Shown here: piece after piece, positions 1 through 64,000 of the stretch | Layout: every line of letters starts with the position of its first letter | Position numbering within the stretch: the stretch's first letter is position 1 | Assembly (NCBI GenBank): GCA_965223435.1 | Contig: CBDCWQ010000023.1 | Location: forward strand, 930,607 to 994,606 | DNA: 64,000 bases | Direction: 5' to 3' | From: Myxococcota bacterium | GTDB lineage: Bacteria > Myxococcota > Kuafuiibacteriia > Kuafuiibacteriales > Kuafuiibacteriaceae | Translations under genes and position numbers: made by a program | Notes under the pieces: generated by a model | Databases searched by the model: none | Told to the model about the DNA's origin: nothing | What the model saw: only the letters and a program-made list of their open reading frames with translations

Positions 1-1821
1 GTCGTTGCCATCGTATCCTATTTTTTGGGAAGATCGATTCTTGTCGAGCCTCATCCAAAGGCCGGTGACGATGGAACTCATGGCCATGCGACTGGCTCCG
101 CAGTTAAAATCTGGACCTGTGCGATGCACCCCCAGATCCGGCGAGGCGATCCAGGGGTGTGTCCCATCTGTGCCATGGATTTGGTCCCCGTTCGCGCTGG
201 CGCGGAAGACAGGCCTGCGTCACCCGAGCGCGTGGCGCTCTCCGAGCGGGCCAAGGTGCGGGCTCGTATCCAAACAACTCCGGTGCGGCGCCTCACCGGT
301 GGGGCGATTGAACGACGATTGCTTGGTCGAGTCGACTACGACGAAACGACGCTCCGCACGGTCACTGCCTGGGTGGGCGGACGGATCGACCGTTTACGCG
401 TGCGCGTGACCGGTGAGCGGGTATCTTCCGGACAGAAAATCGCCACCTTGTACAGTCCAGAGGTTTATAGCGCCCACCAGGACTTGATCTCTGCGAGGCA
501 GCAGCTTCAGCAGCTTTTTGCCGCTGCTACAACGGATGCACAGCGTGCCGCCCGAGTTGCGTTTGGGGCAGCACGAGATCGACTGCGACTTCTCGGCGTT
601 CCGGAACGAGAATTGAAATCGATGGAACAAAAGAAGCGCCCGTCCGAACAAGTCGTGATTCGGACGCCGTTTGGCGGAACAGTCATCGAACGGCTTGCCA
701 CCGAAGGCAACTATGTCCAGACGGGGGCGGGCCTGTACCGCATTGCGGATCTTTCACAGCTTTGGGTACAGCTGGATGCGTACGAAAGCGATCTTCCATT
801 TTTGGGCATTGGCCAGAGGGTCACGCTGACCGTCGAAGCGCTTCCAGAGGAGCAGTTCCCCGGGCGCATCACCTTCGTGGACCCCGTCGTCAATCAACGG
901 ACCCGGACAACTCGGGTCCGCATCGAAGTGAAGAATCGCCAACGACGTCTGAGGCCCGGAATGTTCGCGGAGGCCACCGTTCAGGGGGCATCACCAAGCG
1001 ATGCACCTGACCGATTGGTCATTCCCCGAAGCGCGCCGCTGTTCACTGGCCGTCGCTCGGTGGTTTACGTTGAGGTTCCAGGCGCGAAGCGACCCACCTA
1101 CGACGCGCGTGTGGTTCGGCTTGGAACGAGAATGGGCGATGCCTATCCAGTGGTTGCTGGTCTTTCAGAGGGTGAACGGGTCGTTACCCATGGCGCGTTT
1201 GCGCTCGATGCAGACCTTCAAATCCAGGGCGGTTCGTCCATGATGACGATGCCCGACGATCGCCAAGTCGGATCCTACGGTCGAGTCGTTCAAGTGTCCG
1301 ATGAACAGCAAGCACACTTGGCCCAGGTCGTTGAGCGGTACCTCGCCATGCACGAGGCCTTTGCTGGTGACAGGCTTAAGGACGCCAAGAAGGCGAACGC
1401 CGCGCTGGTGAAGAGCCTCGCGAAAGTTGTCGGCAATTCAGGCTCCGCCTTTCAGGGCGCATGGGCACCCATTGCCCGTCATTTGGGGACTCATGCGATG
1501 CACATCAAACATGCAAAAGGACTCGCCGAGGCGCGGGTGGGCTTTCGCGAGCTCTCCCGTCAAGTGGCCACGGTGCTCAGGGTCTTTGGCAACCCCACCA
1601 AAGATGTTTTGCGCCTGGCGTTCTGTCCGATGGCGTTGAACAATGAGGGTGCGGAGTGGGTTCAGCGTTCGGATCACATTCAAAACCCATACTTTGGAGC
1701 GTCGATGCACAGCTGTGGTGCCATTCATAGCACCGTGGAATACGGGACATACCTTCCGGAAAAACCGGAAGCATCAAAGAAGTCACGCCGCGCGACACGT
1801 GTACGAGGACACCAGCATTGA
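1..1821 (+). CDS. cusB: CusB-like RND efflux periplasmic adaptor, 5' partial. N-terminal CxxC metal-binding module and C-terminal DUF3347-like helical domain.
   Basis: Frame is open from base 1, so the gene runs off the window; the ORF tool starts at a TTG at 25. The motif 'CAMHPQIRRGDPGVCPICAMDL' matches the HMBD of CusB/SilB. Membrane-fusion-protein barrel/hairpin pattern follows. The stop overlaps the cusA start. Confidence 0.8.
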   Translation, partial: VVAIVSYFLGRSILVEPHPKAGDDGTHGHATGSAVKIWTCAMHPQIRRGDPGVCPICAMDLVPVRAGAEDRPASPERVALSERAKVRARIQTTPVRRLTGGAIERRLLGRVDYDETTLRTVTAWVGGRIDRLRVRVTGERVSSGQKIATLYSPEVYSAHQDLISARQQLQQLFAAATTDAQRAARVAFGAARDRLRLLGVPERELKSMEQKKRPSEQVVIRTPFGGTVIERLATEGNYVQTGAGLYRIADLSQLWVQLDAYESDLPFLGIGQRVTLTVEALPEEQFPGRITFVDPVVNQRTRTTRVRIEVKNRQRRLRPGMFAEATVQGASPSDAPDRLVIPRSAPLFTGRRSVVYVEVPGAKRPTYDARVVRLGTRMGDAYPVVAGLSEGERVVTHGAFALDADLQIQGGSSMMTMPDDRQVGSYGRVVQVSDEQQAHLAQVVERYLAMHEAFAGDRLKDAKKANAALVKSLAKVVGNSGSAFQGAWAPIARHLGTHAMHIKHAKGLAEARVGFRELSRQVATVLRVFGNPTKDVLRLAFCPMALNNEGAEWVQRSDHIQNPYFGASMHSCGAIHSTVEYGTYLPEKPEASKKSRRATRVRGHQH

Positions 1822-4800
1822 GCCCCAACGAAGCACCTCAAGAACCGCGCGTGCTTTCCTTTGGGTGGGAGCGGTTCATCATATTTTTTGTAGAAAACAA
1901 GCTCGTGGTATTCGTTGTCATTGGTTTGCTCTTGGGGGCGGGCCTTTACGTTTTGCCGTTTGACTGGGACCTTGGCATTCCTCAGGACAATGTGCCTGTC
2001 GATGCCCTTCCGGACATGGGTGAGACTCAGCAGATCGTTTTTACCGAATGGCCCGGCCGCTCCCCGCGGGATGTCGAGGACCAGTTAAGCTATCCCCTCA
2101 CCGCAGCCCTGCTGGGAATTCCGGGTGTCCGAACGGTCCGGAGCTCGTCGATGTTCGGGTTTTCTACGATCTACCTCATCTTTGAAGATGGCATTGACTT
2201 CTATTGGTCGCGCTCACGAGTGCTTGAAAAGCTTGCCTCCTTGCCGGCAGGTACTTTGCCGGATGGCACATCGCCGGCGCTTGGTCCCGATGCCACCGCC
2301 CTCGGACAAGTCTTTTGGTACACCCTGGATGGCCTCGATACCGACGGCAATCTTGTCGGGGGCTGGGACCTCCATGAACTTCGCAGCATTCAGGATTGGA
2401 CGGTCCGGTATGCGCTTCAGGCGGTGCCTGGCGTATCTGAAGTCGCATCCGTAGGTGGATATGTTCGAGAGTATCAGGTGGACGTAGATCCGGAAGCGAT
2501 GGTGGCCCACCAGGTCAGTCTCGATCACGTCGTGCACGCGGTGCGCAGCTCCAATCTCGATGTGGGCGCCCGAACTCTTGAGATCAACAGCGCTGAATAC
2601 CTCGTGCGCGGCCTTGGATTCATCGAAAATGTAAAAGACCTCGAAGAGACGGTCATCACTACGCGGGAGCATATACCGATTCGCGTTCGCGACATCGCCC
2701 GAGTGACACTGGGCCCCGCCGGGCGAAGGGGGGCCCTCGACGACGCTGGTGCACAGGCTGTGGGGGGCGTTGTGGTGGTGCGTTATGGCGACAATCCCAT
2801 GGCGGTCATCGAGCGCATCAAGTCGAAAATCAAGACAATCGCGCCCGGGCTGCCGCGACGAACGCTGAAGAACGGAACCGTCAGCCAGGTCTCCATTGTG
2901 CCCTTTTACGACCGCACGACCCTGATCAGGGAAACACTCGGTACCCTGTCCGCCGCTTTGCTGCAGCAGATCTTGGTGACGATCATCGTGGTGCTTATCA
3001 TGCTTCGAAATCTGAGGAGTTCCCTTTTGATCTCTGGGGTTCTTCCACTGGCCGTGTTGGCGGCGTTTGTGGCGATGAAATGGACCGGGGTTGACGCCAA
3101 CATCATGGCGCTGGCCGGAATCGCAATCGCCATCGGCACCATGGTAGACATGGCGATTGTCTTCACCGAGAACATTGTCGAACACTTGCGAAAAGCGCCA
3201 AATGACGCGGACCGAGGTCGCATTGCGGCGCATGCGGCGGCTGAAGTCGCGCCGGCCGTTTTCACGTCGGTCTTGACCACGGTGGCAAGTTTTTTGCCTG
3301 TGTTTGCGCTTACGGCAGGCGAGGGGAAGCTTTTTACCCCACTGGCGGTCACGAAGTCCTTCGCAATGCTTGGGGCACTCCTCATCTCCTTTGTGGCTCT
3401 TCCCCCGTTTGCCCATATTCTTTTTGGCCGCGTGCCGAATCCTCCGCCCGAGATCAACAAGGGCCTTTCAAAGAAGATCCTCCGCTCGGTGATGCGTCTT
3501 GTCCATGTGCACCATTGGGTCCTCATCGGGCTTGGCATGTTTCTTACTCAATGGACCGCGTTCGGCCTCCTTGCGGTGATGTTCGGTGTGTTTCGCCTCG
3601 CCGAGCCACTGCTCAACGCGAAACATCGATGTTGGCTCAGCGGGGCCGAAAATGGGGTTGCCGTCGTCATGGTCATTTGGCTTCTGACCCGCGATTGGAT
3701 GCCGCTTGGGATGGATCGAAACCAGTTCATCAACTTCATCTTTGTGGCGGGAAGCATCGCTGGACTATTGAGTCTGTTTGTTCTCTTTCAGAGGATATAT
3801 GGGCCCATCTTGGTTTGGGGTCTCCGGCACAAGGTGTGGGCTCTGACTCCTCCCCTGTTGGCTCTGACCTTTGGCTTGACCGCTTGGCTCAGTTTTGACC
3901 GCGTATTCGGATGGCTGCCGCAAATCATCCGAACTTGGGCGCCTGTGGCCATGGCTGCGCAGGCGTTCCCGGGATTCGGTCGGGAGTTCATGCCCCCGTT
4001 TGACGAAGGTTCCTTCCTCTATATGCCGACCACCATGCCGCATGCATCCTTAGGGCAGGCCCTGGATATGCTCTCGGATCTCGACGCAGCCATCGAAGCC
4101 ATTCCCGAGGTGGAACGGGCGGTGGGGAAACTTGGGCGCGCAGAGAGCCCACTCGACCCCGCGCCCATTTCTATGTTTGAAACCATGATCACCTACAAAC
4201 CGGAGTACCGGATCAACGAGCAAGGCGAGCGTATCCGGCAGTGGAGACCGCATGTCAGGTCACCTGACGATATCTGGGACGAGATCGTAGGCGCTGCCGC
4301 GGCGCCGGGATTGACCGCCGCGCCTATGCTTATGCCGATCAATGCCCGCATCGTGATGCTCCAAAGCGGGATGCGGGCCCCGATGGGTATCAAAGTATAC
4401 GGCCCGAGCCTGAAAACCATTGAGGCTTTCGGTCTCCAGCTCGAAGAACTTCTCAAAGAGGTGCCCTCAGTTCGTGCCGAGACCGTCTTTGCGGATCGGG
4501 TTGTGGGGAAACCGTATCTAGAGATCGATATCGACCGAGAGGCCATTGGCCGTTATGGTCTCACGATCCGCCGGGTTCAAGATGTCATCCAAGTCGCGGT
4601 CGGTGGCCGGATACTCACCCGAACGGTGGAGGGTCGTGAACGCTACCCGGTTCGAGTGAGGTATATGCGCGAAGAAAGAGACAGCGTTGAAGCGCTTCGT
4701 CGTGTGTTTGTTCCCACGCCAGGTGGTGAGCAAATCCCCCTCGAACAGCTGGCTCAGTTCCGATATGTACGGGGTCCGCAAATCATCAAATCGGAAGACA

Positions 4801-5567
4801 CGCTCCTGATGAGCTATGTCCTATTCGATCGAAAGCCAGAGGTGGCCGAGGTTGAAGCCGTTGAGGAGGCACGCGCCTATCTGAACAAAGCCATCAAACG
4901 CGGACGGTTGGAAGTACCCGCGGGCGTAAGTTACAAGTTCTCGGGCAGTTACGAAAACCAAGTCCGAAGTGAAAACAAACTGTTGATTTTGGTTCCTTTG
5001 GCTTTATCCCTGGTCTTCTTGTTTCTTTATCTGCAGTTCCGGCGGGTGTCGACGACCCTGATCATCTACTCCGGGGTGGCCATCTCGGTGGCTGGCGGCT
5101 TTTCCTTCATGTGGCTTTACGGGCGCCCCTGGTTTTTGGGCTTCGAGCTCTTCGGCGTCGACGTGCGGAGGTTGTTCCAGGTGGGCACCGTCAATCTTTC
5201 GGTCGCAGTTTGGGTTGGTTTCATCGCCCTTTTGGGCATCGCTACCGATGTGGGCGTTGTGATGGCGACTTACCTCGCCCAGCGATTTCGCGCCCGGCCG
5301 CCTCGGACCATTGAGGAGGTTCACAGATGGGTGCTCGAAGCGGGGCAACGCCGGGTTCGTCCTTGTCTTATGACGACCGCAACAACCGCACTCGCTTTGC
5401 TCCCTATCATCACTTCACAGGGTCGAGGCTCAGACATGATGATGCCCATGGCTCTCCCCTCGATCGGAGGAATGGGAACGATTCTCCTTACGATGTTTAC
5501 AGTGCCCATTCTGTTCGCTTGGGTAGAAGAGTCTAGACTGCGCAACAAGGGGCAGAACCCGGCATGA
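1818..5567 (+). CDS. cusA: CusA/CzcA-family heavy-metal efflux RND permease (1249 aa).
   Basis: Length, 12-TM architecture and the typical HME-RND N-terminus. Overlaps cusB by 4 bp (ATGA-type coupling). Confidence 0.9.
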   Translation: MSPNEAPQEPRVLSFGWERFIIFFVENKLVVFVVIGLLLGAGLYVLPFDWDLGIPQDNVPVDALPDMGETQQIVFTEWPGRSPRDVEDQLSYPLTAALLGIPGVRTVRSSSMFGFSTIYLIFEDGIDFYWSRSRVLEKLASLPAGTLPDGTSPALGPDATALGQVFWYTLDGLDTDGNLVGGWDLHELRSIQDWTVRYALQAVPGVSEVASVGGYVREYQVDVDPEAMVAHQVSLDHVVHAVRSSNLDVGARTLEINSAEYLVRGLGFIENVKDLEETVITTREHIPIRVRDIARVTLGPAGRRGALDDAGAQAVGGVVVVRYGDNPMAVIERIKSKIKTIAPGLPRRTLKNGTVSQVSIVPFYDRTTLIRETLGTLSAALLQQILVTIIVVLIMLRNLRSSLLISGVLPLAVLAAFVAMKWTGVDANIMALAGIAIAIGTMVDMAIVFTENIVEHLRKAPNDADRGRIAAHAAAEVAPAVFTSVLTTVASFLPVFALTAGEGKLFTPLAVTKSFAMLGALLISFVALPPFAHILFGRVPNPPPEINKGLSKKILRSVMRLVHVHHWVLIGLGMFLTQWTAFGLLAVMFGVFRLAEPLLNAKHRCWLSGAENGVAVVMVIWLLTRDWMPLGMDRNQFINFIFVAGSIAGLLSLFVLFQRIYGPILVWGLRHKVWALTPPLLALTFGLTAWLSFDRVFGWLPQIIRTWAPVAMAAQAFPGFGREFMPPFDEGSFLYMPTTMPHASLGQALDMLSDLDAAIEAIPEVERAVGKLGRAESPLDPAPISMFETMITYKPEYRINEQGERIRQWRPHVRSPDDIWDEIVGAAAAPGLTAAPMLMPINARIVMLQSGMRAPMGIKVYGPSLKTIEAFGLQLEELLKEVPSVRAETVFADRVVGKPYLEIDIDREAIGRYGLTIRRVQDVIQVAVGGRILTRTVEGRERYPVRVRYMREERDSVEALRRVFVPTPGGEQIPLEQLAQFRYVRGPQIIKSEDTLLMSYVLFDRKPEVAEVEAVEEARAYLNKAIKRGRLEVPAGVSYKFSGSYENQVRSENKLLILVPLALSLVFLFLYLQFRRVSTTLIIYSGVAISVAGGFSFMWLYGRPWFLGFELFGVDVRRLFQVGTVNLSVAVWVGFIALLGIATDVGVVMATYLAQRFRARPPRTIEEVHRWVLEAGQRRVRPCLMTTATTALALLPIITSQGRGSDMMMPMALPSIGGMGTILLTMFTVPILFAWVEESRLRNKGQNPA

Positions 5568-6076
5568 CACTCTCAGGATTTTCGGATAGGGGAAAGGAGA
5601 TGATGCTGAGTCCCAGGATGCTTCGATGGCTGCTGAATTGGTATCCGCCTTACATCGGTGCAGGCGTCAAGGTTACCCACATTTCGGATGACTGGCGACG
5701 CCTCGATGTCCGAATGTCCCTTCGTTTTTACAACCGGAATGTGGTGGGCACCCACTTTGGTGGGAGTCTTTACTCCATGGTTGATCCGCACGTGATGCTG
5801 TTGCTCATACAATGTCTTGGGAAGGGCTACGTCGTGTGGGACAGCTGGGCAGCCATAGAGTTCCTCAAGCCCGGGCGCGGCACTGTCAAGGCAAGCTTCG
5901 AGATTACCGATGCGATGCTGGACGAGATTCGCCACCATACCCAAGGAGGCGACAAGTATTTCCCAGAACTTGAGGTTTCGATCTTGGATTCCGTGGGGGA
6001 CGTGGTCGCACGGGTCAGCAAGCGAATTTACGTCCGCCGCAAGCGAGATCGCCCGAACTCCGGCACCGGTTCTTAA
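5564..6076 (+). CDS. Hot-dog/thioesterase-fold protein (DUF4442/YiiD_C-like), 4-bp overlap with the cusA stop.
   Basis: 170 aa. Motif block 'VVGTHFGGSLYSMVDPHVMLLL' resembles the PaaI-like fold. The family assignment is a recollection, not a search result. Confidence 0.45.
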   Translation: MTLSGFSDRGKEMMLSPRMLRWLLNWYPPYIGAGVKVTHISDDWRRLDVRMSLRFYNRNVVGTHFGGSLYSMVDPHVMLLLIQCLGKGYVVWDSWAAIEFLKPGRGTVKASFEITDAMLDEIRHHTQGGDKYFPELEVSILDSVGDVVARVSKRIYVRRKRDRPNSGTGS

Positions 6077-6441
6077 AAGCCCCTGGCGCCTTTGGATCGC
6101 CGCCTGGCGAGCACGCGTCATCCTCCCCCAGTTGCAGCATGGCACCAATACCATCGAGAAACTGTTGCCGCGGCACGCCGGTCATCATGTCCACGAGCGT
6201 TTCGGCATCGACCCCGACTGGGTTGTGGATCGGCGTGTCCGATGTGGCACATTCGAAGACCCTCTCTGCGACAAATCTGAGGATCTTGCCGGGTGCCGTG
6301 AGGGTTTACGGTCTGACGAATCCATCGCATCCGACGACCTTGAAAAAGTAATAAACATTCAGCGTCCGGGTTCCGCAGAGATTGAGTATCTTCTTCCGCG
6401 GGACCCAATACGGCCCATCCATCGCCGTCACCCACCTCTGA

Positions 6442-8952
6442 TTAAAAGTTATAGAAATGGATGCTCCCATCCTTCAAGTTGAGGCCCACTTCGCTACGAG
6501 AACCGCCATAGGCGACCGTTCCGGTCGACCATCGCGGGCTTCCTACAAATTCTGGGGTACTCCAAATTCCTCCTCGATATCGCGAAAGATAGACATCACC
6601 GTACACCAGATTGATGGTATCCACAGGCTTGAAGAGGATCTGAATTTCATCGGGTAGTACGATGAGACCATTTAAACCTTTTACCCGCTCGGTGTATTGC
6701 TCAAAGACGATAAACCGCTTGGATCTATCCAAATCGATCTCGACGATACTGACATACGCCCCTTTGATAAATGGTGAGGTAGAGAAAATCTGGTCGTACT
6801 CATTTTGATATGCGAGTAAAAGTGTATTTCTATGGGGATCGGGAACCGCAACAAGTGCCGGAGCTTCTCCCTCGGGCCCTAAATCTCCATCTGTATCTTG
6901 AGAAATAAATTGGCTGTCGATCCAGTCAAGCTGAAGCCCATCTGATGTTTCAGTAAGATGTAGCGCCCAAATTGTGCTGAAACTGTCGGCCTTACTAAAA
7001 CACCAAATGCTATCATCGGTTGGATGTTGCGCCAACGTTAAACGATGGAGTGAATTGGGCAAATAATCTATTTGTATTGGTGAAAGTTCCTGCCAGTTTC
7101 CCTGTGGACTGCGGTACACAATAAATAGTTCTGCAAAACGATCATCCAAAGTTCCATTGTATTCATGATGGCGATACCACGTAGCAACAAGTCCGCCACT
7201 CTTTAGCTTGATCATGGAGCTTGCTACGCTTCGATCATCACCGAAAAATTTCTCAGAAGCGAGCGCCGCGGTTGTCGGAAAGGGGTCGCCGCTTAGCTGG
7301 TATCTTCGCGCAACCGCGGGCGCCCCGTCGATCGAGGAAAAAAAGCCGCCGTTGCTAGAAAAGACCCAGAGTGTATTGCGCGAAGCCAGAATATACTGCG
7401 CATTGAATATCATATCATCATCCAAACCTGGCAGGTAGATACGAGACTCATGACCTTGCCCATCTTTCATGTATAGCCATTTCTTTGTTGTCGTTGATTC
7501 AACGTAGATAAGAGCGGTCACGTCTTCATACTCAGCCATACGCCCCTTGGCCTTAATGCTGCTTATCGGACCAAGCCGACCAAAGCTAGTCACGAGGATG
7601 TCGTTGGGATGGGTGTTGATATCAACCCATGTCGACACCGGTTCCGAGGTGCTGCGGTTGCCCTCAGCGTCCTGGGCTACCGCTGTCCATGTATGTGCAC
7701 CGTTGTCGCCCGCATTGAAGTTCCAGGCGTATTCATGGGGTGCCGAAGCATCTGTATGAAGCAGGACGCCGTCCAAATAGAAGGCCACCGAACGCACCCC
7801 TACGTTGTCTGTGGCCGAGGCCTCAACGGTCACGCTTCCTGACTCGGCGTAGGTGACCCCGCTGGACGGATTCACGATCGTCACCGTGGGGGAAGTCGTA
7901 TCTCGATTTTCGACGGCCACAGTGACGGATACGGGCTCGGAGCTTTGGCGATTCCCCGCCGCATCTTGGGCAATCGCCGTATAGATATAGGTCCCGTTGT
8001 CCTTTTCATCCACCGCCCACGAAAACTCGTAGGGCGCACTCAGATCTGTGAACACCAGCGATGAACCTCGGAAGAATTCTACGTGGGTTACATTCCTATC
8101 GTCCTCTGCCGCGGCTAAAAACACCACAGTTTGCGCTTGGCTGTAGACCGTATCCATGGCGGGGCTGACCAGTCTGACCGACGGGGGAATCGTGTCCACA
8201 GGTTCGGGTGGCGGTATCGATAGCTCGACGATCACGACTTCCGACGAGCTTCGGTTGCCCGAGGTGTCGGTGGCTTCTGCCCGAAGGCGGTGGGCGCCAT
8301 TGTCATTGATATCGAATGTCCAGTCATAGGAAAATGGGGCCTCGATATCGGTAAATACGGGCACCTCGTCTAAAAAGAACACCACCGCATCTATACCGAT
8401 GTCGTCGGTAGCGGAAGCCGTTATTTGCACGGTGTCTTCGATCCCAAACGTCGTACCACTCAGGGGACCCGTGATGGCAACGATAGGGGGCGTGACATCG
8501 GGGGGAGCAACCACCTCAGCTTCACAGGTTGTCAACAAAGATTCGTTGTTGCGTTGGACGTACATCAAGTTGAAGGTCGCTGGCCCCAAACTTGTTACGA
8601 CCTGTGGACTGGAGGCGATCAGGCGACCGCTTCGATCCGCCATTGTTGTCCAAGAAAAGGTCTGATCGACGGCCTTTGCATCGATTCGGACATCTAGTGA
8701 TCTACCGAGCTCAGTGGCCTGTAACGAAAAGGCCTCGCCTGAGACGATCGGATTTGGTGTTATCGAGCACTTGGCTTTGGTCCTTTTTAAGGTATCGATT
8801 TGTGTGCTGTCCCCGACAAGATTGGAGCCGACTTGGCTGTCCCCAGTACACGCAAAGAAAGCAATAGAGCTCAAAACCGACCAGACGCCGATTGTGTTTC
8901 TGGTGACGCAGCCAAATACCATATTCACCCCTTTAGGGTTGGTCACTCGCAA
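6442..8952 (-). CDS. Large lipoprotein with about four tandem bacterial Ig-like repeats (~90 aa each) and a ~350-aa C-terminal domain of unknown type. Likely true start is the internal Met at 8922 ('MVFGCVTRNTIGVWSVLSSIAFFAC', a lipobox signal).
   Basis: The repeat pattern D..G...V.F.......TD...P..Y.W.......NG.H...A.A.D..GN..S recurs four times. Signal peptide with a 'FFAC' lipobox. The DNA looks less GC-rich than the neighbouring genes. Confidence 0.7.
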   Translation of the reverse strand: MRVTNPKGVNMVFGCVTRNTIGVWSVLSSIAFFACTGDSQVGSNLVGDSTQIDTLKRTKAKCSITPNPIVSGEAFSLQATELGRSLDVRIDAKAVDQTFSWTTMADRSGRLIASSPQVVTSLGPATFNLMYVQRNNESLLTTCEAEVVAPPDVTPPIVAITGPLSGTTFGIEDTVQITASATDDIGIDAVVFFLDEVPVFTDIEAPFSYDWTFDINDNGAHRLRAEATDTSGNRSSSEVVIVELSIPPPEPVDTIPPSVRLVSPAMDTVYSQAQTVVFLAAAEDDRNVTHVEFFRGSSLVFTDLSAPYEFSWAVDEKDNGTYIYTAIAQDAAGNRQSSEPVSVTVAVENRDTTSPTVTIVNPSSGVTYAESGSVTVEASATDNVGVRSVAFYLDGVLLHTDASAPHEYAWNFNAGDNGAHTWTAVAQDAEGNRSTSEPVSTWVDINTHPNDILVTSFGRLGPISSIKAKGRMAEYEDVTALIYVESTTTKKWLYMKDGQGHESRIYLPGLDDDMIFNAQYILASRNTLWVFSSNGGFFSSIDGAPAVARRYQLSGDPFPTTAALASEKFFGDDRSVASSMIKLKSGGLVATWYRHHEYNGTLDDRFAELFIVYRSPQGNWQELSPIQIDYLPNSLHRLTLAQHPTDDSIWCFSKADSFSTIWALHLTETSDGLQLDWIDSQFISQDTDGDLGPEGEAPALVAVPDPHRNTLLLAYQNEYDQIFSTSPFIKGAYVSIVEIDLDRSKRFIVFEQYTERVKGLNGLIVLPDEIQILFKPVDTINLVYGDVYLSRYRGGIWSTPEFVGSPRWSTGTVAYGGSRSEVGLNLKDGSIHFYNF

Positions 8953-8963
8953 ATATTATTCCA
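8949..8963 (-). promoter_or_regulatory. Weak sigma-54 promoter candidate on the minus strand (TGGAAT-N5-TTGC) in front of the Ig-like lipoprotein gene.
   Basis: The GG and GC dinucleotides sit at the exact -24/-12 spacing, with two core mismatches. A GGGG Shine-Dalgarno lies 6-9 nt before the 8922 ATG. Confidence 0.25.
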
Positions 8964-9047
8964 GTTGTGGCTACCCAATGCGTGAACGAAGGTTTCGTTG
9001 CTCCATAATGAGATTGTCAATCATTTCAACTAGATCACGATGGAGCT

Positions 9048-9750
9048 CTAGCTCGATCCGCAACGGATTTGCTTTTGACCCACACTATATGCATGAGGAG
9101 TCGAGACTCCACCTGTGCACTCTCCTACGCACCGAGATCTGAAAGCACGTTCAAAAAGGGGCTCTTGTGTCGAGTGCTCCCGAACGTAGTTCAAATACAA
9201 ATGCATTTGTCCCGCATCAGCGTGTGTGAATTTACCCAGCTCTAAGTCGATGGCCACCATGCATCGAAGGCGCCGGTGGAGAAGAGGAGGTCTACCCGAA
9301 ACCATTGGTCTCCAACCCGTAGGCGTTTTTGGCGGCCGACGAAAGTAAAGTCGCCGCCCAGTTTCGAGCAAGAAACTTTCGAGGTGAAGAATGAGCGCTT
9401 CCTCAAGATCCGTTTCAGAATATTCGTGTTTGAGGTTAAGAAAGTCTTCTCTACATCCAAATGAATGCGCGTCACGGAAACCGAAAAGTCATAGCGGACC
9501 CGAGGCTCACTCAAGGTCTGGACAACCGTCTCATCGACCAGATTTTCGAGAAGATGGGCGGGCAGATGGAGCGCTTCCTCTGCGGGCGACACGAAGCTGC
9601 TGTTCATCAGCGTCTCGGTCGAAGATTGGAGGGCCGGCGATTCTTCTCCATCGCCGCGTTCTAAATGCTCGACAAGCAGCTCGACACTTGCCGCTGATTT
9701 AGCCTTGGCCTCTTCGGAAAGCTCAATTTCTTCTACTGGGACGTCCATGG
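9048..9750 (-). pseudogene. YhcG-like (DUF1016, PDDEXK nuclease) 3' fragment, frameshifted. Paralogous to the intact copy at 58563-59840.
   Basis: 'GGDFTFVGRQKRLRVGDQWFRVDLLF' and 'LELGKFTHADAGQMHLYLNYVREH' occur in two different frames. About 80% nucleotide identity to 58800-58930. Confidence 0.55.
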
Positions 9751-10583
9751 AAACCTCTTGCGGTCGTTCTGACGACGTAGCCACCTTGGCTAGCTTTTTC
9801 TCTATTTTCTCGGCTTTGGTCTCATGTCTGTGCTGCAAGTCTGTGTACCGAGCGGCCAAGGCACGACTTCGATCTCGTTGCTGTAAGAGTCGTTCGCGCG
9901 GCTCGGAGAACACGCATTTCGAAGAGGAGACCAAACCTTGGAGAGGGTCACCACTCTTACGCTTTTCACTCGATGGGATGATGCCCAGCGCTCGACCGAG
10001 CTCCCGAGTATAGGTGCGATATTTCTGGGACGACCCTTGCCCCGACGGTATCCTTAGGCCAAAGATATCCGACGGGCACCGGCATGCGTAGCTCACCACG
10101 TTGTGCTTTCGCCTGAGCTGCGTCCAGAAGCCGACGCCTCAATACCGTTAGCTCGAACTCACTCATTGTACCCTTAAGTCCGAGAAGCAGTCGGTCATTG
10201 GGCATCTTCGGATCGTAGATGCCATCGGTGTCAATAACACGCGCGTCAACAAGAGCACACAACTCCACGAGATGATGCCAGTCGCGCCCATTGCGAGCCA
10301 AACGCGAGGCCTCAAGACAGAATACGGCACCGACTACACCTTCGCAGATCTGGCCAACCAAACTCCGAAAACCTGGACGTTCCACGGTGCCACTCGCCGT
10401 GACGCCGAGGTCGTCATCAATGATAGCAACGTCTTTGAAGCCATAGCTCTTGGCTAGGTCTGAAAGCTCATACTGCCGGCGCTGGCTTTCAAGGTTCTCA
10501 GTCACCTGCATACCGGTTGACTGTCTTACATATACAATCGCTCGACGTTGAATGACACTACCAGGAATCTCACAAGGCCTCAT
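9750..10583 (-). pseudogene. Large serine recombinase, frameshifted at about 10000 and truncated. Catalytic domain is intact; the recombinase-domain start continues in a second frame.
   Basis: N-terminus 'AIVYVRQSTGMQ' is the catalytic Ser motif. 'ISHLYSGARS' then 'YRTYTRELGRALGIIPS' (the IARELN..GIPTP motif) appears in the overlapping frame of ORF 9242-10099. Confidence 0.6.
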
Positions 10584-11014
10584 CGCGCTCCCCCTCTTCG
10601 CCTTCGTCGGCGAGACTGAACCCGGTCGCCTTGAGCAAAAGTTGAGCCAGGAGCTCGACCGCTGTTGTGCGCCACTTGGGATCTAGAGTCGAGAGATGGA
10701 TCGGGCTCTGAAACAGTCGAAGCTGTGCTACCAGTTTCGGCTTGCGGGCTTGATTCGGCATTGGCGTCCTCCTTGAGACGACTCTTGCCTACTGTCGAAG
10801 ACTGATCGAGCTCTACTTCTGCGAGGATTCTCTTTAGTTCCTCCATCGCGCAAACGGACACCCGGGGCGGCCCGAGCTTCATATGACTACATGCCCCCGA
10901 ATCGAACATCCAAGCGGGTATAGCTGCGCCAGAATCGTTCGATAGGAAACAGATGTACACTCGTTCTGCTCCGCGCGCCTCTTCATAAGCGACATCAACT
11001 TTCTTGCCAAACAA
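10580..11014 (-). CDS. Hypothetical protein translationally coupled (ATGA overlap) to the serine recombinase gene. Its N-terminus may have been removed by the IS66 fragment.
   Basis: ATGA overlap at 10580-10583. Low-complexity C-terminal half. No recognisable domain. Confidence 0.3.
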   Translation of the reverse strand: MFGKKVDVAYEEARGAERVYICFLSNDSGAAIPAWMFDSGACSHMKLGPPRVSVCAMEELKRILAEVELDQSSTVGKSRLKEDANAESSPQAETGSTASTVSEPDPSLDSRSQVAHNSGRAPGSTFAQGDRVQSRRRRRRGGAR

Positions 11015-11075
11015 CGGATGCCATGGATACGCAATACGAGCGCTAAATTCGGCATGGGCAGAATGAGCTTGGGCT

Positions 11076-11398
11076 TGCTTCCGGAAGAAAGTCCTGGCTC
11101 TTTGCTGGCTCCAGGGGAGGCGCCGAGCGATTCGCCGACGTCCTTTCGGTTGTCTCCACCGCCGACGCAGCAGGCGTCGATTGTGGAAAGTACCTTCCTA
11201 GCATCATCGCCAACATCGACACTTGGCCGAACCGGGAGCTCGATCAGCTCTTGCCAGCCAACTGGCAAACCGCGCTCGAAGATTTCCTTCGCGAGAATAA
11301 CATTCAGCACTCCACACCTGCTGTACATTGAGCGCAGACCTCAACGTTACACCATGAAGCGGGCCGGGCTAGACGCCCCAAAAAGAACAGTTACGTTA
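11076..11398 (+). mobile_element. Solo 3' fragment (~320 bp) of an IS66-family element, covering the last ~85 codons of tnpC plus the right terminal IR.
   Basis: Near-identical to 55430-55752 of the complete IS66 in this window. The IR 'cgccccaaaaagaacagttacgtta' is present. The antisense ORF 10879-11328 shares its N-terminus with antisense ORF 54573-55682. Confidence 0.8.
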
Positions 11399-11414
11399 AA
11401 AGGGTGTGGGCTTA

Positions 11415-11449
11415 GGGAGCTGTGGCTGTTGGTAGCAGCCACAGCTCCC
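11415..11449. repeat. Perfect 14-bp inverted repeat with a 7-nt loop (GGGAGCTGTGGCTG-ttggtag-CAGCCACAGCTCCC), immediately outside the IS66 IR.
   Basis: Read directly from the sequence. Followed by 'gccctttgtt'. Could be a terminator or a protein-binding palindrome. Confidence 0.6.
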
Positions 11450-11460
11450 GCCCTTTGTTA

Positions 11461-11562
11461 ATTGCAGTAAGTATACCCAAAAGTACCAATATTGTAGATA
11501 CTTATATCAATGAAAACATGTGGTTGTACCTATGATATATGTACTTATGGTAAGATCTGGCT
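11461..11562. promoter_or_regulatory. ~100-bp AT-rich island with repeated GTAC...TACTTAT half-sites, directly upstream of the Cro-like gene. Putative operator/promoter.
   Basis: 'gtaccaatattgtagatacttatatcaatg' and 'gtacctatgatatatgtacttatggtaag'. The composition is sharply different from the surrounding DNA. Confidence 0.4.
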
Positions 11563-11817
11563 ATGGTCCGGAAGATCTCGGGAACCTATAACAGTCGTGC
11601 TCGTCAGCATCTGATCCGGCACATCGAACGATATTGGCCGTCCCAAGCAGAATTTGCCCGCACCGCCGGTGTGAAGATTCAGCATCTCAATCAGATCGCG
11701 AAGGGAGCCCTGCGGCCCGGCCTTAAGTACGCGGTGGAGATTGAGCGCGTGTCAGCCGACAAAGGCGATCCGATTCTTCCCCGCGAGTGGATGGATGAGA
11801 GCGGAGGTACTTCTTGA
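11563..11817 (+). CDS. Cro/YdaS-like HTH transcriptional regulator (84 aa).
   Basis: 'EFARTAGVKIQHLNQIAKG' is an HTH of the YdaS/Cro class. Isolated in a mobile-element debris field. Confidence 0.55.
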   Translation: MVRKISGTYNSRARQHLIRHIERYWPSQAEFARTAGVKIQHLNQIAKGALRPGLKYAVEIERVSADKGDPILPREWMDESGGTS

Positions 11818-11835
11818 GGTTCGAGATCAGCACCC

Positions 11836-13623
11836 TTAGGCAGTGGTGTGGACCAGGCTAATAAATTTTTCCCCCGGGGCTAAAGGGGGACCGTCTGGTG
11901 AGAGGACTCGTACAGCGCCATCAGATGGTGACCACGCCACTAGCGGAATGGCTCCGTTGTCGTAAGTTTCCTGGAAGGCCTCGTAAGTAAACTGCTCAGT
12001 AATTGTTGTCACCTTGAACTCACCATTCTTCAGCAAGGCGTCTGTAAGTTCTTCATGCGTATGGCCTGAGGCAAAGTACCGGGCACGAAGATGGATTGGA
12101 TACCGGTGCGTGTCATCTTCCATCGATGGGGTTAGCTGATAGACTTCATGGCCGAAGACGTCCTGAAAATGGAGCCCGCAAAGTGCATTGGCTTCATCGT
12201 TGGGAAGAAGGGCGATCATGCGGCCGAGGCCGTCATAGTCGAGGCGACTCATGGCATGTTCAGAGAGTGCATGGGCATGTTGTGCATCGAGTCCGGCCAT
12301 CCGCGCTTTGGTGACTTGTCCACGGTCAGAATCAACCAAAACAACAGGTACGCCTTCTTGTTTGAGGCACTGCGCAAAGGCTCGGGCTAGGCGGTCTGCC
12401 CCCACGATGAGAAAACCCGCTGGGTTTTGGTCTCCGAGGCGAAGGATTCGAGCCAAGGGCGCCGCGCTTAGTCCATATACGGCGACCGTCGACACAATGA
12501 CGAGGAAGGTCACCGGCATGATCTGGCCGGCGCCCTGAAAGCCTTCCTCCGTGAGACGAATACCAAAGACGGAAGAAACCGCCGCAGCGACAATGCCTCG
12601 GGGGGCAAGCCAAGCAAGAAAAACACGTTCCTTCCAAGAAAGTGAGGTGCCGATAGTGGACAAATACGTCGCGAGAGGGCGAACAACCAAAATGAGCGCC
12701 AGAATAAAGGCGACTACGCCCAGGGGGATTTGAGAAAAAGAGGTCAGCTCAATTCTCGCCGCCAAGAGGACAAAAAGGACAGATATGATCGCAACCGTGA
12801 TGTGTTCGGCAAACTCAACGATGGGCCGTACGTCAACGGAGCGCTGGGATGCGAGCGCAATACCCATGATCGTGACGGAAAAAAGACCCGATTCCGACTG
12901 AATGTGGTTCGATGCAGTGAAGACCACAAGGGCCAGAGTGATGGTGCTGCTATTGGTTAAAAAAGCGGGGAGCCACCGTTTCTTCAGGAGCATCTGAATG
13001 AGAAACGCACCTCCGATCCCGAGGAGCAAAGCAACCGCTGCGGTTTTGATGATACCAGTGACAACAACCCAAAACGCACCCTCAACACTGGGAACACGAA
13101 CCGCTTGAAAGACCAAGATGGCTAAAACTGCGCCCACCGGATCGTTGAGGATCCCTTCGAGTTTAATGAGCGATCCAAGTGTTGCCTTTGGCTTAACGTG
13201 ACGAAGAAGAGGTCCGATGACGGTGGGGCCCGTCACCACCAAGATTGCACCGAGTAGGAGTGCCATCGGCCAAGAGAAATCCAAGAAGTGGTGCGCGGCA
13301 GCAGCGCTCAGTGCCCACGTCACCAGGAGTCCGATGGTCACCAGCCTACGGACGGGCTGTGCCACCAGACGAATCTCCGAAAGGGGTGCGCCAAGGCCCC
13401 CCTCAAATAGAACGATCGCGGCCGCTATGGATACGATGGGCAAGGTTGCAGGACCGAGAAGTGCCCCTGGATCCACCAGGTTTGTGACAGGGCCGGCGAC
13501 AAAACCGACCGAGAGCAGCATCAATATAGAGGGAAATCTTAGGCGCCAAGCGATCCACTGCGAAATCGCTCCGAGCGCCAAGACAGTCACTAAGCCAACG
13601 ATAAGATGCTCGTTCACAGGATT
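11836..13623 (-). CDS. CPA1-family Na+/H+ antiporter (NhaP-type) with a C-terminal cytoplasmic regulatory domain. Start probably the GTG at 13623; the ORF tool extends to 13710.
   Basis: ~12 TM helices followed by a ~200-aa soluble domain. The N-terminal extension 'MLGVPAPHSKRRCFFRQTPCRL' looks non-coding. Confidence 0.8.
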   Translation of the reverse strand, partial: NPVNEHLIVGLVTVLALGAISQWIAWRLRFPSILMLLSVGFVAGPVTNLVDPGALLGPATLPIVSIAAAIVLFEGGLGAPLSEIRLVAQPVRRLVTIGLLVTWALSAAAAHHFLDFSWPMALLLGAILVVTGPTVIGPLLRHVKPKATLGSLIKLEGILNDPVGAVLAILVFQAVRVPSVEGAFWVVVTGIIKTAAVALLLGIGGAFLIQMLLKKRWLPAFLTNSSTITLALVVFTASNHIQSESGLFSVTIMGIALASQRSVDVRPIVEFAEHITVAIISVLFVLLAARIELTSFSQIPLGVVAFILALILVVRPLATYLSTIGTSLSWKERVFLAWLAPRGIVAAAVSSVFGIRLTEEGFQGAGQIMPVTFLVIVSTVAVYGLSAAPLARILRLGDQNPAGFLIVGADRLARAFAQCLKQEGVPVVLVDSDRGQVTKARMAGLDAQHAHALSEHAMSRLDYDGLGRMIALLPNDEANALCGLHFQDVFGHEVYQLTPSMEDDTHRYPIHLRARYFASGHTHEELTDALLKNGEFKVTTITEQFTYEAFQETYDNGAIPLVAWSPSDGAVRVLSPDGPPLAPGEKFISLVHTTA

Positions 13624-13643
13624 CACCGAACAGGAGAAAATGC

Positions 13644-14648
13644 CTAGGCGGCAAGGAGTTTGTCGAAAGAAGCACCTTCTTTTCGAATGAGGCGCCGGTA
13701 CGCCCAACAAATTTTTCTAAGGCGCTCGGGATGAGCAGCAAGTCGTTCCACTTCAGCCCAACGGGCCCACTCGCGTGCGATGCTCCACGTTGGGTCGTCT
13801 ACCTCGCAGTTCGGTAGCCGATAGTGAAAAGCGGGGCGGGCGCTGACGAGCTCGGGTTCTTGTACCTTAGATTCTACCGCCTCTTTATCTCGTTCGGCGA
13901 GAATGGGAAGCAGGTCCAAAGCTCGATTTCGCGTTGGATTCATTGAGACGTAGTCCGCGAGAAATTCATCGAACGAGGGCGAGTATTGCGGATCGAGGAT
14001 GCGTTCTCGGTACGTCTTCGGAAACGGCTCGATGTACGATCCGATCCGGCGCGATAGGTCAGGATCGATATCCTTGATGAGCCAATCCCACAGGAGAACA
14101 AATGCTCTGGTGTAGGCGAGCAAAGTCACCGTTTTCAAGTCTGGGGCCTCCACATTGAGGTGAAGTCCAAACGCATAAAATGGTGAGGCGCCGGTCCCTT
14201 TCGCGCCTGCGTTCACGAGTTTTCTACGTAGAATCTCTAGCTCGGGCAAATCGTTCAATTGAATCGGTGGGGCTGTGATCTCACACGGAACCACCGCTTC
14301 CGCGAAAAACTCAGCGCCGTCAGTGAGTAGATTCGCTAGCTTTGAGTCTTTGACATCCAATCCCAGACGGTCAAAAAACGAAAGATGTTTCTCCTTTTTG
14401 AGAAACTGAGCGTCAAAGGAAACGACGAAGACTCCCCTTCGCGTATCTTGGATTTCGATCTCAAACGCAGATTTTTTGGCAATTTTGCCCCCGAACTGTT
14501 GGCAGACAAGCTTAGCCACGCACTCGATGTCCAGGCCGGAGAATTCGAGCTCAACGCCAATCCGACGAGGCTGTCCAGACTGAGTAAGCAACCGAAGAGG
14601 TCGTACGAAGGCAGAGGGGCTCGGGATACGATAACTTGAATTCCGCAT
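13644..14648 (-). CDS. Putative glutamine-synthetase-like amidoligase (Amidoligase_2-like), first gene of an operon with the NhaP antiporter.
   Basis: 'RIGVELEFSG' (E-x-E metal motif) and 'FGLHLNVEAPD'. Size ~300 aa. The assignment is from memory of the family. Confidence 0.5.
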   Translation of the reverse strand: MRNSSYRIPSPSAFVRPLRLLTQSGQPRRIGVELEFSGLDIECVAKLVCQQFGGKIAKKSAFEIEIQDTRRGVFVVSFDAQFLKKEKHLSFFDRLGLDVKDSKLANLLTDGAEFFAEAVVPCEITAPPIQLNDLPELEILRRKLVNAGAKGTGASPFYAFGLHLNVEAPDLKTVTLLAYTRAFVLLWDWLIKDIDPDLSRRIGSYIEPFPKTYRERILDPQYSPSFDEFLADYVSMNPTRNRALDLLPILAERDKEAVESKVQEPELVSARPAFHYRLPNCEVDDPTWSIAREWARWAEVERLAAHPERLRKICWAYRRLIRKEGASFDKLLAA

Positions 14649-14662
14649 TGGTCAGATAGGAT

Positions 14663-14678
14663 TGCAAGTCCTGTTCCA
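14663..14678 (-). promoter_or_regulatory. Sigma-54 promoter candidate, minus strand: TGGAAC-aggac-TTGCA.
   Basis: One core mismatch with exact spacing. ~10-50 nt upstream of the amidoligase start, depending on which start is chosen. Confidence 0.5.
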
Positions 14679-14766
14679 GGATTTGGATGGTGAAAGCCCA
14701 GGTTTTCATGTGGCGCGCATGCCACACTGAGGCAATTTGCCCCGTCCTTGAGGAAGCTTACCGTCG

Positions 14767-15456
14767 CTACTCGCCGCCGACCTTTTCCATAAAGTGATTC
14801 ATGTTGTCGGCCTCGCCGACGAGCATCAGTGTATCGCCCTCGTTGATTCGATACTCAAGGTCAGGGATTCTCAGTCGGGGGCGAACCCCGGAAGCCACTG
14901 GGCTGCTCCCGCTTCGAAAACCGAGGACCATGATCCCGAAGCGTTCGAAAATCTTGGCCTCTTGAAGGGATTTACCCATCAAAGGGCCCGATGCGGCCCA
15001 GGGGATGACGCGGTAGTTTTGGGCAAACTCAATGAGGTCCTCCGAAATGGGTGCGAACAACTCATTGGCTACTCTTCGTCCCATTTCGGCCTCAACCTCT
15101 AGGGTTCGTGTCGCGCCGACTGTCTTGAGGATATCTGCTTGCCTTGGCGTCGCGGCCCGAACAACGATCTGCGAAATACCGAGTTCTTTGAGCGTCGCGA
15201 CGGTAAGGACCGAGGCTTCCAGGCTTTCCCCGTAAGTCACGATGGCAGCATCGATCTTTTCAATACCGAGATTTTCAAGGACTTCCTTTTGTGCACTGTC
15301 GCCCACGAAGGCGGCGCTAGACCGTGACTTTATCTCCTCGATTGTTTTCTCATTGGCATCCAATACCATCACATCGACGCCCGACTCCCAAAGAGCTTCC
15401 GCCAAGGCGCGGCCGAGGCGCCCGAGTCCGACGACCAAGATTTTCTTGTTCTCCAT
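14767..15456 (-). CDS. trkA: TrkA/KtrA potassium-uptake regulatory subunit (RCK N and C domains).
   Basis: 'KILVVGLGRLGRALAEAL' is a Rossmann motif, followed by a TrkA-C domain. Start taken at the internal Met 'MENKK'. Confidence 0.85.
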   Translation of the reverse strand: MENKKILVVGLGRLGRALAEALWESGVDVMVLDANEKTIEEIKSRSSAAFVGDSAQKEVLENLGIEKIDAAIVTYGESLEASVLTVATLKELGISQIVVRAATPRQADILKTVGATRTLEVEAEMGRRVANELFAPISEDLIEFAQNYRVIPWAASGPLMGKSLQEAKIFERFGIMVLGFRSGSSPVASGVRPRLRIPDLEYRINEGDTLMLVGEADNMNHFMEKVGGE

Positions 15457-15464
15457 GGTGTACC

Positions 15465-17276
15465 TTACCCGATTAAGACATCTTCTTTTGGAAACTGGCA
15501 AGGTGAAGGCTCGCGGCTATGCATGAGTGCCAAAGCAAAGGCCAGGGGACCTACCCGGCCGACCAACATGGTCAAGGTCACCAAGAGCTTTCCCGCCACC
15601 GAAAGCTCTTGGGTGAGGCCCGTGGACAGCCCTACAGTGGCGAAGGCACTAAAGGCTTCGAAAGAGATTGCCATGGAAGGTGCATCTTCGGTCACCAGAA
15701 GACAAAACATGACCGCAGAGACGACCAGGACGCTGGTGAAAAATACTCCCAACACACGTTTCACCAGGCGTGTCGACAGTTTTCTACCTAACAGGTGGGG
15801 GTCTTTGCTGTTCGCGGCTTCTGCCCGAAACGTTGCGAATAAGATAGCCAACGACGTGGTTTTGATACCACCACCGGTTGAACCTGGAGATGCTCCCACA
15901 AACATCACCAAACAAATGAACATGAGGGCAGGTGCGCCGACTTGTGAAAAATCAACCGTATTGAATCCAGCAGTGCGCGCCGTGATAGATTGAAAGAGTC
16001 CTCCAAGAATTCTCTCGAAAAACGTGCGTTCTTTGAGCGCGTTGTTCCATTCCAGTGCACCGAAGACTGCTGCGGTGACAAGCGTTAAACAAAGAGAAGT
16101 CCAAAGGACAACACGGGTATTAAGGCTTAGGCGGTCGGGTCTTTGTCCTCGTACTTTTTGCCAGAGTCTCTGGCCCAGTTCATCTAGGACAGGAAACCCC
16201 AGTCCTCCTGCTACGATCAACAGCATCAAAGCGAAGTTGATACCCCAGTGGTTGAAGTAGGGCTCCATCCCGCTTTCGAGAATAGAAAACCCGGCGTTGC
16301 AGAATGCGCTCACGGCATGGAACAACGCTTGCCAGAAGGGCTCCCATACGGCGGCTGCCCCATCAGAATCCATGCGAAAGAAGGCGTACAGAATCGCTGT
16401 GCCGATGCTCTCGAAGAGCAGGGTGTAAGCGATGGCCCCAAGGACGATACGTTTAAGTTGAGCCGCTGAGGACGCATCGACTGCCTGGGCGAGCACGGCT
16501 TGAGACCGAAAGCGCAATCGATTGCCCGCAATGAATACAAGGACGGACGACAAGGTCATGATCCCGAGGCCCCCGACTTGGATCAAGACCAAAATGATCG
16601 TTTGACCAAAAGGCGTATATGTTTCGGCCACGTTGTGAACCACGAGTCCGGTGACACAAACCGCGCTGACCGCCGTGAACAAGCTATCAATAAACGAAGC
16701 GCTGTTCTGTCCCCGGACTGCTTGGGGCAGAGCCAGGAGTAGCGCACCGATAATGCCCAAAAGCCCAAAGGCCATCGTCGCGAGGCGCTGAGGCTTTTCC
16801 GACCAATCGATGAGGACCTCTTTGGCTCCCATCGTTTTCGTAAGCAGACCGATGGCCACGGAGACCAGGAGGGCGGCGGTGTAGATGCGATGGGTGCCGA
16901 CCCACTCTGAAGTGGGTGGATTGGACTGAATGACCACAAGCCACTTTTGAACAAGGCTCAAGAGGAGCACCCCGGCACTTGCGATCCGAACCAACAGTAC
17001 GAACCCGCGGCTCTTCTGAAGCAGCCTAGAACTTGTCTCGGTGCGATCTCGCCTGAATAGGCCGATGATGAATGGAATCGCGAGCGTAGACTCGAGGAGT
17101 GTGAGTCCCAACGAAACGTACGCACGTACCCCGAGCAAGTAGTCCATGGTGAGGATGATGGCGGCCCCCACCATGCTCTGGATCCCTGCTCGGGTTGTTC
17201 CGGATCCGGTGGCGGTTGCCCCATCCTCGACGTTCATGTGCTCAAGTTCTGGGACATATGCGTTTGCCACGACCAC
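15465..17276 (-). CDS. trkH: TrkH/KtrB-family K+ transporter membrane subunit.
   Basis: Multi-pass membrane protein with the repeated M1PM2 architecture and GLG-type selectivity motifs. Adjacent to trkA. Confidence 0.85.
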   Translation of the reverse strand: MVVANAYVPELEHMNVEDGATATGSGTTRAGIQSMVGAAIILTMDYLLGVRAYVSLGLTLLESTLAIPFIIGLFRRDRTETSSRLLQKSRGFVLLVRIASAGVLLLSLVQKWLVVIQSNPPTSEWVGTHRIYTAALLVSVAIGLLTKTMGAKEVLIDWSEKPQRLATMAFGLLGIIGALLLALPQAVRGQNSASFIDSLFTAVSAVCVTGLVVHNVAETYTPFGQTIILVLIQVGGLGIMTLSSVLVFIAGNRLRFRSQAVLAQAVDASSAAQLKRIVLGAIAYTLLFESIGTAILYAFFRMDSDGAAAVWEPFWQALFHAVSAFCNAGFSILESGMEPYFNHWGINFALMLLIVAGGLGFPVLDELGQRLWQKVRGQRPDRLSLNTRVVLWTSLCLTLVTAAVFGALEWNNALKERTFFERILGGLFQSITARTAGFNTVDFSQVGAPALMFICLVMFVGASPGSTGGGIKTTSLAILFATFRAEAANSKDPHLLGRKLSTRLVKRVLGVFFTSVLVVSAVMFCLLVTEDAPSMAISFEAFSAFATVGLSTGLTQELSVAGKLLVTLTMLVGRVGPLAFALALMHSREPSPCQFPKEDVLIG

Positions 17277-17307
17277 CGGAACTGCGCGTACCTAGGTCGG
17301 TTGCTGG

Positions 17308-17601
17308 TCAAGAGTTTTTCAGACGCAGATACCCGCCCTTCAAGTCGGCCGCGATTTTCTTGGCCGTGGACTCTAGAACTTCTGAAGCTTGGGCTGACTT
17401 CTTTCCGAGCTCCTCGAGGGTGGACTCGAGCTTAAGCCATTGCGGCTCCAATTTTTCTAGGGCTTCTTTCTTCCCCAGATGGGCTTGGACCTTCAGTTCG
17501 TCCCGGGTGCGTCGCAGCTCCTCCAGGTCTCTCTTAAACTCCTCTTTCAGGTTTGTCATAAACGAATGCTCCTTTCGCAGGAACATACCAGCAACTTTCA
17601 T
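17308..17601 (-). CDS. Small coiled-coil hypothetical protein.
   Basis: 97 aa, K/E-rich heptads. Lies between nhaA and trkH. Confidence 0.4.
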   Translation of the reverse strand: MKVAGMFLRKEHSFMTNLKEEFKRDLEELRRTRDELKVQAHLGKKEALEKLEPQWLKLESTLEELGKKSAQASEVLESTAKKIAADLKGGYLRLKNS

Positions 17602-18954
17602 GCCAACGATTTCGAAGACGCGGGACCGCAGTATCTCAGCCAGATGAAGCCCAAGGTTCCTGACGCCAGCGACCCTAGAAGAATCCCTAATTTGGCCTGA
17701 TCGAGACGGGCAGCAGTAGGGAAAGCAAGGCCGGCGATAAACAGAGACATTGTAAACCCGATCCCCGCCAGCCAGCTTGTTCCCAGGACGTGGCGGAAGG
17801 AAACCCCATTCGGTAGTTCAGCGACGCCGATTCTGACTGCGAACCATGAACAAAGGGTGATGCCGACCGGTTTTCCGACAAAGAGCCCAAGGGCGATGCC
17901 CAAGCTTTCCGCCGATGTCCACACCGAGGTCAGGTCTTCAGGGAGGGTGACCCCCGCGTTGGCGAGGGCAAACAGGGGAAGCACACAATATGTCGCCACC
18001 GGCGCGAGGCTATGCTCCAGACGCTGTAAGGGCGCGCTGGCGAGCGCGATGGTGTTCGCAATGCTCTCCAACACCTGCTGTTGTTCCTTGGAGTTCAAAG
18101 CGTGATCTTCTGGGAGTCCAGCCGCATGAAGATCGGCCAAGTGTGCTTGCATGTTTTCGTTAAACTCGCTCCCATCGAGACGGGTTCGGGCCGGTATCAC
18201 GAATGACACCAACAGCGCGGCAATCGTGGCGTGCACGCCAGACTGGAGGAAGGCGAGCCACATCAACAGACCGATGATCAAGTAGATGAGGGGCGAGCGA
18301 ACGCGCAGTCGATTCGCGACGACGCACGCACTGAATATGAGGCCTCCCGCGCCAAGGCTCGCGAGGGCGAGATGGTCCGTGTAAAATAGTGCAATGACCA
18401 ACACCGCGCCAATGTCGTCAACGATTGCGAGTGCGCTCAAGAAGACCTTGAGTCCAACGGGGACATGGTGCCTCACAAGCGCGAGTATCCCGAGGGCAAA
18501 AGCGATATCGGTCGCCATCGGAATGCCCCAGCCGACGACGGTGGCTTCCCCACGATTGAGAAGATAGTAGATGGCGGCAGGTACGGCCATCCCGCCCACG
18601 GCGGCGACGGCTGGAAGGGTTGCCTGTCTTAGCGTTGAGAGTTCACCCACCAGCAGCTCACGTTTGATTTCGAGGCCGACTAGAAAGAAGAAGATCCCCA
18701 TGAGACCGTCATTGACCCAGTGAAGAGATGATTTTCCGAGGTGCCATGGCCCAATGGCAATAGAAATTTCGGTGTGAAGAAGCGCGTGGTACCGCGCGTG
18801 CCACGGCGTATTCGCAAACACGAGTGCCAAGAGGGCTGCCCCCAAGAGCAAGAAGGCACCGGCCAGGGGATGTGCCAGGAACGCCTGGACGGGTTGCACA
18901 AGGCGATCAATGGGACGATCCTGGAGGACGGTCGGTGTTTCATCGCCTCGCACC
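17598..18954 (-). CDS. nhaA: NhaA Na+/H+ antiporter. Start chosen at the internal Met; the ORF runs to 19010.
   Basis: 'GLMGIFFFLVGLEIKRELLVGELS' is the NhaA signature region. ~12 TM helices. Confidence 0.85.
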
Positions 18955-19168
18955 ATGAAAACTGGGGGACGATCCGTGGAACTCACTCTTCTTGCTTGCG
19001 TTTTTTTCACCCTCGAAACAAGTCCTAATAGCCCAGCACTTTTCGCTGTGGCGTATTGTCACGATTGGGACGTTCAGCCTCGCACACGCCGTGGCGTTCA
19101 GACGCGGAAGGGGTTCTTTCTACATCGCGCGGGATAAACCGGAAGCGGTCGTGTTGCATGTATCATGG

Positions 19169-19184
19169 TGGCACGAAGGTTGCT
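19169..19184 (+). promoter_or_regulatory. Exact-consensus sigma-54 promoter TGGCAC-gaagg-TTGCT on the plus strand with no plus-strand gene downstream. It would transcribe antisense to the LTXXQ and USP genes.
   Basis: Perfect 10/10 core match. The chance expectation of an exact core match is about 0.1 per 64 kb on both strands. Confidence 0.5.
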
Positions 19185-19369
19185 TCGGCATGGCGCAAGG
19201 ACTCAAGGAAGTCCCCTGGGTTCCAATGGAGTGGTGACTCTCCGCGGGGTGGTAGATAATCGAAAGGCAAAGAAGACCGCAGAACAACTCGCGGGGGCGC
19301 GATCGCAGTGGAAAACAACCTAAAGCTTCGCCAACTACCCTCGGCTGTCAACTAAGAACACAAGGCTTG

Positions 19370-19807
19370 CTAGAACTTGAGGTTCCAGGTCTTCTTGGCT
19401 AGCGCCTCAGCCTCATCGTACAGGTTCTCGAACGACTCGATTTGGTTCTCCAGCTGTTCTCGAGTGTCCACAAATGCTGTTGCGCCAGTCTGCTGGAGCA
19501 GGGCGAGGTTTCGGTTGGCCTTCTTTTTCACCTGGCTGATTCGTCTCTTGACCGTGGTGAAGCAGTTGTCATGACGATGTTCTGTCTGTTTCTTGAGAAG
19601 CGCCCACCTTTCCTCAACCGCCTCCAGCCGCAATCGGAGAATTTCCGCCGCGTTTCGTTGTCTAAGTGTCAGCGGTGCGACCGGTTCGATGCGAGGTTTT
19701 CCGACCGTTGGGGCTTCTGCGACAAAGGCATTTTGGGCGTTTTGACCCGGGCATCCCAAGGTTGTGCCTGCAATGGCGCTCGAAACGACGTAGACATGCA
19801 ATCTCAT
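19370..19807 (-). CDS. Secreted LTXXQ-motif (Spy/CpxP/ZraP-like) periplasmic protein, tentative.
   Basis: Signal peptide 'MRLHVYVVSSAIAGTTLG', an 'LTLRQ' motif, helical. Confidence 0.4.
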   Translation of the reverse strand: MRLHVYVVSSAIAGTTLGCPGQNAQNAFVAEAPTVGKPRIEPVAPLTLRQRNAAEILRLRLEAVEERWALLKKQTEHRHDNCFTTVKRRISQVKKKANRNLALLQQTGATAFVDTREQLENQIESFENLYDEAEALAKKTWNLKF

Positions 19808-19856
19808 CGTCCAGTGAGGGTGCACATTCCATACCACGTCAATTGAAGACAAGGAT

Positions 19857-20324
19857 CTAGATCCGAACACTCAGTACGGGGCATTCGGAACCGCGTATGA
19901 CTTGCCTATCGATGCTGTCATCCTGTTTCCAACGGGGCATTTGATTCCCTCCCATCACAATGAGGTCGTAGTCCTTCGAACGGGCCATGATTAGGGGTGC
20001 AGGTATGCCCGGTTCGAGCAGGAGGCGGATCGGACATAGAGGCCTGGACATCAATTGGCTTACGAACACGGCGGTGGTCCCGCTATTTCCTTTCTCTTCG
20101 CGCTTTTGGTTTGCGCCGGTCGAGGCAAAAACACGTGGTGTCCAGATGTGAAGGATATCGACGCCGGCGTTCAAGAGGTATGCAAGGTGGAGTGCAGTTT
20201 CTATCGCCCCATATCCTTCGTTCAAAAGATCAACTGGGACCAGTATTTTTTGGATGACTCTCAATACTCCGCGTTCCGGTTTGGTACAGCGTTTGTCGCT
20301 ATGTTGTCCACGCACAGCCCCCAC
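19857..20324 (-). CDS. Universal stress protein domain. Probably the C-terminal half of a tandem-USP gene split by a frameshift.
   Basis: 'ILVPVDLL' and 'YDLIVMGGN' are USP motifs. Overlaps the upstream USP ORF by 26 bp in another frame. Confidence 0.7.
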   Translation of the reverse strand: MGAVRGQHSDKRCTKPERGVLRVIQKILVPVDLLNEGYGAIETALHLAYLLNAGVDILHIWTPRVFASTGANQKREEKGNSGTTAVFVSQLMSRPLCPIRLLLEPGIPAPLIMARSKDYDLIVMGGNQMPRWKQDDSIDRQVIRGSECPVLSVRI

Positions 20325-20796
20325 TCAATGGGAAAAATGGGGGTGAATAACTCGCCTCTTTTGATCTGTTCTCGGATGTGGGAGCAAGCTCTTCGGGTAC
20401 AACAAAGATGGGACAGTGCGCTTCGTCTAACAGCGAGTCGACGGTACTCTTCTTGAAAATCTTGGACCACGCCCCGCGACTGTGGAGGCCGACAAAAATC
20501 ATATCGTAGACGCGGGAATGATGGACGAGAACCTGAGTGGGATCCCCAGATGTAGCTTCTGCCGCGATGCGGAGTCCTTCCGGAACCTGGCATTCTTTGA
20601 TCATCCGCTCGATCAGCAGACGATCTTGGGCGATAGGGCCGTGATCGTTTGGTGGTCGATGGCCCTCGTCATCTCTGTGCGGTCGAATATGGAGGACGCG
20701 AAGGTCCGCGTCGGTCTTGGTGGCGAAGTGAATGGCGTACTCTAGGGCCGCAGATGAAGCGGGTGTAAAGTCCACTGCGGCCAATAGTTTGGTCAT
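20299..20796 (-). CDS. Universal stress protein domain, N-terminal half of a possible tandem-USP gene. Start at the internal 'MTKLLAAVDF'.
   Basis: 'LLAAVDFTPASSAAL' and 'CPIFVVP'. Confidence 0.75.
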   Translation of the reverse strand: MTKLLAAVDFTPASSAALEYAIHFATKTDADLRVLHIRPHRDDEGHRPPNDHGPIAQDRLLIERMIKECQVPEGLRIAAEATSGDPTQVLVHHSRVYDMIFVGLHSRGAWSKIFKKSTVDSLLDEAHCPIFVVPEELAPTSENRSKEASYSPPFFPLSGGCAWTT

Positions 20797-20837
20797 ACGT
20801 TTTGAACGTTTCTTCAGCACCTAGTATCCCAAGCAGA

Positions 20838-20852
20838 GCAAGTCTTGTGCCA
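20838..20852 (-). promoter_or_regulatory. Exact-consensus sigma-54 promoter, minus strand: TGGCAC-aagac-TTGC. Immediately upstream of the USP gene.
   Basis: Perfect core match. ~30 nt upstream of the MTKLL start. Confidence 0.6.
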
Positions 20853-21012
20853 TGATGTTCGACGCATATGCGAGCAAGACAGGTGACGTTCTGGCTGCTC
20901 GGACCTGTTGGTATTCGCCACAGTCGTGACAATGTGCCCCATCCGGTTCGACGATCGGGTGGTCGGCTTTGTGCCGCTAGAATGGTATAGATTGTGCTGT
21001 CCGAATGGCGTG

Positions 21013-21510
21013 ATGCCATCCAAGATAGAGACGTTCGACAATCTGGTCAGGAAATTCGAAACCGCCATGTTGGTCACGATTGCGGCGCAGGATCTTCCTC
21101 GAGCCCGTCCGATGAACATTGTGAGGTATGAAGAAGGCGGTGTGTTCTATTTTCTTTCGGCGGACCGAGCTCCGAAGATGTCGGAGCTCAAAAGAGATGC
21201 ACGGTCTGCTCTGGTGCTTCAGAGCGCGACCCGGTTCATCTCGGTATCCGGGTATTCTCGGGAGCTTGAAGGAAAAGACATGGATGCGCTGGCGAGAGAG
21301 TTTGAGAATGAGGGTATTTCCTGTGATGCGATCACAGACGTTGCAAGTAAAAGGGTTTCTCTGGTCCGCTTTGATGCGGAGCAGGCTGAATACTGGGATC
21401 TATCTATCAAGGAGGGGCTCAAGCACGGGTGGGATCGGATCGCAGCGGTGATCAAGGTGGAGCCCCTCCCAAAAGTGCGTCCCTCAGCCCAAGCAAAGGT
21501 TGAGCTCTAG
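21013..21510 (+). CDS. Pyridoxamine-5'-phosphate-oxidase-like FMN-binding protein (general stress protein 26 type).
   Basis: 'AMLVTIAAQDLPRARPMNIV...GVFYFLS' is a split-barrel pattern. Start at the internal Met. Confidence 0.7.
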   Translation: MPSKIETFDNLVRKFETAMLVTIAAQDLPRARPMNIVRYEEGGVFYFLSADRAPKMSELKRDARSALVLQSATRFISVSGYSRELEGKDMDALAREFENEGISCDAITDVASKRVSLVRFDAEQAEYWDLSIKEGLKHGWDRIAAVIKVEPLPKVRPSAQAKVEL

Positions 21511-21551
21511 CCTCGCGAAAATCCAATTTCGGAAAGTAAGGTTCATGAGCC

Positions 21552-22664
21552 GTGACCCATGGCCTCCCTATGTGCCATGACACTGCCATGCCAGAGGCGG
21601 CCGAACTCAGTGGGACTCTGCTTCGAGCGATCTGCGAGGGGGCCCGAGGCATGGGCATCGATGTGGATGGGATGCTCGCGAGGGTAGGGCTTTACGAGGC
21701 GGAGCTGGATGACCCCGATCTTGTGGTTCCAGTGGCCGTGGAATCTCGGCTTTGGCAGGCGTTTCTCGCGGGCGCTGGACACGTGGTGGGTCTTGGGGTT
21801 CGGGCTGCCGAAGCCTTAGACCGAGGTGCCTTTCGAGAGCTCGAGTATGTGGTGCGAACCAGTGAAAATCTCGGGTCGGGCTTATCGAAGCTGGTGGCCT
21901 TCGATCGTCTGCTCCATGGTGTGGATACCTTCTGTTTCGAGGTGGACAGTGAAACCGCTCAGGTTGAGTATCTCCATCCGCACGGTGATGACACTCATGA
22001 GGCCTATGCGGCAAGCGAATTTGCATTGGCCGTTCTGGTTGCGCTGGGGCGTGACGCAACCGGTGTCGATTGGAAACCCGAAAGGGTATGGTTTAGGGGG
22101 CCTGCGCCTCTGGCCGAAAAAACGGAGCCGCTCGATAAATTCTTTCGGGTCCCGGTTTCGTTCGGAAAATCTACGACGGCGCTTTTCCTCGACCGCTCGC
22201 TCCTCGGGACTCCAATGGCGGACGCCGATCCCGAGTTGACGCAGGTTCTAGAGCATTGCCTTCAGAAAAGGATATCAGAACATAGCCCAACACGGCCGCT
22301 CAGTGAGGCCGTTGAGTCGGCCATCGTACAGCTGTTGCCATACGACACTTTGAGCATCGACACTGTTGCCCGTCGATTCGATCTCAAGGCCCGGACACTC
22401 CAAGAACGACTCAAAAAGGATGGGACCTCTTACCAAGAGATCCTGGATCGGACCCGAGAAACGCTCGCGAAGTCATACCTCGAGAACGGTCGAAGTGTTG
22501 CCGCTATTGCCTTTTTGTTGAGCTACGCTGACGTACGGGCCTTTCGCCGAGCGTTTAGGCGTTGGGCCAATTGTTCTCCGCAGGAGTACAAGAAGCGCCT
22601 CAAGGAAGAAAAGGGGACATCTGGCTCAGGGTGCAGCGCAAATAACCCTCTTCCCCGACGCTGA
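21552..22664 (+). CDS. AraC-family transcriptional regulator.
   Basis: C-terminal HTH 'LLSYADVRAFRRAFRRWANCSPQEYKK'. Confidence 0.8.
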   Translation: MTHGLPMCHDTAMPEAAELSGTLLRAICEGARGMGIDVDGMLARVGLYEAELDDPDLVVPVAVESRLWQAFLAGAGHVVGLGVRAAEALDRGAFRELEYVVRTSENLGSGLSKLVAFDRLLHGVDTFCFEVDSETAQVEYLHPHGDDTHEAYAASEFALAVLVALGRDATGVDWKPERVWFRGPAPLAEKTEPLDKFFRVPVSFGKSTTALFLDRSLLGTPMADADPELTQVLEHCLQKRISEHSPTRPLSEAVESAIVQLLPYDTLSIDTVARRFDLKARTLQERLKKDGTSYQEILDRTRETLAKSYLENGRSVAAIAFLLSYADVRAFRRAFRRWANCSPQEYKKRLKEEKGTSGSGCSANNPLPRR

Positions 22665-22688
22665 TCCGTATGCTCACCATCGGTTGCG

Positions 22689-23486
22689 ATGCTGAAACGC
22701 CCACACGCTACAGTTTCCGATCCGTTGACAGACGAAGCATCTTTGTTGCTCTCAGCCGTGGGCCATGACCTGAGAAGTCCGCTCACCACGATTCGTATTG
22801 GCCTAGACATCTTGCGGGATAGTAAGGGCCTGTCCAACGAGGAGAAGAAGCTACTACGGCGCATGAAGAAGGCCATTGAACGTTCAGAGCGATTGACGGG
22901 AGATCTTTTCGAATGGGCTCAGGTGCGATTCGACGTCCAGCCGGTGAAGCGAGAGCCTTGCGACTTATTTTCGATTTTCCAAGACATCGTTTCGGACATG
23001 CAGATGCGGTATCCCTCCACCGAGCTTCGCGTTTTTTCCAGCGGGTCTACAATTGGAGAATGGGATCCTCACCGCGTTGCCCAGATCGCCGAAAACCTTC
23101 TGTTGAACGCGCTTCAGCACGGTGTGTTAGATACTCCGATCGTCGTAGCGATTGACGGAGATGTTGACTTGATTGAAGTCACTGTCCACAACGAGGGCAG
23201 CCCGATCGGAGATACGATTGACGCCGTTCTTTTCGAACCTATGCAACGAGGCACTGACGCAGTGGCCGGCAGTGGCTTGGGGCTGGGGCTGTTCATTGTT
23301 CGGCAGCTGGTCTTTGCGCATGGCGGACAAATCCATGTCTCTTCGACTCAGGAGGGTGGCACATCGTTTACGATTCGACTTCCCCGTTTTTGCCGGTCTT
23401 CATCCCGTCGCGCATCAAGTCCCTTGGTGGCGAATCCCCGCAAAAAGCCACAGAGGTCGACTCGCTCAAGCAGGCGCCCTCCGTGA
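22689..23486 (+). CDS. Sensor-less histidine kinase core (HisKA plus HATPase_c).
   Basis: H-box 'LSAVGHDLRSPL'. G-boxes 'GSGLGLGLFIVRQLVFAHGG'. Confidence 0.8.
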   Translation: MLKRPHATVSDPLTDEASLLLSAVGHDLRSPLTTIRIGLDILRDSKGLSNEEKKLLRRMKKAIERSERLTGDLFEWAQVRFDVQPVKREPCDLFSIFQDIVSDMQMRYPSTELRVFSSGSTIGEWDPHRVAQIAENLLLNALQHGVLDTPIVVAIDGDVDLIEVTVHNEGSPIGDTIDAVLFEPMQRGTDAVAGSGLGLGLFIVRQLVFAHGGQIHVSSTQEGGTSFTIRLPRFCRSSSRRASSPLVANPRKKPQRSTRSSRRPP

Positions 23487-23786
23487 TGTCTTTCTCTTTG
23501 TTTTGGACACCTTCTTTGAGCGTGGTACTTGGGCCAGAGCACTTCCCGCTGCCCGCCTCGCTTGGGGCCGGGTGTTTTTCCGGCTCAAGGCCCGGGCGGC
23601 CGCCGTGGCGGTTCTCTTTGTTGTTTTGCTGTTGCCGCGAACCTGTCGCAGTGCACTGGCTGCGGCGCTCTTTCCCGCCGGTGTGGTCTTTGGGTTCTGA
23701 AGGGCTCTTCCTGCCGCAGACGCTGTCTTTTTTTGGGTTGTTCTCGTTTTTTTTTGTTCTGTCATCTTGGGATAACTGTTCAGCAA
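23466..23786 (-). CDS. Small highly basic Ala/Lys/Arg/Thr-rich protein with histone-H1-like repeats (AA[GA]RAL...KTT). Possible nucleoid-associated protein.
   Basis: Three to four repeats: 'AAGRALQNPKTT', 'AASALRQVRGNSKTTKRTA', 'AAARALSRKN', 'AAGSALAQVPRSKK'. Lys codons give a local AT-rich patch. No clear Shine-Dalgarno. Confidence 0.35.
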   Translation of the reverse strand: MLNSYPKMTEQKKTRTTQKKTASAAGRALQNPKTTPAGKSAAASALRQVRGNSKTTKRTATAAARALSRKNTRPQARRAAGSALAQVPRSKKVSKTKRKTSRRAPA

Positions 23787-24004
23787 ATTTCATGCCACCC
23801 GCTCGTGGGACGGGAATATTCGGCTTCGAGAACCGGAATACGTCTGTCGTGGATCGGCGCGGTGGGAGGCAAGATGCCTCAACTGAGACAGCCTGACACG
23901 ACGCGGATCTTTTCAGCTGGGAAGTGGGCGTGGGTAGGGCCCATACGGTTGGCAGTACGGATTGGCTCACTTCTTGCTGGAGCGTATACGGTAAGGAGTA
24001 AAGA

Positions 24005-24394
24005 ATGAAACGGCTTTGTATCGTTCATGTGGGTCTCTTTGTCTTCGGGTTGGCCTCTGTTGGCTGCCAGAGCAACGAGGTAGCCGAGGCACAAAAAAAA
24101 GAGCAAGAACCTAGTCACAGCGCTACGCAGGAACAGAGGCTTGATGAGTTGGAGAACCAATGGATACGGGTGAAGGCGGGCATTCAGGGCAAGGCGGGAC
24201 TCGAGCAGGATCTCATCGTGCTGCGAGACGAGATTGAGGAAGAGATAGACTCGGTGAAGCGAGAACTTAAGAAGATGAAAGAGTCGGCCGCCACCAAGGG
24301 GCAAGAAGCAAGAAAAGCCGTCACAAGTCAGTTGGACATTTCGTTGAAAAAACTCGAAGCATCAATCGCAAAAATGCGAGAAAAACTGGGCTAG
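24005..24394 (+). CDS. Coiled-coil lipoprotein (129 aa).
   Basis: Signal peptide with lipobox 'LASVGC'. K/E-rich helical remainder. Confidence 0.55.
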   Translation: MKRLCIVHVGLFVFGLASVGCQSNEVAEAQKKEQEPSHSATQEQRLDELENQWIRVKAGIQGKAGLEQDLIVLRDEIEEEIDSVKRELKKMKESAATKGQEARKAVTSQLDISLKKLEASIAKMREKLG

Positions 24395-24403
24395 GAGGTA
24401 CAC

Positions 24404-24598
24404 ATGGTACACGCAAGCATGACCCGTGATCGGCCAGCCGGAGATCTATTTCGGGTCGTATTGTCTATTCTATTGCCGCCCCTAGGCGTGGCTTTGGAGG
24501 TTGGTCTAACGAGACACTTCTGGTTGAACCTGCTTTTGACACTTCTGGGGTACATTCCTGGGCTCGTGCACGCCGTCTGGATTATTGCGCGTCGCTAG
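24404..24598 (+). CDS. YqaE/Pmp3-family (UPF0057) small membrane proteolipid.
   Basis: 'ILLPPLGVALEVG...FWLNLLLTLLGYIPGLVHAVWII' is the family signature. An AGGAGG Shine-Dalgarno lies upstream. Confidence 0.75.
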   Translation: MVHASMTRDRPAGDLFRVVLSILLPPLGVALEVGLTRHFWLNLLLTLLGYIPGLVHAVWIIARR

Positions 24599-24802
24599 CT
24601 TAACCTCAGCTTAGCGGGTGCGCCCGACAAGTCCCCCCCTGGCGGACCCCTTGCAGCGACTGGGAGCGAAGTCGCAACACTTTCGGCGAACCTTTGTTAC
24701 GAAAGCACTGGCAGCAGGTCGAGGCATAGTCAGTGGGTGCGAAATGCTGCGGTTGGGGCATTTTCCCCCTTTGTCGGCCCAAACATTCAGGCTTTCGCGA
24801 GC

Positions 24803-24818
24803 TGGAACAGACATTGCA
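24803..24818 (+). promoter_or_regulatory. Sigma-54 promoter candidate TGGAAC-agaca-TTGCA.
   Basis: One mismatch with exact spacing. ~35 nt upstream of the PRC-barrel ATG, with an AAAGGAGAG Shine-Dalgarno in between. Confidence 0.55.
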
Positions 24819-24854
24819 GTTCGTGAGGGCATAGACAGAAAAAGGAGAGACCCC

Positions 24855-25586
24855 ATGCTAAGAAGCTTAGACGAGATCCATAACTACGGGCTTGAGGCAA
24901 CTGATGGCCAGATCGGTCGGTGTAGTGATTTCCTGTTCAGCGAGGACGACTGGACTGTGCGGTACATGGTCGCTGACACGGAGCGGTGGCTTCCAGGCCG
25001 AAGGGTCTTGATCGCACCCATCGCGTTTCAGACCCCCCAAGAACGCACCAAACAGTTTCCGCTTTCACTGACGAAGAGTCAGATCGAGAGCAGTCCTCCG
25101 TTGGCTAGCAACGCCACGATTTCTCGCAAGTATGAAGAAGAGTACTTTGCTCACTACGGATGGTCCGTCTATTGGACAAAATCTCCTGGAATCCAGGTGG
25201 CCAAAGAGAAACTAAACGAGCGCGGACCATCTGCGAAATACCGAGATTCTCAGCTTCGTTCAGTCAGGGAAGTCAAGGGCTACGAAATTTCTGCGACCGA
25301 TGGTGATTTTGGGCGAGTGAAAGATTTTATCGTAGACCACGAAGACTGGAAGATCCGCTTTGTGGTGGTGGACACCCGAAGATGGTTGCCCGGTGGGGAC
25401 GAAGTGTTGCTTTCGCCCGAATGGATTTCTGGCGTTCGTTGGGCGCCGCGACAAATCACTGTGGATGTCACGAAAGATCTTGTGAAGGATAGCCCCAAAT
25501 TCGATCCTTCGACCCCCGTCAATCGAGAGTATGAGATACGGTTATATGACTACTATGGTCGGCCGAAGTATTGGGAGGCGTTCTAA
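24855..25586 (+). CDS. Protein with two PRC-barrel domains.
   Basis: Two repeats of '...ATDG.IG...DF......W.VRY.V.DT.RWLPG..VL..P'. Confidence 0.75.
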   Translation: MLRSLDEIHNYGLEATDGQIGRCSDFLFSEDDWTVRYMVADTERWLPGRRVLIAPIAFQTPQERTKQFPLSLTKSQIESSPPLASNATISRKYEEEYFAHYGWSVYWTKSPGIQVAKEKLNERGPSAKYRDSQLRSVREVKGYEISATDGDFGRVKDFIVDHEDWKIRFVVVDTRRWLPGGDEVLLSPEWISGVRWAPRQITVDVTKDLVKDSPKFDPSTPVNREYEIRLYDYYGRPKYWEAF

Positions 25587-25599
25587 ATAGAAACGCAGA

Positions 25600-25680
25600 A
25601 GTCGGGATCCAGGCCCTATGCGGTATTGGACCCTGCGGTGCCGGCGCACGTACTTCCGTGTACGCTCCCTTAGCTCCGCG
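25600..25680 (-). mobile_element. ~60-80 bp remnant of the 3' end of an IS5/IS1182-like transposase gene.
   Basis: Aligns with 40338-40395 (about 40/44 nt). Its translation 'AYTEVRAPAPQGPIPHRA' parallels 'VYAEVREPAPQGPEPLRRMA' in the larger fragment. Confidence 0.5.
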
Positions 25681-25874
25681 GATGCGGCTTTGCCTAGCAC
25701 CTGGCTTCGAACTTGTGCGTTCCTGTTTAATATCGTCCCCGGGATGTTTGACCGAGCAATCGTGCGTTTCCTTCGGTGTCGGTTTACGTGGCGATTTTCA
25801 ACGCAAACTTAATTGACTGGGGCGAATTGCCTCATGATGCGTGTTTGGTCTCTAAGAAACCTTAGCGAAAAATT

Positions 25875-25890
25875 TGGCATTGCTTGTGCA
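25875..25890 (+). promoter_or_regulatory. Sigma-54 promoter candidate TGGCAT-tgctt-GTGCA.
   Basis: Two core mismatches. The GG and GC dinucleotides are conserved with exact spacing. ~85 nt upstream of the ferritin-like start. Confidence 0.4.
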
Positions 25891-25973
25891 TTCTGAATGC
25901 CGCCATGGAACCACTACAAATTGACTTTGCAAGCGTAAGAGACAGTGCCCGAGCACAGGTCCTTGATGGGGCG

Positions 25974-26456
25974 ATGACCGGGGCGTACCGTGGTGATCGA
26001 AAAAAGGTTGTCGAAGTCCTCAATTCAGTCCTGGCCAACGAACTGGTTTGTGCGCTTCGCTACAAGAACCACTACTATCTGGTCCAAGGGATTGAAGGTC
26101 AGACGGTGGCGGAAGAGCTGCTCGAACATGCCAAGGAAGAAATGGCGCATGCAGATGCCGTGGCCCTTCGAATTCGGCAGCTAGGTGGAGATCCTGAGAT
26201 GGATCCCGCGGTGATTGCCGATCGTTCACATTGCGAGTTCAAGGCCCCAAAGAACTGGAGGGAGATCATCCGCGAAAACGTGATCGCGGAGCGAATTGCC
26301 GTTCAGACCTATTCACAGATTGTACGCTGGCTGGGGAACAAGGATCCTACTTCCCGTAGGCTGATGGAACGTTTGCTAGAAAAGGAAGAGGAGCATGCAG
26401 ACGAGCTCGCCGATCTTCTGGCCCGTTTGCCAAAGCAGGATGATCATTCAAAGTAA
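25974..26456 (+). CDS. Bacterioferritin/ferritin-like four-helix-bundle protein (~160 aa).
   Basis: N-terminus 'MTGAYRGDRKKVVEVLNSVLANELV' parallels Bfr 'MKGDKKVIEHLNKLLGNEL'. 'EEMAHAD' sites follow. Start chosen at the internal Met. Confidence 0.75.
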   Translation: MTGAYRGDRKKVVEVLNSVLANELVCALRYKNHYYLVQGIEGQTVAEELLEHAKEEMAHADAVALRIRQLGGDPEMDPAVIADRSHCEFKAPKNWREIIRENVIAERIAVQTYSQIVRWLGNKDPTSRRLMERLLEKEEEHADELADLLARLPKQDDHSK

Positions 26457-26567
26457 ATACGTTCGCTTGTGAAAGGTCGGCCAGGATTTGCATAGAGGAG
26501 CCTGAGGGATAAGAAATTGGCTGGCCAAGCGCCTAGACCCGCGGACTGCCTGGGACCAATACGGCAT

Positions 26568-26735
26568 TCAGGTTTTAGATTGAATGACGCCTGCAACAAG
26601 GCTTACTGCTGCGAGTACAATAAACCCAAAAAACAAGATTTTGGCTATTCCTGCAGCGCTGGCTGCGATGCCGCCAAACCCAAATACAGCAGCGATCAAC
26701 GCAATGACGAAAAAGGTAAGAGCCCATTGAAGCAT
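26568..26735 (-). CDS. DUF1328 (UPF0391, YtjA-like) small membrane protein.
   Basis: '[36 protein letters not shown]' is the family signature. Confidence 0.7.
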
Positions 26736-26920
26736 TGTTTGTCTCCTTCTGTTCGCGATAAGAGAAACGCCGAACCCGATCGAAACCTGCATGATTCATA
26801 CCGACTCAGCCCTCGGTCGGATCCGTATTGCCGTGAGGAAGAATGACACGGCCGTGACATTTAGCCTCCTCATTGAGTTGAGGCCTCCGAAGAATCTTCC
26901 TCTAAGGTCCAAACGGTTAT

Positions 26921-26936
26921 TGGCGCGGTGTTTGCA
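26921..26936 (+). promoter_or_regulatory. Sigma-54 promoter candidate TGGCGC-ggtgt-TTGCA.
   Basis: One mismatch. ~48 nt upstream of the YflT-like ATG, which has an AAGGAG Shine-Dalgarno. Confidence 0.55.
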
Positions 26937-26983
26937 GAACACAAGAAGCGCGGACGTTTAGTTCCATGACATAAGGAGAAGCA

Positions 26984-27505
26984 ATGACAAAACAAACTAT
27001 CGTTTTCGGAGCCTTTAAAACGCCAGAGGGTGCACATCGAGCCTCGGATCGGCTGGTTAGCAGTGGTTTCAATTTCAACACAATCAGCATATTACTGTCA
27101 GATCGGGCGAAAGAAAATTTCGCAGCGATGCAGGACAATACCAAAGGGCCTGAGGGGGCGGCCGTGGGGGGGGCGACGGGAGCAACCATCGGCGCCCTTG
27201 TGTCCGGACTTAGCGCGGTCGCTGCAGTGACGATACCCGGCGTTGGTTTACTTGCGGCAGGTCCTCTCGTGGCAGCATTGGCCGGAGGCGGTGCGGGTGC
27301 GGCTACCGGGGGTCTTGTTGGAGGATTGATTGGTCTAGGCATATCCGAGCATGAAGCCAAACTCGCCCAAGATGTGCTCGACAAAGATGGGATTGTCATG
27401 GCGGTTCAAACCAACAAAGAAAAGGCGGATCAGGCGAGAAAAGTATTACGAGAGGCCGGATCGATCGAAGTCGAGTCAGTAGCTGGCCATGCTGCGCGAG
27501 TGTAG
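26984..27505 (+). CDS. General-stress-protein-17M/YflT-like protein with a glycine-zipper segment.
   Basis: N-terminal 'IVFGAFKTPEGAHRASDRL'. Central 'GAAVGGATGATIGALVSG' glycine zipper. Confidence 0.6.
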   Translation: MTKQTIVFGAFKTPEGAHRASDRLVSSGFNFNTISILLSDRAKENFAAMQDNTKGPEGAAVGGATGATIGALVSGLSAVAAVTIPGVGLLAAGPLVAALAGGGAGAATGGLVGGLIGLGISEHEAKLAQDVLDKDGIVMAVQTNKEKADQARKVLREAGSIEVESVAGHAARV

Positions 27506-27635
27506 CGACTGGGTGCGCTCTGCCTCTGCTCTTACGAGGAGGCACATCCCAGCGATCGTCGAACTCATCGAGCGCCATTTGGGCCGCCTACTCGTCCGTG
27601 GCTGTGCCGGCAGTGAAAGTCTGACACTCTCCTGC

Positions 27636-28805
27636 CTATGCGTGCGCCCGTAAACCCCTGCCCACAAATTCCATGATGCGGCGCCCTGTGGAGCGTCGGT
27701 GCCAAGACTGCCGGGTGATAAGCTCGCTTTTCGCAATGTCCTTCTCAAAATGGTGGCGAAGCTGGTTGAGGATCTTATGGTCGACGACCGCCAAGCTGAT
27801 CTCATCGTCCTGTCGCATTGAGCGCTGATTAAAGTTTGCCGATCCAATGATCGCCATGACGTTATCTATAGTGATCACTTTGGCATGCATCATTGTAGGA
27901 CCGTAGCGCCAAAGCTTGACACCAGCCGAAAGAAGGGGGGCTATGGTGCTGTCTCCGATTGCTTTGGCCACTCGCGAATCTGCGCACTGCGCGGAAGGCG
28001 TAAGGATTTGAACATCAACACCGCGTGCAGCAGTATCACGGAGTAGCGTTACCATCGTCTCATCTGGAACGAAGTATGCTGTCGTGATCCGCAGGGTCTT
28101 TTGGGCCATCAACACAGCGGCTCTTTGCAGTGAGGCGATATCCGTATACCCGTAAGAGGAAGTGGTTCGAACTACCTGTATCCAGCTCTTACCGGAACAT
28201 CTCAAGGGCATTGATTCGTTGCTGGCGTCCCACAGGCGCCCTCCCTCGATCCAGTTACCAACAAACGCTGCCCGAAGACCATCCACAGCCGGTCCTTCAA
28301 TGCGAAAGTGGGTATCTCGCCACTCAGATTGATTTCGGGCATCACCCTCCCATTCCTTTGCGATACCAACCCCACCGGTAAATCCTACTCTGTTGTCACA
28401 CACCAGAACTTTGCGATGGGTTCGACGCATATTTTTCCACCAGCGCCACGTGAGCGGTCGGAACCAGCTAACTTCAACCCCGGCTGCCGTCATGGATTCA
28501 ACCAGGCGAGAATCCATACTTCGTGCCCCATAGGCGTCAAGAAGAACTTTCACCCGGATGCCCGCTTTGGCTTTCATCTGAAGGGTGGAAGCAAAACAAT
28601 CGGCGATCGCTCCTCGCCAATAAACAAATGTCAAAAACTCGATCGAAGATTCTGCCTCGTTGATGGCCTGCAACATGGCCGGAAAGATCTCTACCCCATT
28701 TTTAAGAACGGAAATGTGGTTTCCTCCGGTAAATGGAACCCCGAGTAGGTTCTCGAGGTTCTGGATCAGAGTCGGATTGGGTCTACAGATGAGTTCCGGC
28801 TTCAT
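27636..28805 (-). CDS. Phospholipase D-family cardiolipin synthase (two HKD motifs, ClsB-like, no TM segment).
   Basis: 'HAKVITIDNVMAIIGSANFNQRS' HKD motif plus an upstream second HKD. Confidence 0.8.
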   Translation of the reverse strand: MKPELICRPNPTLIQNLENLLGVPFTGGNHISVLKNGVEIFPAMLQAINEAESSIEFLTFVYWRGAIADCFASTLQMKAKAGIRVKVLLDAYGARSMDSRLVESMTAAGVEVSWFRPLTWRWWKNMRRTHRKVLVCDNRVGFTGGVGIAKEWEGDARNQSEWRDTHFRIEGPAVDGLRAAFVGNWIEGGRLWDASNESMPLRCSGKSWIQVVRTTSSYGYTDIASLQRAAVLMAQKTLRITTAYFVPDETMVTLLRDTAARGVDVQILTPSAQCADSRVAKAIGDSTIAPLLSAGVKLWRYGPTMMHAKVITIDNVMAIIGSANFNQRSMRQDDEISLAVVDHKILNQLRHHFEKDIAKSELITRQSWHRRSTGRRIMEFVGRGLRAHA

Positions 28806-29679
28806 TCTTTGAAATGACGATTTCTACGCGGCGATTATTGGCCCGACCCTCTGGCGTGTCGTTTGAGGCGATTGGGTTGCTCTCACCTTTTCCTTCAAAG
28901 CGGAGCCGATTCGCATCCAGGCCCTGCCGGATAAGAAAATCGTAGACGGATTCCGCTCTTTCCCTGGAGAGTTTTTCATTCAAACTTGAAGAACCTCTTG
29001 AGTCTGTGTAGCCCTCGACAACAAAATGAGCGTTGTTGGCTTGGTCCTTTAGAGCGCGGGCAACCTGGGTCAACCTATTCTCAGCGATGGGAAGCAAGTC
29101 ACTTTTTCCCGTCCTAAAGAATACTCCGCCCGTCAACGAAATGACCGTTCGTTGGGTTTCCATTTTCACTTTTGCGACCTCCTTAAGACTTTTCAGGGCA
29201 TCTTGAGCTCGGAGCTCGGCATCGACTTGAGCTGATCGGGCCTCTTGAAGCTGTTCTTTTGTGTTCTGATGCGCAGCCTTGACTTGGCTGAGTTTTTCTT
29301 CGAGGTGCCTTTGGGTCTGAGCCTGTTCCTTGATGAATTGGCTTTCCAGCTTTTCCGTTTCGCGATCCAGTCCAATTTGAAAGGCCTCCGCTTGGGCCAG
29401 TTCAAATCTACGCTGCGCCATATACGCGAAATGCTTTTCATCTCGAGATTGGGGGGCTTCCGCATGGGCAGACTCGGCCTTCGACAGCGAACGCTGCGCT
29501 TCCAACACCTTGTCCGGTGCCAGTTCCTGCGCTCGACTTTGGTTGATGACTCGGTCACGAATCTGACGTGCTTCGGTCAGCTCCGACGAAGGGGGTGTCG
29601 TCGCGCACCCTAAGCCTAGATTCACCATGGTCATCGACAGTATCGATGGTAAGGTGAGATGCTTCAATCGGATATTCAT
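28783..29679 (-). CDS. OmpA-family lipoprotein with a coiled-coil linker.
   Basis: C-terminal 'FVVEGYTDSRGSSSLNEKLSRERAESV...NRRVEI'. Lipobox 'LGLGCAT'. Start at the internal Met. Confidence 0.8.
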   Translation of the reverse strand: MNIRLKHLTLPSILSMTMVNLGLGCATTPPSSELTEARQIRDRVINQSRAQELAPDKVLEAQRSLSKAESAHAEAPQSRDEKHFAYMAQRRFELAQAEAFQIGLDRETEKLESQFIKEQAQTQRHLEEKLSQVKAAHQNTKEQLQEARSAQVDAELRAQDALKSLKEVAKVKMETQRTVISLTGGVFFRTGKSDLLPIAENRLTQVARALKDQANNAHFVVEGYTDSRGSSSLNEKLSRERAESVYDFLIRQGLDANRLRFEGKGESNPIASNDTPEGRANNRRVEIVISKNEAGTHL

Positions 29680-29728
29680 GTGCATAGTTGACTCTCCTAA
29701 TATCTGCCGATCCGAAGGGGTCAGCAAT

Positions 29729-30088
29729 CTAGTTTGCGTTTTTTTCTATTCGGTCAAATCGCTCTTTCATGCGATCAGACGCCTCCTTGGATTTTTGGGT
29801 TCTGACGATCTGGAGCGCTAACTCTGCGTCCATTCGCGCCCGTTCCATGGCTTGAGAGGCTTCCTTGGTCTTCGCCGAATCCATTAAGGCCTGGGCATGA
29901 TCGAGCTGATCCCGGGCCAGTTTGACATGGAGCTTGGCATTGGGATACGCGTCCAGATCCGCCTGCTCTGCTGCTTGGATACTTGACTTGACTTCTACAA
30001 GTTCATCGGGGGCAATCGCCCTGGTTGAGGCGCAAGCTGTAAAGCCCGTTACACCCAAAATAACGAACATCGATTGTATTTTCACCAC
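29729..30088 (-). CDS. Small helical lipoprotein (DUF4398-like) preceding the OmpA gene.
   Basis: Lipobox 'FTACAS'. A 1-bp gap separates it from the ompA-like start. Confidence 0.5.
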   Translation of the reverse strand: MVKIQSMFVILGVTGFTACASTRAIAPDELVEVKSSIQAAEQADLDAYPNAKLHVKLARDQLDHAQALMDSAKTKEASQAMERARMDAELALQIVRTQKSKEASDRMKERFDRIEKNAN

Positions 30089-30139
30089 GAGGACCCTTTC
30101 TACCGCCGATGCGGTTGCTCAAACTACAACAAGGGAGGT

Positions 30140-30155
30140 CTGCACGCATCGTGCC
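30140..30155 (-). promoter_or_regulatory. Sigma-54 promoter candidate, minus strand: TGGCAC-gatgc-GTGCA. Drives the lipoprotein, OmpA and cardiolipin-synthase operon.
   Basis: One mismatch. ~40 nt upstream of the 30088 start. Confidence 0.5.
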
Positions 30156-30519
30156 AAGTCGTTGTGTTATGAGAAGAGTGGTCCCGTGGCCTTGGGTGAT
30201 ACCAATATCTTGTTGTACTGGGGCAATTGAGAATCGAGTGAGGCAATTTGTCCCGTTCTAAAACAAAAGTATGATGGAGAGGAAATAGACTGCAGACGCG
30301 CTTTTTGGGCCGACCTATTCGGTTTCGTACCGATTGGGTTTTGAGGCGCCGCGCGTCATCAGGAAGTTTGAATGGCTCCAAGTGCTTGTGATGGGGCAAA
30401 TTGCCTCGGAGACCGTTTTATCGCTCGGTATGTCCCAAAAAATGACTTGAACCACATCGTGGTTACCGCATATTGGCGGGCTTGCGGGTGCGTTGCTCAC
30501 CCAAGGAGTAGATTCCGAC

Positions 30520-31419
30520 ATGGAGATCAAAGCGATGCTCGACAAACTGACCGACAAGCTCACCTCGTGGGCCGAAACAGTGATGGTGATGCTGCCGAAC
30601 CTTGCGATCGCTATCTTGATCGTTGTTGTCTTCTGGCTGCTTTCCAAGCTTGCGCACAAGCTTACTCTAAAAGCCCTCACTCGATTGCACACCAATCGAG
30701 CGGCACGTGGACTGCTAGCCACATTTGTCAGGCTACTCATCCTGGCGGCCGGTCTTGTGATCGCGCTCGGAGTCATGAATCTGGACAAGGCTCTTGCCTC
30801 TATCTTGGCGGGTGCCGGCATCGTGGGTTTAGCACTTGGTTTTGCGTTTCAAGATATGGCAGCAAACCTCATCTCTGGCGTTGGCTTGGCCGTCAACCGG
30901 GAGTGGCCATTCAAGATTGGTGATGTGGTGGAAACCAACGGAGTCTTCGGCACCGTCAAGAATATTCAACTGCGGACGTCCGTCATTGAAACGCCGGGGG
31001 GGAAGACGGTTATCCTCCCCAACCGTCAGATCTACCAAGAGAAGGTCGTGAACTATTCGATGGGGAGAAAACACCGCGTGGAGGTTGAATGTGGCGTGTC
31101 CTATGGCGATGATCTCGAAAAAGTACGTAAGGTGGTTACCGACACTCTGTCCAAGATAACGGAGAGAGACTCTACCCGGGACATCGAGGTTTTCTTTAAG
31201 GCTTTCGGAGACAGCTCCATCAACTTTGTAGCGAGGTTCTGGATCGAGTTTTCAAGACCCGTCGACGAATTGGCTGCGATGAACCAAGCCATTTTGGGGA
31301 TCAAGAAGGCCTTCGATGAGGCTGACATCATGATTCCCTTCCCTATCCGTACGGTCGATTTTGGCATTCGGGGTGGCGAGAAACTTGAAGATGTTCTGAG
31401 AAAAACGAGCGGTGCGTAG
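30520..31419 (+). CDS. MscS-family mechanosensitive channel.
   Basis: 'GDVVETNGVFGTVKNIQLRTSVIETPGGKTVILPN'. AAGGAG Shine-Dalgarno 13 nt upstream of the ATG at 30520. Confidence 0.8.
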   Translation: MEIKAMLDKLTDKLTSWAETVMVMLPNLAIAILIVVVFWLLSKLAHKLTLKALTRLHTNRAARGLLATFVRLLILAAGLVIALGVMNLDKALASILAGAGIVGLALGFAFQDMAANLISGVGLAVNREWPFKIGDVVETNGVFGTVKNIQLRTSVIETPGGKTVILPNRQIYQEKVVNYSMGRKHRVEVECGVSYGDDLEKVRKVVTDTLSKITERDSTRDIEVFFKAFGDSSINFVARFWIEFSRPVDELAAMNQAILGIKKAFDEADIMIPFPIRTVDFGIRGGEKLEDVLRKTSGA

Positions 31420-31543
31420 GATGTCTTTTGACTTGATCGTCACACTTTAGTTGTGGTGCTCAGCGTTCGCGCTGGACTGACAAGGACGCGTATTTACGCA
31501 AAACCCTTGTCGGCTGGTCAATTGCAGGGGTATAGGGAAACAG

Positions 31544-32905
31544 ATGGACAGGCCGAAGGGAAAGGTTCTTGTCATCGACGATGACATCGATCTCGCGGAC
31601 ACGCTAAAAATGGGCCTCAAGGGTCGAGGCTATCAAGTTCATACGTTGAACTCCGGCAATGAAGTGGTCACCAAACTTGAATCCGACGATTTTGATGTGG
31701 TCCTCACCGACCTCCAGATGGAAGGTCTCGATGGACTGGGTGTGGCCCGCTATGTGGTGGAGAACCGGGATATCCCGGTGATGATCATGACCGGCCAAGG
31801 AGACATGGACAAGGCCATCGAAGCGATCCGAGCCGGGGTTTACGACTTTCTCCCCAAGCCCGTTGCCCTCGATGTTGTAACCATCGCGCTCGATCGAGCG
31901 ATTCAGCACAAGCGGCTCGGAACTGAGCTTCGACGTTTGAGTGAACAACTCTCGAGTACCCAGACGGCGCTCGACATGATCGGTGAGAGTGGTCCCATCG
32001 AGCAGCTTCGAGATTTGGTGAAGAGAGTTGCTGGTGCTGAGGTTTCCGTGCTGGTGACGGGGGAGAGCGGAACGGGTAAGGAATTGGTCGCACGGGCCCT
32101 CCACAAGGAATCAGGAAAAAAAGGACGCTTCGTCGCTGTGAATTGTGCGGCGCTTCCCGAGACACTTCTAGAAAGTGAACTCTTTGGACACAAGAAGGGG
32201 GCCTTCACGGATGCCCGTACCGAGAAGAAGGGGCTTTTTCTTGAAGCCAATGACGGGACCCTGTTCTTGGATGAGATCGGCGACATGCCCATCGGCATGC
32301 AGGTCAAGCTGCTCCGAGCCCTTCAAGAATCCAAGATACGTCCGGTGGGAGGCACCGAGGAAGTCCACTTCTCGAGCCAGGTCATAGCGGCCACGCATCG
32401 TGATCTAGAGGAAGCGATCGAGGTCGGGGATTTTCGCGAGGACCTCTACTACAGGATCAATGTGGTTCGAATCCCCGTGCCTCCTCTTCGAACGAGGGGC
32501 AACGATATACTCATTTTAGCTCAGCATTTTATCGAAAGAGCCAGGGAAAAGTCCAATCGCCTCGTCAAGGAAATCTCAGAGCCAGCGGCCCACCGGCTTC
32601 TCGCATACGATTGGCCCGGTAATGTGCGCGAGCTGGAAAACTGTATGGAGCGTGCGGTGGCGTTGGCTCGCTTTGACAGGATCACAGCGGAAGATCTTCC
32701 TGAAAAGATCCAGAACTATGATGTGAGTCGGGCGCCGAATGCGATTCTCGCGCCAGAGCTCCTCTCTATGGAGGCACTCGAACGGCGCCACATCCAGAGC
32801 GTTCTCAAAGCTACAGATGGAAACAAGACCCGGGCCGCAGAAATACTGGGCTTCGACCGACGGACCCTCTACCGAAAGATGGAGCGCTTTGGCATGGAGC
32901 TCTAA
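31544..32905 (+). CDS. Sigma-54-dependent response regulator (NtrC family): REC, AAA+ sigma-54 activator and Fis-type HTH domains.
   Basis: 'GESGTGKE' Walker A. The GAFTGA-region motif. C-terminal 'RTLYRKMERFG'. Confidence 0.9.
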   Translation: MDRPKGKVLVIDDDIDLADTLKMGLKGRGYQVHTLNSGNEVVTKLESDDFDVVLTDLQMEGLDGLGVARYVVENRDIPVMIMTGQGDMDKAIEAIRAGVYDFLPKPVALDVVTIALDRAIQHKRLGTELRRLSEQLSSTQTALDMIGESGPIEQLRDLVKRVAGAEVSVLVTGESGTGKELVARALHKESGKKGRFVAVNCAALPETLLESELFGHKKGAFTDARTEKKGLFLEANDGTLFLDEIGDMPIGMQVKLLRALQESKIRPVGGTEEVHFSSQVIAATHRDLEEAIEVGDFREDLYYRINVVRIPVPPLRTRGNDILILAQHFIERAREKSNRLVKEISEPAAHRLLAYDWPGNVRELENCMERAVALARFDRITAEDLPEKIQNYDVSRAPNAILAPELLSMEALERRHIQSVLKATDGNKTRAAEILGFDRRTLYRKMERFGMEL

Positions 32906-33019
32906 ATTGCTTCATCCAGCCTGCCGTACCCATGTCGGTGGCCTTTGGCCGCCATGAGAAGTTGGCGTTTGTGTTTCTCAACCCACAAGACCTGTTCTAG
33001 TATTTCTTAATCCGTGTCA

Positions 33020-34222
33020 TCAGTTCGTCCTGGAGTTCGTAGATTGAGCGGCCGACTGAGGCAAGCGCACGGTGAATGTTGAACCCTTTCCAACCTCGCT
33101 CTTGACGCTTAGGGCGCCGCCCATTCGTGCCACGAGCTCTCGAGAAATTGAAAGTCCCAGGCCAGCGCCCCGCTTGGTACGTCGGGGTTCCCGAAAGTAG
33201 GCGTCAAAAATATGCGTGAGATTTTCTTTGGAAATACCCGGTCCATTGTCCGCCACCGAGATATGAACCCACTTTCCCTCCTCATCGGTCGCACAGATTG
33301 TGACTGTCCCTGAGGCGGGTGTGTATTTCGCGGCGTTTCCGACGAGATTGACCAAAACTTGCCTCATGCGCGCCGCGTCTGCGAACACCTCCAACGAATC
33401 CGGGATTTCAGCGAGAATGGTGTGGCCTTTGGCCATGACTTCTCCCTTCACCAAAGTGAGCGAATCGTCGACCAATTTTCCGACTGATATGACTTGCAGG
33501 GACAGCTGCGTCCGGCCCGATGAAAGCGCTGCCATATCAAGGACATTGTTCATAAGCGTGCCGAGATGACGGGCGCTCAGTCTAATTTTTCTAAGCGCTG
33601 AACGCTGTCCTTCGGATAGAGAGCCAAACTCGCCGCCCTCGAGCATATCAAGGCACCACTGAATGGTTTGAAGTGGGGTCCTTGCGTCGTGCGAAACCGT
33701 GGCAAGCGCCTTCTCTTTGCGCTTGGCGAGCAAGTCCTTCGTCTCGGCCAGTTCTTCGGCTTCCTCCCACGCTTCTTCAAGCTGGACGCTGTCCAAAGCG
33801 AGCGCCACTTGATCTGAGAGCGCCGATAGCAGCCACTCCTCAGCCGAGGTGATATCTTCCTTCAGCTCGACCAGCAAAAGGATCCCGAGCTCCTCCCCTC
33901 GCGCGACGAGCGGGACTGCAAAACGATCTTGCCCCTTGTTGACCTGCACCAAGAGATCGGTGGTTGTCGCGCAGGAGTGTCTTTCGGCTTCTTTGAGAAA
34001 CCTGTCTGCATTGCCTGAGTGATCCGCTAGACCGAGCTCGCCTTCTTCACTGACGAGAACGACGGCCACGTCCACGCCGGGAAAAATCCCACGGGCGGCC
34101 TGGATGGCGACACGAAAAACGTCCGATCGTTTTGTTGCGTAGCTCAACGCCCGACCGGCTTCGGTCATGGCTCGAAGCACGCCCGGACGCAGCTCAATCT
34201 TCGGGCGGCTGCGATCATTCAT
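33020..34222 (-). CDS. Cytoplasmic GAF-domain sensor histidine kinase. Convergent partner of the NtrC-family regulator.
   Basis: GAF region, then H-box 'VSHDARTPL', then HATPase_c 'GAGLGLSISREL'. Confidence 0.85.
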   Translation of the reverse strand: MNDRSRPKIELRPGVLRAMTEAGRALSYATKRSDVFRVAIQAARGIFPGVDVAVVLVSEEGELGLADHSGNADRFLKEAERHSCATTTDLLVQVNKGQDRFAVPLVARGEELGILLLVELKEDITSAEEWLLSALSDQVALALDSVQLEEAWEEAEELAETKDLLAKRKEKALATVSHDARTPLQTIQWCLDMLEGGEFGSLSEGQRSALRKIRLSARHLGTLMNNVLDMAALSSGRTQLSLQVISVGKLVDDSLTLVKGEVMAKGHTILAEIPDSLEVFADAARMRQVLVNLVGNAAKYTPASGTVTICATDEEGKWVHISVADNGPGISKENLTHIFDAYFREPRRTKRGAGLGLSISRELVARMGGALSVKSEVGKGSTFTVRLPQSAAQSTNSRTN

Positions 34223-34345
34223 CTGGGGCCCCCGTCGAGGCGATGTGCCCCAGTACGCAAGATGGCCCCAGGGTTAACACGTATTTGTTTGTACCTGGTC
34301 GAGCCCATCTCCGTTCCTGGCCTTGATTCATCGAGCGAAGCTCCT

Positions 34346-34361
34346 TGGCACGGTTGCTGCA
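34346..34361 (+). promoter_or_regulatory. Sigma-54 promoter candidate TGGCAC-ggttg-CTGCA.
   Basis: One mismatch. The predicted TSS (~34372) coincides with the ATG at 34374 of the first gene of the downstream operon. Confidence 0.55.
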
Positions 34362-34373
34362 ATAACTCAATGC

Positions 34374-34706
34374 ATGATGATGAACCAAGCACGGAAAAAG
34401 AAACGGAAAAGCGATCGGGCCCGATCCGCCACACCACCACGCGTGGACTTGGCGCTTGTCACCGAACAGCTTCGCGAGTCCACCCAAGAACCCCCGCACG
34501 GTTACCTCAACGGCAAGACGCAGTTTCGGGAAGAAGTCGTGAAGTGCCTCGGGTGTTCGGAGATGTCCGCAGAGGCTCTGGTGGACACGCTAGAGTCAAG
34601 AGGCTTCTTAAAGTTCAACGCTTCTCCCAACCAAGTCCCCATGGGGGTTGGATCATGGAGCATCGCTCCGCCATCCCTCGGCGCGTCACCGCGAGGTATC
34701 CTATGA
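34374..34706 (+). CDS. Hypothetical small protein (~110 aa) with a basic N-terminus (KKKRK). Stop overlaps the next gene's start (ATGA).
   Basis: Coding-like middle 'LNGKTQFREEVVKCLGCSEMSAEALVDTLESRGFLKF'. ATGA coupling to the BON gene. Would be leaderless relative to the predicted TSS. Confidence 0.35.
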   Translation: MMMNQARKKKRKSDRARSATPPRVDLALVTEQLRESTQEPPHGYLNGKTQFREEVVKCLGCSEMSAEALVDTLESRGFLKFNASPNQVPMGVGSWSIAPPSLGASPRGIL

Positions 34707-35827
34707 GAACGATGGCCAGACGAGCAAGACGGATGATATTTCCCAAGTTTAGGGGGGCGCGGAAGGCTTTAGAAGCTTCGCGTCGCCCGAAAATGCTTCG
34801 CGCTTCGCACAATCTTGTTGAGTTCGCCACCGGGGGACCGAGCAAGGCGGTTGACTCGCTCCTCTCGAATCTTCCGATCGAGCGAAGACGCGCGGAGAGT
34901 GAGCGTACCGTCGCCGAGTGCGTGGATGACGGCACAATTGGCATTGTTCTGATCTGTGGACAACCCAATATGCATATCGAGTCTGCGCTTCGGAGGCTGA
35001 CGTATCGTTACATACCCCGGTGGGTGGTTGTCTCCGGCATTGTGGACAGGGATACCGCCCTTCGTCTGTACCGCGCCGGGGCGACCACGGTATTTTCTTG
35101 GCCCCGTGACGGTTTGGTATTCCAAAAGGTCATGGGCGAACACCTATGGCCCTCGGGCACGCCAGTCCCCGAGAATAGCAACCAGGCCATTGGTGACGCA
35201 GTGCGGGCACGGATTCAACTGTTGTCGTTCGATACTTCCTCTATCCAGATCGACTGTAGGGACGGAAACGTTTTCCTTTCAGGCACAATCGCGAAAAAGC
35301 AGTACTCCGACAGCGTAGCCTCTCAGGCATGTCAAGTCTCGGGCGTTCGCCGCGTACATACGTCAGCGCTCCTCGTGACAGAGAAAGTGCGCACAGATGA
35401 GTGCGTTCACAGAGACGTCCAGCACCATCTGGAACAATCCGCCTCGGTTGATGCAGCTACGCTGTCCATGTCGGTTAGGCGTGGATGTGTCACCCTCGCG
35501 GGCACGTTGCGCGGCGCGGATGAGCTGAAGCGTGTCCTTTCGCTCGTCAGTAAAATAGAGGGTGTTCGGTCCATCGCCAACATGACCACAGTGTCTCCAA
35601 GACAGAAAGTTGTGGATAAGAGAATTGCCACTCGGCTTCAAAAAGCGTTGTCGGACCGTTTCCCTCGTTCGGAACTGAATATCTCGGTGTTCGGAGGCTG
35701 TGCGGTCGTGGACGGCCTCGCTCCAAAGTCGAACATCAAGCGAAGAATCGAACGTTTCGTCGGTTCGATCGGATCGTTTCAGCATGTTGTGAACCGAGTC
35801 GAGGTCGCCAGCGGCGTAAGTGCGTAG
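34703..35827 (+). CDS. Protein with an N-terminal uncharacterised (REC-like?) domain and three BON domains (OsmY-like). The ORF tool's 147-aa N-terminal extension (from 34262) was rejected.
   Basis: Three repeats of the type 'VFLSGTIAKKQYSDSVASQACQVSGVRRV'. The upstream extension is Arg-rich and low complexity. Confidence 0.7.
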   Translation: MRTMARRARRMIFPKFRGARKALEASRRPKMLRASHNLVEFATGGPSKAVDSLLSNLPIERRRAESERTVAECVDDGTIGIVLICGQPNMHIESALRRLTYRYIPRWVVVSGIVDRDTALRLYRAGATTVFSWPRDGLVFQKVMGEHLWPSGTPVPENSNQAIGDAVRARIQLLSFDTSSIQIDCRDGNVFLSGTIAKKQYSDSVASQACQVSGVRRVHTSALLVTEKVRTDECVHRDVQHHLEQSASVDAATLSMSVRRGCVTLAGTLRGADELKRVLSLVSKIEGVRSIANMTTVSPRQKVVDKRIATRLQKALSDRFPRSELNISVFGGCAVVDGLAPKSNIKRRIERFVGSIGSFQHVVNRVEVASGVSA

Positions 35828-35836
35828 AAAACCTAT

Positions 35837-36961
35837 ATGGAAAAGACAAACTTCAAACTTATTAAGGCGCTAACCGAGCATTGTGCATTTCCTGCGGTGT
35901 CGGTGTACATGACCCCTGCTCCGCCCGGAGAAGACTCGAAGAGCAGCCAGATCGTGCTAAAGAATCTGCTTCGAGACGTCGACCAGGGATTGGGCGCATT
36001 GGATGCAAGGCGCAAGCAAGAAATACTTCGCCCTCTCACAGCGGTTGCTGAAGGAACAACGACTTTTCCTAGAGACAAACGCGGTCGGGCCTGGTTTTGT
36101 GGACCGGGTATATTCAAGTACTTCACTGGCCCGGCTCCTTTTGAATCCCTGGCTGTCGTGGGACATCGGTTTCACTTGAAACCGCTCGTGCCTTTCTTCG
36201 CCGAAGAGCCAACATTCTATCTGTTGGCGCTTAGTCAGGCTGACGTGCAGCTTTTCGAAGGAACACGTTTTTCGCTTACCCCTGTTCCCCTGGACGCAGA
36301 CGTTCCCACCACGATGGAGAGCCCCTACGATCCTGAACAAAGTCTGCAATACCACTCCAGTAAAGCAAGTGGGGCTCAACCAATTTATCATGGGCACGGC
36401 GGTGGAAAGGACGATACGAAACCGAAAATCTTACAGTTCTTTTCCCAGGTGTCCAAGGGAGTAAGAAAACAGATCTCATCTCGCGCTCCGCTGGTGCTCG
36501 CGGGGGTGGAGTTTTTGCTCCCCCTGTATCGCCAAGCCGCCCAAGATGTGTGCATCGTCGATCGCGAGATTGTCGGGCACCCAAGCTCCCGGAACCTGGA
36601 TGCACTTCACAAAGAGGCACTGAGGTGTGCAAAGCCCGTGCTTTTTGCTGAAAGAGAGTTGGCGCTCGGCCGATTCAAGGAACAACAATCTCAGAACCTA
36701 GGGACGACACGGATCGACGAAATCGTACCCGCCGCGGTGGAGGGGCGCGTGGATACGCTCTTCGTTTCACCAGGTGCGCGTTGTTGGGGGCGCTATGATC
36801 CGACACGCCGTAGTATTCGATTGGATAAGGCGCATACGGCCGAAAATGAAGACCTATACGATCTTGCGGCCGTTCAGACTCATTTGAATGGCGGCAAAGT
36901 TTGGGTCGTGCCCCAAGAGGAGTTGGGTGCGGATGTTGCCGCGCTTTATCGCTACGCATGA
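35837..36961 (+). CDS. eRF1/Pelota-like (baeRF-type) protein.
   Basis: C-terminal 'GGKVWVVPQEELGADVAALYRYA' resembles the eRF1 domain 3 / Dom34 ending (...GGIAAILRY). A Gly-rich 'YHGHGGGKDD' loop is present. The family call is from memory. Confidence 0.5.
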   Translation: MEKTNFKLIKALTEHCAFPAVSVYMTPAPPGEDSKSSQIVLKNLLRDVDQGLGALDARRKQEILRPLTAVAEGTTTFPRDKRGRAWFCGPGIFKYFTGPAPFESLAVVGHRFHLKPLVPFFAEEPTFYLLALSQADVQLFEGTRFSLTPVPLDADVPTTMESPYDPEQSLQYHSSKASGAQPIYHGHGGGKDDTKPKILQFFSQVSKGVRKQISSRAPLVLAGVEFLLPLYRQAAQDVCIVDREIVGHPSSRNLDALHKEALRCAKPVLFAERELALGRFKEQQSQNLGTTRIDEIVPAAVEGRVDTLFVSPGARCWGRYDPTRRSIRLDKAHTAENEDLYDLAAVQTHLNGGKVWVVPQEELGADVAALYRYA

Positions 36962-37359
36962 GTATCCTACCGCCAATACAGACACCCTACGAAACACCCG
37001 GCGACGGCGGTCCGGAGGTGGAACCTCCGCCGGATCGACCGATACAGCCTCCTCAGGATCCGCCGCTTCAGCCTCCTCAAGAGCCGCCCATTGAACCCCC
37101 AGGGAAATTGCCCGAACCCGCGCGCCCTCCGCAAGATCCTCCGGCACCGATCAAGCCGCCCACCGAGCCCCCAGAGCCGCTTGAGCCGCCGGGCGAAAGG
37201 CCGCCCATCGAAAGCGTGACTCCGTCTTCTAGAGACTCTGCCCACCGGCCTGGCCTCACCAGAGAATCGACGAGAGACCGGAGGGACTGTGCGGTGCGCC
37301 CGATTTCGACGCCAGGGTGGGCTTTTCTCCCCAGCATTCGGGTGCCGGACCCGAGCTGA
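36958..37359 (+). CDS. Proline-rich repeat protein (PPQDPP/PPQEPP/PPEPLEPP), ATGA-coupled to the baeRF-like gene.
   Basis: The start ATG at 36958 overlaps the TGA at 36959-36961. No signal peptide. Confidence 0.4.
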   Translation: MSILPPIQTPYETPGDGGPEVEPPPDRPIQPPQDPPLQPPQEPPIEPPGKLPEPARPPQDPPAPIKPPTEPPEPLEPPGERPPIESVTPSSRDSAHRPGLTRESTRDRRDCAVRPISTPGWAFLPSIRVPDPS

Positions 37360-37459
37360 CCCAGCGCCCGCCATGGATCACCCGATAGAGATTCCTTTCC
37401 CCGACGGGGCCTATCTATTTCTCGCCGGGTTTCCATGAAGCGAGGCAGGCTGGCGGAGT

Positions 37460-37815
37460 GTGCGGAAGATTCTAGTCCCCGTCGATATCTCGGGGGGCGC
37501 AAGGGCAGTCATTCGAACCTCTCTCTTTTCGATATCGCGAAGCAAAAGGCGAGTCGCGGCCTGTCGGAATACCTTGAAACCGAGACCTCTGATTGGGGCA
37601 GCACTCGTTCTGTATTCAGGGTCGAGTTTGGCTTTCCGTCCGGGGTGATTGCCATGACCGCGGCTGAGGGCAAATTCGATCTTGTCGTGATGGGCGCCCG
37701 CGGTTCCGGAGAATTTGATGCGCTTCGGCTGGGCCGTACCGCCGAGACGGTGTCCTGTCTTGACGGCCCGAGACCCCACCCACCGTTCGCGCGTTCGATT
37801 GAAGGGGCGCGATGA
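37460..37815 (+). pseudogene. Universal stress protein gene remnant, frameshifted.
   Basis: 'MRKILVPVDISGGARAV' in one frame and 'FDLVVMGARGSGEFDALRLGRTAETV' in another. Confidence 0.5.
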
Positions 37816-37849
37816 AACTGGTGGGAGTCGTTTGGTTTTGCTCCTGGGA

Positions 37850-38110
37850 TTGGCGCGTAGTGCCTGCTTACGTTCGATTTCGTGGTTATTGAACAAGATG
37901 TGCAGGCTGTATTCGCCGGATGGAACCGGTATCATATGGTCACCGCCGGGCAAGGGGCATCCTTTTGAGCTATCTACTACAAAAGGCTCCGCGAGCGCGT
38001 CACATTCCGGCGCGTCTTTTCCCTGTGAGGGCAGACGATCTAAATTGCGTACGCACCATGGCGTTGGTCATCCAATCGGGCGGCTGGCATCTTGTAATGC
38101 CAGCCGCCCG
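37850..38110 (-). pseudogene. Decayed tandem duplicate of the adjacent CarbopepD_reg-like gene.
   Basis: 'VVDSSKGCPLPGGDHMIPVPSGEYSLHILFNNHEIERKQ' parallels 'VLAYTDQQCVAAADTFPGGEYMIPVPPGVYNLRVLLDNHEIGNKR' of ORF 38124-38498. The remainder of the ORF is an Arg-rich antisense artefact. Confidence 0.4.
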
Positions 38111-38123
38111 ATGGATCCCATGG

Positions 38124-38498
38124 TCAACCATGATTCACGGGCTGGTTCGACCTACTGGCAATCGATGGGGCGGGAAGTTCCCAGGTCCTAAGATTGTGCT
38201 GCCAAGATCCGGCCTCAACTTGTACCCGCTTGTTTCCTATTTCGTGGTTGTCGAGCAAGACCCGCAGGTTGTACACGCCGGGTGGAACCGGGATCATATA
38301 CTCGCCGCCGGGGAACGTATCCGCCGCAGCGACGCACTGCTGATCTGTGTATGCGAGCACTGTTGCCGGTTGGCCCAACGGTTCCCCGTGCGGGCCAATA
38401 ACGCGTCCACCAATCTCACTCGTCGTTTGTCCAAAGACGGGCGAGGAGAAAGCTTGGACGATCAAAAAACTGAGTGTCAAGATAAAGCTTTTCATCAC
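38124..38498 (-). CDS. Small secreted protein with a carboxypeptidase-regulatory-like (CarbopepD_reg) beta-sandwich domain.
   Basis: Signal peptide 'MMKSFILTLSFLIVQAFSSPVFG'. 'GRVIGPHGEPLGQPATVLAY...YNLRV'. Confidence 0.6.
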   Translation of the reverse strand: MMKSFILTLSFLIVQAFSSPVFGQTTSEIGGRVIGPHGEPLGQPATVLAYTDQQCVAAADTFPGGEYMIPVPPGVYNLRVLLDNHEIGNKRVQVEAGSWQHNLRTWELPAPSIASRSNQPVNHG

Positions 38499-38523
38499 TA
38501 CCTCCTCCTTTGGTTATTCATTC

Positions 38524-39084
38524 TTAGTCGAGCGCCGGGATATCTACATAGTGCGCTTCCCACAGGAAGTCACTTTCTGCCTGGGACACGGACTGAACAT
38601 CATCGAGAATACTTCGCACTTGTGATTTGACGCTCTGTGGGACTTCGACTCCTGCTCTTAGCACGTGAAGCACCTGGTCGACTCGCCGGAGAATTTGGCG
38701 CCTTTGATAGCGAAGCCGCTCGAGTTGGTCGGAATATTCGGGAAACTCATCCAGAAACTCACGATAGAGCGGGCCAGACTCCACACTCCGAAAGTGGCGT
38801 CTGATGTCATCTTTCAGGGAACGAAGCGCCTCACGTAGCCTGGAGCATTCATGACGTCGAGCCTCCGGGTCGTCTCTTGATTCCAACGAGCGTAAGATCT
38901 CGTTCACTCGAGACCCGCAACGTTTCCAATCCTCGCCGACCCGCAGTCCTTCGAGACGAAGATCGAGACCTCCGCCCGGTGCGAGATCCTCTGCAGGCGC
39001 AAATGTACTCAGACCCTGAATCGAGTACTCGCCATCCCCCCACATCCAATTCTCGTCCCATGCATTTGATAGCTGCTTTCGCAT
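38524..39084 (-). CDS. Hypothetical protein, possibly hemerythrin-like. Downstream of two hsp20 genes.
   Basis: H/E-containing helical motifs ('RRHFRSVESGPLYREFL', 'WEAHYVDI'). Weak call. Confidence 0.45.
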   Translation of the reverse strand: MRKQLSNAWDENWMWGDGEYSIQGLSTFAPAEDLAPGGGLDLRLEGLRVGEDWKRCGSRVNEILRSLESRDDPEARRHECSRLREALRSLKDDIRRHFRSVESGPLYREFLDEFPEYSDQLERLRYQRRQILRRVDQVLHVLRAGVEVPQSVKSQVRSILDDVQSVSQAESDFLWEAHYVDIPALD

Positions 39085-39133
39085 GATGTTTCTCTCCATT
39101 TGGATCTTTTCAAGTAGATGTTCTACTCCTTGC

Positions 39134-39538
39134 CTACCAGCTTGCTTGAATCAGGATTTGTTTCGGTTTCGCCGATTCGAGCTTGGGCATGTGGACCTCG
39201 AGGAGTCCGTTTTTCAGTTCCGCGGTGATACCGTCGATATTCACATCTCTCCCCAGCTCAAATGTCCGCCGATAGTCAATGGCTCTCGGCTCATACGTAT
39301 CAGCGGGGCGCCGGGCTTCGATCCTAAGTTGGCCATCAGCATACTGCACGTCGACATCTTCTTTGCTCACGCCAGGGATGTTGGCCAGGACAAGATAATC
39401 ATCCGGGCTCTCGAACACATCGGTCGGGGCGCTGGCCCAGCACCGTGCAGACTCCAATCTTGCCAACGCACCCTCCGAGTGCTGACCGTTCGATTTCTCC
39501 AGTGCGTTTTCTTCTTTGGTTAAGATTTCAGTACCCAT
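39134..39538 (-). CDS. Hsp20/alpha-crystallin small heat-shock protein.
   Basis: 'YLVLANIPGVSKEDVDVQYADGQLRI...NGLLEVHMPK'. Confidence 0.85.
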   Translation of the reverse strand: MGTEILTKEENALEKSNGQHSEGALARLESARCWASAPTDVFESPDDYLVLANIPGVSKEDVDVQYADGQLRIEARRPADTYEPRAIDYRRTFELGRDVNIDGITAELKNGLLEVHMPKLESAKPKQILIQASW

Positions 39539-39568
39539 TCTGGTTCCTCCTTATTGCGGTACTCCCGT

Positions 39569-40024
39569 CTACGCGGCTTTCACATCAATTTTTCGCGGTT
39601 CGGCTTCTGGCCTCTTAGGAATTTGAAGCGTCAGCACGCCATTCTTTATCTCGGCGTCGATGTGTTCGGGATCGAGATCTTTGGCCACGGAGAACGTCTT
39701 TGAGAATTTCATAGGGGGCCTTTCTGATAGGCGTTTTTCGTAGCCCTCAGGAGCCTCCATGTGCTTCTCTCCGGTTACCGTCATCTTGTTTCCGGTCACT
39801 TCAATTTGGATGTCCTTTTCCGAAAGGCCGGGAACATCGGCTTTCAGTGCAACGCCAGAATCAGTTGGATAAGATGAAAACTTCGGCCCGGGTTCGGTGT
39901 GCAGCCCCCCCCAGTTGTGCAAGGGTGCATCGAACGGTAGGAGCTCCCGCTTGAGCCAAGGGTTTGGCAATGTCCAATCGACAGAGCCAAACAAAGGGTT
40001 GTTAAAAAATCGGTGCATCATCAT
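39569..40024 (-). CDS. Hsp20/alpha-crystallin small heat-shock protein.
   Basis: 'ALKADVPGLSEKDIQIEVTGNKMTV...NGVLTLQIPK'. Confidence 0.85.
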   Translation of the reverse strand: MMMHRFFNNPLFGSVDWTLPNPWLKRELLPFDAPLHNWGGLHTEPGPKFSSYPTDSGVALKADVPGLSEKDIQIEVTGNKMTVTGEKHMEAPEGYEKRLSERPPMKFSKTFSVAKDLDPEHIDAEIKNGVLTLQIPKRPEAEPRKIDVKAA

Positions 40025-40337
40025 TTCTGTGCCTCCTTATTTTTTTCGGGTAAGAGGCGCTCGGTGCGAGCCCGAGAGTAATGGCGGGGCGGGTCGGATG
40101 TGCCCGGTCCCAAGCGGGACAGCGGCGGCACAAGTTTTACCCGACAGAGCCCGAGCACTTAGGCGCGCGAACTTCTCTTGGCGGCTCGCCGATCCGGGGA
40201 TTTCCCGATCGAGCGACCACACCGAGCGCAACTCATACTTCCTATTTGTGACCGTAGAAACGGTTTTTGGGGCGTCAAGCGGGGCCACGTTTTTTTTCAG
40301 CACCGGATGTGGGTGCTCAGACCACCTAGGAATCGCC

Positions 40338-40903
40338 TCATGCCATTCTTCGCAATGGCTCTGGACCCTGGGGTGCCGGCTCACGTACTTCCGCGTACAC
40401 TCCCATGAGAAGGTTCGAAGCGATAATTGATGCGTGGATGTATGCCTCAAACGACCGTAGGGTTCGCCCAGTGCATCGATACAGACCAAAGACTCTTTTG
40501 AGAAATGAGATGGTGCCTTCTATGCCTGCGCGAAAATGCCGAAGTGCCCTGTAGACTTTCGGGCTACTCACGAGGTCCGACAAGCTGAGGTCACAGAGCT
40601 TACTTGAAAGCAACATCTCGGATGTCCAGCGATTTCATTTGATGATGATGTCTGTGTGCGGTTCAAGAACGGACACAATCTTTCCTTGTTCGGTACTGTC
40701 TCGCCTTTGAGTACTCGACGACGAGCTTGCTGGATAACACGCTCTGTGGGGGTTCCGTACCGTCGCAGCTTTTCCATGAGGGTGAACGTTGATTTGTCTG
40801 GTTTGTCCAGACCCTCTGGGCGCCCCCAAGCCTGGGCTGCAGATTGTGCTGTTTTCTCAGTGATTGCGATCAAGTCTGGGTATGGGAGGATGCGGTTCTC
40901 CAT
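40338..40903 (-). mobile_element. C-terminal fragment of an IS4/IS5-superfamily (IS1182/IS5-like) transposase gene, with multiple frameshifts.
   Basis: 'IVSVLEPHTDIIIK' and 'GIEGTISFLKRVFGLYRCTGRTLRSFEAYIHASIIASNLL' lie in different frames. Confidence 0.65.
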
Positions 40904-41078
40904 TCCCTTCGCATTCTGGATCTTGATGAACGCCGTTTTCCGCGACGATTATGGTTGGTAAACTGAACATTGACAATTGTCTTTGCTTGCTCGAGTAGCC
41001 GAGTAAGAACGCGAACGCAGCAGGAGTCAGCATAGGAGATGGTCATGGCAAAGCCCCATCCTGACATTCGGAGAAAAA

Positions 41079-41440
41079 ATGCGTGTCTTCGAGCATGCCA
41101 GCCGTGATAACGTGTCGAAATCATGCCGGTATTTTGGCATATCCCGCGAGACATTCTATTGCTGGAGACGTCTTTTCCGAGAAAAGGGGCCGCAGGGACT
41201 CATTAACAGCAAGCCCTGCCCTCAGAACCCCGCGCTCCGACTGCCTGCGGAGGTCGAAAAAAGTACTCCATGTCCGAAAGACCTATCACCTCGGGCCGCG
41301 CAGAATCGTTTGGTATCTGAGCCGATACCATGGGGTCAAAATCTCAGAGCGTGCGCCGGAACCGCAATCTCCCAATCTCACACCGAGGCAACCTGTATTG
41401 ACTCAAGAGTGCACTGCCCTATACTGGCTACAAGATTGAA
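41079..41440 (+). mobile_element. N-terminal fragment of an IS481-family transposase/integrase gene, frameshifted and truncated.
   Basis: 'GISRETFYCWRRLFREKGPQGL' HTH, then 'LHVRKTYHLGPRRIVWYLSRYHGVKIS' in another frame. Confidence 0.55.
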
Positions 41441-41471
41441 ATCATATAGCCTTTCGGTTTCGGGGCGGGCT

Positions 41472-42965
41472 CTAGTTTAGTACCAAGAATAGAGAGTGAC
41501 CCTGTCGATGAACGCGCAGGAGCACCGATTCCTTCACTTGCTTGTAAAGTTTTCGAAAATCCTCCATCGACCCGACCTTCTTTCGGTTGACCTCCAAGAC
41601 GACGTCGCCTGGCTTTAGACCGGCCCGCGCTGCACGACTACCTTGGGCCACGTTGCTGACAACGACACCCTTTCGGATCCGGCCAGAAATCTCGAAACGT
41701 TGGCGTAATGCCTCGGTCAACGTTGCGATTGACGCGCCTCCGAGGGGGCCCTTGTCCTTGTCGATGGTCGTGCCTTCATCTGGGTCTCTTGTCTTTTCTT
41801 CTAGCTTTACAGTATATTTTTCGACCTCCCCGTCGCGGAGAACCTCAAGTATGGCCTCGTTGTTGGCACCAACGCTCGCGATAATGTTTCGGAGTCTTGA
41901 GGAGCTGTTCACCTTCTCTTGGTTCACGCCCAAAATCACATCTTGGGCCCGAATCCCGGCTTTTTCCGCAGGACCATCCTTAACTACGTCGGACACGAGC
42001 ACCCCCTGGGCTTCTTTGATCTTGAGGGCTTTGGCCAGTTGAGGAGTTAGATCTTGAATCATGACTCCGAGGAAGCCGCGCACCACCTTCCCGCTCTTTA
42101 CAAGGCTGCCCATGATCGACCTGACCATGTTGGAGGGGATCGCAAAGCCGATGCCTTGGTAGCCTCCACTTCGACTCAGGATCGCAGTATTGATTCCGAC
42201 AAGCTCACCCTTCAGGTTTAAGAGCGCACCCCCAGAGTTTCCCGGGTTGATGGCGGCGTCAGTCTGGATGAAATCCTCGTAGTCGACAATGCCCACATTG
42301 GCTCGACCCTTGGCCGAGACGATGCCCATCGTGACCGTTTGTCCCACGCCGAATGGGTTTCCGATGGCGACCACCACCTCACCGAGTCGAAGGTCATCGG
42401 AGTTTCCAAAGGGGATGGTCTTCAGATCATCGGGCGCATCTTTGAGACGAAGAACAGCCACATCGCTGGGCGGGTCCGTGCCCACAACCTCGGCTTTAAA
42501 CTCTCGTTTGTCAGACAGCGTGACTTGAATCTCTTCTGCCTTGGCCACCACGTGGTTGTTGGTCAGGATGATGCCATCATCTCCAACAATAACCCCGGAT
42601 CCCAGACTTCGCTCAAGCCGCTCCCGTGGCTGGCCCTTGAACTGGAATCCCCTAAAGTCTTCAAAAAAGCGTTTCAAGAAGGGATCATTGAAGAAAGGAG
42701 ATCCAAACGGTGTGTTTTGGGTTCGCACCGTCTTGGTGGATGAGATGTTGACGACGCTGGGGATCGCACGCTCGGAAACGTCCGCAATGGAAGCTGGGTC
42801 TTGCGCCAAAAAGCCCGGAGAAGGGTCTGGAGCCGCGGCCCTCGTATCCGACTTGTCGTGGTCCTTGTCGCACGGGCAGTTGTTTCCACCCGCGGAAGCA
42901 CAGGTAACGGATGAAATCACAGCCATCAGCAATAGACCGTTCAGAACTGTTTTCCGGTATTTCAC
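41472..42965 (-). CDS. degP: DegP/DegQ (HtrA-family) periplasmic serine protease with two PDZ domains.
   Basis: 'GNSGGALLNLKGELVGINTAI' catalytic-Ser region. Signal peptide. Two PDZ-length C-terminal modules. Confidence 0.9.
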   Translation of the reverse strand: MKYRKTVLNGLLLMAVISSVTCASAGGNNCPCDKDHDKSDTRAAAPDPSPGFLAQDPASIADVSERAIPSVVNISSTKTVRTQNTPFGSPFFNDPFLKRFFEDFRGFQFKGQPRERLERSLGSGVIVGDDGIILTNNHVVAKAEEIQVTLSDKREFKAEVVGTDPPSDVAVLRLKDAPDDLKTIPFGNSDDLRLGEVVVAIGNPFGVGQTVTMGIVSAKGRANVGIVDYEDFIQTDAAINPGNSGGALLNLKGELVGINTAILSRSGGYQGIGFAIPSNMVRSIMGSLVKSGKVVRGFLGVMIQDLTPQLAKALKIKEAQGVLVSDVVKDGPAEKAGIRAQDVILGVNQEKVNSSSRLRNIIASVGANNEAILEVLRDGEVEKYTVKLEEKTRDPDEGTTIDKDKGPLGGASIATLTEALRQRFEISGRIRKGVVVSNVAQGSRAARAGLKPGDVVLEVNRKKVGSMEDFRKLYKQVKESVLLRVHRQGHSLFLVLN

Positions 42966-43022
42966 TTTGGTTATCTCCTCACATCAAGTTTCAATATGTC
43001 GGGCAGCGGTGTGTGGCCTTTG

Positions 43023-43568
43023 TCAGGTAGCCTCACCCGTTTCTCCTTCGGATTCGCTTCGTTGGTCGTTGTGTTTTGAGTCGGCGTCAGATGTCGTCGG
43101 TTTGAGTCGAGGTTCGAGCTCACTCCGAGGGCGAACCCACGCATACGTCTCATCGTCCTGTGCTGTCGATGGTACGCCATCGAATGGTTCCCTTATCGGT
43201 CTCGTGCCTGAGGGTGCCAGTTCAATGCGAGGTCCTCGTAGGATTGCCACAGATGGCATGACTTCGAACCATGGCGCTAAAAAGCGCTCCTGCCAGTGCA
43301 GAGGCCTCTGGTCCTTCTCTTGAGCCGGGATGACTTGCATGTTTACCAGCAGATCTTTCAGTTGCCGCGAAGCCCGACAGAGCTTCGGCAAAAGGTGCGG
43401 TCGGCTGGGTACACACTCTGCGTGGGTGACAACGTTCGACTGCATCTGGCTCATGCTGGATGGGAGTAGTCGCAAAGGATGCGCAATCGCTGTTGGGGCC
43501 ATTCCAAGAAAAACGCCAAGGGCGGCCACTGAGGCCACCACAATGCTTTGAGTATTAATTCGACCCAT
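43023..43568 (-). CDS. Hypothetical secreted protein, co-transcribed upstream of degP.
   Basis: Signal peptide 'MGRINTQSIVVASVAALGVFLGMAPTAIA'. An AAGGAGG Shine-Dalgarno 8 nt upstream of the chosen ATG. Confidence 0.5.
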   Translation of the reverse strand: MGRINTQSIVVASVAALGVFLGMAPTAIAHPLRLLPSSMSQMQSNVVTHAECVPSRPHLLPKLCRASRQLKDLLVNMQVIPAQEKDQRPLHWQERFLAPWFEVMPSVAILRGPRIELAPSGTRPIREPFDGVPSTAQDDETYAWVRPRSELEPRLKPTTSDADSKHNDQRSESEGETGEAT

Positions 43569-43669
43569 GGTGCTCGTCCTCCTTTCTCTCGGGGTCGGCG
43601 CGTTGCGCGTATGGGCCTCGCCTTGTGCGTCGCCCATACGCGCAACGCGTGTGTCTTTGCCTGTGTGTC

Positions 43670-44218
43670 TTACTGGCTGCTTCGGATAGGGACCTTTTTG
43701 GCAGCCCGAGCCGTCGCTGTCTTAGGCAATCGGATACTGAGCACACCCTTTTTAAAGGTGGCTTCCGCCCGCTCAGTGTCGACCTCGACCGGCAATGGGA
43801 TGGTCCTCTCAAACGAACCGTAGGATCTCTCCGTTCGGTAGTACCCGTCTTCTTCAGAGGTCTCCTCGACCTTCTTTTCTCCACATATCGAAAGCGAATC
43901 ATCGTGGACAGTCAGATGAATATCCTTCTCCTCCATGCCGGGGAGCTCAGCCGTGACACGCAGGTGCTTTTTCTCATCCGCGATGTCGATAGTGGGCGCA
44001 AAGGAAGCGGGGCTAAAGTCTCCATACCAGCTACCAAAGTCACTGAGGCTGCGGGTCCAGTTGTTTCCAAAGGGATCTGCGAAGAACAGATCGAACATTC
44101 GGTCCATCTCGCTCCTCATTTGAACGAGCGGATGCTGCCCCGAACTCGTGGTGGTCGGTTTGGACACCGTGCCTTTGCGGTCTCGTTTGAAGGGAATCAG
44201 GTTTTTGAGGCTCTTCAT
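43670..44218 (-). CDS. Hsp20/alpha-crystallin small heat-shock protein.
   Basis: 'LRVTAELPGMEEKDIHLTVHDDSLSICGEK...GVLSIRLPK'. Confidence 0.8.
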   Translation of the reverse strand: MKSLKNLIPFKRDRKGTVSKPTTTSSGQHPLVQMRSEMDRMFDLFFADPFGNNWTRSLSDFGSWYGDFSPASFAPTIDIADEKKHLRVTAELPGMEEKDIHLTVHDDSLSICGEKKVEETSEEDGYYRTERSYGSFERTIPLPVEVDTERAEATFKKGVLSIRLPKTATARAAKKVPIRSSQ

Positions 44219-44382
44219 GTCTATACTCCTTTAGCGGCGAGGCGGTAGCCGAAGGGTACTGCGTGCATGAGGCGTACGTGCAGCACCACCAAGCGCATGG
44301 CCCGGGCTCGCCGACGTCAATCTCTGTTTGCTAACCAACCTAATCACGGAACCAGGACGGTCAAGCACAAGGAAAAAAATCG

Positions 44383-44511
44383 TTAAGCCGCCTGCGTTGC
44401 TTTGACGCTGTCGGACGCTTTGTTGTGCACAAAAAGTACCGCCAGGATGGCCGTAAGGGCCAGGAGCCAGTAAAGCGGAGCTGGGCCCCAAAGTTTTTGA
44501 GGTGTGCGCAT
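44383..44511 (-). CDS. Unlisted 42-aa single-TM small protein 'MRTPQKLWGPAPLYWLLALTAILAVLFVHNKASDSVKATQAA'.
   Basis: A GGAGG Shine-Dalgarno lies 7 nt upstream of the ATG. Hydrophobic core helix. Sits upstream of the hsp20, hypothetical and degP genes. Confidence 0.4.
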   Translation of the reverse strand: MRTPQKLWGPAPLYWLLALTAILAVLFVHNKASDSVKATQAA

Positions 44512-44878
44512 GGTGTGTCCTCCCTTCTCGCGCGGGTTTCATGTGGGACATAGCCACAAAAAAAAGACGGTCAAGGATCACCACCACTTGACGGTATTGC
44601 CACGGCGACTATCACGAAAATAGGCACAGATTGGGTCTAGGGAGGGCCCCCAGGCTCAAGGGATGTCACCCAATCAGCGGGGTGCGCGGGTTGGTGCTCG
44701 GGCCACCGGCATAGAGCGCAAACCGGGCACCCTCGTGGTCGTCCTCAGTAACATCGAGATGGGCGCAGGAGGGGTGACCGACGACCGACCCGCCACGGAT
44801 TTTATCGCGCGCCGACTGGTCGACTACCGGGTCGCTCGACCTCCGCCCACGTGTGGGGCACCGGTCGAGCTTGAACCC

Positions 44879-46090
44879 TCAGTCTATCACGACGAGGCCT
44901 AGGGGAACCGATCGGCGCCTACCATTGCGGACAACCGTTACGTGAGCTCGGGTCCCTGGTTCTCGCCCGTCCAAGGCGTTGTATAGGTCGTCGTAGTTGA
45001 CAATTTCCTTGGCATCAATGCGGACAATGACGTCACCCACGAACGTTCCACGTCGTGTCCGTTTCAGTCCGCGAAGTCCAGCTTTGTGAGCAGGGCCACC
45101 ACGGACGACGGAACCAATAATAACACCCCGAATACCCGCTCGCCTGGCAAGTGCATCCGAAATGATCTCGATTCCAAACCCTACGCGTCTCGGCTTTCCG
45201 TAGGTGATGATCTGAGGAACGACACGGCGCAACGTTTGTGCGGGTACAGCGAATCCAATACCCGCCGACTGGCCAACCTTTGTGAAGATCATAGTATTCA
45301 TGCCAATGAGCCGGCCCCGCCGATCCAAAAGCGGACCACCTGAGTTTCCTGGGTTGATGGAGGCGTCCGTCTGGATCATGTTGGGGATGGTTACGCCCCC
45401 ATAGCCTCTTACTTCTCGATCCAGGGCGCTCACAACGCCTACCGTGAGTGTGTGGTCCAGACCAAACGGGTTACCGATCGCGATCGCAGTTTGGCCAACC
45501 GCGAGCTTCACCTTCTGGGGAGCCAAGACGATCGGGACCAATGGATTTGTCGCCTTCCCTGGCTTGATCTTGAGCACTGCAATGTCCTTGTTGGGATCGC
45601 CACCGACGAATCGTGCTGGGTAGTCCGACCCATCGACCAACGTAACGACCAAAGACGTGCCCGAAGCAATCACGTGAAAGTTGGTCACGATATGGCCCTT
45701 TTTGTCCCAGACAAAGCCAGACCCAGTCCCTGCCTCCACCTCAGATTGCGCCATGGTCCAGAAATCTCGGACCAGCTTCTTCTGGGTAACGAAAACGGTT
45801 GCGGGCGCCATACTTTGAAAGACCCGGATATTGTTTGACTCGTAGTCTTCCGCCGACAACCGGGCCGCCGGTGTCAAGCTCCCGGGAACTTCGGCAACGG
45901 CAAGACGGGGCATTATTCCCACCCACAACGTCCAGACTCCTATAGCTGTTTGGAAGCTTCTCTCGCACACAGTCGCTCGACTTAAACCAGCCGAAAGCGT
46001 TTTGAAAGCTGAAAGCAGTCTCTGTCCTGCTTCTGTCCTACGAACGTGCGACAGGCGCTGTTGTAGCCCTCGTCTGGTCTGGGGACACAA
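44879..46090 (-). CDS. HtrA-family serine protease with one PDZ domain (DegS/HhoB-like).
   Basis: 'GNSGGPLLDRRGRLIGMNTMIF' and a single PDZ. Confidence 0.8.
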   Translation of the reverse strand: MCPQTRRGLQQRLSHVRRTEAGQRLLSAFKTLSAGLSRATVCERSFQTAIGVWTLWVGIMPRLAVAEVPGSLTPAARLSAEDYESNNIRVFQSMAPATVFVTQKKLVRDFWTMAQSEVEAGTGSGFVWDKKGHIVTNFHVIASGTSLVVTLVDGSDYPARFVGGDPNKDIAVLKIKPGKATNPLVPIVLAPQKVKLAVGQTAIAIGNPFGLDHTLTVGVVSALDREVRGYGGVTIPNMIQTDASINPGNSGGPLLDRRGRLIGMNTMIFTKVGQSAGIGFAVPAQTLRRVVPQIITYGKPRRVGFGIEIISDALARRAGIRGVIIGSVVRGGPAHKAGLRGLKRTRRGTFVGDVIVRIDAKEIVNYDDLYNALDGREPGTRAHVTVVRNGRRRSVPLGLVVID

Positions 46091-46239
46091 CGAGAATCAC
46101 CCCACAAGGGAATGAAGACGCAGTCGCCGGGAGCATCGCGCAGCGAATTCCGGGTAAATCTCGGTGTTCGGTTGACGGGGCAGCCCCAGTAGACTTTGGT
46201 ACCAGACGTAATGGTCGTCTGTGCAGACAGGGGCGTGAA

Positions 46240-46938
46240 ATGTTGAACATTCGAAAAAGCAACGAGCGAGGGGTGGGTGAGCATGGTTGGCTGAGCTCGC
46301 GACACACCTTTTCATTCGCGGACTACTACGACCCACAGTTCAACGGCTACCGAGATCTTCGGGTCATCAACGAAGACCGAGTGGCCCCGGGGCAAGGGTT
46401 TGGAACTCACGGTCACCGTGACATGGAGATCTTGTCCTATGTCTTGTCCGGGGCTCTTGAGCACACAGACAGCATGGGAAACGGCTCAGTCATCGTCCCA
46501 GGTGACGTACAGCGGATGTCGGCTGGAACCGGGGTGCGCCACAGTGAATACAACCACAGCAAGATTGACCCCGTTCACTTTCTGCAGATTTGGATTCAAC
46601 CCAACGAGCGCAACCTGCCCCCGAGTTACGAGCAGAAAAGTTTCTCGGACGAAGACAAACACGGACGGTTCTGCCTGATCGCCTCAAGAGATGGTCGCGA
46701 TGGATCGGTAACCCTCCATCAAGACGTCAATGTCTCGGCGGCGGTGCTCGACGCGAACGGTTCTGTTTCCTATGACAGACCGAAAGGACGCTACCTATGG
46801 TTGCAAATCCTTAAGGGAAAAGTCGACGTCAATGGCCATGCGCTTTCGAGCGGCGACGGACTCTCAACGAACGACGTTGAGGTTATCTGGGTCCGCGGTC
46901 TCGAGCGTGCCGAAGCGTTGCTCTTCGACCTGGACTGA
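46240..46938 (+). CDS. Pirin-family cupin protein (YhhW-like).
   Basis: 'HTFSFADYYDP', 'HGHRDMEILSYVLSGALEHTDSMGN'. Confidence 0.85.
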   Translation: MLNIRKSNERGVGEHGWLSSRHTFSFADYYDPQFNGYRDLRVINEDRVAPGQGFGTHGHRDMEILSYVLSGALEHTDSMGNGSVIVPGDVQRMSAGTGVRHSEYNHSKIDPVHFLQIWIQPNERNLPPSYEQKSFSDEDKHGRFCLIASRDGRDGSVTLHQDVNVSAAVLDANGSVSYDRPKGRYLWLQILKGKVDVNGHALSSGDGLSTNDVEVIWVRGLERAEALLFDLD

Positions 46939-47039
46939 GCGTGCCTCCCGTGCGTCCGGGTTGGTCACCCGTTTCGCGGTTTGGTGGGTATCAAGGACCA
47001 ACGTACCGCGGTGCGGCTCGAGTGGCGTGTGACGCAAGA

Positions 47040-47794
47040 GGTGTGACTCGACGCCGGCGGTCGAGACTATCATCGAGGGCCGCGCCCGCGACATCGACGG
47101 TTTCAATGTCAGACGCGTTCTGCCTTCTAGCGCACGTCGTCTCGTTGGCCCGTTCATCTTCTTCGATCATATGGGGCCGGCGGCGCTCCCCCCTGAACGG
47201 GGCATGGAGGTGCGTCCACATGCGCATATCAACCTTGCGACCGTGACTTATCTGTTTGAGGGGAAACCGTGCACCGTGACAGCGTCGGCTCTCACCAGCC
47301 CACACGTCCGGGTGCGAACAATTGGATGACGGCCGGCCGAGGCATCGTGCATTCGGAGCGGACGAGTGTGGAGGAGCGCGCGCGGGCGCCTCATTTACAC
47401 GGTATTCAGCTGTGGGTGGGCCTTGCCCAAAGAGCACGAGGAGACCGAGCCGGAGTTCCATCATCATCCCGCCGAGACGTTGCCCGATCTCGAGCGTGGC
47501 GGTGTTCACCTGCGTGTTCTCGCGGGCTCCGCCTTAGGAATGACCTCGCCGGTGCGTACGTTCTCGCCGCTCTTCTATTTGGAAGCGGTGATGTCTACGG
47601 GCTCGAAGGTGGATATGCCGACCGAACAGGACGACCGTGCGGCGTACGTTGTGTCGGGACGTGCCCACATCGGCCCTGAGGTTGCGGACGCGGGGCGCAT
47701 GTTGGTGTTTTGTGCTGACCGGCCAGCCTCGATCGAGGCTGTGACCGACCATCTATTCAAGAAAATTGCCGTTGCAGGTCATTGCGTCGCTTAG
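47040..47794 (+). pseudogene. Second pirin-family gene, interrupted by at least two frameshifts.
   Basis: '[18 protein letters not shown]', '[19 protein letters not shown]' and the C-terminal cupin lie in three different frames. Confidence 0.55.
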
Positions 47795-48329
47795 GTGGCA
47801 AATGACTCCCAGGAACCATAGCTGCGTGGCCATAGAGGCCGAGTCCTCTCACCGGGTATCGAAGATGATTGTTTGGTGCCGGCGGTGGCGTATAGGGCGC
47901 GCTGATGCCGAGGCCTGTCATACGAAAGGTCTTACGGTTCCGCTTTGCTTTAATCGATTCTCGCCCCTCCAACTGTGCGGCGCGAAGGGTTGTGTCCGCT
48001 CCGGCGCAAGGGTCGCAACCTAGATCGTCTGCGCGGCTATTGTTCGAATGCCCTGCGCCATCCTGGTACCAGGATGTCATCCGTGATGCTCGCCATCCAT
48101 CCGCGGCAGCTTCCTCAGGTTAGTCGCCCGGTCGTATGATATTCCAAGCTTCAGGTACGTGTGCCCGCGTACAGTGACGCGTCTCCGGACTTTGTCGTGG
48201 AGCTCAAGACGTATGCTCCGCCAAAGTAGCCCCGGGTGGCCGTGCAGGCCGCGCCGCCGTTTGGCGTTTTGGCTCGAAACCACAACGACCATGGCATGAC
48301 CGGGCGTTACCTCGAAGGAAAGCAGGGGA

Positions 48330-48562
48330 CAGGTATATGTCTTCTGAGAATCTCTTGCCTTACGCATTGCTGCTTTGTCGAAGTAGTTGGCCACCGCGAC
48401 CTCCGCTCCCGGCAGTTTAGGCACTCGATTTGGATCCCGAACGATCAGCCGGGTGGGAATATTCAGGTTAGCGAGCTTGCGGGCGACGCTTCCGCCCAGG
48501 TTTCCGGTGGCGCCGGTGATTGCGATGGGTACTTTGATCGTGAGGTCTCCCTTAGAAAACAA
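48330..48562 (-). pseudogene. NmrA/SDR-like NAD(P)-binding protein, N-terminal fragment only.
   Basis: 'IAITGATGNLGGSVARKLANLNIPTRLIVRDP' then loss of similarity. Confidence 0.45.
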
Positions 48563-48641
48563 AAGTTACGCGAATACAACGCTGCGCATCGACAACGAGC
48601 CCATGTCAAAACCTTCGATGGGAAAACGTGCCGTGTCGCCA

Positions 48642-49127
48642 TCATCGGTTGCGCCGTACACATAGCCACCAATGGTCGGGCGTGGGATGGGACCTTTTTC
48701 CGTCATCGGTGTCGGGCCACATTGAAAGGAGACGTAGCTCATCACGTTGCTCAAGGGCGTTCTTAGTCTCTTTATCAAAGCGCTGGGCCCACGACGGAGA
48801 TTCAACGATAGTTCCCCGGTGTACACGCCCCAAAGCGTCCTGGAGGTTATGTGCGACGTTGCCACTGCCCAAGATCAAGGCCCCCTCCTCGCGGAGCGCA
48901 CCCAGTGACCGGGCGAGGGTCAAATGCCCCTTGGCATCGAGTCCTCGGTCGATGCTGAGTTGGACCACCGGGATGTTGGCCTCAGGGTACATCCAGCGAA
49001 GTACACTCCATGTGCCGTGATCGAGGCCCCACTCGGTATCGACCGATGCCCGTTCCCGGCCGAGCAACTGAGTCACCTGCTTGGCAAGCTCTGGCCGGCC
49101 CGGAGCCGGGTAGCTGATCTCGTACAA
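48642..49127 (-). pseudogene. Class III extradiol (DOPA-4,5-dioxygenase/YgiD-like) dioxygenase lacking its N-terminal third.
   Basis: 'YPEANIPVVQLSID...ILGSGNVAHNL'. No in-frame N-terminal region upstream. Confidence 0.5.
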
Positions 49128-49369
49128 CGCCGAGGAAATCCAACGAAGTCATGGATGGTCGCCGGATTTGAGATGCCGGTCAGATAGGGTCCCATCGTTA
49201 GTGGCAGTGGGATGCGCTGCGGATCGAGTTGACGCATGTTGACATGCAGTCACACTCGCGAACGCCAACAGCAGCATGACACGACTCAACGTCCTGTTCC
49301 TACCTGTCGAGCCGTACGACGATCTTGTGTGCTTTAGGCCATTCGTTTTCTCGCTTTGCATTTTACCCC

Positions 49370-49750
49370 CTAAAACATTGTGTTGGTATTGGCGGATCGT
49401 TCGGGAACAATCTGGAGTACATCCCAGTGTTCGATGATCTTGCCGTGCTTATCGAATCGAAAAATGTCGATGCCGGCATAGTCCTGATCACCGGGCCACT
49501 CTTGGTAGCAGTGCAGTACAACGTATTCACCTTCTGCGATGGCTCGCTTGAAAGTCACACGCTTGCCTGGATATTCCCTAGCCATCCGTTCGAAATATGC
49601 GATAAAGGCCTCCTTGCCGTCAGCGACCTCCGGGTTGTGTTGAATGTACGCCTCTCCTACGAAGCGCTCGACTGCTTCGGCGGGCTTTGACTGGTTGAAC
49701 ATCAAGTCATAGAAGGCCTTAGCGTTTTTCTTGTTCTGTTCCGCGGACAT
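49370..49750 (-). CDS. SnoaL-like/NTF2-fold protein.
   Basis: 126 aa. '[30 protein letters not shown]' is typical of the ketosteroid-isomerase-like fold. Confidence 0.6.
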
Positions 49751-50384
49751 ACAGCTGGATCCTTTCTCTCATATTCCTAGCCTGCGAGTCGAATTTCACA
49801 AATCTCAAAGTGATAATTCGCAGTTGAGAATTACTAAATTTGGTCCTAGATCGCTTGATATGAAGTCTGAGGGAGCCGCGTCGGATGCTCGCAATCCATT
49901 AAGGGGAATCAACCTCAGCCACCTGCCAGTCCTAGATGCCTTGCTCCGACATCGCAGCGCCTCGGAAGCGGCCACTGAGTTGGGTGTTACGCCATCGGCC
50001 ATAAATTCTTTCACGATGGCGCCCGAAATCGTTGCGGCCACCGACGCGGTCTTGACGTTACCAACCCGACTCGCGCGCGCCGTTGCGGCGGTTCCGGTCT
50101 ACGCGTGCTCGAACCTCCCCTACCTTATCCAAGTTTCTCTGTCGACGTTTCTTGGAACCGAGGACGCGAGGACGAAGCGCTCAGGTGGATCCGCGCGCAA
50201 CTTCACTCCACCGCGGCGAAGGCCTTCGGCCGGTCGTGATCGCCATTGTTCAGGCGGAGGCCGGAACTGCAGCTCCATTCTCATTGCGTCAATTCGCAGC
50301 GAAGCTTTCATTGAGAAAAACGCAGTCAACCCGATCCTAAGCGATCGAAATGATCGAACTTTTCGATTTCGAGGCGGGCCCTAA
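49731..50384 (+). pseudogene. LysR-family regulator remnant: the HTH is fused to a short C-terminal piece, with an internal deletion.
   Basis: 'INLSHLPVLDALLRHRSASEAATELGVTPSAINS' is a LysR HTH. Divergent from the SnoaL-like gene. Confidence 0.4.
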
Positions 50385-50585
50385 CTAAAGCAGGTCATGT
50401 GTAATATCATTTCTGTTAGCGCCCGAGGTTGTTGATGCCCTGAGCAAGTCCCGCGGTCGCGCTATTCGGTGGATCTCAAGTGAACGGTGTACTGAGTGCC
50501 GTCACTAAACTTGGCGTAGTGCTTGAGTCGTCATAGGGTCTTCCCGCAGGAGGTGGCGGGTAGGCGCTGACACACCAACCCGCCG

Positions 50586-50990
50586 GTGCTCCGCAAAGAA
50601 TTGATCGAAAAAATACGAAGCTCCTTAGGGATGGTTCATGCGCCGATGGAGATCAAGCAGTGGCAGCAAAATTTTCCAACGGTGGAGATTGCGCGCCCGT
50701 GTCGCTGTCCCCGCTGCCAGACGGGATCTCGGCGTCCAGGTTTCAGGGCCATGGGGGCGTTCAACGGGACGTCTGGGGCCCTTCGGAGGTTGGAGCTGTC
50801 CCGGAGATTGTCTCGGTGCGTCTTCGACGGTTTCGGTGCCTGGCTTGCTATGCGGTCATTCGCGTGGGCCCTCGAGGCTTGTTTGCGCATCGTCGATACA
50901 GCGCAGGGGCCATCGGACTGGCCCTGGCCCTTTGGGCGGTATTCAAAGTAAAGACCCACAAAGCGCGCACGGCCGTCAGTCCTTGAAGGG
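50586..50990 (+). pseudogene. Zn-ribbon gene of the decayed transposition-module copy, frameshifted.
   Basis: 'CRCPRCQ' and 'RRFRCLACYAVIRVGPRGL...IGLALALWAV' lie in two frames. Paralogous to 60298-60714. Confidence 0.45.
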
Positions 50991-51279
50991 AAGTCGCGGT
51001 CGAAACGAAGTATCGCTGGCCATCCCTCATCCGCTGGGCACGGGTTGCCACTCAGGGACATTTTTGGCCCCTCTTACGACGGGCATCTGAGGCCACGGTC
51101 CTTCGTGAAGCAACCGCAGGCGCTGTTCGCACTGTCGTAGCAGCGCTTCCGGAGTCATCGCTAGGTCCGTTGACGATGCGACAAGTATTTGCAGCCGCTC
51201 AAACAGAAGCGAGGACCTCATAGCGGGTACACAACAGCCATAGCCCCCCCCACCGTCTGCGATCGTAGTCAAGGAACGG

Positions 51280-52566
51280 ATGCAGGGGGACCTTCATTTC
51301 TTTGACGGGCTGCATGACTACGGCCCTAAAAGAAAGGAAGGAAGTATGTCCCCATCGTTGAAACCCAAAGACCACGCCGAAGCCGTGGCGCTCTTCCGTG
51401 CCCAGGTTATTGGTCCACTGACCGCTCGGTCGCTCTCACACGGTGATCTGGCCGAGGAGCTTCGCCATCTCGGCAAGAGACGGTTCTGTCCACCTTGGTT
51501 ATCCCATAGCCGCACCTATTCGGTGACGACATTGGAGCGCTGGTACTACGACTACAGAAAACTCGGATTCGAAGGACTTCGACCGCGTCCCCGTTCCGAC
51601 CGCGGTTACGCTCGAGCCTTGACTCAAAAGCAGCGCGATCTGATCTTACAGATTGCCCAGGAACGACCCGAGGTAAGTGTCACCGTGCTCGTCCGCACAC
51701 TTGTCGCAGACGGCCGGCTCAACAAGGGCGAGGTCTCTGAAAACGACCGTTCGCCGTTTACTGGCGGACCATGGCCTTGACCGCCAAATGCGGCGTCAAC
51801 GCATCAAGGGACAAAGGCGACGCTGGCAGGCGGCTTTGCCTGATAACCTTTGGCACGCCGATGTTTGCCATGGTATGTCGCTCAAGAATCACGGTCGAAC
51901 GACCCCATTGCGTGTCCATGCGATTCTCGATGACGCATCTCACTTTATCGTGGCTATTCGAGCCTTCTCGTCCGAGCGTGAGGTTGACATGCTTGAGCTC
52001 CTCGTTCAGGCACTTCGCCGTGCCGGGCCGCCGCAAACGTTGTACTTGGACAACGGCTCAACATACCGAGGTGAGGCTCTTTCCCTAGCCTGCGTACGCA
52101 TGGGTATTCGTGTGGTCCACGCGTCGATCAGCATTATCATGGGGCACCCCACGCGGGTTTGGTGGGCCGATGCCCGGCTGATGTTTATGCCACGGACGGC
52201 TTACCGCGTGACCCCATCACAGATGAGGACCTGCGTCGTGCACTTACGGTTCGGAACTCGCGACGAGTCCGACGCGACGGCACACTCTCGGTCGGCGGGC
52301 TCGACTGGGAGCTTGAGGCTGGATATCTCGCTGGGAAAATCGTAACCGTCGCACGGACACTATTCGAGCCACAGGTGCCGCCCTGGGTTGAGGTGGGTGA
52401 TAGACGATACATTGTCAAACCAGTCGATCCCATCGCCAACGCGATGCGGCCAAGAAGGAAAACGAAGAACCGACCAAGGGGGGTCGATGCCATTCCCTTT
52501 GACCCTGCGGGCGCGCTCCTTGATCGCATGCTTCACCGAGACCTCACGAAAGGAGGTGAGCAATGA
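51280..52566 (+). pseudogene. Mu/TniA-type DDE (rve) transposase with at least two frameshifts. Paralog of 61033-62367.
   Basis: The N-terminus, the 'LWHADVCH...LDNGSTYRGE' core and the C-terminus are in three frames. About 45% amino-acid identity to the intact copy. Confidence 0.65.
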
Positions 52567-53040
52567 ACCGTCCGCTGTGGCCTTCACATTTCGGATTAAA
52601 AACACCGCCCTTTGCGAAAGACCTCCTGGACAGCCAGCTGTGGCTGCCCTCCGCCCGAACAGCCGTCGTCGACGATATCGTACAGGCCGTTCGGGAACGG
52701 GAGCATGTCTTACTCGTAGGAGAACCCGGTGTGGGAAAGACGTGCTCCCTCAGAGCGGCAAGACATCGTCTTCCCGAGGCTGGATTTCGTCTCACGTATT
52801 GTCACAACGCAACCCTGGGCCGCCGCGACTTTTACCGGCAGCTCTGCCTCGCCCTCGGACTTGCTCCCAAGGCCACCGCTGCCTCGGTTTTCTACGCCAT
52901 CAACACCCATGTCGAGGATTTGGGGCGAGAGCGTATGCATCCGGTCTTCCTCATCGACGAAGCCCATTTCCCAAAATCGTCGATCGTGAGCTTCTGGGAC
53001 ACGTGCTCGAGGCCGACGCAAGACCCCAGCTCTCCTAGCC
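52563..53040 (+). pseudogene. TniB/ExeA-like AAA+ ATPase, frameshifted and truncated ~200 bp before the IS66 insertion.
   Basis: 'LLVGEPGVGKTCSL', 'FLIDEAHF', then a frame change. Confidence 0.6.
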
Positions 53041-53259
53041 CACTCACGAAATCTAACTCGGAATAGCTCTCCAGGCTGCCGCCTGTTACACCTCGATCAG
53101 CTTGACCGCAAAGCCACTGCTCACCTTGAGCGGTAACACCATTGAAGAAGAAAGTTACCGGCTGCATGAGGTCACCTTAAGCGCCAAGAGCAGAAGGCAG
53201 AAGCGTCGAAAGGCCGGGGCCGCTGCGCGTAAGATGTCGTCGTAACGTAACTGTTCTTT

Positions 53260-53622
53260 TTGGGGCGCCTAGGCGAGCGTGATCGCATACAGCATGCTCG
53301 GTACATGAGCGAATCCTACTTCACAAAGGCGGATGGCAAGGCGCTTGTTTCTGAATGGCGGAGAAGCGAATTGAGCAAGGGAGAGTTTTGTCGAGTTCGA
53401 GGTGTGTCGAAACCGAAGCTGGTGTACTGGACGAACCAGGTTGGGGTCTCGCCGAGCTTCATTGAAGTCACAGCACCATCCCGTAACAAGAGGAGAGAAT
53501 CTGACAGCCTCGGTTTTGAGGAATCCGTCGAGGTCTTGATTGGAGATGCCTTCGTTCGCTTTCCGAGTCAGCCGGGGGTTGTGGGGGAGATCCTTGATAT
53601 ACTTATGGGTGGCGACCGTTGA
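53260..53622 (+). CDS. IS66 TnpA-like (Orf1) HTH protein.
   Basis: 120 aa. First gene of the IS66 triplet. Confidence 0.7.
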   Translation: MGRLGERDRIQHARYMSESYFTKADGKALVSEWRRSELSKGEFCRVRGVSKPKLVYWTNQVGVSPSFIEVTAPSRNKRRESDSLGFEESVEVLIGDAFVRFPSQPGVVGEILDILMGGDR

Positions 53623-53987
53623 TTCCTTCCGGTACTCGGGTCTTTTTCGCAGTCGAGCCGGTTGATCTTCGTCGTTCTTTCGACGGATTGGCAGCAACTG
53701 CGCTTCAAGACTTAAAGATTGATCCGCGCCACGGAGGCCTGTTTGTGTTCCTTAACAAGCGATGCAACCAAGTGCGCGTGCTCTTTCGTGATCCGCACGG
53801 CTGGTGCATTCTTGCGAAGCGACTCGACCGAGGACGATTTCGTCGTCCCCGGTTCGAAGATGGTCGGTTCTGTTGGGAAATGGACACGAAATCTATGCTT
53901 CGTTTTTTAGATGACATCGACCTTTCGTCGATGAAACGAGGACGGAGAACACAAACATCGCCGACGCTGAAGCTTTTGGAAACTTAG
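53619..53987 (+). CDS. IS66 TnpB (Orf2).
   Basis: 'IPSGTRVFFAVEPVDLRRSFDGLAA...VFLNKRCNQVRVLFRDPHGWCILAKRL' is the IS66 Orf2 signature. Confidence 0.8.
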   Translation: MIPSGTRVFFAVEPVDLRRSFDGLAATALQDLKIDPRHGGLFVFLNKRCNQVRVLFRDPHGWCILAKRLDRGRFRRPRFEDGRFCWEMDTKSMLRFLDDIDLSSMKRGRRTQTSPTLKLLET

Positions 53988-54119
53988 CGTTTTCTGCTTG
54001 CCTCGTAAGCTTTGAGCTTGTAACTCCAATTCATCTCGAAGACGCGTATCAAGAAGGCGACTACCGAGCTGGTCAACTTCACGGACCTCATCGAAGTCCT
54101 TTCGAACAAGGGCGGCGAA

Positions 54120-55685
54120 ATGCCCTCAAAAGAGGCGCTTGCGGCCGTTCTTCAGACCGCTCAGAAGGTCATCGAAGATCAGGCTGTCGAGATCCACCAT
54201 CTACAAAGGCAGTTGTTCGGACGGCGCTCGGAGAAGGTACTTCTGGGCCAGCAGAGTCTCTTTGTCGACACGCTCGAAGCTGTAGCCTTGCGAACGCCGG
54301 AGCCTGAGCCAGAAGAAGAAGATACGCCCGGGCCAAAGAAACGAAAAAGGAAGAAGCGGCGCGCCCCGCTCAAGCCCACACGCACCGAGAAGATCTGTGT
54401 TGCTGACGAAGACCGGCCCTGGCCTCAATGCGGTGAGCCTCGGTGCACCATCGGTCACAACCGGAGTCTCGTTGTCGAGTACACGCCACCGAAGTTTGAG
54501 GTTATCGAATACTTGCGTGAAACCATCGCGTGCAGGCTGTGCGAAGGTGAAGTGAAAAAAGCTCCAGCACCCTCAACCCATGCCCGGGACGGCGCTTGGC
54601 CGGGACCAAAGCTTCTCGCTGCTCTGATAACGAACAAGACGGTGGATGGGCTTCCACTTCGTCGTACGCAGAAGGTTTTCAGACGCACCGGGGGCAATTT
54701 CGCAATCTCCACGCTCAGCCGCTGGGAAAGCTTTGGGCACGAAATCCTTAAGCCGCTCTGTCATCGTATCACCGAGCTCGTCCGCAAGTCCGACATGATT
54801 AACCTCGATGATACATCTATTCGCGTCCGAGACCGAGACGTCGAGGGCGGCGTGGTGAATGGGAAGATGTGGGTATTCGTAGGGCGGTACTTCGATCCCG
54901 GAGGCGACCTTTCGAAGACTTTGACCTATGTGGCTTACCAATACGCGCCCACGTGGGAGGCAGAGCACCCCGAGAAGTGGCTTCGTGACTCCAAAGCAGT
55001 GCTTCAGGGTGATGCGTATCGGGGCTACGAACGGATCGCCGACGCGAACAGGGGTGATAAGGTTGGACGACTGCTCGCGGGATGCTGTATGCACGCACGT
55101 CGACCGTTCGTTCAAGCACTCGAATTCGGAGATACCGCGGCGCGTCCTTTTGTCGATGCGTTCCAGCGTATCTATCGAATCGAAGCACAGTGCAAAGAAC
55201 ATGCTTTGCTTGCCCCTCAGCGACTTGAGCGACGGCGCACCCAGAGTCTCCCCATTATGGAGGAAATCCTCGAGCACGCTGAGGCACTCAAGCCTATGCC
55301 TCTGCTCAAGCCCATGAAGCAAGGGGTGACCTACTTCACCAATCAGTGGGATAAGCTCAGACTTCCCTTTGCGATAGACGGCCGCCTCGAGATTGATAAC
55401 GGGGAGGCGGAACGGCGACTCCGCCGCATTGCTTCCGGAAGAAAGTCCTGGCTCTTTGCTGGCTCCAGGGGAGGCGCCGAGCGATTCGCCGATGTCCTTT
55501 CGGTTGTCTCCACCGCCGACGCGGCAGGCGTCGATTGTGGAAAGTACCTTCCTAGCATCATCGCCAACATCGACACTTGGCCGAACCGGGAGCTCGATCA
55601 GCTCTTGCCAGCCAACTGGCAAACCGCGCTCGAAGATTTCCTTCGCGAGAATAACATTCAGAACTCCACACCTGCTGTACATTGA
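54120..55685 (+). CDS. IS66-family transposase TnpC.
   Basis: 521 aa. Leucine zipper, CxxC zinc motif, IS66 DDE core. Confidence 0.85.
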   Translation: MPSKEALAAVLQTAQKVIEDQAVEIHHLQRQLFGRRSEKVLLGQQSLFVDTLEAVALRTPEPEPEEEDTPGPKKRKRKKRRAPLKPTRTEKICVADEDRPWPQCGEPRCTIGHNRSLVVEYTPPKFEVIEYLRETIACRLCEGEVKKAPAPSTHARDGAWPGPKLLAALITNKTVDGLPLRRTQKVFRRTGGNFAISTLSRWESFGHEILKPLCHRITELVRKSDMINLDDTSIRVRDRDVEGGVVNGKMWVFVGRYFDPGGDLSKTLTYVAYQYAPTWEAEHPEKWLRDSKAVLQGDAYRGYERIADANRGDKVGRLLAGCCMHARRPFVQALEFGDTAARPFVDAFQRIYRIEAQCKEHALLAPQRLERRRTQSLPIMEEILEHAEALKPMPLLKPMKQGVTYFTNQWDKLRLPFAIDGRLEIDNGEAERRLRRIASGRKSWLFAGSRGGAERFADVLSVVSTADAAGVDCGKYLPSIIANIDTWPNRELDQLLPANWQTALEDFLRENNIQNSTPAVH

Positions 55686-55864
55686 GCGCAGACCTCAACG
55701 TTACACCATGAAGCGGGCCCGGCTAGACGCCCCAAAAAGAACAGTTACATTCATGGAGTCTGCGGGCTGGTTCCGATCAGGGATGAGTTGCGTTCGGGCG
55801 TACCGGTGCCTCGGGCGCTGTGCCTCGGGCGCCGGAATACGGGGAATCAAGAGGGCGTGCGCAT

Positions 55865-57103
55865 TCAAGATGTGTCCACCTTTTCCGGGGCTCGCAACAA
55901 GAGCTCGGCCAATTCGATCGGTGATAGAGGCCGGAGACAGTGCATGCGGCCCCCCGCGCAGGCCGGACAGGCCATGACGTCGATTCCGGTCTGATTGAAA
56001 AATCGCTCCCACCATGGAGTGGTTGCCTCGGGCGCCGTCTCGCTCTTCGGTCGTGAGGATGTATCAGATTTGTCGTTGATCAAGCGGAATGCTGCCTGAA
56101 GCTTGGTGTTTACGTTGCTCGAAGCACAGATTCCATAGTGCCTGATTCGGACGAAGCCATGGGGCAAGACGTGCAGAAGAAATCGGCGCAGAAACTCGAC
56201 GGCGTCGAGCGTCATGCGCTTCTTTTTACAGCCATCGGTGTAGTCTTTGAACCGAAAATCGACCTTACCATCACCGACGTGGAGGATGCGGTGATTTGAG
56301 ATCGCAATGCGATGGGTATAATTCCCGAGATAGCGAAAAACCTGCTCCGCACCACCAAAGGGCGGTTTAGCGTAGACGATCCAGTCCTCGGCATAGAGGT
56401 TATTTTTGAGGGCGCGCCACGTGGTTTTGTCCGCAAGCTCGGCGGTGCTTCCTCCGAATTTCAGCTCGCCGCCCTTGTAGGCCCGTTCCAGTGCAGCTAA
56501 AAACTTTCCTCGGAAGAGTCGTCCGAGCACTTTGACGGGCAAAAGGTATTTCTCTTGGGCTGAGATCCAGCGTGTTCCGTCGGGGGACAGTCCGCCTCCG
56601 GTGACCACGCAGTGCACATGGGGATGAAAAAGAAGGTTCTGGCCCCAGGTGTGGAGGACCATCGTGAAGCCGAGCTGGGCGCCGAGATGCTTCTTGTCTT
56701 GAGCGATGGTCTGCAAGGTCTCTGACGCGGCGGCAAAAAGAATGTTGAAGAGGACCTTTTTGTTTCTGAGCGCGACCGGATTGAGCGCGTCTGGGATCGT
56801 AAAGACAACATGGAAATAGGGGACGGGAAGAAGCCGCTCGAGTCGCTGGGTGAGCCATTCGGCCCGCGCGGTATTTTGACACTTCGGGCAGTGCCTATCC
56901 CGGCAAGAGTTGTACGAGATACGCTGATGTTCGCAGGTGTCACACGCCTGCAAATGGCTGCCCAAAGCGGCCGTGTGACATTCCCCGATATGTTTCAACA
57001 CCGCTTCTTGGGCCGCCGAGGGGCGGTGCGCACGACGGTATTCCTCGCCGTGCGCACGCACCACGTCCGCGACCTCGAAACGAGGCCGGCTCTGTGAGGC
57101 CAT
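55865..57103 (-). CDS. IS91-family (HUH, Y2) transposase.
   Basis: N-terminal Zn-binding 'CDTCEHQRISYNSCRDRHCPKCQ'. 'HTWGQNLLFHPHVHCVVTGGG'. 'RYLGNYTHRIAISNHRI'. Confidence 0.85.
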   Translation of the reverse strand: MASQSRPRFEVADVVRAHGEEYRRAHRPSAAQEAVLKHIGECHTAALGSHLQACDTCEHQRISYNSCRDRHCPKCQNTARAEWLTQRLERLLPVPYFHVVFTIPDALNPVALRNKKVLFNILFAAASETLQTIAQDKKHLGAQLGFTMVLHTWGQNLLFHPHVHCVVTGGGLSPDGTRWISAQEKYLLPVKVLGRLFRGKFLAALERAYKGGELKFGGSTAELADKTTWRALKNNLYAEDWIVYAKPPFGGAEQVFRYLGNYTHRIAISNHRILHVGDGKVDFRFKDYTDGCKKKRMTLDAVEFLRRFLLHVLPHGFVRIRHYGICASSNVNTKLQAAFRLINDKSDTSSRPKSETAPEATTPWWERFFNQTGIDVMACPACAGGRMHCLRPLSPIELAELLLRAPEKVDTS

Positions 57104-57118
57104 CGATGACGACCCGTG

Positions 57119-58042
57119 TCAGCCGAGCTTCTTGCCCGCTTCAGTCCCCAGAAGGTCGAGCGGGCTTTTCACCCGGCCGATGTGTTCTAAGCTCACGTGA
57201 GTGTAGACTTGGGTGGCCCGGAGCGAGCTGTGACCCAGCAAAGCCTGGATGACAGCGATGTCTACACCGCTCTCTAAAAGATGCGTGGCAAAGCAATGAC
57301 GAAGGACATGCGGCGTCACCTTCTTTTGGATACCGGCTGAGGCGACGGCAAGGTGGAAGACTTGCCGGGCTGTCGTGGCAGAAATGTGCCCTGCCGCGCT
57401 CCGGCCGGGAAAGAGCCAGCTTTTCGGACGGTGTTCCCGAAAGTAGTCGCGAAGAACAACAAGAAAGCGTTGGGAAAGGACTGTGTAACGATCCTTTTGG
57501 CCCTTACCCGCGCGGACATGGATGAGCATTCGCTTGGAATCGATGTCCTCGGGCCGCAGTTGACAGGCTTCGGTAATCAGAAGTCCCGCCGCGTACAGAC
57601 TCATAAGCATCGCGTGATATTTTGGGCGGGTCACCGCATTCAGGAGACGCTGCACCTCGGTGCCGTTGAGGACAGAAGGTAGCTTTATCTTCTTTTTCTG
57701 GGTGGGAAGATGCTCGACCTCAATCGGTCTCTTGAGCGTTTTGGTGTACAGGAAGATAAGGGCGGCTCGTACCTGCCGGTAGGTCTCCCGCGAGCATTTT
57801 TTCTCATCGACCATGTACAGCAGGTACTGGCGGATTTCATCCTCACCCATTTGTGCGGGCGATCGCATATGATATTTGGCGAAAAGTTTCGCGTAAAGTA
57901 AGTAGATCTTCTGGGTCCAGGGGCTGTACCCTCCGAGCCGGAGATCGGTATGCATTCGTTCTCTAAGTTTTCCCATGATGTCCTCCTTGGGTGGGTTGTT
58001 TTGTGGTGACTCAACCGTCCAAGGGGGACGTCTCTTTTTCAA
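57119..58042 (-). CDS. Tyrosine recombinase (XerC/D-like phage integrase), adjacent to and co-oriented with the IS91-family transposase. Alternative start at 57979.
   Basis: 'HVLRHCFATHLLESGVDIAVIQALLGHSSLRATQVYTHV' is the catalytic R-H-R-Y region. Confidence 0.85.
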   Translation of the reverse strand: MKKRRPPWTVESPQNNPPKEDIMGKLRERMHTDLRLGGYSPWTQKIYLLYAKLFAKYHMRSPAQMGEDEIRQYLLYMVDEKKCSRETYRQVRAALIFLYTKTLKRPIEVEHLPTQKKKIKLPSVLNGTEVQRLLNAVTRPKYHAMLMSLYAAGLLITEACQLRPEDIDSKRMLIHVRAGKGQKDRYTVLSQRFLVVLRDYFREHRPKSWLFPGRSAAGHISATTARQVFHLAVASAGIQKKVTPHVLRHCFATHLLESGVDIAVIQALLGHSSLRATQVYTHVSLEHIGRVKSPLDLLGTEAGKKLG

Positions 58043-58102
58043 GCCTTGCGCGTTGACAAAGAGCTGTGGTTTCTTTGAACAGGCTACAATCGGGTACTTG
58101 GC

Positions 58103-58324
58103 ATGGAACCACCGCGCATTTTTTGTGGTTTCAACGGATTGATCGACGATGATATCTATGGATTGAGTTGCGTCGGCACGACGAGAGATCTCGAGCGGCT
58201 GGGGTTACAGCTTCAAGCCGGGATGCAGGTCGTGCTCTACGATTACGACGCTTTCGATTCTGGCCAGCCAGCCTGGATCTTGGCTGACGCTGTCGTCATA
58301 GAGAAAGATACGTGGGCCTTGTAG
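58103..58324 (+). CDS. Hypothetical 73-aa protein, followed by a hairpin terminator.
   Basis: Coding-like composition. No recognised domain. Confidence 0.35.
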   Translation: MEPPRIFCGFNGLIDDDIYGLSCVGTTRDLERLGLQLQAGMQVVLYDYDAFDSGQPAWILADAVVIEKDTWAL

Positions 58325-58395
58325 CGAAAGTCGATCCCAAGTCATTCAGGTGGGAGCCGCGTAAAGAGGAAAAATAAGTTCTAGCAGGAGAAGCT

Positions 58396-58419
58396 ACCGC
58401 GCGAAGCGCGGTTTCGTTC
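58396..58419 (+). terminator. Rho-independent-terminator-like hairpin ACCGCGC-gaa-GCGCGGT followed by TTCGTTC.
   Basis: Perfect 7-bp GC stem plus a U-rich tail, downstream of the 58103-58324 ORF. Confidence 0.5.
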
Positions 58420-58562
58420 AACGCCGGGAAACGCCACGAAACGGGTCGAGGCGCTCGGTTAGCTGTTTTTCCCTTTGTCGGGTCCGACCACGTTCGCAAA
58501 GCTGACTGAACCCTGTTCGCATAGGACTCGCCGTAGCTATCGGCTGTGATCTCTTTGTCTAT

Positions 58563-59840
58563 CTATTTCGGCTTCCTTCGGCTAACGGGTCGTTTCGATT
58601 TCTTGACGGCGCGCTTGCGTTTGGAGTTGGCCGGGCTCGGCGAGGGTTCGAACGACGGGGGTGTGAGCGCTTTCTTTCTTTCGACCCTCTCTCTAGTTCG
58701 TTCCAGTTCGGTGACCAACACAGCCTCATCGGGAAGCGTAGTCTTGTATTCCGTCGCGAGGACCTTGTTGGGAAGTCCTTCAAGGGCGTAGCGCGCTACC
58801 GCTGCGTTCTTCTTGGCGCATAGAATGAGACCGACGGGAGGATTTTCGTCTGGCAATGTCCAGTGCTCCCGCGCGTAGTTCAAGTACAAGTGCATCTGTC
58901 CCGCGTCCGCATGAGTGAGCTTTCCTAGCTTTAAGTCGATAATGATCACGCAGCGGAGCCGTCGGTGGTAAAAAAGAAGGTCCACACGAAACCACTGGTC
59001 GCCGATCCGTAGACGTTTCTGGCGGCCGATGAAAGCGAACTCGCCCCCAAGTTCGAGCAGGAAGCTTTCGAGGTGGAGGATGAGCGCCTCTTCGAGATCC
59101 GTTTCGGAGTACTCGTCCTTGAGGTCAAGGAACTCCAATAGTAGGGGATCCTTCACCTGCTCTTCGGGTGCCATGTGGTCTTCGGGCTTGCGTTTCTGAC
59201 CCTTGGTGAGCATGGCGGCTTTGTTCTTCGATAACAAGGTACGCTCGTAAAACTGAGAATTGATTTGGCGGTCGAGCTGTCGGATCGTCCAACCACCCCG
59301 CAACGCCTCCGCCTGATAAAAATCGCGTGCCTTCGGGTTGTCGACGGCCAGAAGACGGACGTAGGCCGACCAGGGCAGCGGAAAAAGAGCCAATAATAAT
59401 CCCGCCGATCCCGGAGATTGTGCAGACAGTGTCTGCACTTTTCGTTTGTGTCGACCGGCCACGGATTGTGCAGGCGGCGTCTGCACTATTTCCTGGTAGG
59501 CCAAGTAGAAGGCTCGCATCTGGAACAGGTTGCGCCGACCGAAGCCTCGACCAAAGCGTTCCACCAGGTCCGTCGATAGACGCTCAACCAGCGCCTGCCC
59601 GTAGGCCGCCCGCGATTTCCCACCTTGTTCATACTCAACAATGCGCCGGCCGACTTGCCAGTAGGCAGCGGTCATCACGGCGTTGACCGATCGTGCTGCG
59701 GCCTGGCGGGCCTCGTTGAGGAGTGATACGACTTCAGAAAGCACCTTATCGTACCCAGGGGGGTGACGTACCTTTGCGGTCTTTTTCTTGCGCGCTACTT
59801 TTTTGCGTGGTGGATCCTTTCTCTTCGTGGAGCGTTTCAT
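58563..59840 (-). CDS. YhcG-like DUF1016 protein (PDDEXK nuclease C-terminus), intact copy.
   Basis: 'AYWQVGRRIVEYEQ' N-terminal domain. 'IIIDLKLGKLTHADAGQMHLYLNYAREHW' nuclease core. Confidence 0.75.
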   Translation of the reverse strand: MKRSTKRKDPPRKKVARKKKTAKVRHPPGYDKVLSEVVSLLNEARQAAARSVNAVMTAAYWQVGRRIVEYEQGGKSRAAYGQALVERLSTDLVERFGRGFGRRNLFQMRAFYLAYQEIVQTPPAQSVAGRHKRKVQTLSAQSPGSAGLLLALFPLPWSAYVRLLAVDNPKARDFYQAEALRGGWTIRQLDRQINSQFYERTLLSKNKAAMLTKGQKRKPEDHMAPEEQVKDPLLLEFLDLKDEYSETDLEEALILHLESFLLELGGEFAFIGRQKRLRIGDQWFRVDLLFYHRRLRCVIIIDLKLGKLTHADAGQMHLYLNYAREHWTLPDENPPVGLILCAKKNAAVARYALEGLPNKVLATEYKTTLPDEAVLVTELERTRERVERKKALTPPSFEPSPSPANSKRKRAVKKSKRPVSRRKPK

Positions 59841-60297
59841 TAGACGGCCAGCTTCCCGAGAAAGCTCGTTATCATGTCTACCTCCCTTAAGCTTCTCTTT
59901 CTGTGCGGCATATGCGCAATCTCACCGCTCCGCTATACGCCGGGGGGCTTCCGGCCAAGAGAGTGCCATCGCTGGCGTTGTTTGCGGCAATGGCCAACGA
60001 CAACCAGCAAGTCGTACAAGATTTCTCGGACTCACCCTCACAGTTTATCGATCTATCACCTGGACATCCTGCGGATCCCTGGGTCTGGTACGTGTTAGCG
60101 AGCAGGCTTGATGAGGGCCCCGCGGCCCATTTCGATCCAGTAGTTTGAGGGTCAGGCCCTCCGGGCCCATCAGAGATGGGTTTTCTTGCAGATCCAGCTA
60201 TCTGAGGTAGTCCACACCGCCGAGGAGGGGAGCCGCCTGAGAGAAAAGGGCGACGAGGAGCCGAGATTTCGCCGTCCGGCTCCTCGTCTGTGCTCCG

Positions 60298-60714
60298 GTG
60301 GTTTTGCCGAAACGAAGCACGTCGAGAATCGTCCGAGTCTGTCTGAATATCAAGTATTGGATCGAAGGTCCGCCGAGGGTCGAGGAGGTCCGTCCCTCGC
60401 ATTGTCCGGGATGCCAAAGGCCCGGGGCGCCGCTGGGGGAAAATCTCCGGCTCGTCGGGCATGGCATTCGGTGCCGAGAGCTCCGAGGTGTGCTTTGCGC
60501 CGATGAGCCGCCCGTCCTTCGTCTTCTCTTTGTGCGTCGGTTTCTGTGCCGGGACTGTGGCGCGGTGTGCACGGTCGTGCCGCAGGAGGTCGCACCCGGT
60601 CGGCTCTATTCCATCGCTACGATCGCGCTCGCCCTGGTGCTGTTCGGCGTCCAGGGCGTCCCGGCGGAAGAAATTTTCTCCCGTCTAAGCCCCATCGCAA
60701 GGCAGGGGGTTTGA
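60298..60714 (+). CDS. Zn-ribbon protein (zf-ISL3-like CxxC...HG...RRFxCxxCG), first gene of the transposition module. GTG start.
   Basis: 'HCPGCQRPG...VGHGIRCREL...RRFLCRDCGAVCTV'. Conserved in the decayed copy. Confidence 0.5.
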   Translation: MVLPKRSTSRIVRVCLNIKYWIEGPPRVEEVRPSHCPGCQRPGAPLGENLRLVGHGIRCRELRGVLCADEPPVLRLLFVRRFLCRDCGAVCTVVPQEVAPGRLYSIATIALALVLFGVQGVPAEEIFSRLSPIARQGV

Positions 60715-61032
60715 TCACCGAAGATGGCGCGTTCTGGACCGCTGGGTCCGCTCGATTCGCCAGGCAAAGCTTTTCTCTAAGATGACCTTGGCCTTCTCGG
60801 AAGCCCCCCCCTCCGTCCGTGCCGCCGCCGCGGGCTTTGCCCAAAAACTCGGTGCGCTCTCGAGACGGATCCGAGGCCCCCTGGAAGAGACGGTTGTCGA
60901 CGGCGCGATGATGGCCATCTGAGCCTGAGCAAGGAGGACGACAAGCCCACCTACGAGGTCCACTCCCGCCCCCCAGCCATTCAAGGCATGACCGTCCGTG
61001 CAGTGACTGCGCTGCAGAAAGGATGAAACGCA

Positions 61033-62367
61033 ATGGATGACCTTTTACCCAAAGACCACCGGGAGGCGGTGGCCCACTTCCGGGCGGGTCTGATCGGCCC
61101 GCTCGTTCACCGTGATTTGACTCGGGGGGAGCTTCGCGCGGAGCTCCGCGCACTCAGTCAGAAGCGGTTTCGACCACCGGGGGCCAAGGCCACGCGACGA
61201 TACGGTGTAAGCACCTTGGAGCGCTGGGTGTATGCCTACAAGCGGGACGGATTCTGTGCACTTATGCCCGCCCCGCGTCAGGACCGGGGTCGAGGTCGTG
61301 ACCTCAGCGATGAGCTCAAGACCTTGCTCCTAGATATCCGGCGGACCCACCGTTCGGCCTCGGCCCCATTGATCGTGAAGACCCTCGAGGAAATCGGCGT
61401 CCTCGAGCGAGGGCAGGTGACGTCTACCACGGTACGGCGTCTCTTTTGCGAGCACAACCTGCCTCGCCTCTCGAAAAAGAAGCCGGTCCCGAAGAGCCAT
61501 CGTCTGCGGTGGCAGGCGGAGCACCCGAATGGGCTCTGGCAGGGGGACGTTTGTCACCTCGCTCCGATCGAGGTCGGGGGCCAGCGTCTTCCGGTCCGGG
61601 TGCATGCGCTGATCGACGATTGCTCTCGGTACATCGTCGCGATCGAAGCGCACCACCAGGAGCGGGAGGTCGACATGCTGGGGTTGCTGGTGCGGGCCCT
61701 CCGCCGACACGGCGCTCCGGACGCACTCTATCTCGACAACGGGAGCACCTACCGGGGGGAGACCCTCGAGGTGGCGTGTCGAAGGCTAGAGGTTTCTCTT
61801 TTCCATCCCCCGCCTCGCTCGCCGGAGTCCCGCGGAAAAATCGAACGCTTCTTCCGCTCCCTACGCGAGGGCTGTACGGACTTTCTTGGGCCCATCGCCT
61901 CGCTTCATGACATCAATGTGAGGCTCTTTGCCTTTGTGGATGAGCACTATCACCAACGGCCGCACGCGGGTCTCTTTGGCCGCACACCGGCCAGCGTCTT
62001 TCGGGCCGCAAAGACGCGCGCCCTCTCGGAGGAAAGGTTGCGGGAAGCGCTCACTGTACGCGTCAGAAGACGCGTACGTCGGGACAGCACCCTATCCATC
62101 GAGGGCAAGGAATTCCAAGTGGACCAGCATTTCCTCGCGGGAAAAGTCGTCCACGTCGCCTACGCCATGGTCGATGACCCCATCCAGCCTTGGGTTGAGC
62201 ACCAAGACCGCACCTTTGCACTCGAAGCCATCGACCCGGTCAAAAATGGAAAACGAAGAAGGGCCCGCATCGAGGAGACGGCAAACAAAAAGGAGCTCTC
62301 CTTCGATCCGAACGGCGCCTTGCTTAACCGAGCCCGACGAAACATCCGAAAGGAGACCCGCGAATGA
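61033..62367 (+). CDS. Mu/TniA/TnsB-type DDE (rve) transposase.
   Basis: N-terminal HTH, 'LWQGDVCHLAP...ALIDDCSRYIVA...LYLDNGSTYRGE...ESRGKIERFF' DDE core, Mu-transposase-like C-terminus. Confidence 0.8.
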   Translation: MDDLLPKDHREAVAHFRAGLIGPLVHRDLTRGELRAELRALSQKRFRPPGAKATRRYGVSTLERWVYAYKRDGFCALMPAPRQDRGRGRDLSDELKTLLLDIRRTHRSASAPLIVKTLEEIGVLERGQVTSTTVRRLFCEHNLPRLSKKKPVPKSHRLRWQAEHPNGLWQGDVCHLAPIEVGGQRLPVRVHALIDDCSRYIVAIEAHHQEREVDMLGLLVRALRRHGAPDALYLDNGSTYRGETLEVACRRLEVSLFHPPPRSPESRGKIERFFRSLREGCTDFLGPIASLHDINVRLFAFVDEHYHQRPHAGLFGRTPASVFRAAKTRALSEERLREALTVRVRRRVRRDSTLSIEGKEFQVDQHFLAGKVVHVAYAMVDDPIQPWVEHQDRTFALEAIDPVKNGKRRRARIEETANKKELSFDPNGALLNRARRNIRKETRE

Positions 62368-63170
62368 GACCCACCGAGCTTCGCCACTTTGGCTTCAAAA
62401 CCACTCCTTTTTCCAAGGAGATTTCCGATCAAAACCTCTGGCTGCCTCCGTCCAAGGCCGTCCTTGTGGACGACCTCTGTCAGGCCCTTACGGCCAAAGA
62501 ATCCGTCCTCCTCGTCGGAGACCCCGGCGTCGGAAAAACCTGCGTCCTCAGGGCCCTCCGGCATTGGTTGGGGCAGGGAGGATTTCGGCTCACCTACTGC
62601 TCCAACGTGACGCTCGGCCGGCGGGATTTCTATCGCCAGCTGTGTCATGCGCTGGGGCTTTTGCCCAAAGCATCCGCCGCGGCCGTCTTTGCCGCGGTGG
62701 CCAGTAACGTCGAGGAACTCACCAAGGAGAAAGTGTATCCGGTATTCTTACTTGATGAGGCGCACTTGATGCATCAGGACGTCTTGGACCATCTCCACAT
62801 TCTGATGAATTTCGACTGGGACAGTCGAGCGCTCCTTTCTCTCCTGCTTGTGGGGCTGCCCGAGCTGGACGACCGACTCCGACTGAGAAGGAATCGTTCG
62901 CTCTATAGCCGTCTCAGGCATCGCTTCTTCATCGAGGCCCTCACACCGGAAGATACCACCACCTATTTGCAAAAGCGTTTGGCCGTCGCGGGCGTCACGC
63001 GAGAGGTCTTCACCTCCGATGCGATCGCCATGATTCATGAGGCGGCGCTCGGAAGCCTGCGTGACATCGATCGCATCGCGGCCCGGGCGATCAAGGTCGC
63101 CGCGCAGAAGAAAAGTAAGCTGGTGGAGCGCCATCATCTGATCGACCTCCACGAGGAGGAGACATCATGA
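62364..63170 (+). CDS. TniB/ExeA-like AAA+ ATPase transposition partner, 4-bp overlap with the transposase.
   Basis: 'VLLVGDPGVGKTCVL' Walker A. 'VFLLDEAHLM' Walker B. Confidence 0.8.
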   Translation: MRPTELRHFGFKTTPFSKEISDQNLWLPPSKAVLVDDLCQALTAKESVLLVGDPGVGKTCVLRALRHWLGQGGFRLTYCSNVTLGRRDFYRQLCHALGLLPKASAAAVFAAVASNVEELTKEKVYPVFLLDEAHLMHQDVLDHLHILMNFDWDSRALLSLLLVGLPELDDRLRLRRNRSLYSRLRHRFFIEALTPEDTTTYLQKRLAVAGVTREVFTSDAIAMIHEAALGSLRDIDRIAARAIKVAAQKKSKLVERHHLIDLHEEETS

Positions 63171-63370
63171 CACCACCGAAAAAGAACGCGCTGAGCATTC
63201 CTCTGCCACCGTTTACCCCGGACGAAGCCCTCCGCCTCGTCCATTTCCTCGAGAACGCGGTCGCGGCCATCTGGAAGGCGCATGGACCGAAGATGTCCGA
63301 GCTTCTCCTTGATCGCTTCTGCGAACGCCAGGCAGACAATTCAGACCAAGAGCAGGCATACGAACGCTAA
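63167..63370 (+). CDS. Small hypothetical protein (67 aa), ATGA-coupled to the ATPase gene.
   Basis: Overlapping start and stop. No domain recognised. Confidence 0.4.
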   Translation: MTPPKKNALSIPLPPFTPDEALRLVHFLENAVAAIWKAHGPKMSELLLDRFCERQADNSDQEQAYER

Positions 63371-63454
63371 GTCCATCATCCACCGGTTTCCCCTAGGCGC
63401 CTCCGTGATGGGCATCGGAAAGCTGGATCGCTGCCCCATCATATAGACGGAGCG

Positions 63455-63796
63455 GTAACAGTCGATGACGACGAACCGACGCGAATCGCAGCGACTCAAT
63501 TTCTCGAAGACGAAGGCTATCGGGTGTCGGTCGCGCAGAACGGTGAGGAGGGCCTTGCCAAATTTCAGGCGAGCACTCCGCACCTGGTTATTACGGACAT
63601 CCAGATGCCCCGCATGAACGGCTGTGATCTGCTTGAAAATATACGACAAACTTCGCCTTCGATGCCCGTTATTCTCATCACGGCCCACGCCACAATCGAC
63701 GCTCGGCGAGAGGCGGAAAGGCTTCAGGCGAACGGCTTTGTGAACAAGCCGATCGACCTCGATGATCTTTTAGAAACGGTCCAACGTTTGCTCTGA
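63455..63796 (+). CDS. CheY-like receiver-domain protein. No canonical start codon precedes 'VTVDDDEP'; the 5' end may be disrupted by the adjacent transposon.
   Basis: 'VTVDDDEPTRIAATQFLEDEGYRVSVAQNGEEGLAKF...HLVITDIQMPRMNG...ILITAH'. The open frame extends back to 63371 without an ATG, GTG or TTG start. Confidence 0.7.
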   Translation, partial: VTVDDDEPTRIAATQFLEDEGYRVSVAQNGEEGLAKFQASTPHLVITDIQMPRMNGCDLLENIRQTSPSMPVILITAHATIDARREAERLQANGFVNKPIDLDDLLETVQRLL

Positions 63797-63861
63797 GGTT
63801 CATCTCCACCGGCCCAAGCCTTGATCTCGGCCATACAGTCGTGGTGCTACCAGAGTCTGCT

Positions 63862-64000
63862 ATGTCGAATTCAAGCCCTGATGCCGCCAAAGTAGAGCTC
63901 CTCGGTCGCATTGCTCCTGATGTCGCGCATGACTTCGGCAATATTCTCATGGGGGCCAAAAGCTGTGTAAGCATGGCACTCAAGGACCTTCCGGAGGACA
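63862..64000 (+). CDS. Histidine kinase, 5' portion only. The window ends inside the gene.
   Basis: 'GRIAPDVAHDFGNILMGAK' H-box close to the N-terminus. Downstream of the REC gene. Confidence 0.5.
   Translation, partial: MSNSSPDAAKVELLGRIAPDVAHDFGNILMGAKSCVSMALKDLPED

Follow-up and report, generated by a model that had tools for sequence, protein, structure and literature searches.

Two loci of a Myxococcota genome belong to a family of compact four-gene transposons with a DDE transposase, an AAA+ ATPase and a DUF6431-like zinc-ribbon protein

Transposons in which a DDE transposase is assisted by an ATPase, such as Mu, Tn7 with its CRISPR-associated relatives, and IS21, are the main models of regulated target capture and underlie programmable DNA-insertion tools. 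A window of 64,000 nt from a Myxococcota bacterium (contig CBDCWQ010000023.1 of assembly GCA_965223435.1, the whole stretch of DNA analyzed) contains two similar gene sets, which an original prediction from the sequence alone had read as one intact and one decayed paralogous copy of a site-specifically inserting module: a zinc-ribbon protein, a Mu/TniA-type transposase, a TniB/ExeA-like ATPase and a small protein. Here we ask whether these loci are mobile elements, where they end, and how their proteins relate to those of known systems.

Extent and state of the two loci

Both loci (Table 1) belong to one large family of compact 3.4-3.7 kb transposons with four genes on one strand. A repeat search of 59700-63700 alone returned only short, unconvincing pairs, and the ends became clear only after comparison with multi-copy relatives. 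The limits of copy A, whose outermost letters are TGTTAGCG...GGTAACA, were set by homology: they align with the ends of a 3372-bp relative, itself delimited by comparison of five contigs (L084-L088), and also with those of a 3704-bp Sorangium element bounded by seven identical copies. In the relatives, limits were obtained by pairwise boundary mapping; a strict end-motif regular expression missed most loci. The GATCCAGC motif forms a mirrored pair in copy A (60191-60205 versus 63415-63429), and the right end carries motifs at about 20 and about 49 from the tip. Both elements extend beyond the gene coordinates of the original prediction.

Copy A had been described as intact. Its four open reading frames (60298-60714 and those of genes 2 to 4) are all co-oriented, and the predicted overlaps are present as 4-nt ATGA overlaps at the two last junctions, by which the ATPase gene is coupled in translation, but one extra G in the G5 run at 60705-60709 splits gene 1. 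Removal of one G from this run yields a 207-aa frame with its stop at 60922; homologs of gene 1 are about 200-210 aa long, and one of them, P0002 (207 aa), is 61% identical over 99% of the frame-corrected query. A programmed frameshift is ruled out by the single intact frame in 49 distinct relatives and by P0001, the gene 1 protein encoded on the contig of a 99%-identical twin of copy A, which is in frame across the frameshift site. The flanks, gtacg on the left and gtcga on the right, show that there is no target duplication, and the presence of the twin on another contig makes an exchange of flanks by recombination plausible. An uninterrupted receiver gene and the left end of A were both sought in metagenome scans and neither was found, and Rfam and promoter/terminator scans of the region gave nothing above chance. 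Copy A is nearly intact: its gene 1 is frameshifted by 1 nt, its gene 4 protein lacks the C-terminal tip described below, and its target is not duplicated.

The right end of copy A adjoins the codons VDDDEP of a receiver domain, and hence the element has inserted within the receiver gene and truncated it. The Pfam Response_reg match of its GTG-started frame begins only at profile position 27, and the in-frame codons upstream of this GTG correspond to those with which the domain normally begins. The site-specific insertion at a 5' end suggested by the original prediction is not supported, the element lying inside the gene with the first codons lost.

Copy B was recognized as a second copy with the same gene order, and tblastn searches with the copy A proteins bear this out: the zinc-ribbon protein aligns at 50616-50983 (34-43% identity, two frames), the transposase at 51358-52527 (44-49%, three frame-shifted pieces) and the ATPase at 52569-52988 (59%, residues 2-141 only). 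Its putative right terminus at 53138 is the same as the last 11 nt of copy A, this 11-nt identity being the only basis of the assignment, and its flanks (atttc versus ccatt) show that it too has no target duplication. A complete IS66 element follows, with tnpA, tnpB and tnpC frames; its inverted repeats, each of 35 nt, are at 53244-53278 and 55717-55751. The completeness of this IS66 was correctly predicted but not its insertion into copy B, as the IS66 repeats begin at 53244/53247, about 108 nt past the putative end of copy B, and the losses of copy B are internal. Copy B is a dead relic. Its fragments are 57-73% identical to elements of other genomes versus 34-59% to copy A; hence A and B are not the paralogous duplicates they were thought to be, but members of two different lineages that were acquired separately.

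Table 1. Positions of the two elements, their parts and the adjoining receiver-domain gene within the window
Feature	Position	Strand	Description
Copy A, complete element	60093..63460	+	3368 bp; termini TGTTAGCGAGCAGG... and ...GAGCGGTAACA
Left end of A	60093..60297	+	Terminal repeat and subterminal [TA]GATG[GC][GC] and GATCCAGC motifs
Gene 1 of A	60298..60922	+	DUF6431/ISL3-type zinc-ribbon and HTH protein, ~207 aa, split; Pfam DUF6431 E 3e-4
Gene 2 of A	61033..62367	+	DDE transposase, 444 aa; HTH_32 and rve; D172, D235, E271
Gene 3 of A	62364..63170	+	AAA+ ATPase, 268 aa; ATGA overlap with gene 2
Gene 4 of A	63167..63370	+	Small protein, 67 aa; ATGA overlap with gene 3
Right end of A	63371..63460	+	Alignment to right ends of relatives L086 and L089
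Receiver-domain gene, 5'-truncated	63461..63796	+	VDDDEPTR... from first base after copy A
Copy B, decayed element	50414..53138	+	~2725 bp; left terminus TGTTAGCGCCCGAGG secure, right GAGCGGTAACA putative
Copy B gene 1 pseudogene	50586..51223	+	Frameshift and in-frame stop
Copy B transposase pseudogene	51358..52527	+	Three frames; residues 259-301 absent, including catalytic E271
Copy B ATPase fragment	52563..52988	+	Residues 1-141; rest of gene and gene 4 deleted

Spread, mobility and target sites of the family

As the original prediction had proposed to check, the module was sought in other genomes and was found from Myxococcota to Proteobacteria and metagenomes. There were 2440 transposase homologs at E<1e-10 among 8000 scored, and 373 stretches of the genome collection were confirmed to carry the family. 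The zinc-ribbon gene is conserved well beyond the present genome, as had been surmised: a gene 1 profile search returned 3142 protein clusters, and the set of four genes, gene 1 included, is kept in 85 of 90 loci retrieved, with gene 1, transposase and ATPase co-linear in 85 to 90 of the 90. Canonical DUF6431 genes of Proteobacteria and of metagenomes are set in the four-gene layout as well, and gene order, spacing and ATGA overlaps persist between Myxococcota and Proteobacteria even where transposase identity falls to 32-36%. Full elements with the four conserved genes measure 3368-3708 bp.

The 3704-bp element occurs in Sorangium So ce134 as seven identical copies with differing flanks and direct target duplications, and other Sorangium strains and metagenome-assembled genomes likewise have identical copies at different sites with target duplications; the family has been recently active, with identical multi-copy insertions in several genomes. 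Stand-alone contigs of about 3.5-4 kb also carry the element in many metagenomes. The termini are 5'-TGT...ACA-3' (TGTTA...TAACA) with short imperfect inverted repeats, and members of the family have several subterminal repeats of the TGATGGS type. In seven elements the density of [TA]GATG[GC][GC] is 16.3 per kb over the terminal 140 nt versus 1.0 per kb in the interior (32 observed versus 1.9 expected), the motif having been picked by eye from the same ends on which its enrichment was computed. Target duplications are mostly 5 bp (range 4-8). Among 26 insertions examined, 19 target sites could be rebuilt, and these have unrelated flanks and no consensus beyond GC-richness, with multiple copies per genome at unrelated sites, which runs counter to the site-specific insertion originally proposed.

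The four proteins

The best sequence match of the transposase is the IS481 HMM (NCBIfam NF033577) at 183.2 bits, under the equivalog cutoff of 224, while the IS21 transposase HMM gives 27 bits versus a cutoff of 160. It also matches PHROG 310 'transposase' (1.6e-42); Pfam Mu-transpos_C gave no match, and a sequence search of PDB chains recovered retroviral integrase cores only. The predicted fold is closest to that of TnsB, and its C-terminal part, an additional 120 aa or so that form a beta-barrel and a tail, aligns in the model with TnsB, IstA and MuA. The tail includes a predicted helix spanning residues 426-443, preceded by a linker (414-423) that is modeled with low confidence, and F424, D425, P426 and L431 are invariant in the family. 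Thus, the transposase is IS481-like in sequence and, as modeled, TnsB/IstA/MuA-like in fold. The ATPase, encoded directly downstream with an ATGA overlap, has a Walker A motif (GDPGVGKT) at residue 52 and a Walker B motif (LLDEAH) at residue 129. It matches Pfam AAA_22 (7e-24) and PHROG 296 'DNA transposition protein' (9e-23), scores 19.5 bits with the IstB HMM NF038214 versus a cutoff of 200 and does not match Pfam TniB at E<=0.01. The AAA_22 and PHROG 296 matches support the first reading of this gene as that of a transposition ATPase, whereas at sequence level the transposase is IS481-like rather than Mu/TniA-like.

The gene 1 product, about 200 aa long, has a zinc ribbon with four cysteines and, after it, a helix-turn-helix bundle. 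With DUF6431 (PF20020) the window frame scores 20.9 bits and P0002 21.7 bits, both under the gathering threshold of 26.6. Among 30 relatives at E<=0.01, 24 match DUF6431 and 6 match Zn_ribbon_ISL3, in line with the ISL3-like zinc finger seen earlier. A profile search recovers proteins with precomputed PF20020, the alignment with DUF6431 has the common signature CPxC...HG...RRFxCxxC...PRRxY...RRW, and canonical DUF6431 genes occupy the same four-gene module. By profile and gene neighborhood, the gene 1 product is therefore homologous to DUF6431 members. It had been regarded as a possible minimal TniQ-like factor, an idea that we do not uphold: the copy A proteins have no TniQ Pfam match at E<=0.01, and no TniQ/TnsD fold match was found to the confident gene 1 model (that of P0002, pLDDT 89.7). 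By analogy with other systems, the protein most likely acts as an element-specific DNA-binding subunit or regulator at the ends, and a target selector is less likely.

The fourth proteins of the family are 60-100 aa long, and in most relatives they end in an SSB-like acidic ...D-[LI]-P-F tip (...DLPF). A C-terminal F after acidic residues is seen in 21 of 41 distinct fourth proteins versus 1.4% of control frames, and a PF ending in 10 of the 41 versus 0.34%; proteobacterial versions end in ...PF too. The acidic ...PF tip is absent from copy A and also from a Sorangium sub-clade (...DGDDRLPTPID) and from the Anaeromyxobacter-type, with its 131-aa protein, and so it is not essential in all lineages. 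The DDDIPF tip of SSB is a conserved docking motif (PMC5872125, PMC3632105), and Mu transposition passes to replication-restart proteins (PMC3334882).

Proposed mechanism, alternatives and known systems

The best explanation, to which we assign a probability of about 0.8, is a family of four-gene ATPase-assisted transposons with A and B as separate lineages and with a mechanism of the following kind. By analogy with Mu A/B, TnsB/TnsC and IstA/IstB, the N-terminal HTH domains of the transposase would bind the subterminal repeats and pair both ends. The ATP-bound ATPase would coat the target DNA, as in Mu, Tn7 and IS21, and would capture and activate the transposase through the conserved C-terminal tail helix beyond the disordered linker, after which strand transfer would occur with a 5-bp stagger. 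Gene 1, the zinc-ribbon/HTH protein, most likely acts at the element ends in the manner of IS1 InsA or IS3 OrfA, and the tip of the fourth protein may bring SSB-interacting replication or repair proteins of the host (such as PriA or the chi subunit) to the transposition intermediate. A more far-reaching version, which we regard as less likely than not, would have DUF6431 elements as a distinct, so far unstudied lineage of ATPase-assisted DDE transposons. Two accessory proteins would then lack any counterpart in Mu, Tn7, Tn5053, Tn552 or IS21: a gene 1 protein whose fold has no solved relative and, as fourth protein, an SSB-tail-mimic adaptor that recruits PriA, the clamp-loader chi subunit, RecQ and other members of the SSB interactome directly to the intermediate.

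That the element might instead be a Tn7/Tn5053-style targeted transposon, with the zinc-ribbon protein as a minimal TniQ/TnsD-like selector that guides the element to sites at the 5' ends of genes or close to them, could be argued from the TnsB-like fold of the transposase, from an AAA_22-type ATPase as in TnsC and TniB, from the modal 5-bp duplication as in Tn7 and Tn5053, and from the location of copy A beside the 5' end of the receiver gene. TniQ proteins likewise begin with a zinc ribbon. However, TniQ is not matched in Pfam at E<=0.01, copy A removed the first codons of the receiver gene rather than inserting upstream of it, and several copies per genome lie at unrelated sites, with 19 rebuilt target sites whose flanks are unrelated and show no consensus at any position, all of which makes this reading improbable.

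We consider it distinctly less probable still that an ordinary IS481-family insertion sequence has acquired the zinc-ribbon, ATPase and small genes as passengers with no role in transposition. Passenger genes are known in IS elements (PMC6305408), TG...CA ends are common to IS481 and IS3 (PMC10045372), and at sequence level nothing matches better than the IS481 equivalog HMM (183 bits); yet this score is under the family cutoff of 224, the transposase has the additional beta-barrel and tail aligning with TnsB, IstA and MuA, and the three extra genes keep their order, spacing and overlaps from Myxococcota to Proteobacteria at 32-36% transposase identity and are thus unlike cargo. The PHROG 310 and PHROG 296 matches, along with the Mu-like TG...CA ends and 5-bp duplication, might recall remnants of a Mu-like prophage in which the A/B transposition genes alone survive. 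This is very unlikely, since identical multi-copy insertions with target duplications bound the unit at 3.4-3.7 kb, phage structural genes are absent from within it, and many metagenomes have it on a contig of its own, about 3.5-4 kb long. Finally, the lack of a target duplication at either window copy would suit a non-mobile chromosomal cluster in which the likeness of A and B stems from ancient duplication, but this is refuted by identical copies with target duplications at many sites in several genomes, and by the closer relationship of copy B to elements of other genomes than to copy A.

As an ATPase-assisted transposon, the element differs from the known types in several ways. Searches of the literature (IS481 with ATPase, ExeA, ISNCY, COG3267) returned DUF6431 only in passing mentions and no description of the module; the family, though widespread, is thus apparently undescribed in the searchable literature, and may already bear a name in ISfinder or TnCentral. 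ISBli29 and ISArsp14 proved to be Tn552-like elements, which have a Mu-transpos_C domain and encode a resolvase (PMC6305408; bioRxiv 10.64898/2026.01.09.696371), neither of which the present element has. Within about 3.4 kb the element combines an AAA_22 ATPase with a transposase of TnsB-like predicted fold, and the gene 1 family would give Pfam DUF6431 a context and function. The fourth protein may exemplify a transposon that enlists the replication or repair machinery of its host by mimicking the SSB tail, and, if this reading is true, its tip would be a built-in route to replication or repair.

In contrast to Tn7 and the CRISPR-associated Tn7-like elements (TnsB, TnsC and TniQ/TnsD), the present element is only 3.4-3.7 kb long and has neither TnsA, nor a TniQ/TnsD homolog, nor cargo, nor targeting by an attachment site or guide RNA; no TnsA endonuclease or TniR resolvase domain is found among its four frames, and the 19 rebuilt sites give no consensus indicating insertion at attTn7, res or guide-specified sites. 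Its transposase is IS481-like in sequence with no detectable Mu-transpos_C domain, and two of its genes, for the DUF6431 protein and for the small protein, are additional and have no known equivalent in Tn7. Compared with Mu A/B and with Tn552 and Tn5053 (TniA-TniB-TniQ-TniR), it is devoid of resolvase, TniQ and phage genes, and its likeness to Mu-like transposable phages, confined to PHROG domains, is in a four-gene unit of 3.4-3.7 kb. From IS21 (IstA and IstB) it is set apart by an ATPase of the AAA_22/ExeA rather than the IstB/DnaC type, and by four genes versus two. With IS481 it shares the HTH and catalytic core as best sequence match, a D..D(35)E core and TGT...ACA ends (TG...CA termini), where the inverted repeats are short, as is the duplicated target; IS481 members, however, are single-gene elements of about 1-1.3 kb without the beta-barrel and tail or an ATPase partner. 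The ribbon of gene 1 belongs to the type that ISL3 transposases carry N-terminally. InsA is a zinc-ribbon and HTH protein encoded upstream of the catalytic gene, a logic that gene 1 matches, being likewise encoded first, as in IS1 InsA and IS3 OrfA. Unlike InsA and OrfA, gene 1 is not frameshift-fused to the transposase, from which it lies 47-190 nt apart, and the transposase has HTH domains of its own. The element is a real transposon of the ATPase-assisted DDE class, and apparently a new form within it.

Boundaries, targets and gene layout of the DUF6431 elements

The main interest of this analysis lies in the DUF6431 element family, the window itself holding one transposon and a relic among other mobile elements. 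In Sorangium So ce134, seven copies share one identical sequence of 3704 bp and have different flanks, so that the ends can be set at TGTTACTGAGCA...GCTCGGTAACA; direct target duplications adjoin them. Five contigs (L084-L088) delimit a closer relative of 3372 bp, whose transposase shares 67% identity and whose ends are TGTTAGCGCCCAGG...CCTCGCAACA; alignment with these places the limits of copy A at 60093 (TGTTAGCGAGCAGG) and 63460 (GAGCGGTAACA), i.e. 3368 bp. These are bounded, multi-copy, target-duplicating elements, combining a DDE transposase and an AAA+ partner with two conserved accessory genes.

Across 26 insertions the duplication measured 5 bp in 11, 6 bp in four, 7 bp in two, and 8 bp and 4 bp in one each; the remaining seven showed little or no match, in part because the right boundary had been set a few bases off in four loci of Sorangium So ce513, three of which show 5-bp duplications by eye. 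Duplication length varies among otherwise identical copies (mostly 5 bp, with clear cases of 4, 6, 7 and 8 bp in loci L004-L034), and no target consensus beyond GC-richness was found among 19 rebuilt target sites. The motif [TA]GATG[GC][GC] occurs at conserved positions in the terminal 140 nt 32 times against 1.9 expected from interior density, having been picked by eye from the very ends on which it was scored.

Transposase homologues numbered 2440 at E<1e-10 out of 8000 scored, and metagenome contigs of 3.4-4.6 kb carry many of them. When one genome per species was scanned, 373 stretches were confirmed. Of these, 80 loci were kept, with numerous copies in each of several genomes: Sorangium strains, Archangium minus, and metagenome-assembled genomes from Myxococcota, Actinomycetota, Chloroflexota, Gemmatimonadota, Planctomycetota and others. 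The zinc-ribbon gene that the original prediction placed upstream recurs in other genomes, with a gene 1 homologue just 5' of the transposase in 85 of 90 loci and the ATPase 3' of it in 87; loci wanting either neighbour are truncated contigs. Gene order and sizes are unchanged in distant relatives (transposase 32-36% identity) on a Pandoraea plasmid and the Acidithiobacillus caldus megaplasmid, the upstream gene of the latter being annotated 'DUF6431 domain-containing protein'. Likewise, two canonical DUF6431 proteins picked at random, P0143 and P0180, both lie in the four-gene module (DUF6431 176-182 aa, rve 441 aa, AAA_22 264 aa, small protein 65-72 aa). The four-gene layout is the hallmark of the family.

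Tail-to-tail pairs of elements about 3 kb apart were observed in two unrelated genomes (L025/L026 on CAVTRY010000014.1; L033/L035 in Sorangium So ce375, NZ_CP150335.1). They are compatible with intramolecular replicative transposition, recombination between copies or a composite transposon, and argue against strong target immunity. In Sorangium So ceGT47 a repeat of ~1.47 kb, presumably another insertion sequence, interrupts the gene-1 region of one copy (L012:4110-5581) and recurs at L018:8929-10401.

Copies A and B and their surroundings

Features of the window and gene 4 loci of relatives (L, loci of relatives)
Feature	Location	Strand	Description
Copy B gene 1 (zinc ribbon)	50616-50983	+	tblastn, two frames, 34-43% identity to A
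Copy B transposase	51358-52527	+	tblastn, three frames, 44-49% identity to A
Copy B ATPase	52569-52988	+	tblastn, 59% identity to A, residues 2-141 only
IS66-family element, complete	53247-55748		tnpA 53260-53622, tnpB 53619-53987, tnpC 54120-55685
IS91-family Y2 transposase (412 aa) and tyrosine recombinase (307 aa)	55865-58042	-	Y2_Tnp + Zn_Tnp_IS91
YhcG/DUF1016 PD-(D/E)XK nuclease gene	58563-59840		
Copy A gene 1	60298-60714	+	138 aa, cysteine-rich
Copy A transposase	61033-62367	+	444 aa; Pfam rve + HTH_32
Copy A ATPase	62364-63170	+	268 aa; Pfam AAA_22, 7e-24
Copy A gene 4	63167-63370	+	67 aa
Gene 4 loci listed for the acidic tip	L020:8120-8308, L059:3031-3312, L073:3259-3537, L084:3082-3282, L089:3180-3386, L082:5618-5842, L091:7794-7991		
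Genes replacing gene 4	L036:6246-6647, L041:3949-4344, L042:4125-4520, L047:3175-3570, L048:3028-3417, L062:2110-2505		~131 aa

All four ORFs of copy A share one orientation, with ATGA overlaps at junctions 2/3 and 3/4. The original prediction held this copy to be intact, which is not quite so: gene 1, whose ORF has a weak DUF6431 match (Pfam, E 3e-4), is split, and past the stop at 60714 it reads on in frame +1 as ...RRWRVLDRWVRSIRQAKLF...MMAI and a stop codon. Shortening the G5 run at 60705-60709 by one G gives back a 207-aa ORF, which ends at 60922. A search with the joined gene recovered P0002 (207 aa; 61% identity over 99% of the query) and P0001, 98% identical and in frame across the junction. 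Since gene 1 is a single ORF in 49 distinct relatives, mostly of 195-228 aa, the split is a mutation or homopolymer error rather than programmed frameshifting.

Copy A has no target duplication, its flanks being gtacg and gtcga. Its right end directly adjoins the receiver-domain codons VDDDEPTR, so that this gene has lost its first few codons. A second large contig, from this assembly or one closely related to it, carries a twin with a transposase 99% identical over 405 aligned residues, an ATPase 99% identical and an identical gene 4; the mismatched flanks would be accounted for if the twins had recombined or a rearrangement had taken place next to the element.

A tblastn search of the window with the copy A proteins bore out the proposed second module in the same gene order. 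Copy B begins at 50414 (TGTTAGCGCCCGAGG) and probably ends at 53138, going by an 11-nt match to the right tip of copy A. With a frameshift and a stop in gene 1, transposase residues 259-301 (including E271) missing, an ATPase that breaks off at residue 141 and no gene 4, it is a dead element. It had been described as hit by IS66; the IS66 repeats begin at 53244, about 108 nt beyond the putative end, and thus IS66 is a neighbour rather than the cause of the truncation. The fragments of B are 57-73% identical to elements of other genomes and only 34-59% to copy A; A and B are separate lineages. At the putative right end, a 53-nt stretch (53086-53138) opens with TGTTAC and closes with GTAACA, hexamers that face one another and could reflect chance or the trace of a rearranged end.

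The IS66 element has 35-nt inverted repeats with 89% complementarity and no target duplication, its 8-bp flanks GTCGTAAC and ATTCATGG being different. The IS91-family transposase sits directly downstream of the tyrosine recombinase. Together with the nuclease gene and the two DUF6431 elements these form a mobile-element junkyard of ~13 kb. Just upstream of copy B (47700-50400) genes look fragmentary, with a LigB-dioxygenase ORF whose match is confined to profile positions 79-231 and another ORF (49731-50384) in which a LysR-like HTH is followed by aberrant sequence, suggesting that decay reaches beyond the transposons.

Proteins of the element

The catalytic residues D172, D235 and E271 are invariant across 27 transposase sequences. 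Among curated HMMs, IS481 fits best, with 183 bits where the cutoff is 224, and searches against PDB sequences recovered retroviral integrase cores only. An AlphaFold model (pLDDT 81.4) predicts N-terminal helical domains and an RNase-H core, then a C-terminal beta-barrel (341-400) and, after a disordered linker (414-423), a terminal helix (426-443); each of its three long multi-domain matches is a transposase that acts together with an AAA+ partner. The ATPase has an AAA_22 domain with Walker A GDPGVGKT and Walker B LLDEAH, matches PHROG 296 ('DNA transposition protein'), and finds its best NCBIfam match in an ExeA-like family at a score far under the cutoff.

Run against 1.84 billion representatives, a gene-1 profile matched 3142 clusters at E<=1e-3, of which 986 reach E<=1e-10. 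Pfam recognized DUF6431 in 24 of 30 members and Zn_ribbon_ISL3 in six, making the early comparison with the ISL3 zinc finger an apt one. As targets look random, we think it more likely that gene 1 encodes an InsA/OrfA-type subunit or regulator binding the ends than a target selector.

Gene 4 of copy A has no Pfam match. The family keeps a core (...EAL.LV..LE....IW..HG..M...), and a Phe after acidic residues closes 21 of 41 distinct products versus 1.4% of control ORFs, in forms with an acidic stretch plus [LI]PF, IDF or DIF (e.g. DDDDLPF, DQDLPF, DDLDLPF, LDDDIF). Proteobacterial versions end in PHPPF, DDPPF or IDDPF, and the 85-aa Sorangium protein in ...DGDDRLPTPID. The window protein ends in ...DQEQAYER, without the acidic tip; L089, the closest relative with a full-length gene 4 compared, has ...SDLPF at the homologous stop codon. 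In an Anaeromyxobacter-type sub-clade an unrelated ~131-aa protein ending in ...PRQVPLL or ...LQLRLL takes its place.

Comparison with known transposition systems

If the element works in the manner of Mu, Tn7 and IS21, its transposase would bind subterminal repeats and pair the ends, the ATPase would mark target DNA and activate the transposase through its C-terminal tail, and strand transfer would be staggered by 5 bp. The element encodes neither a second nuclease nor a resolvase. The acidic ...PF terminus of gene 4 resembles the SSB C-terminal hexapeptide DDDIPF, a conserved dock for numerous proteins of replication and repair (PMC5872125, PMC3632105, PMC5531588); as a mimic of this tail, gene 4 might recruit host restart or repair factors, for which the hand-over of Mu to restart proteins offers a precedent (PMC3334882, PMC3325207). 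DUF6431 is already a Pfam family and element sequences are already in databases; our literature search found no paper on the element or its proteins. We rate the DUF6431 element as a variant, undescribed in the searched literature, of the ATPase-assisted DDE transposon class.
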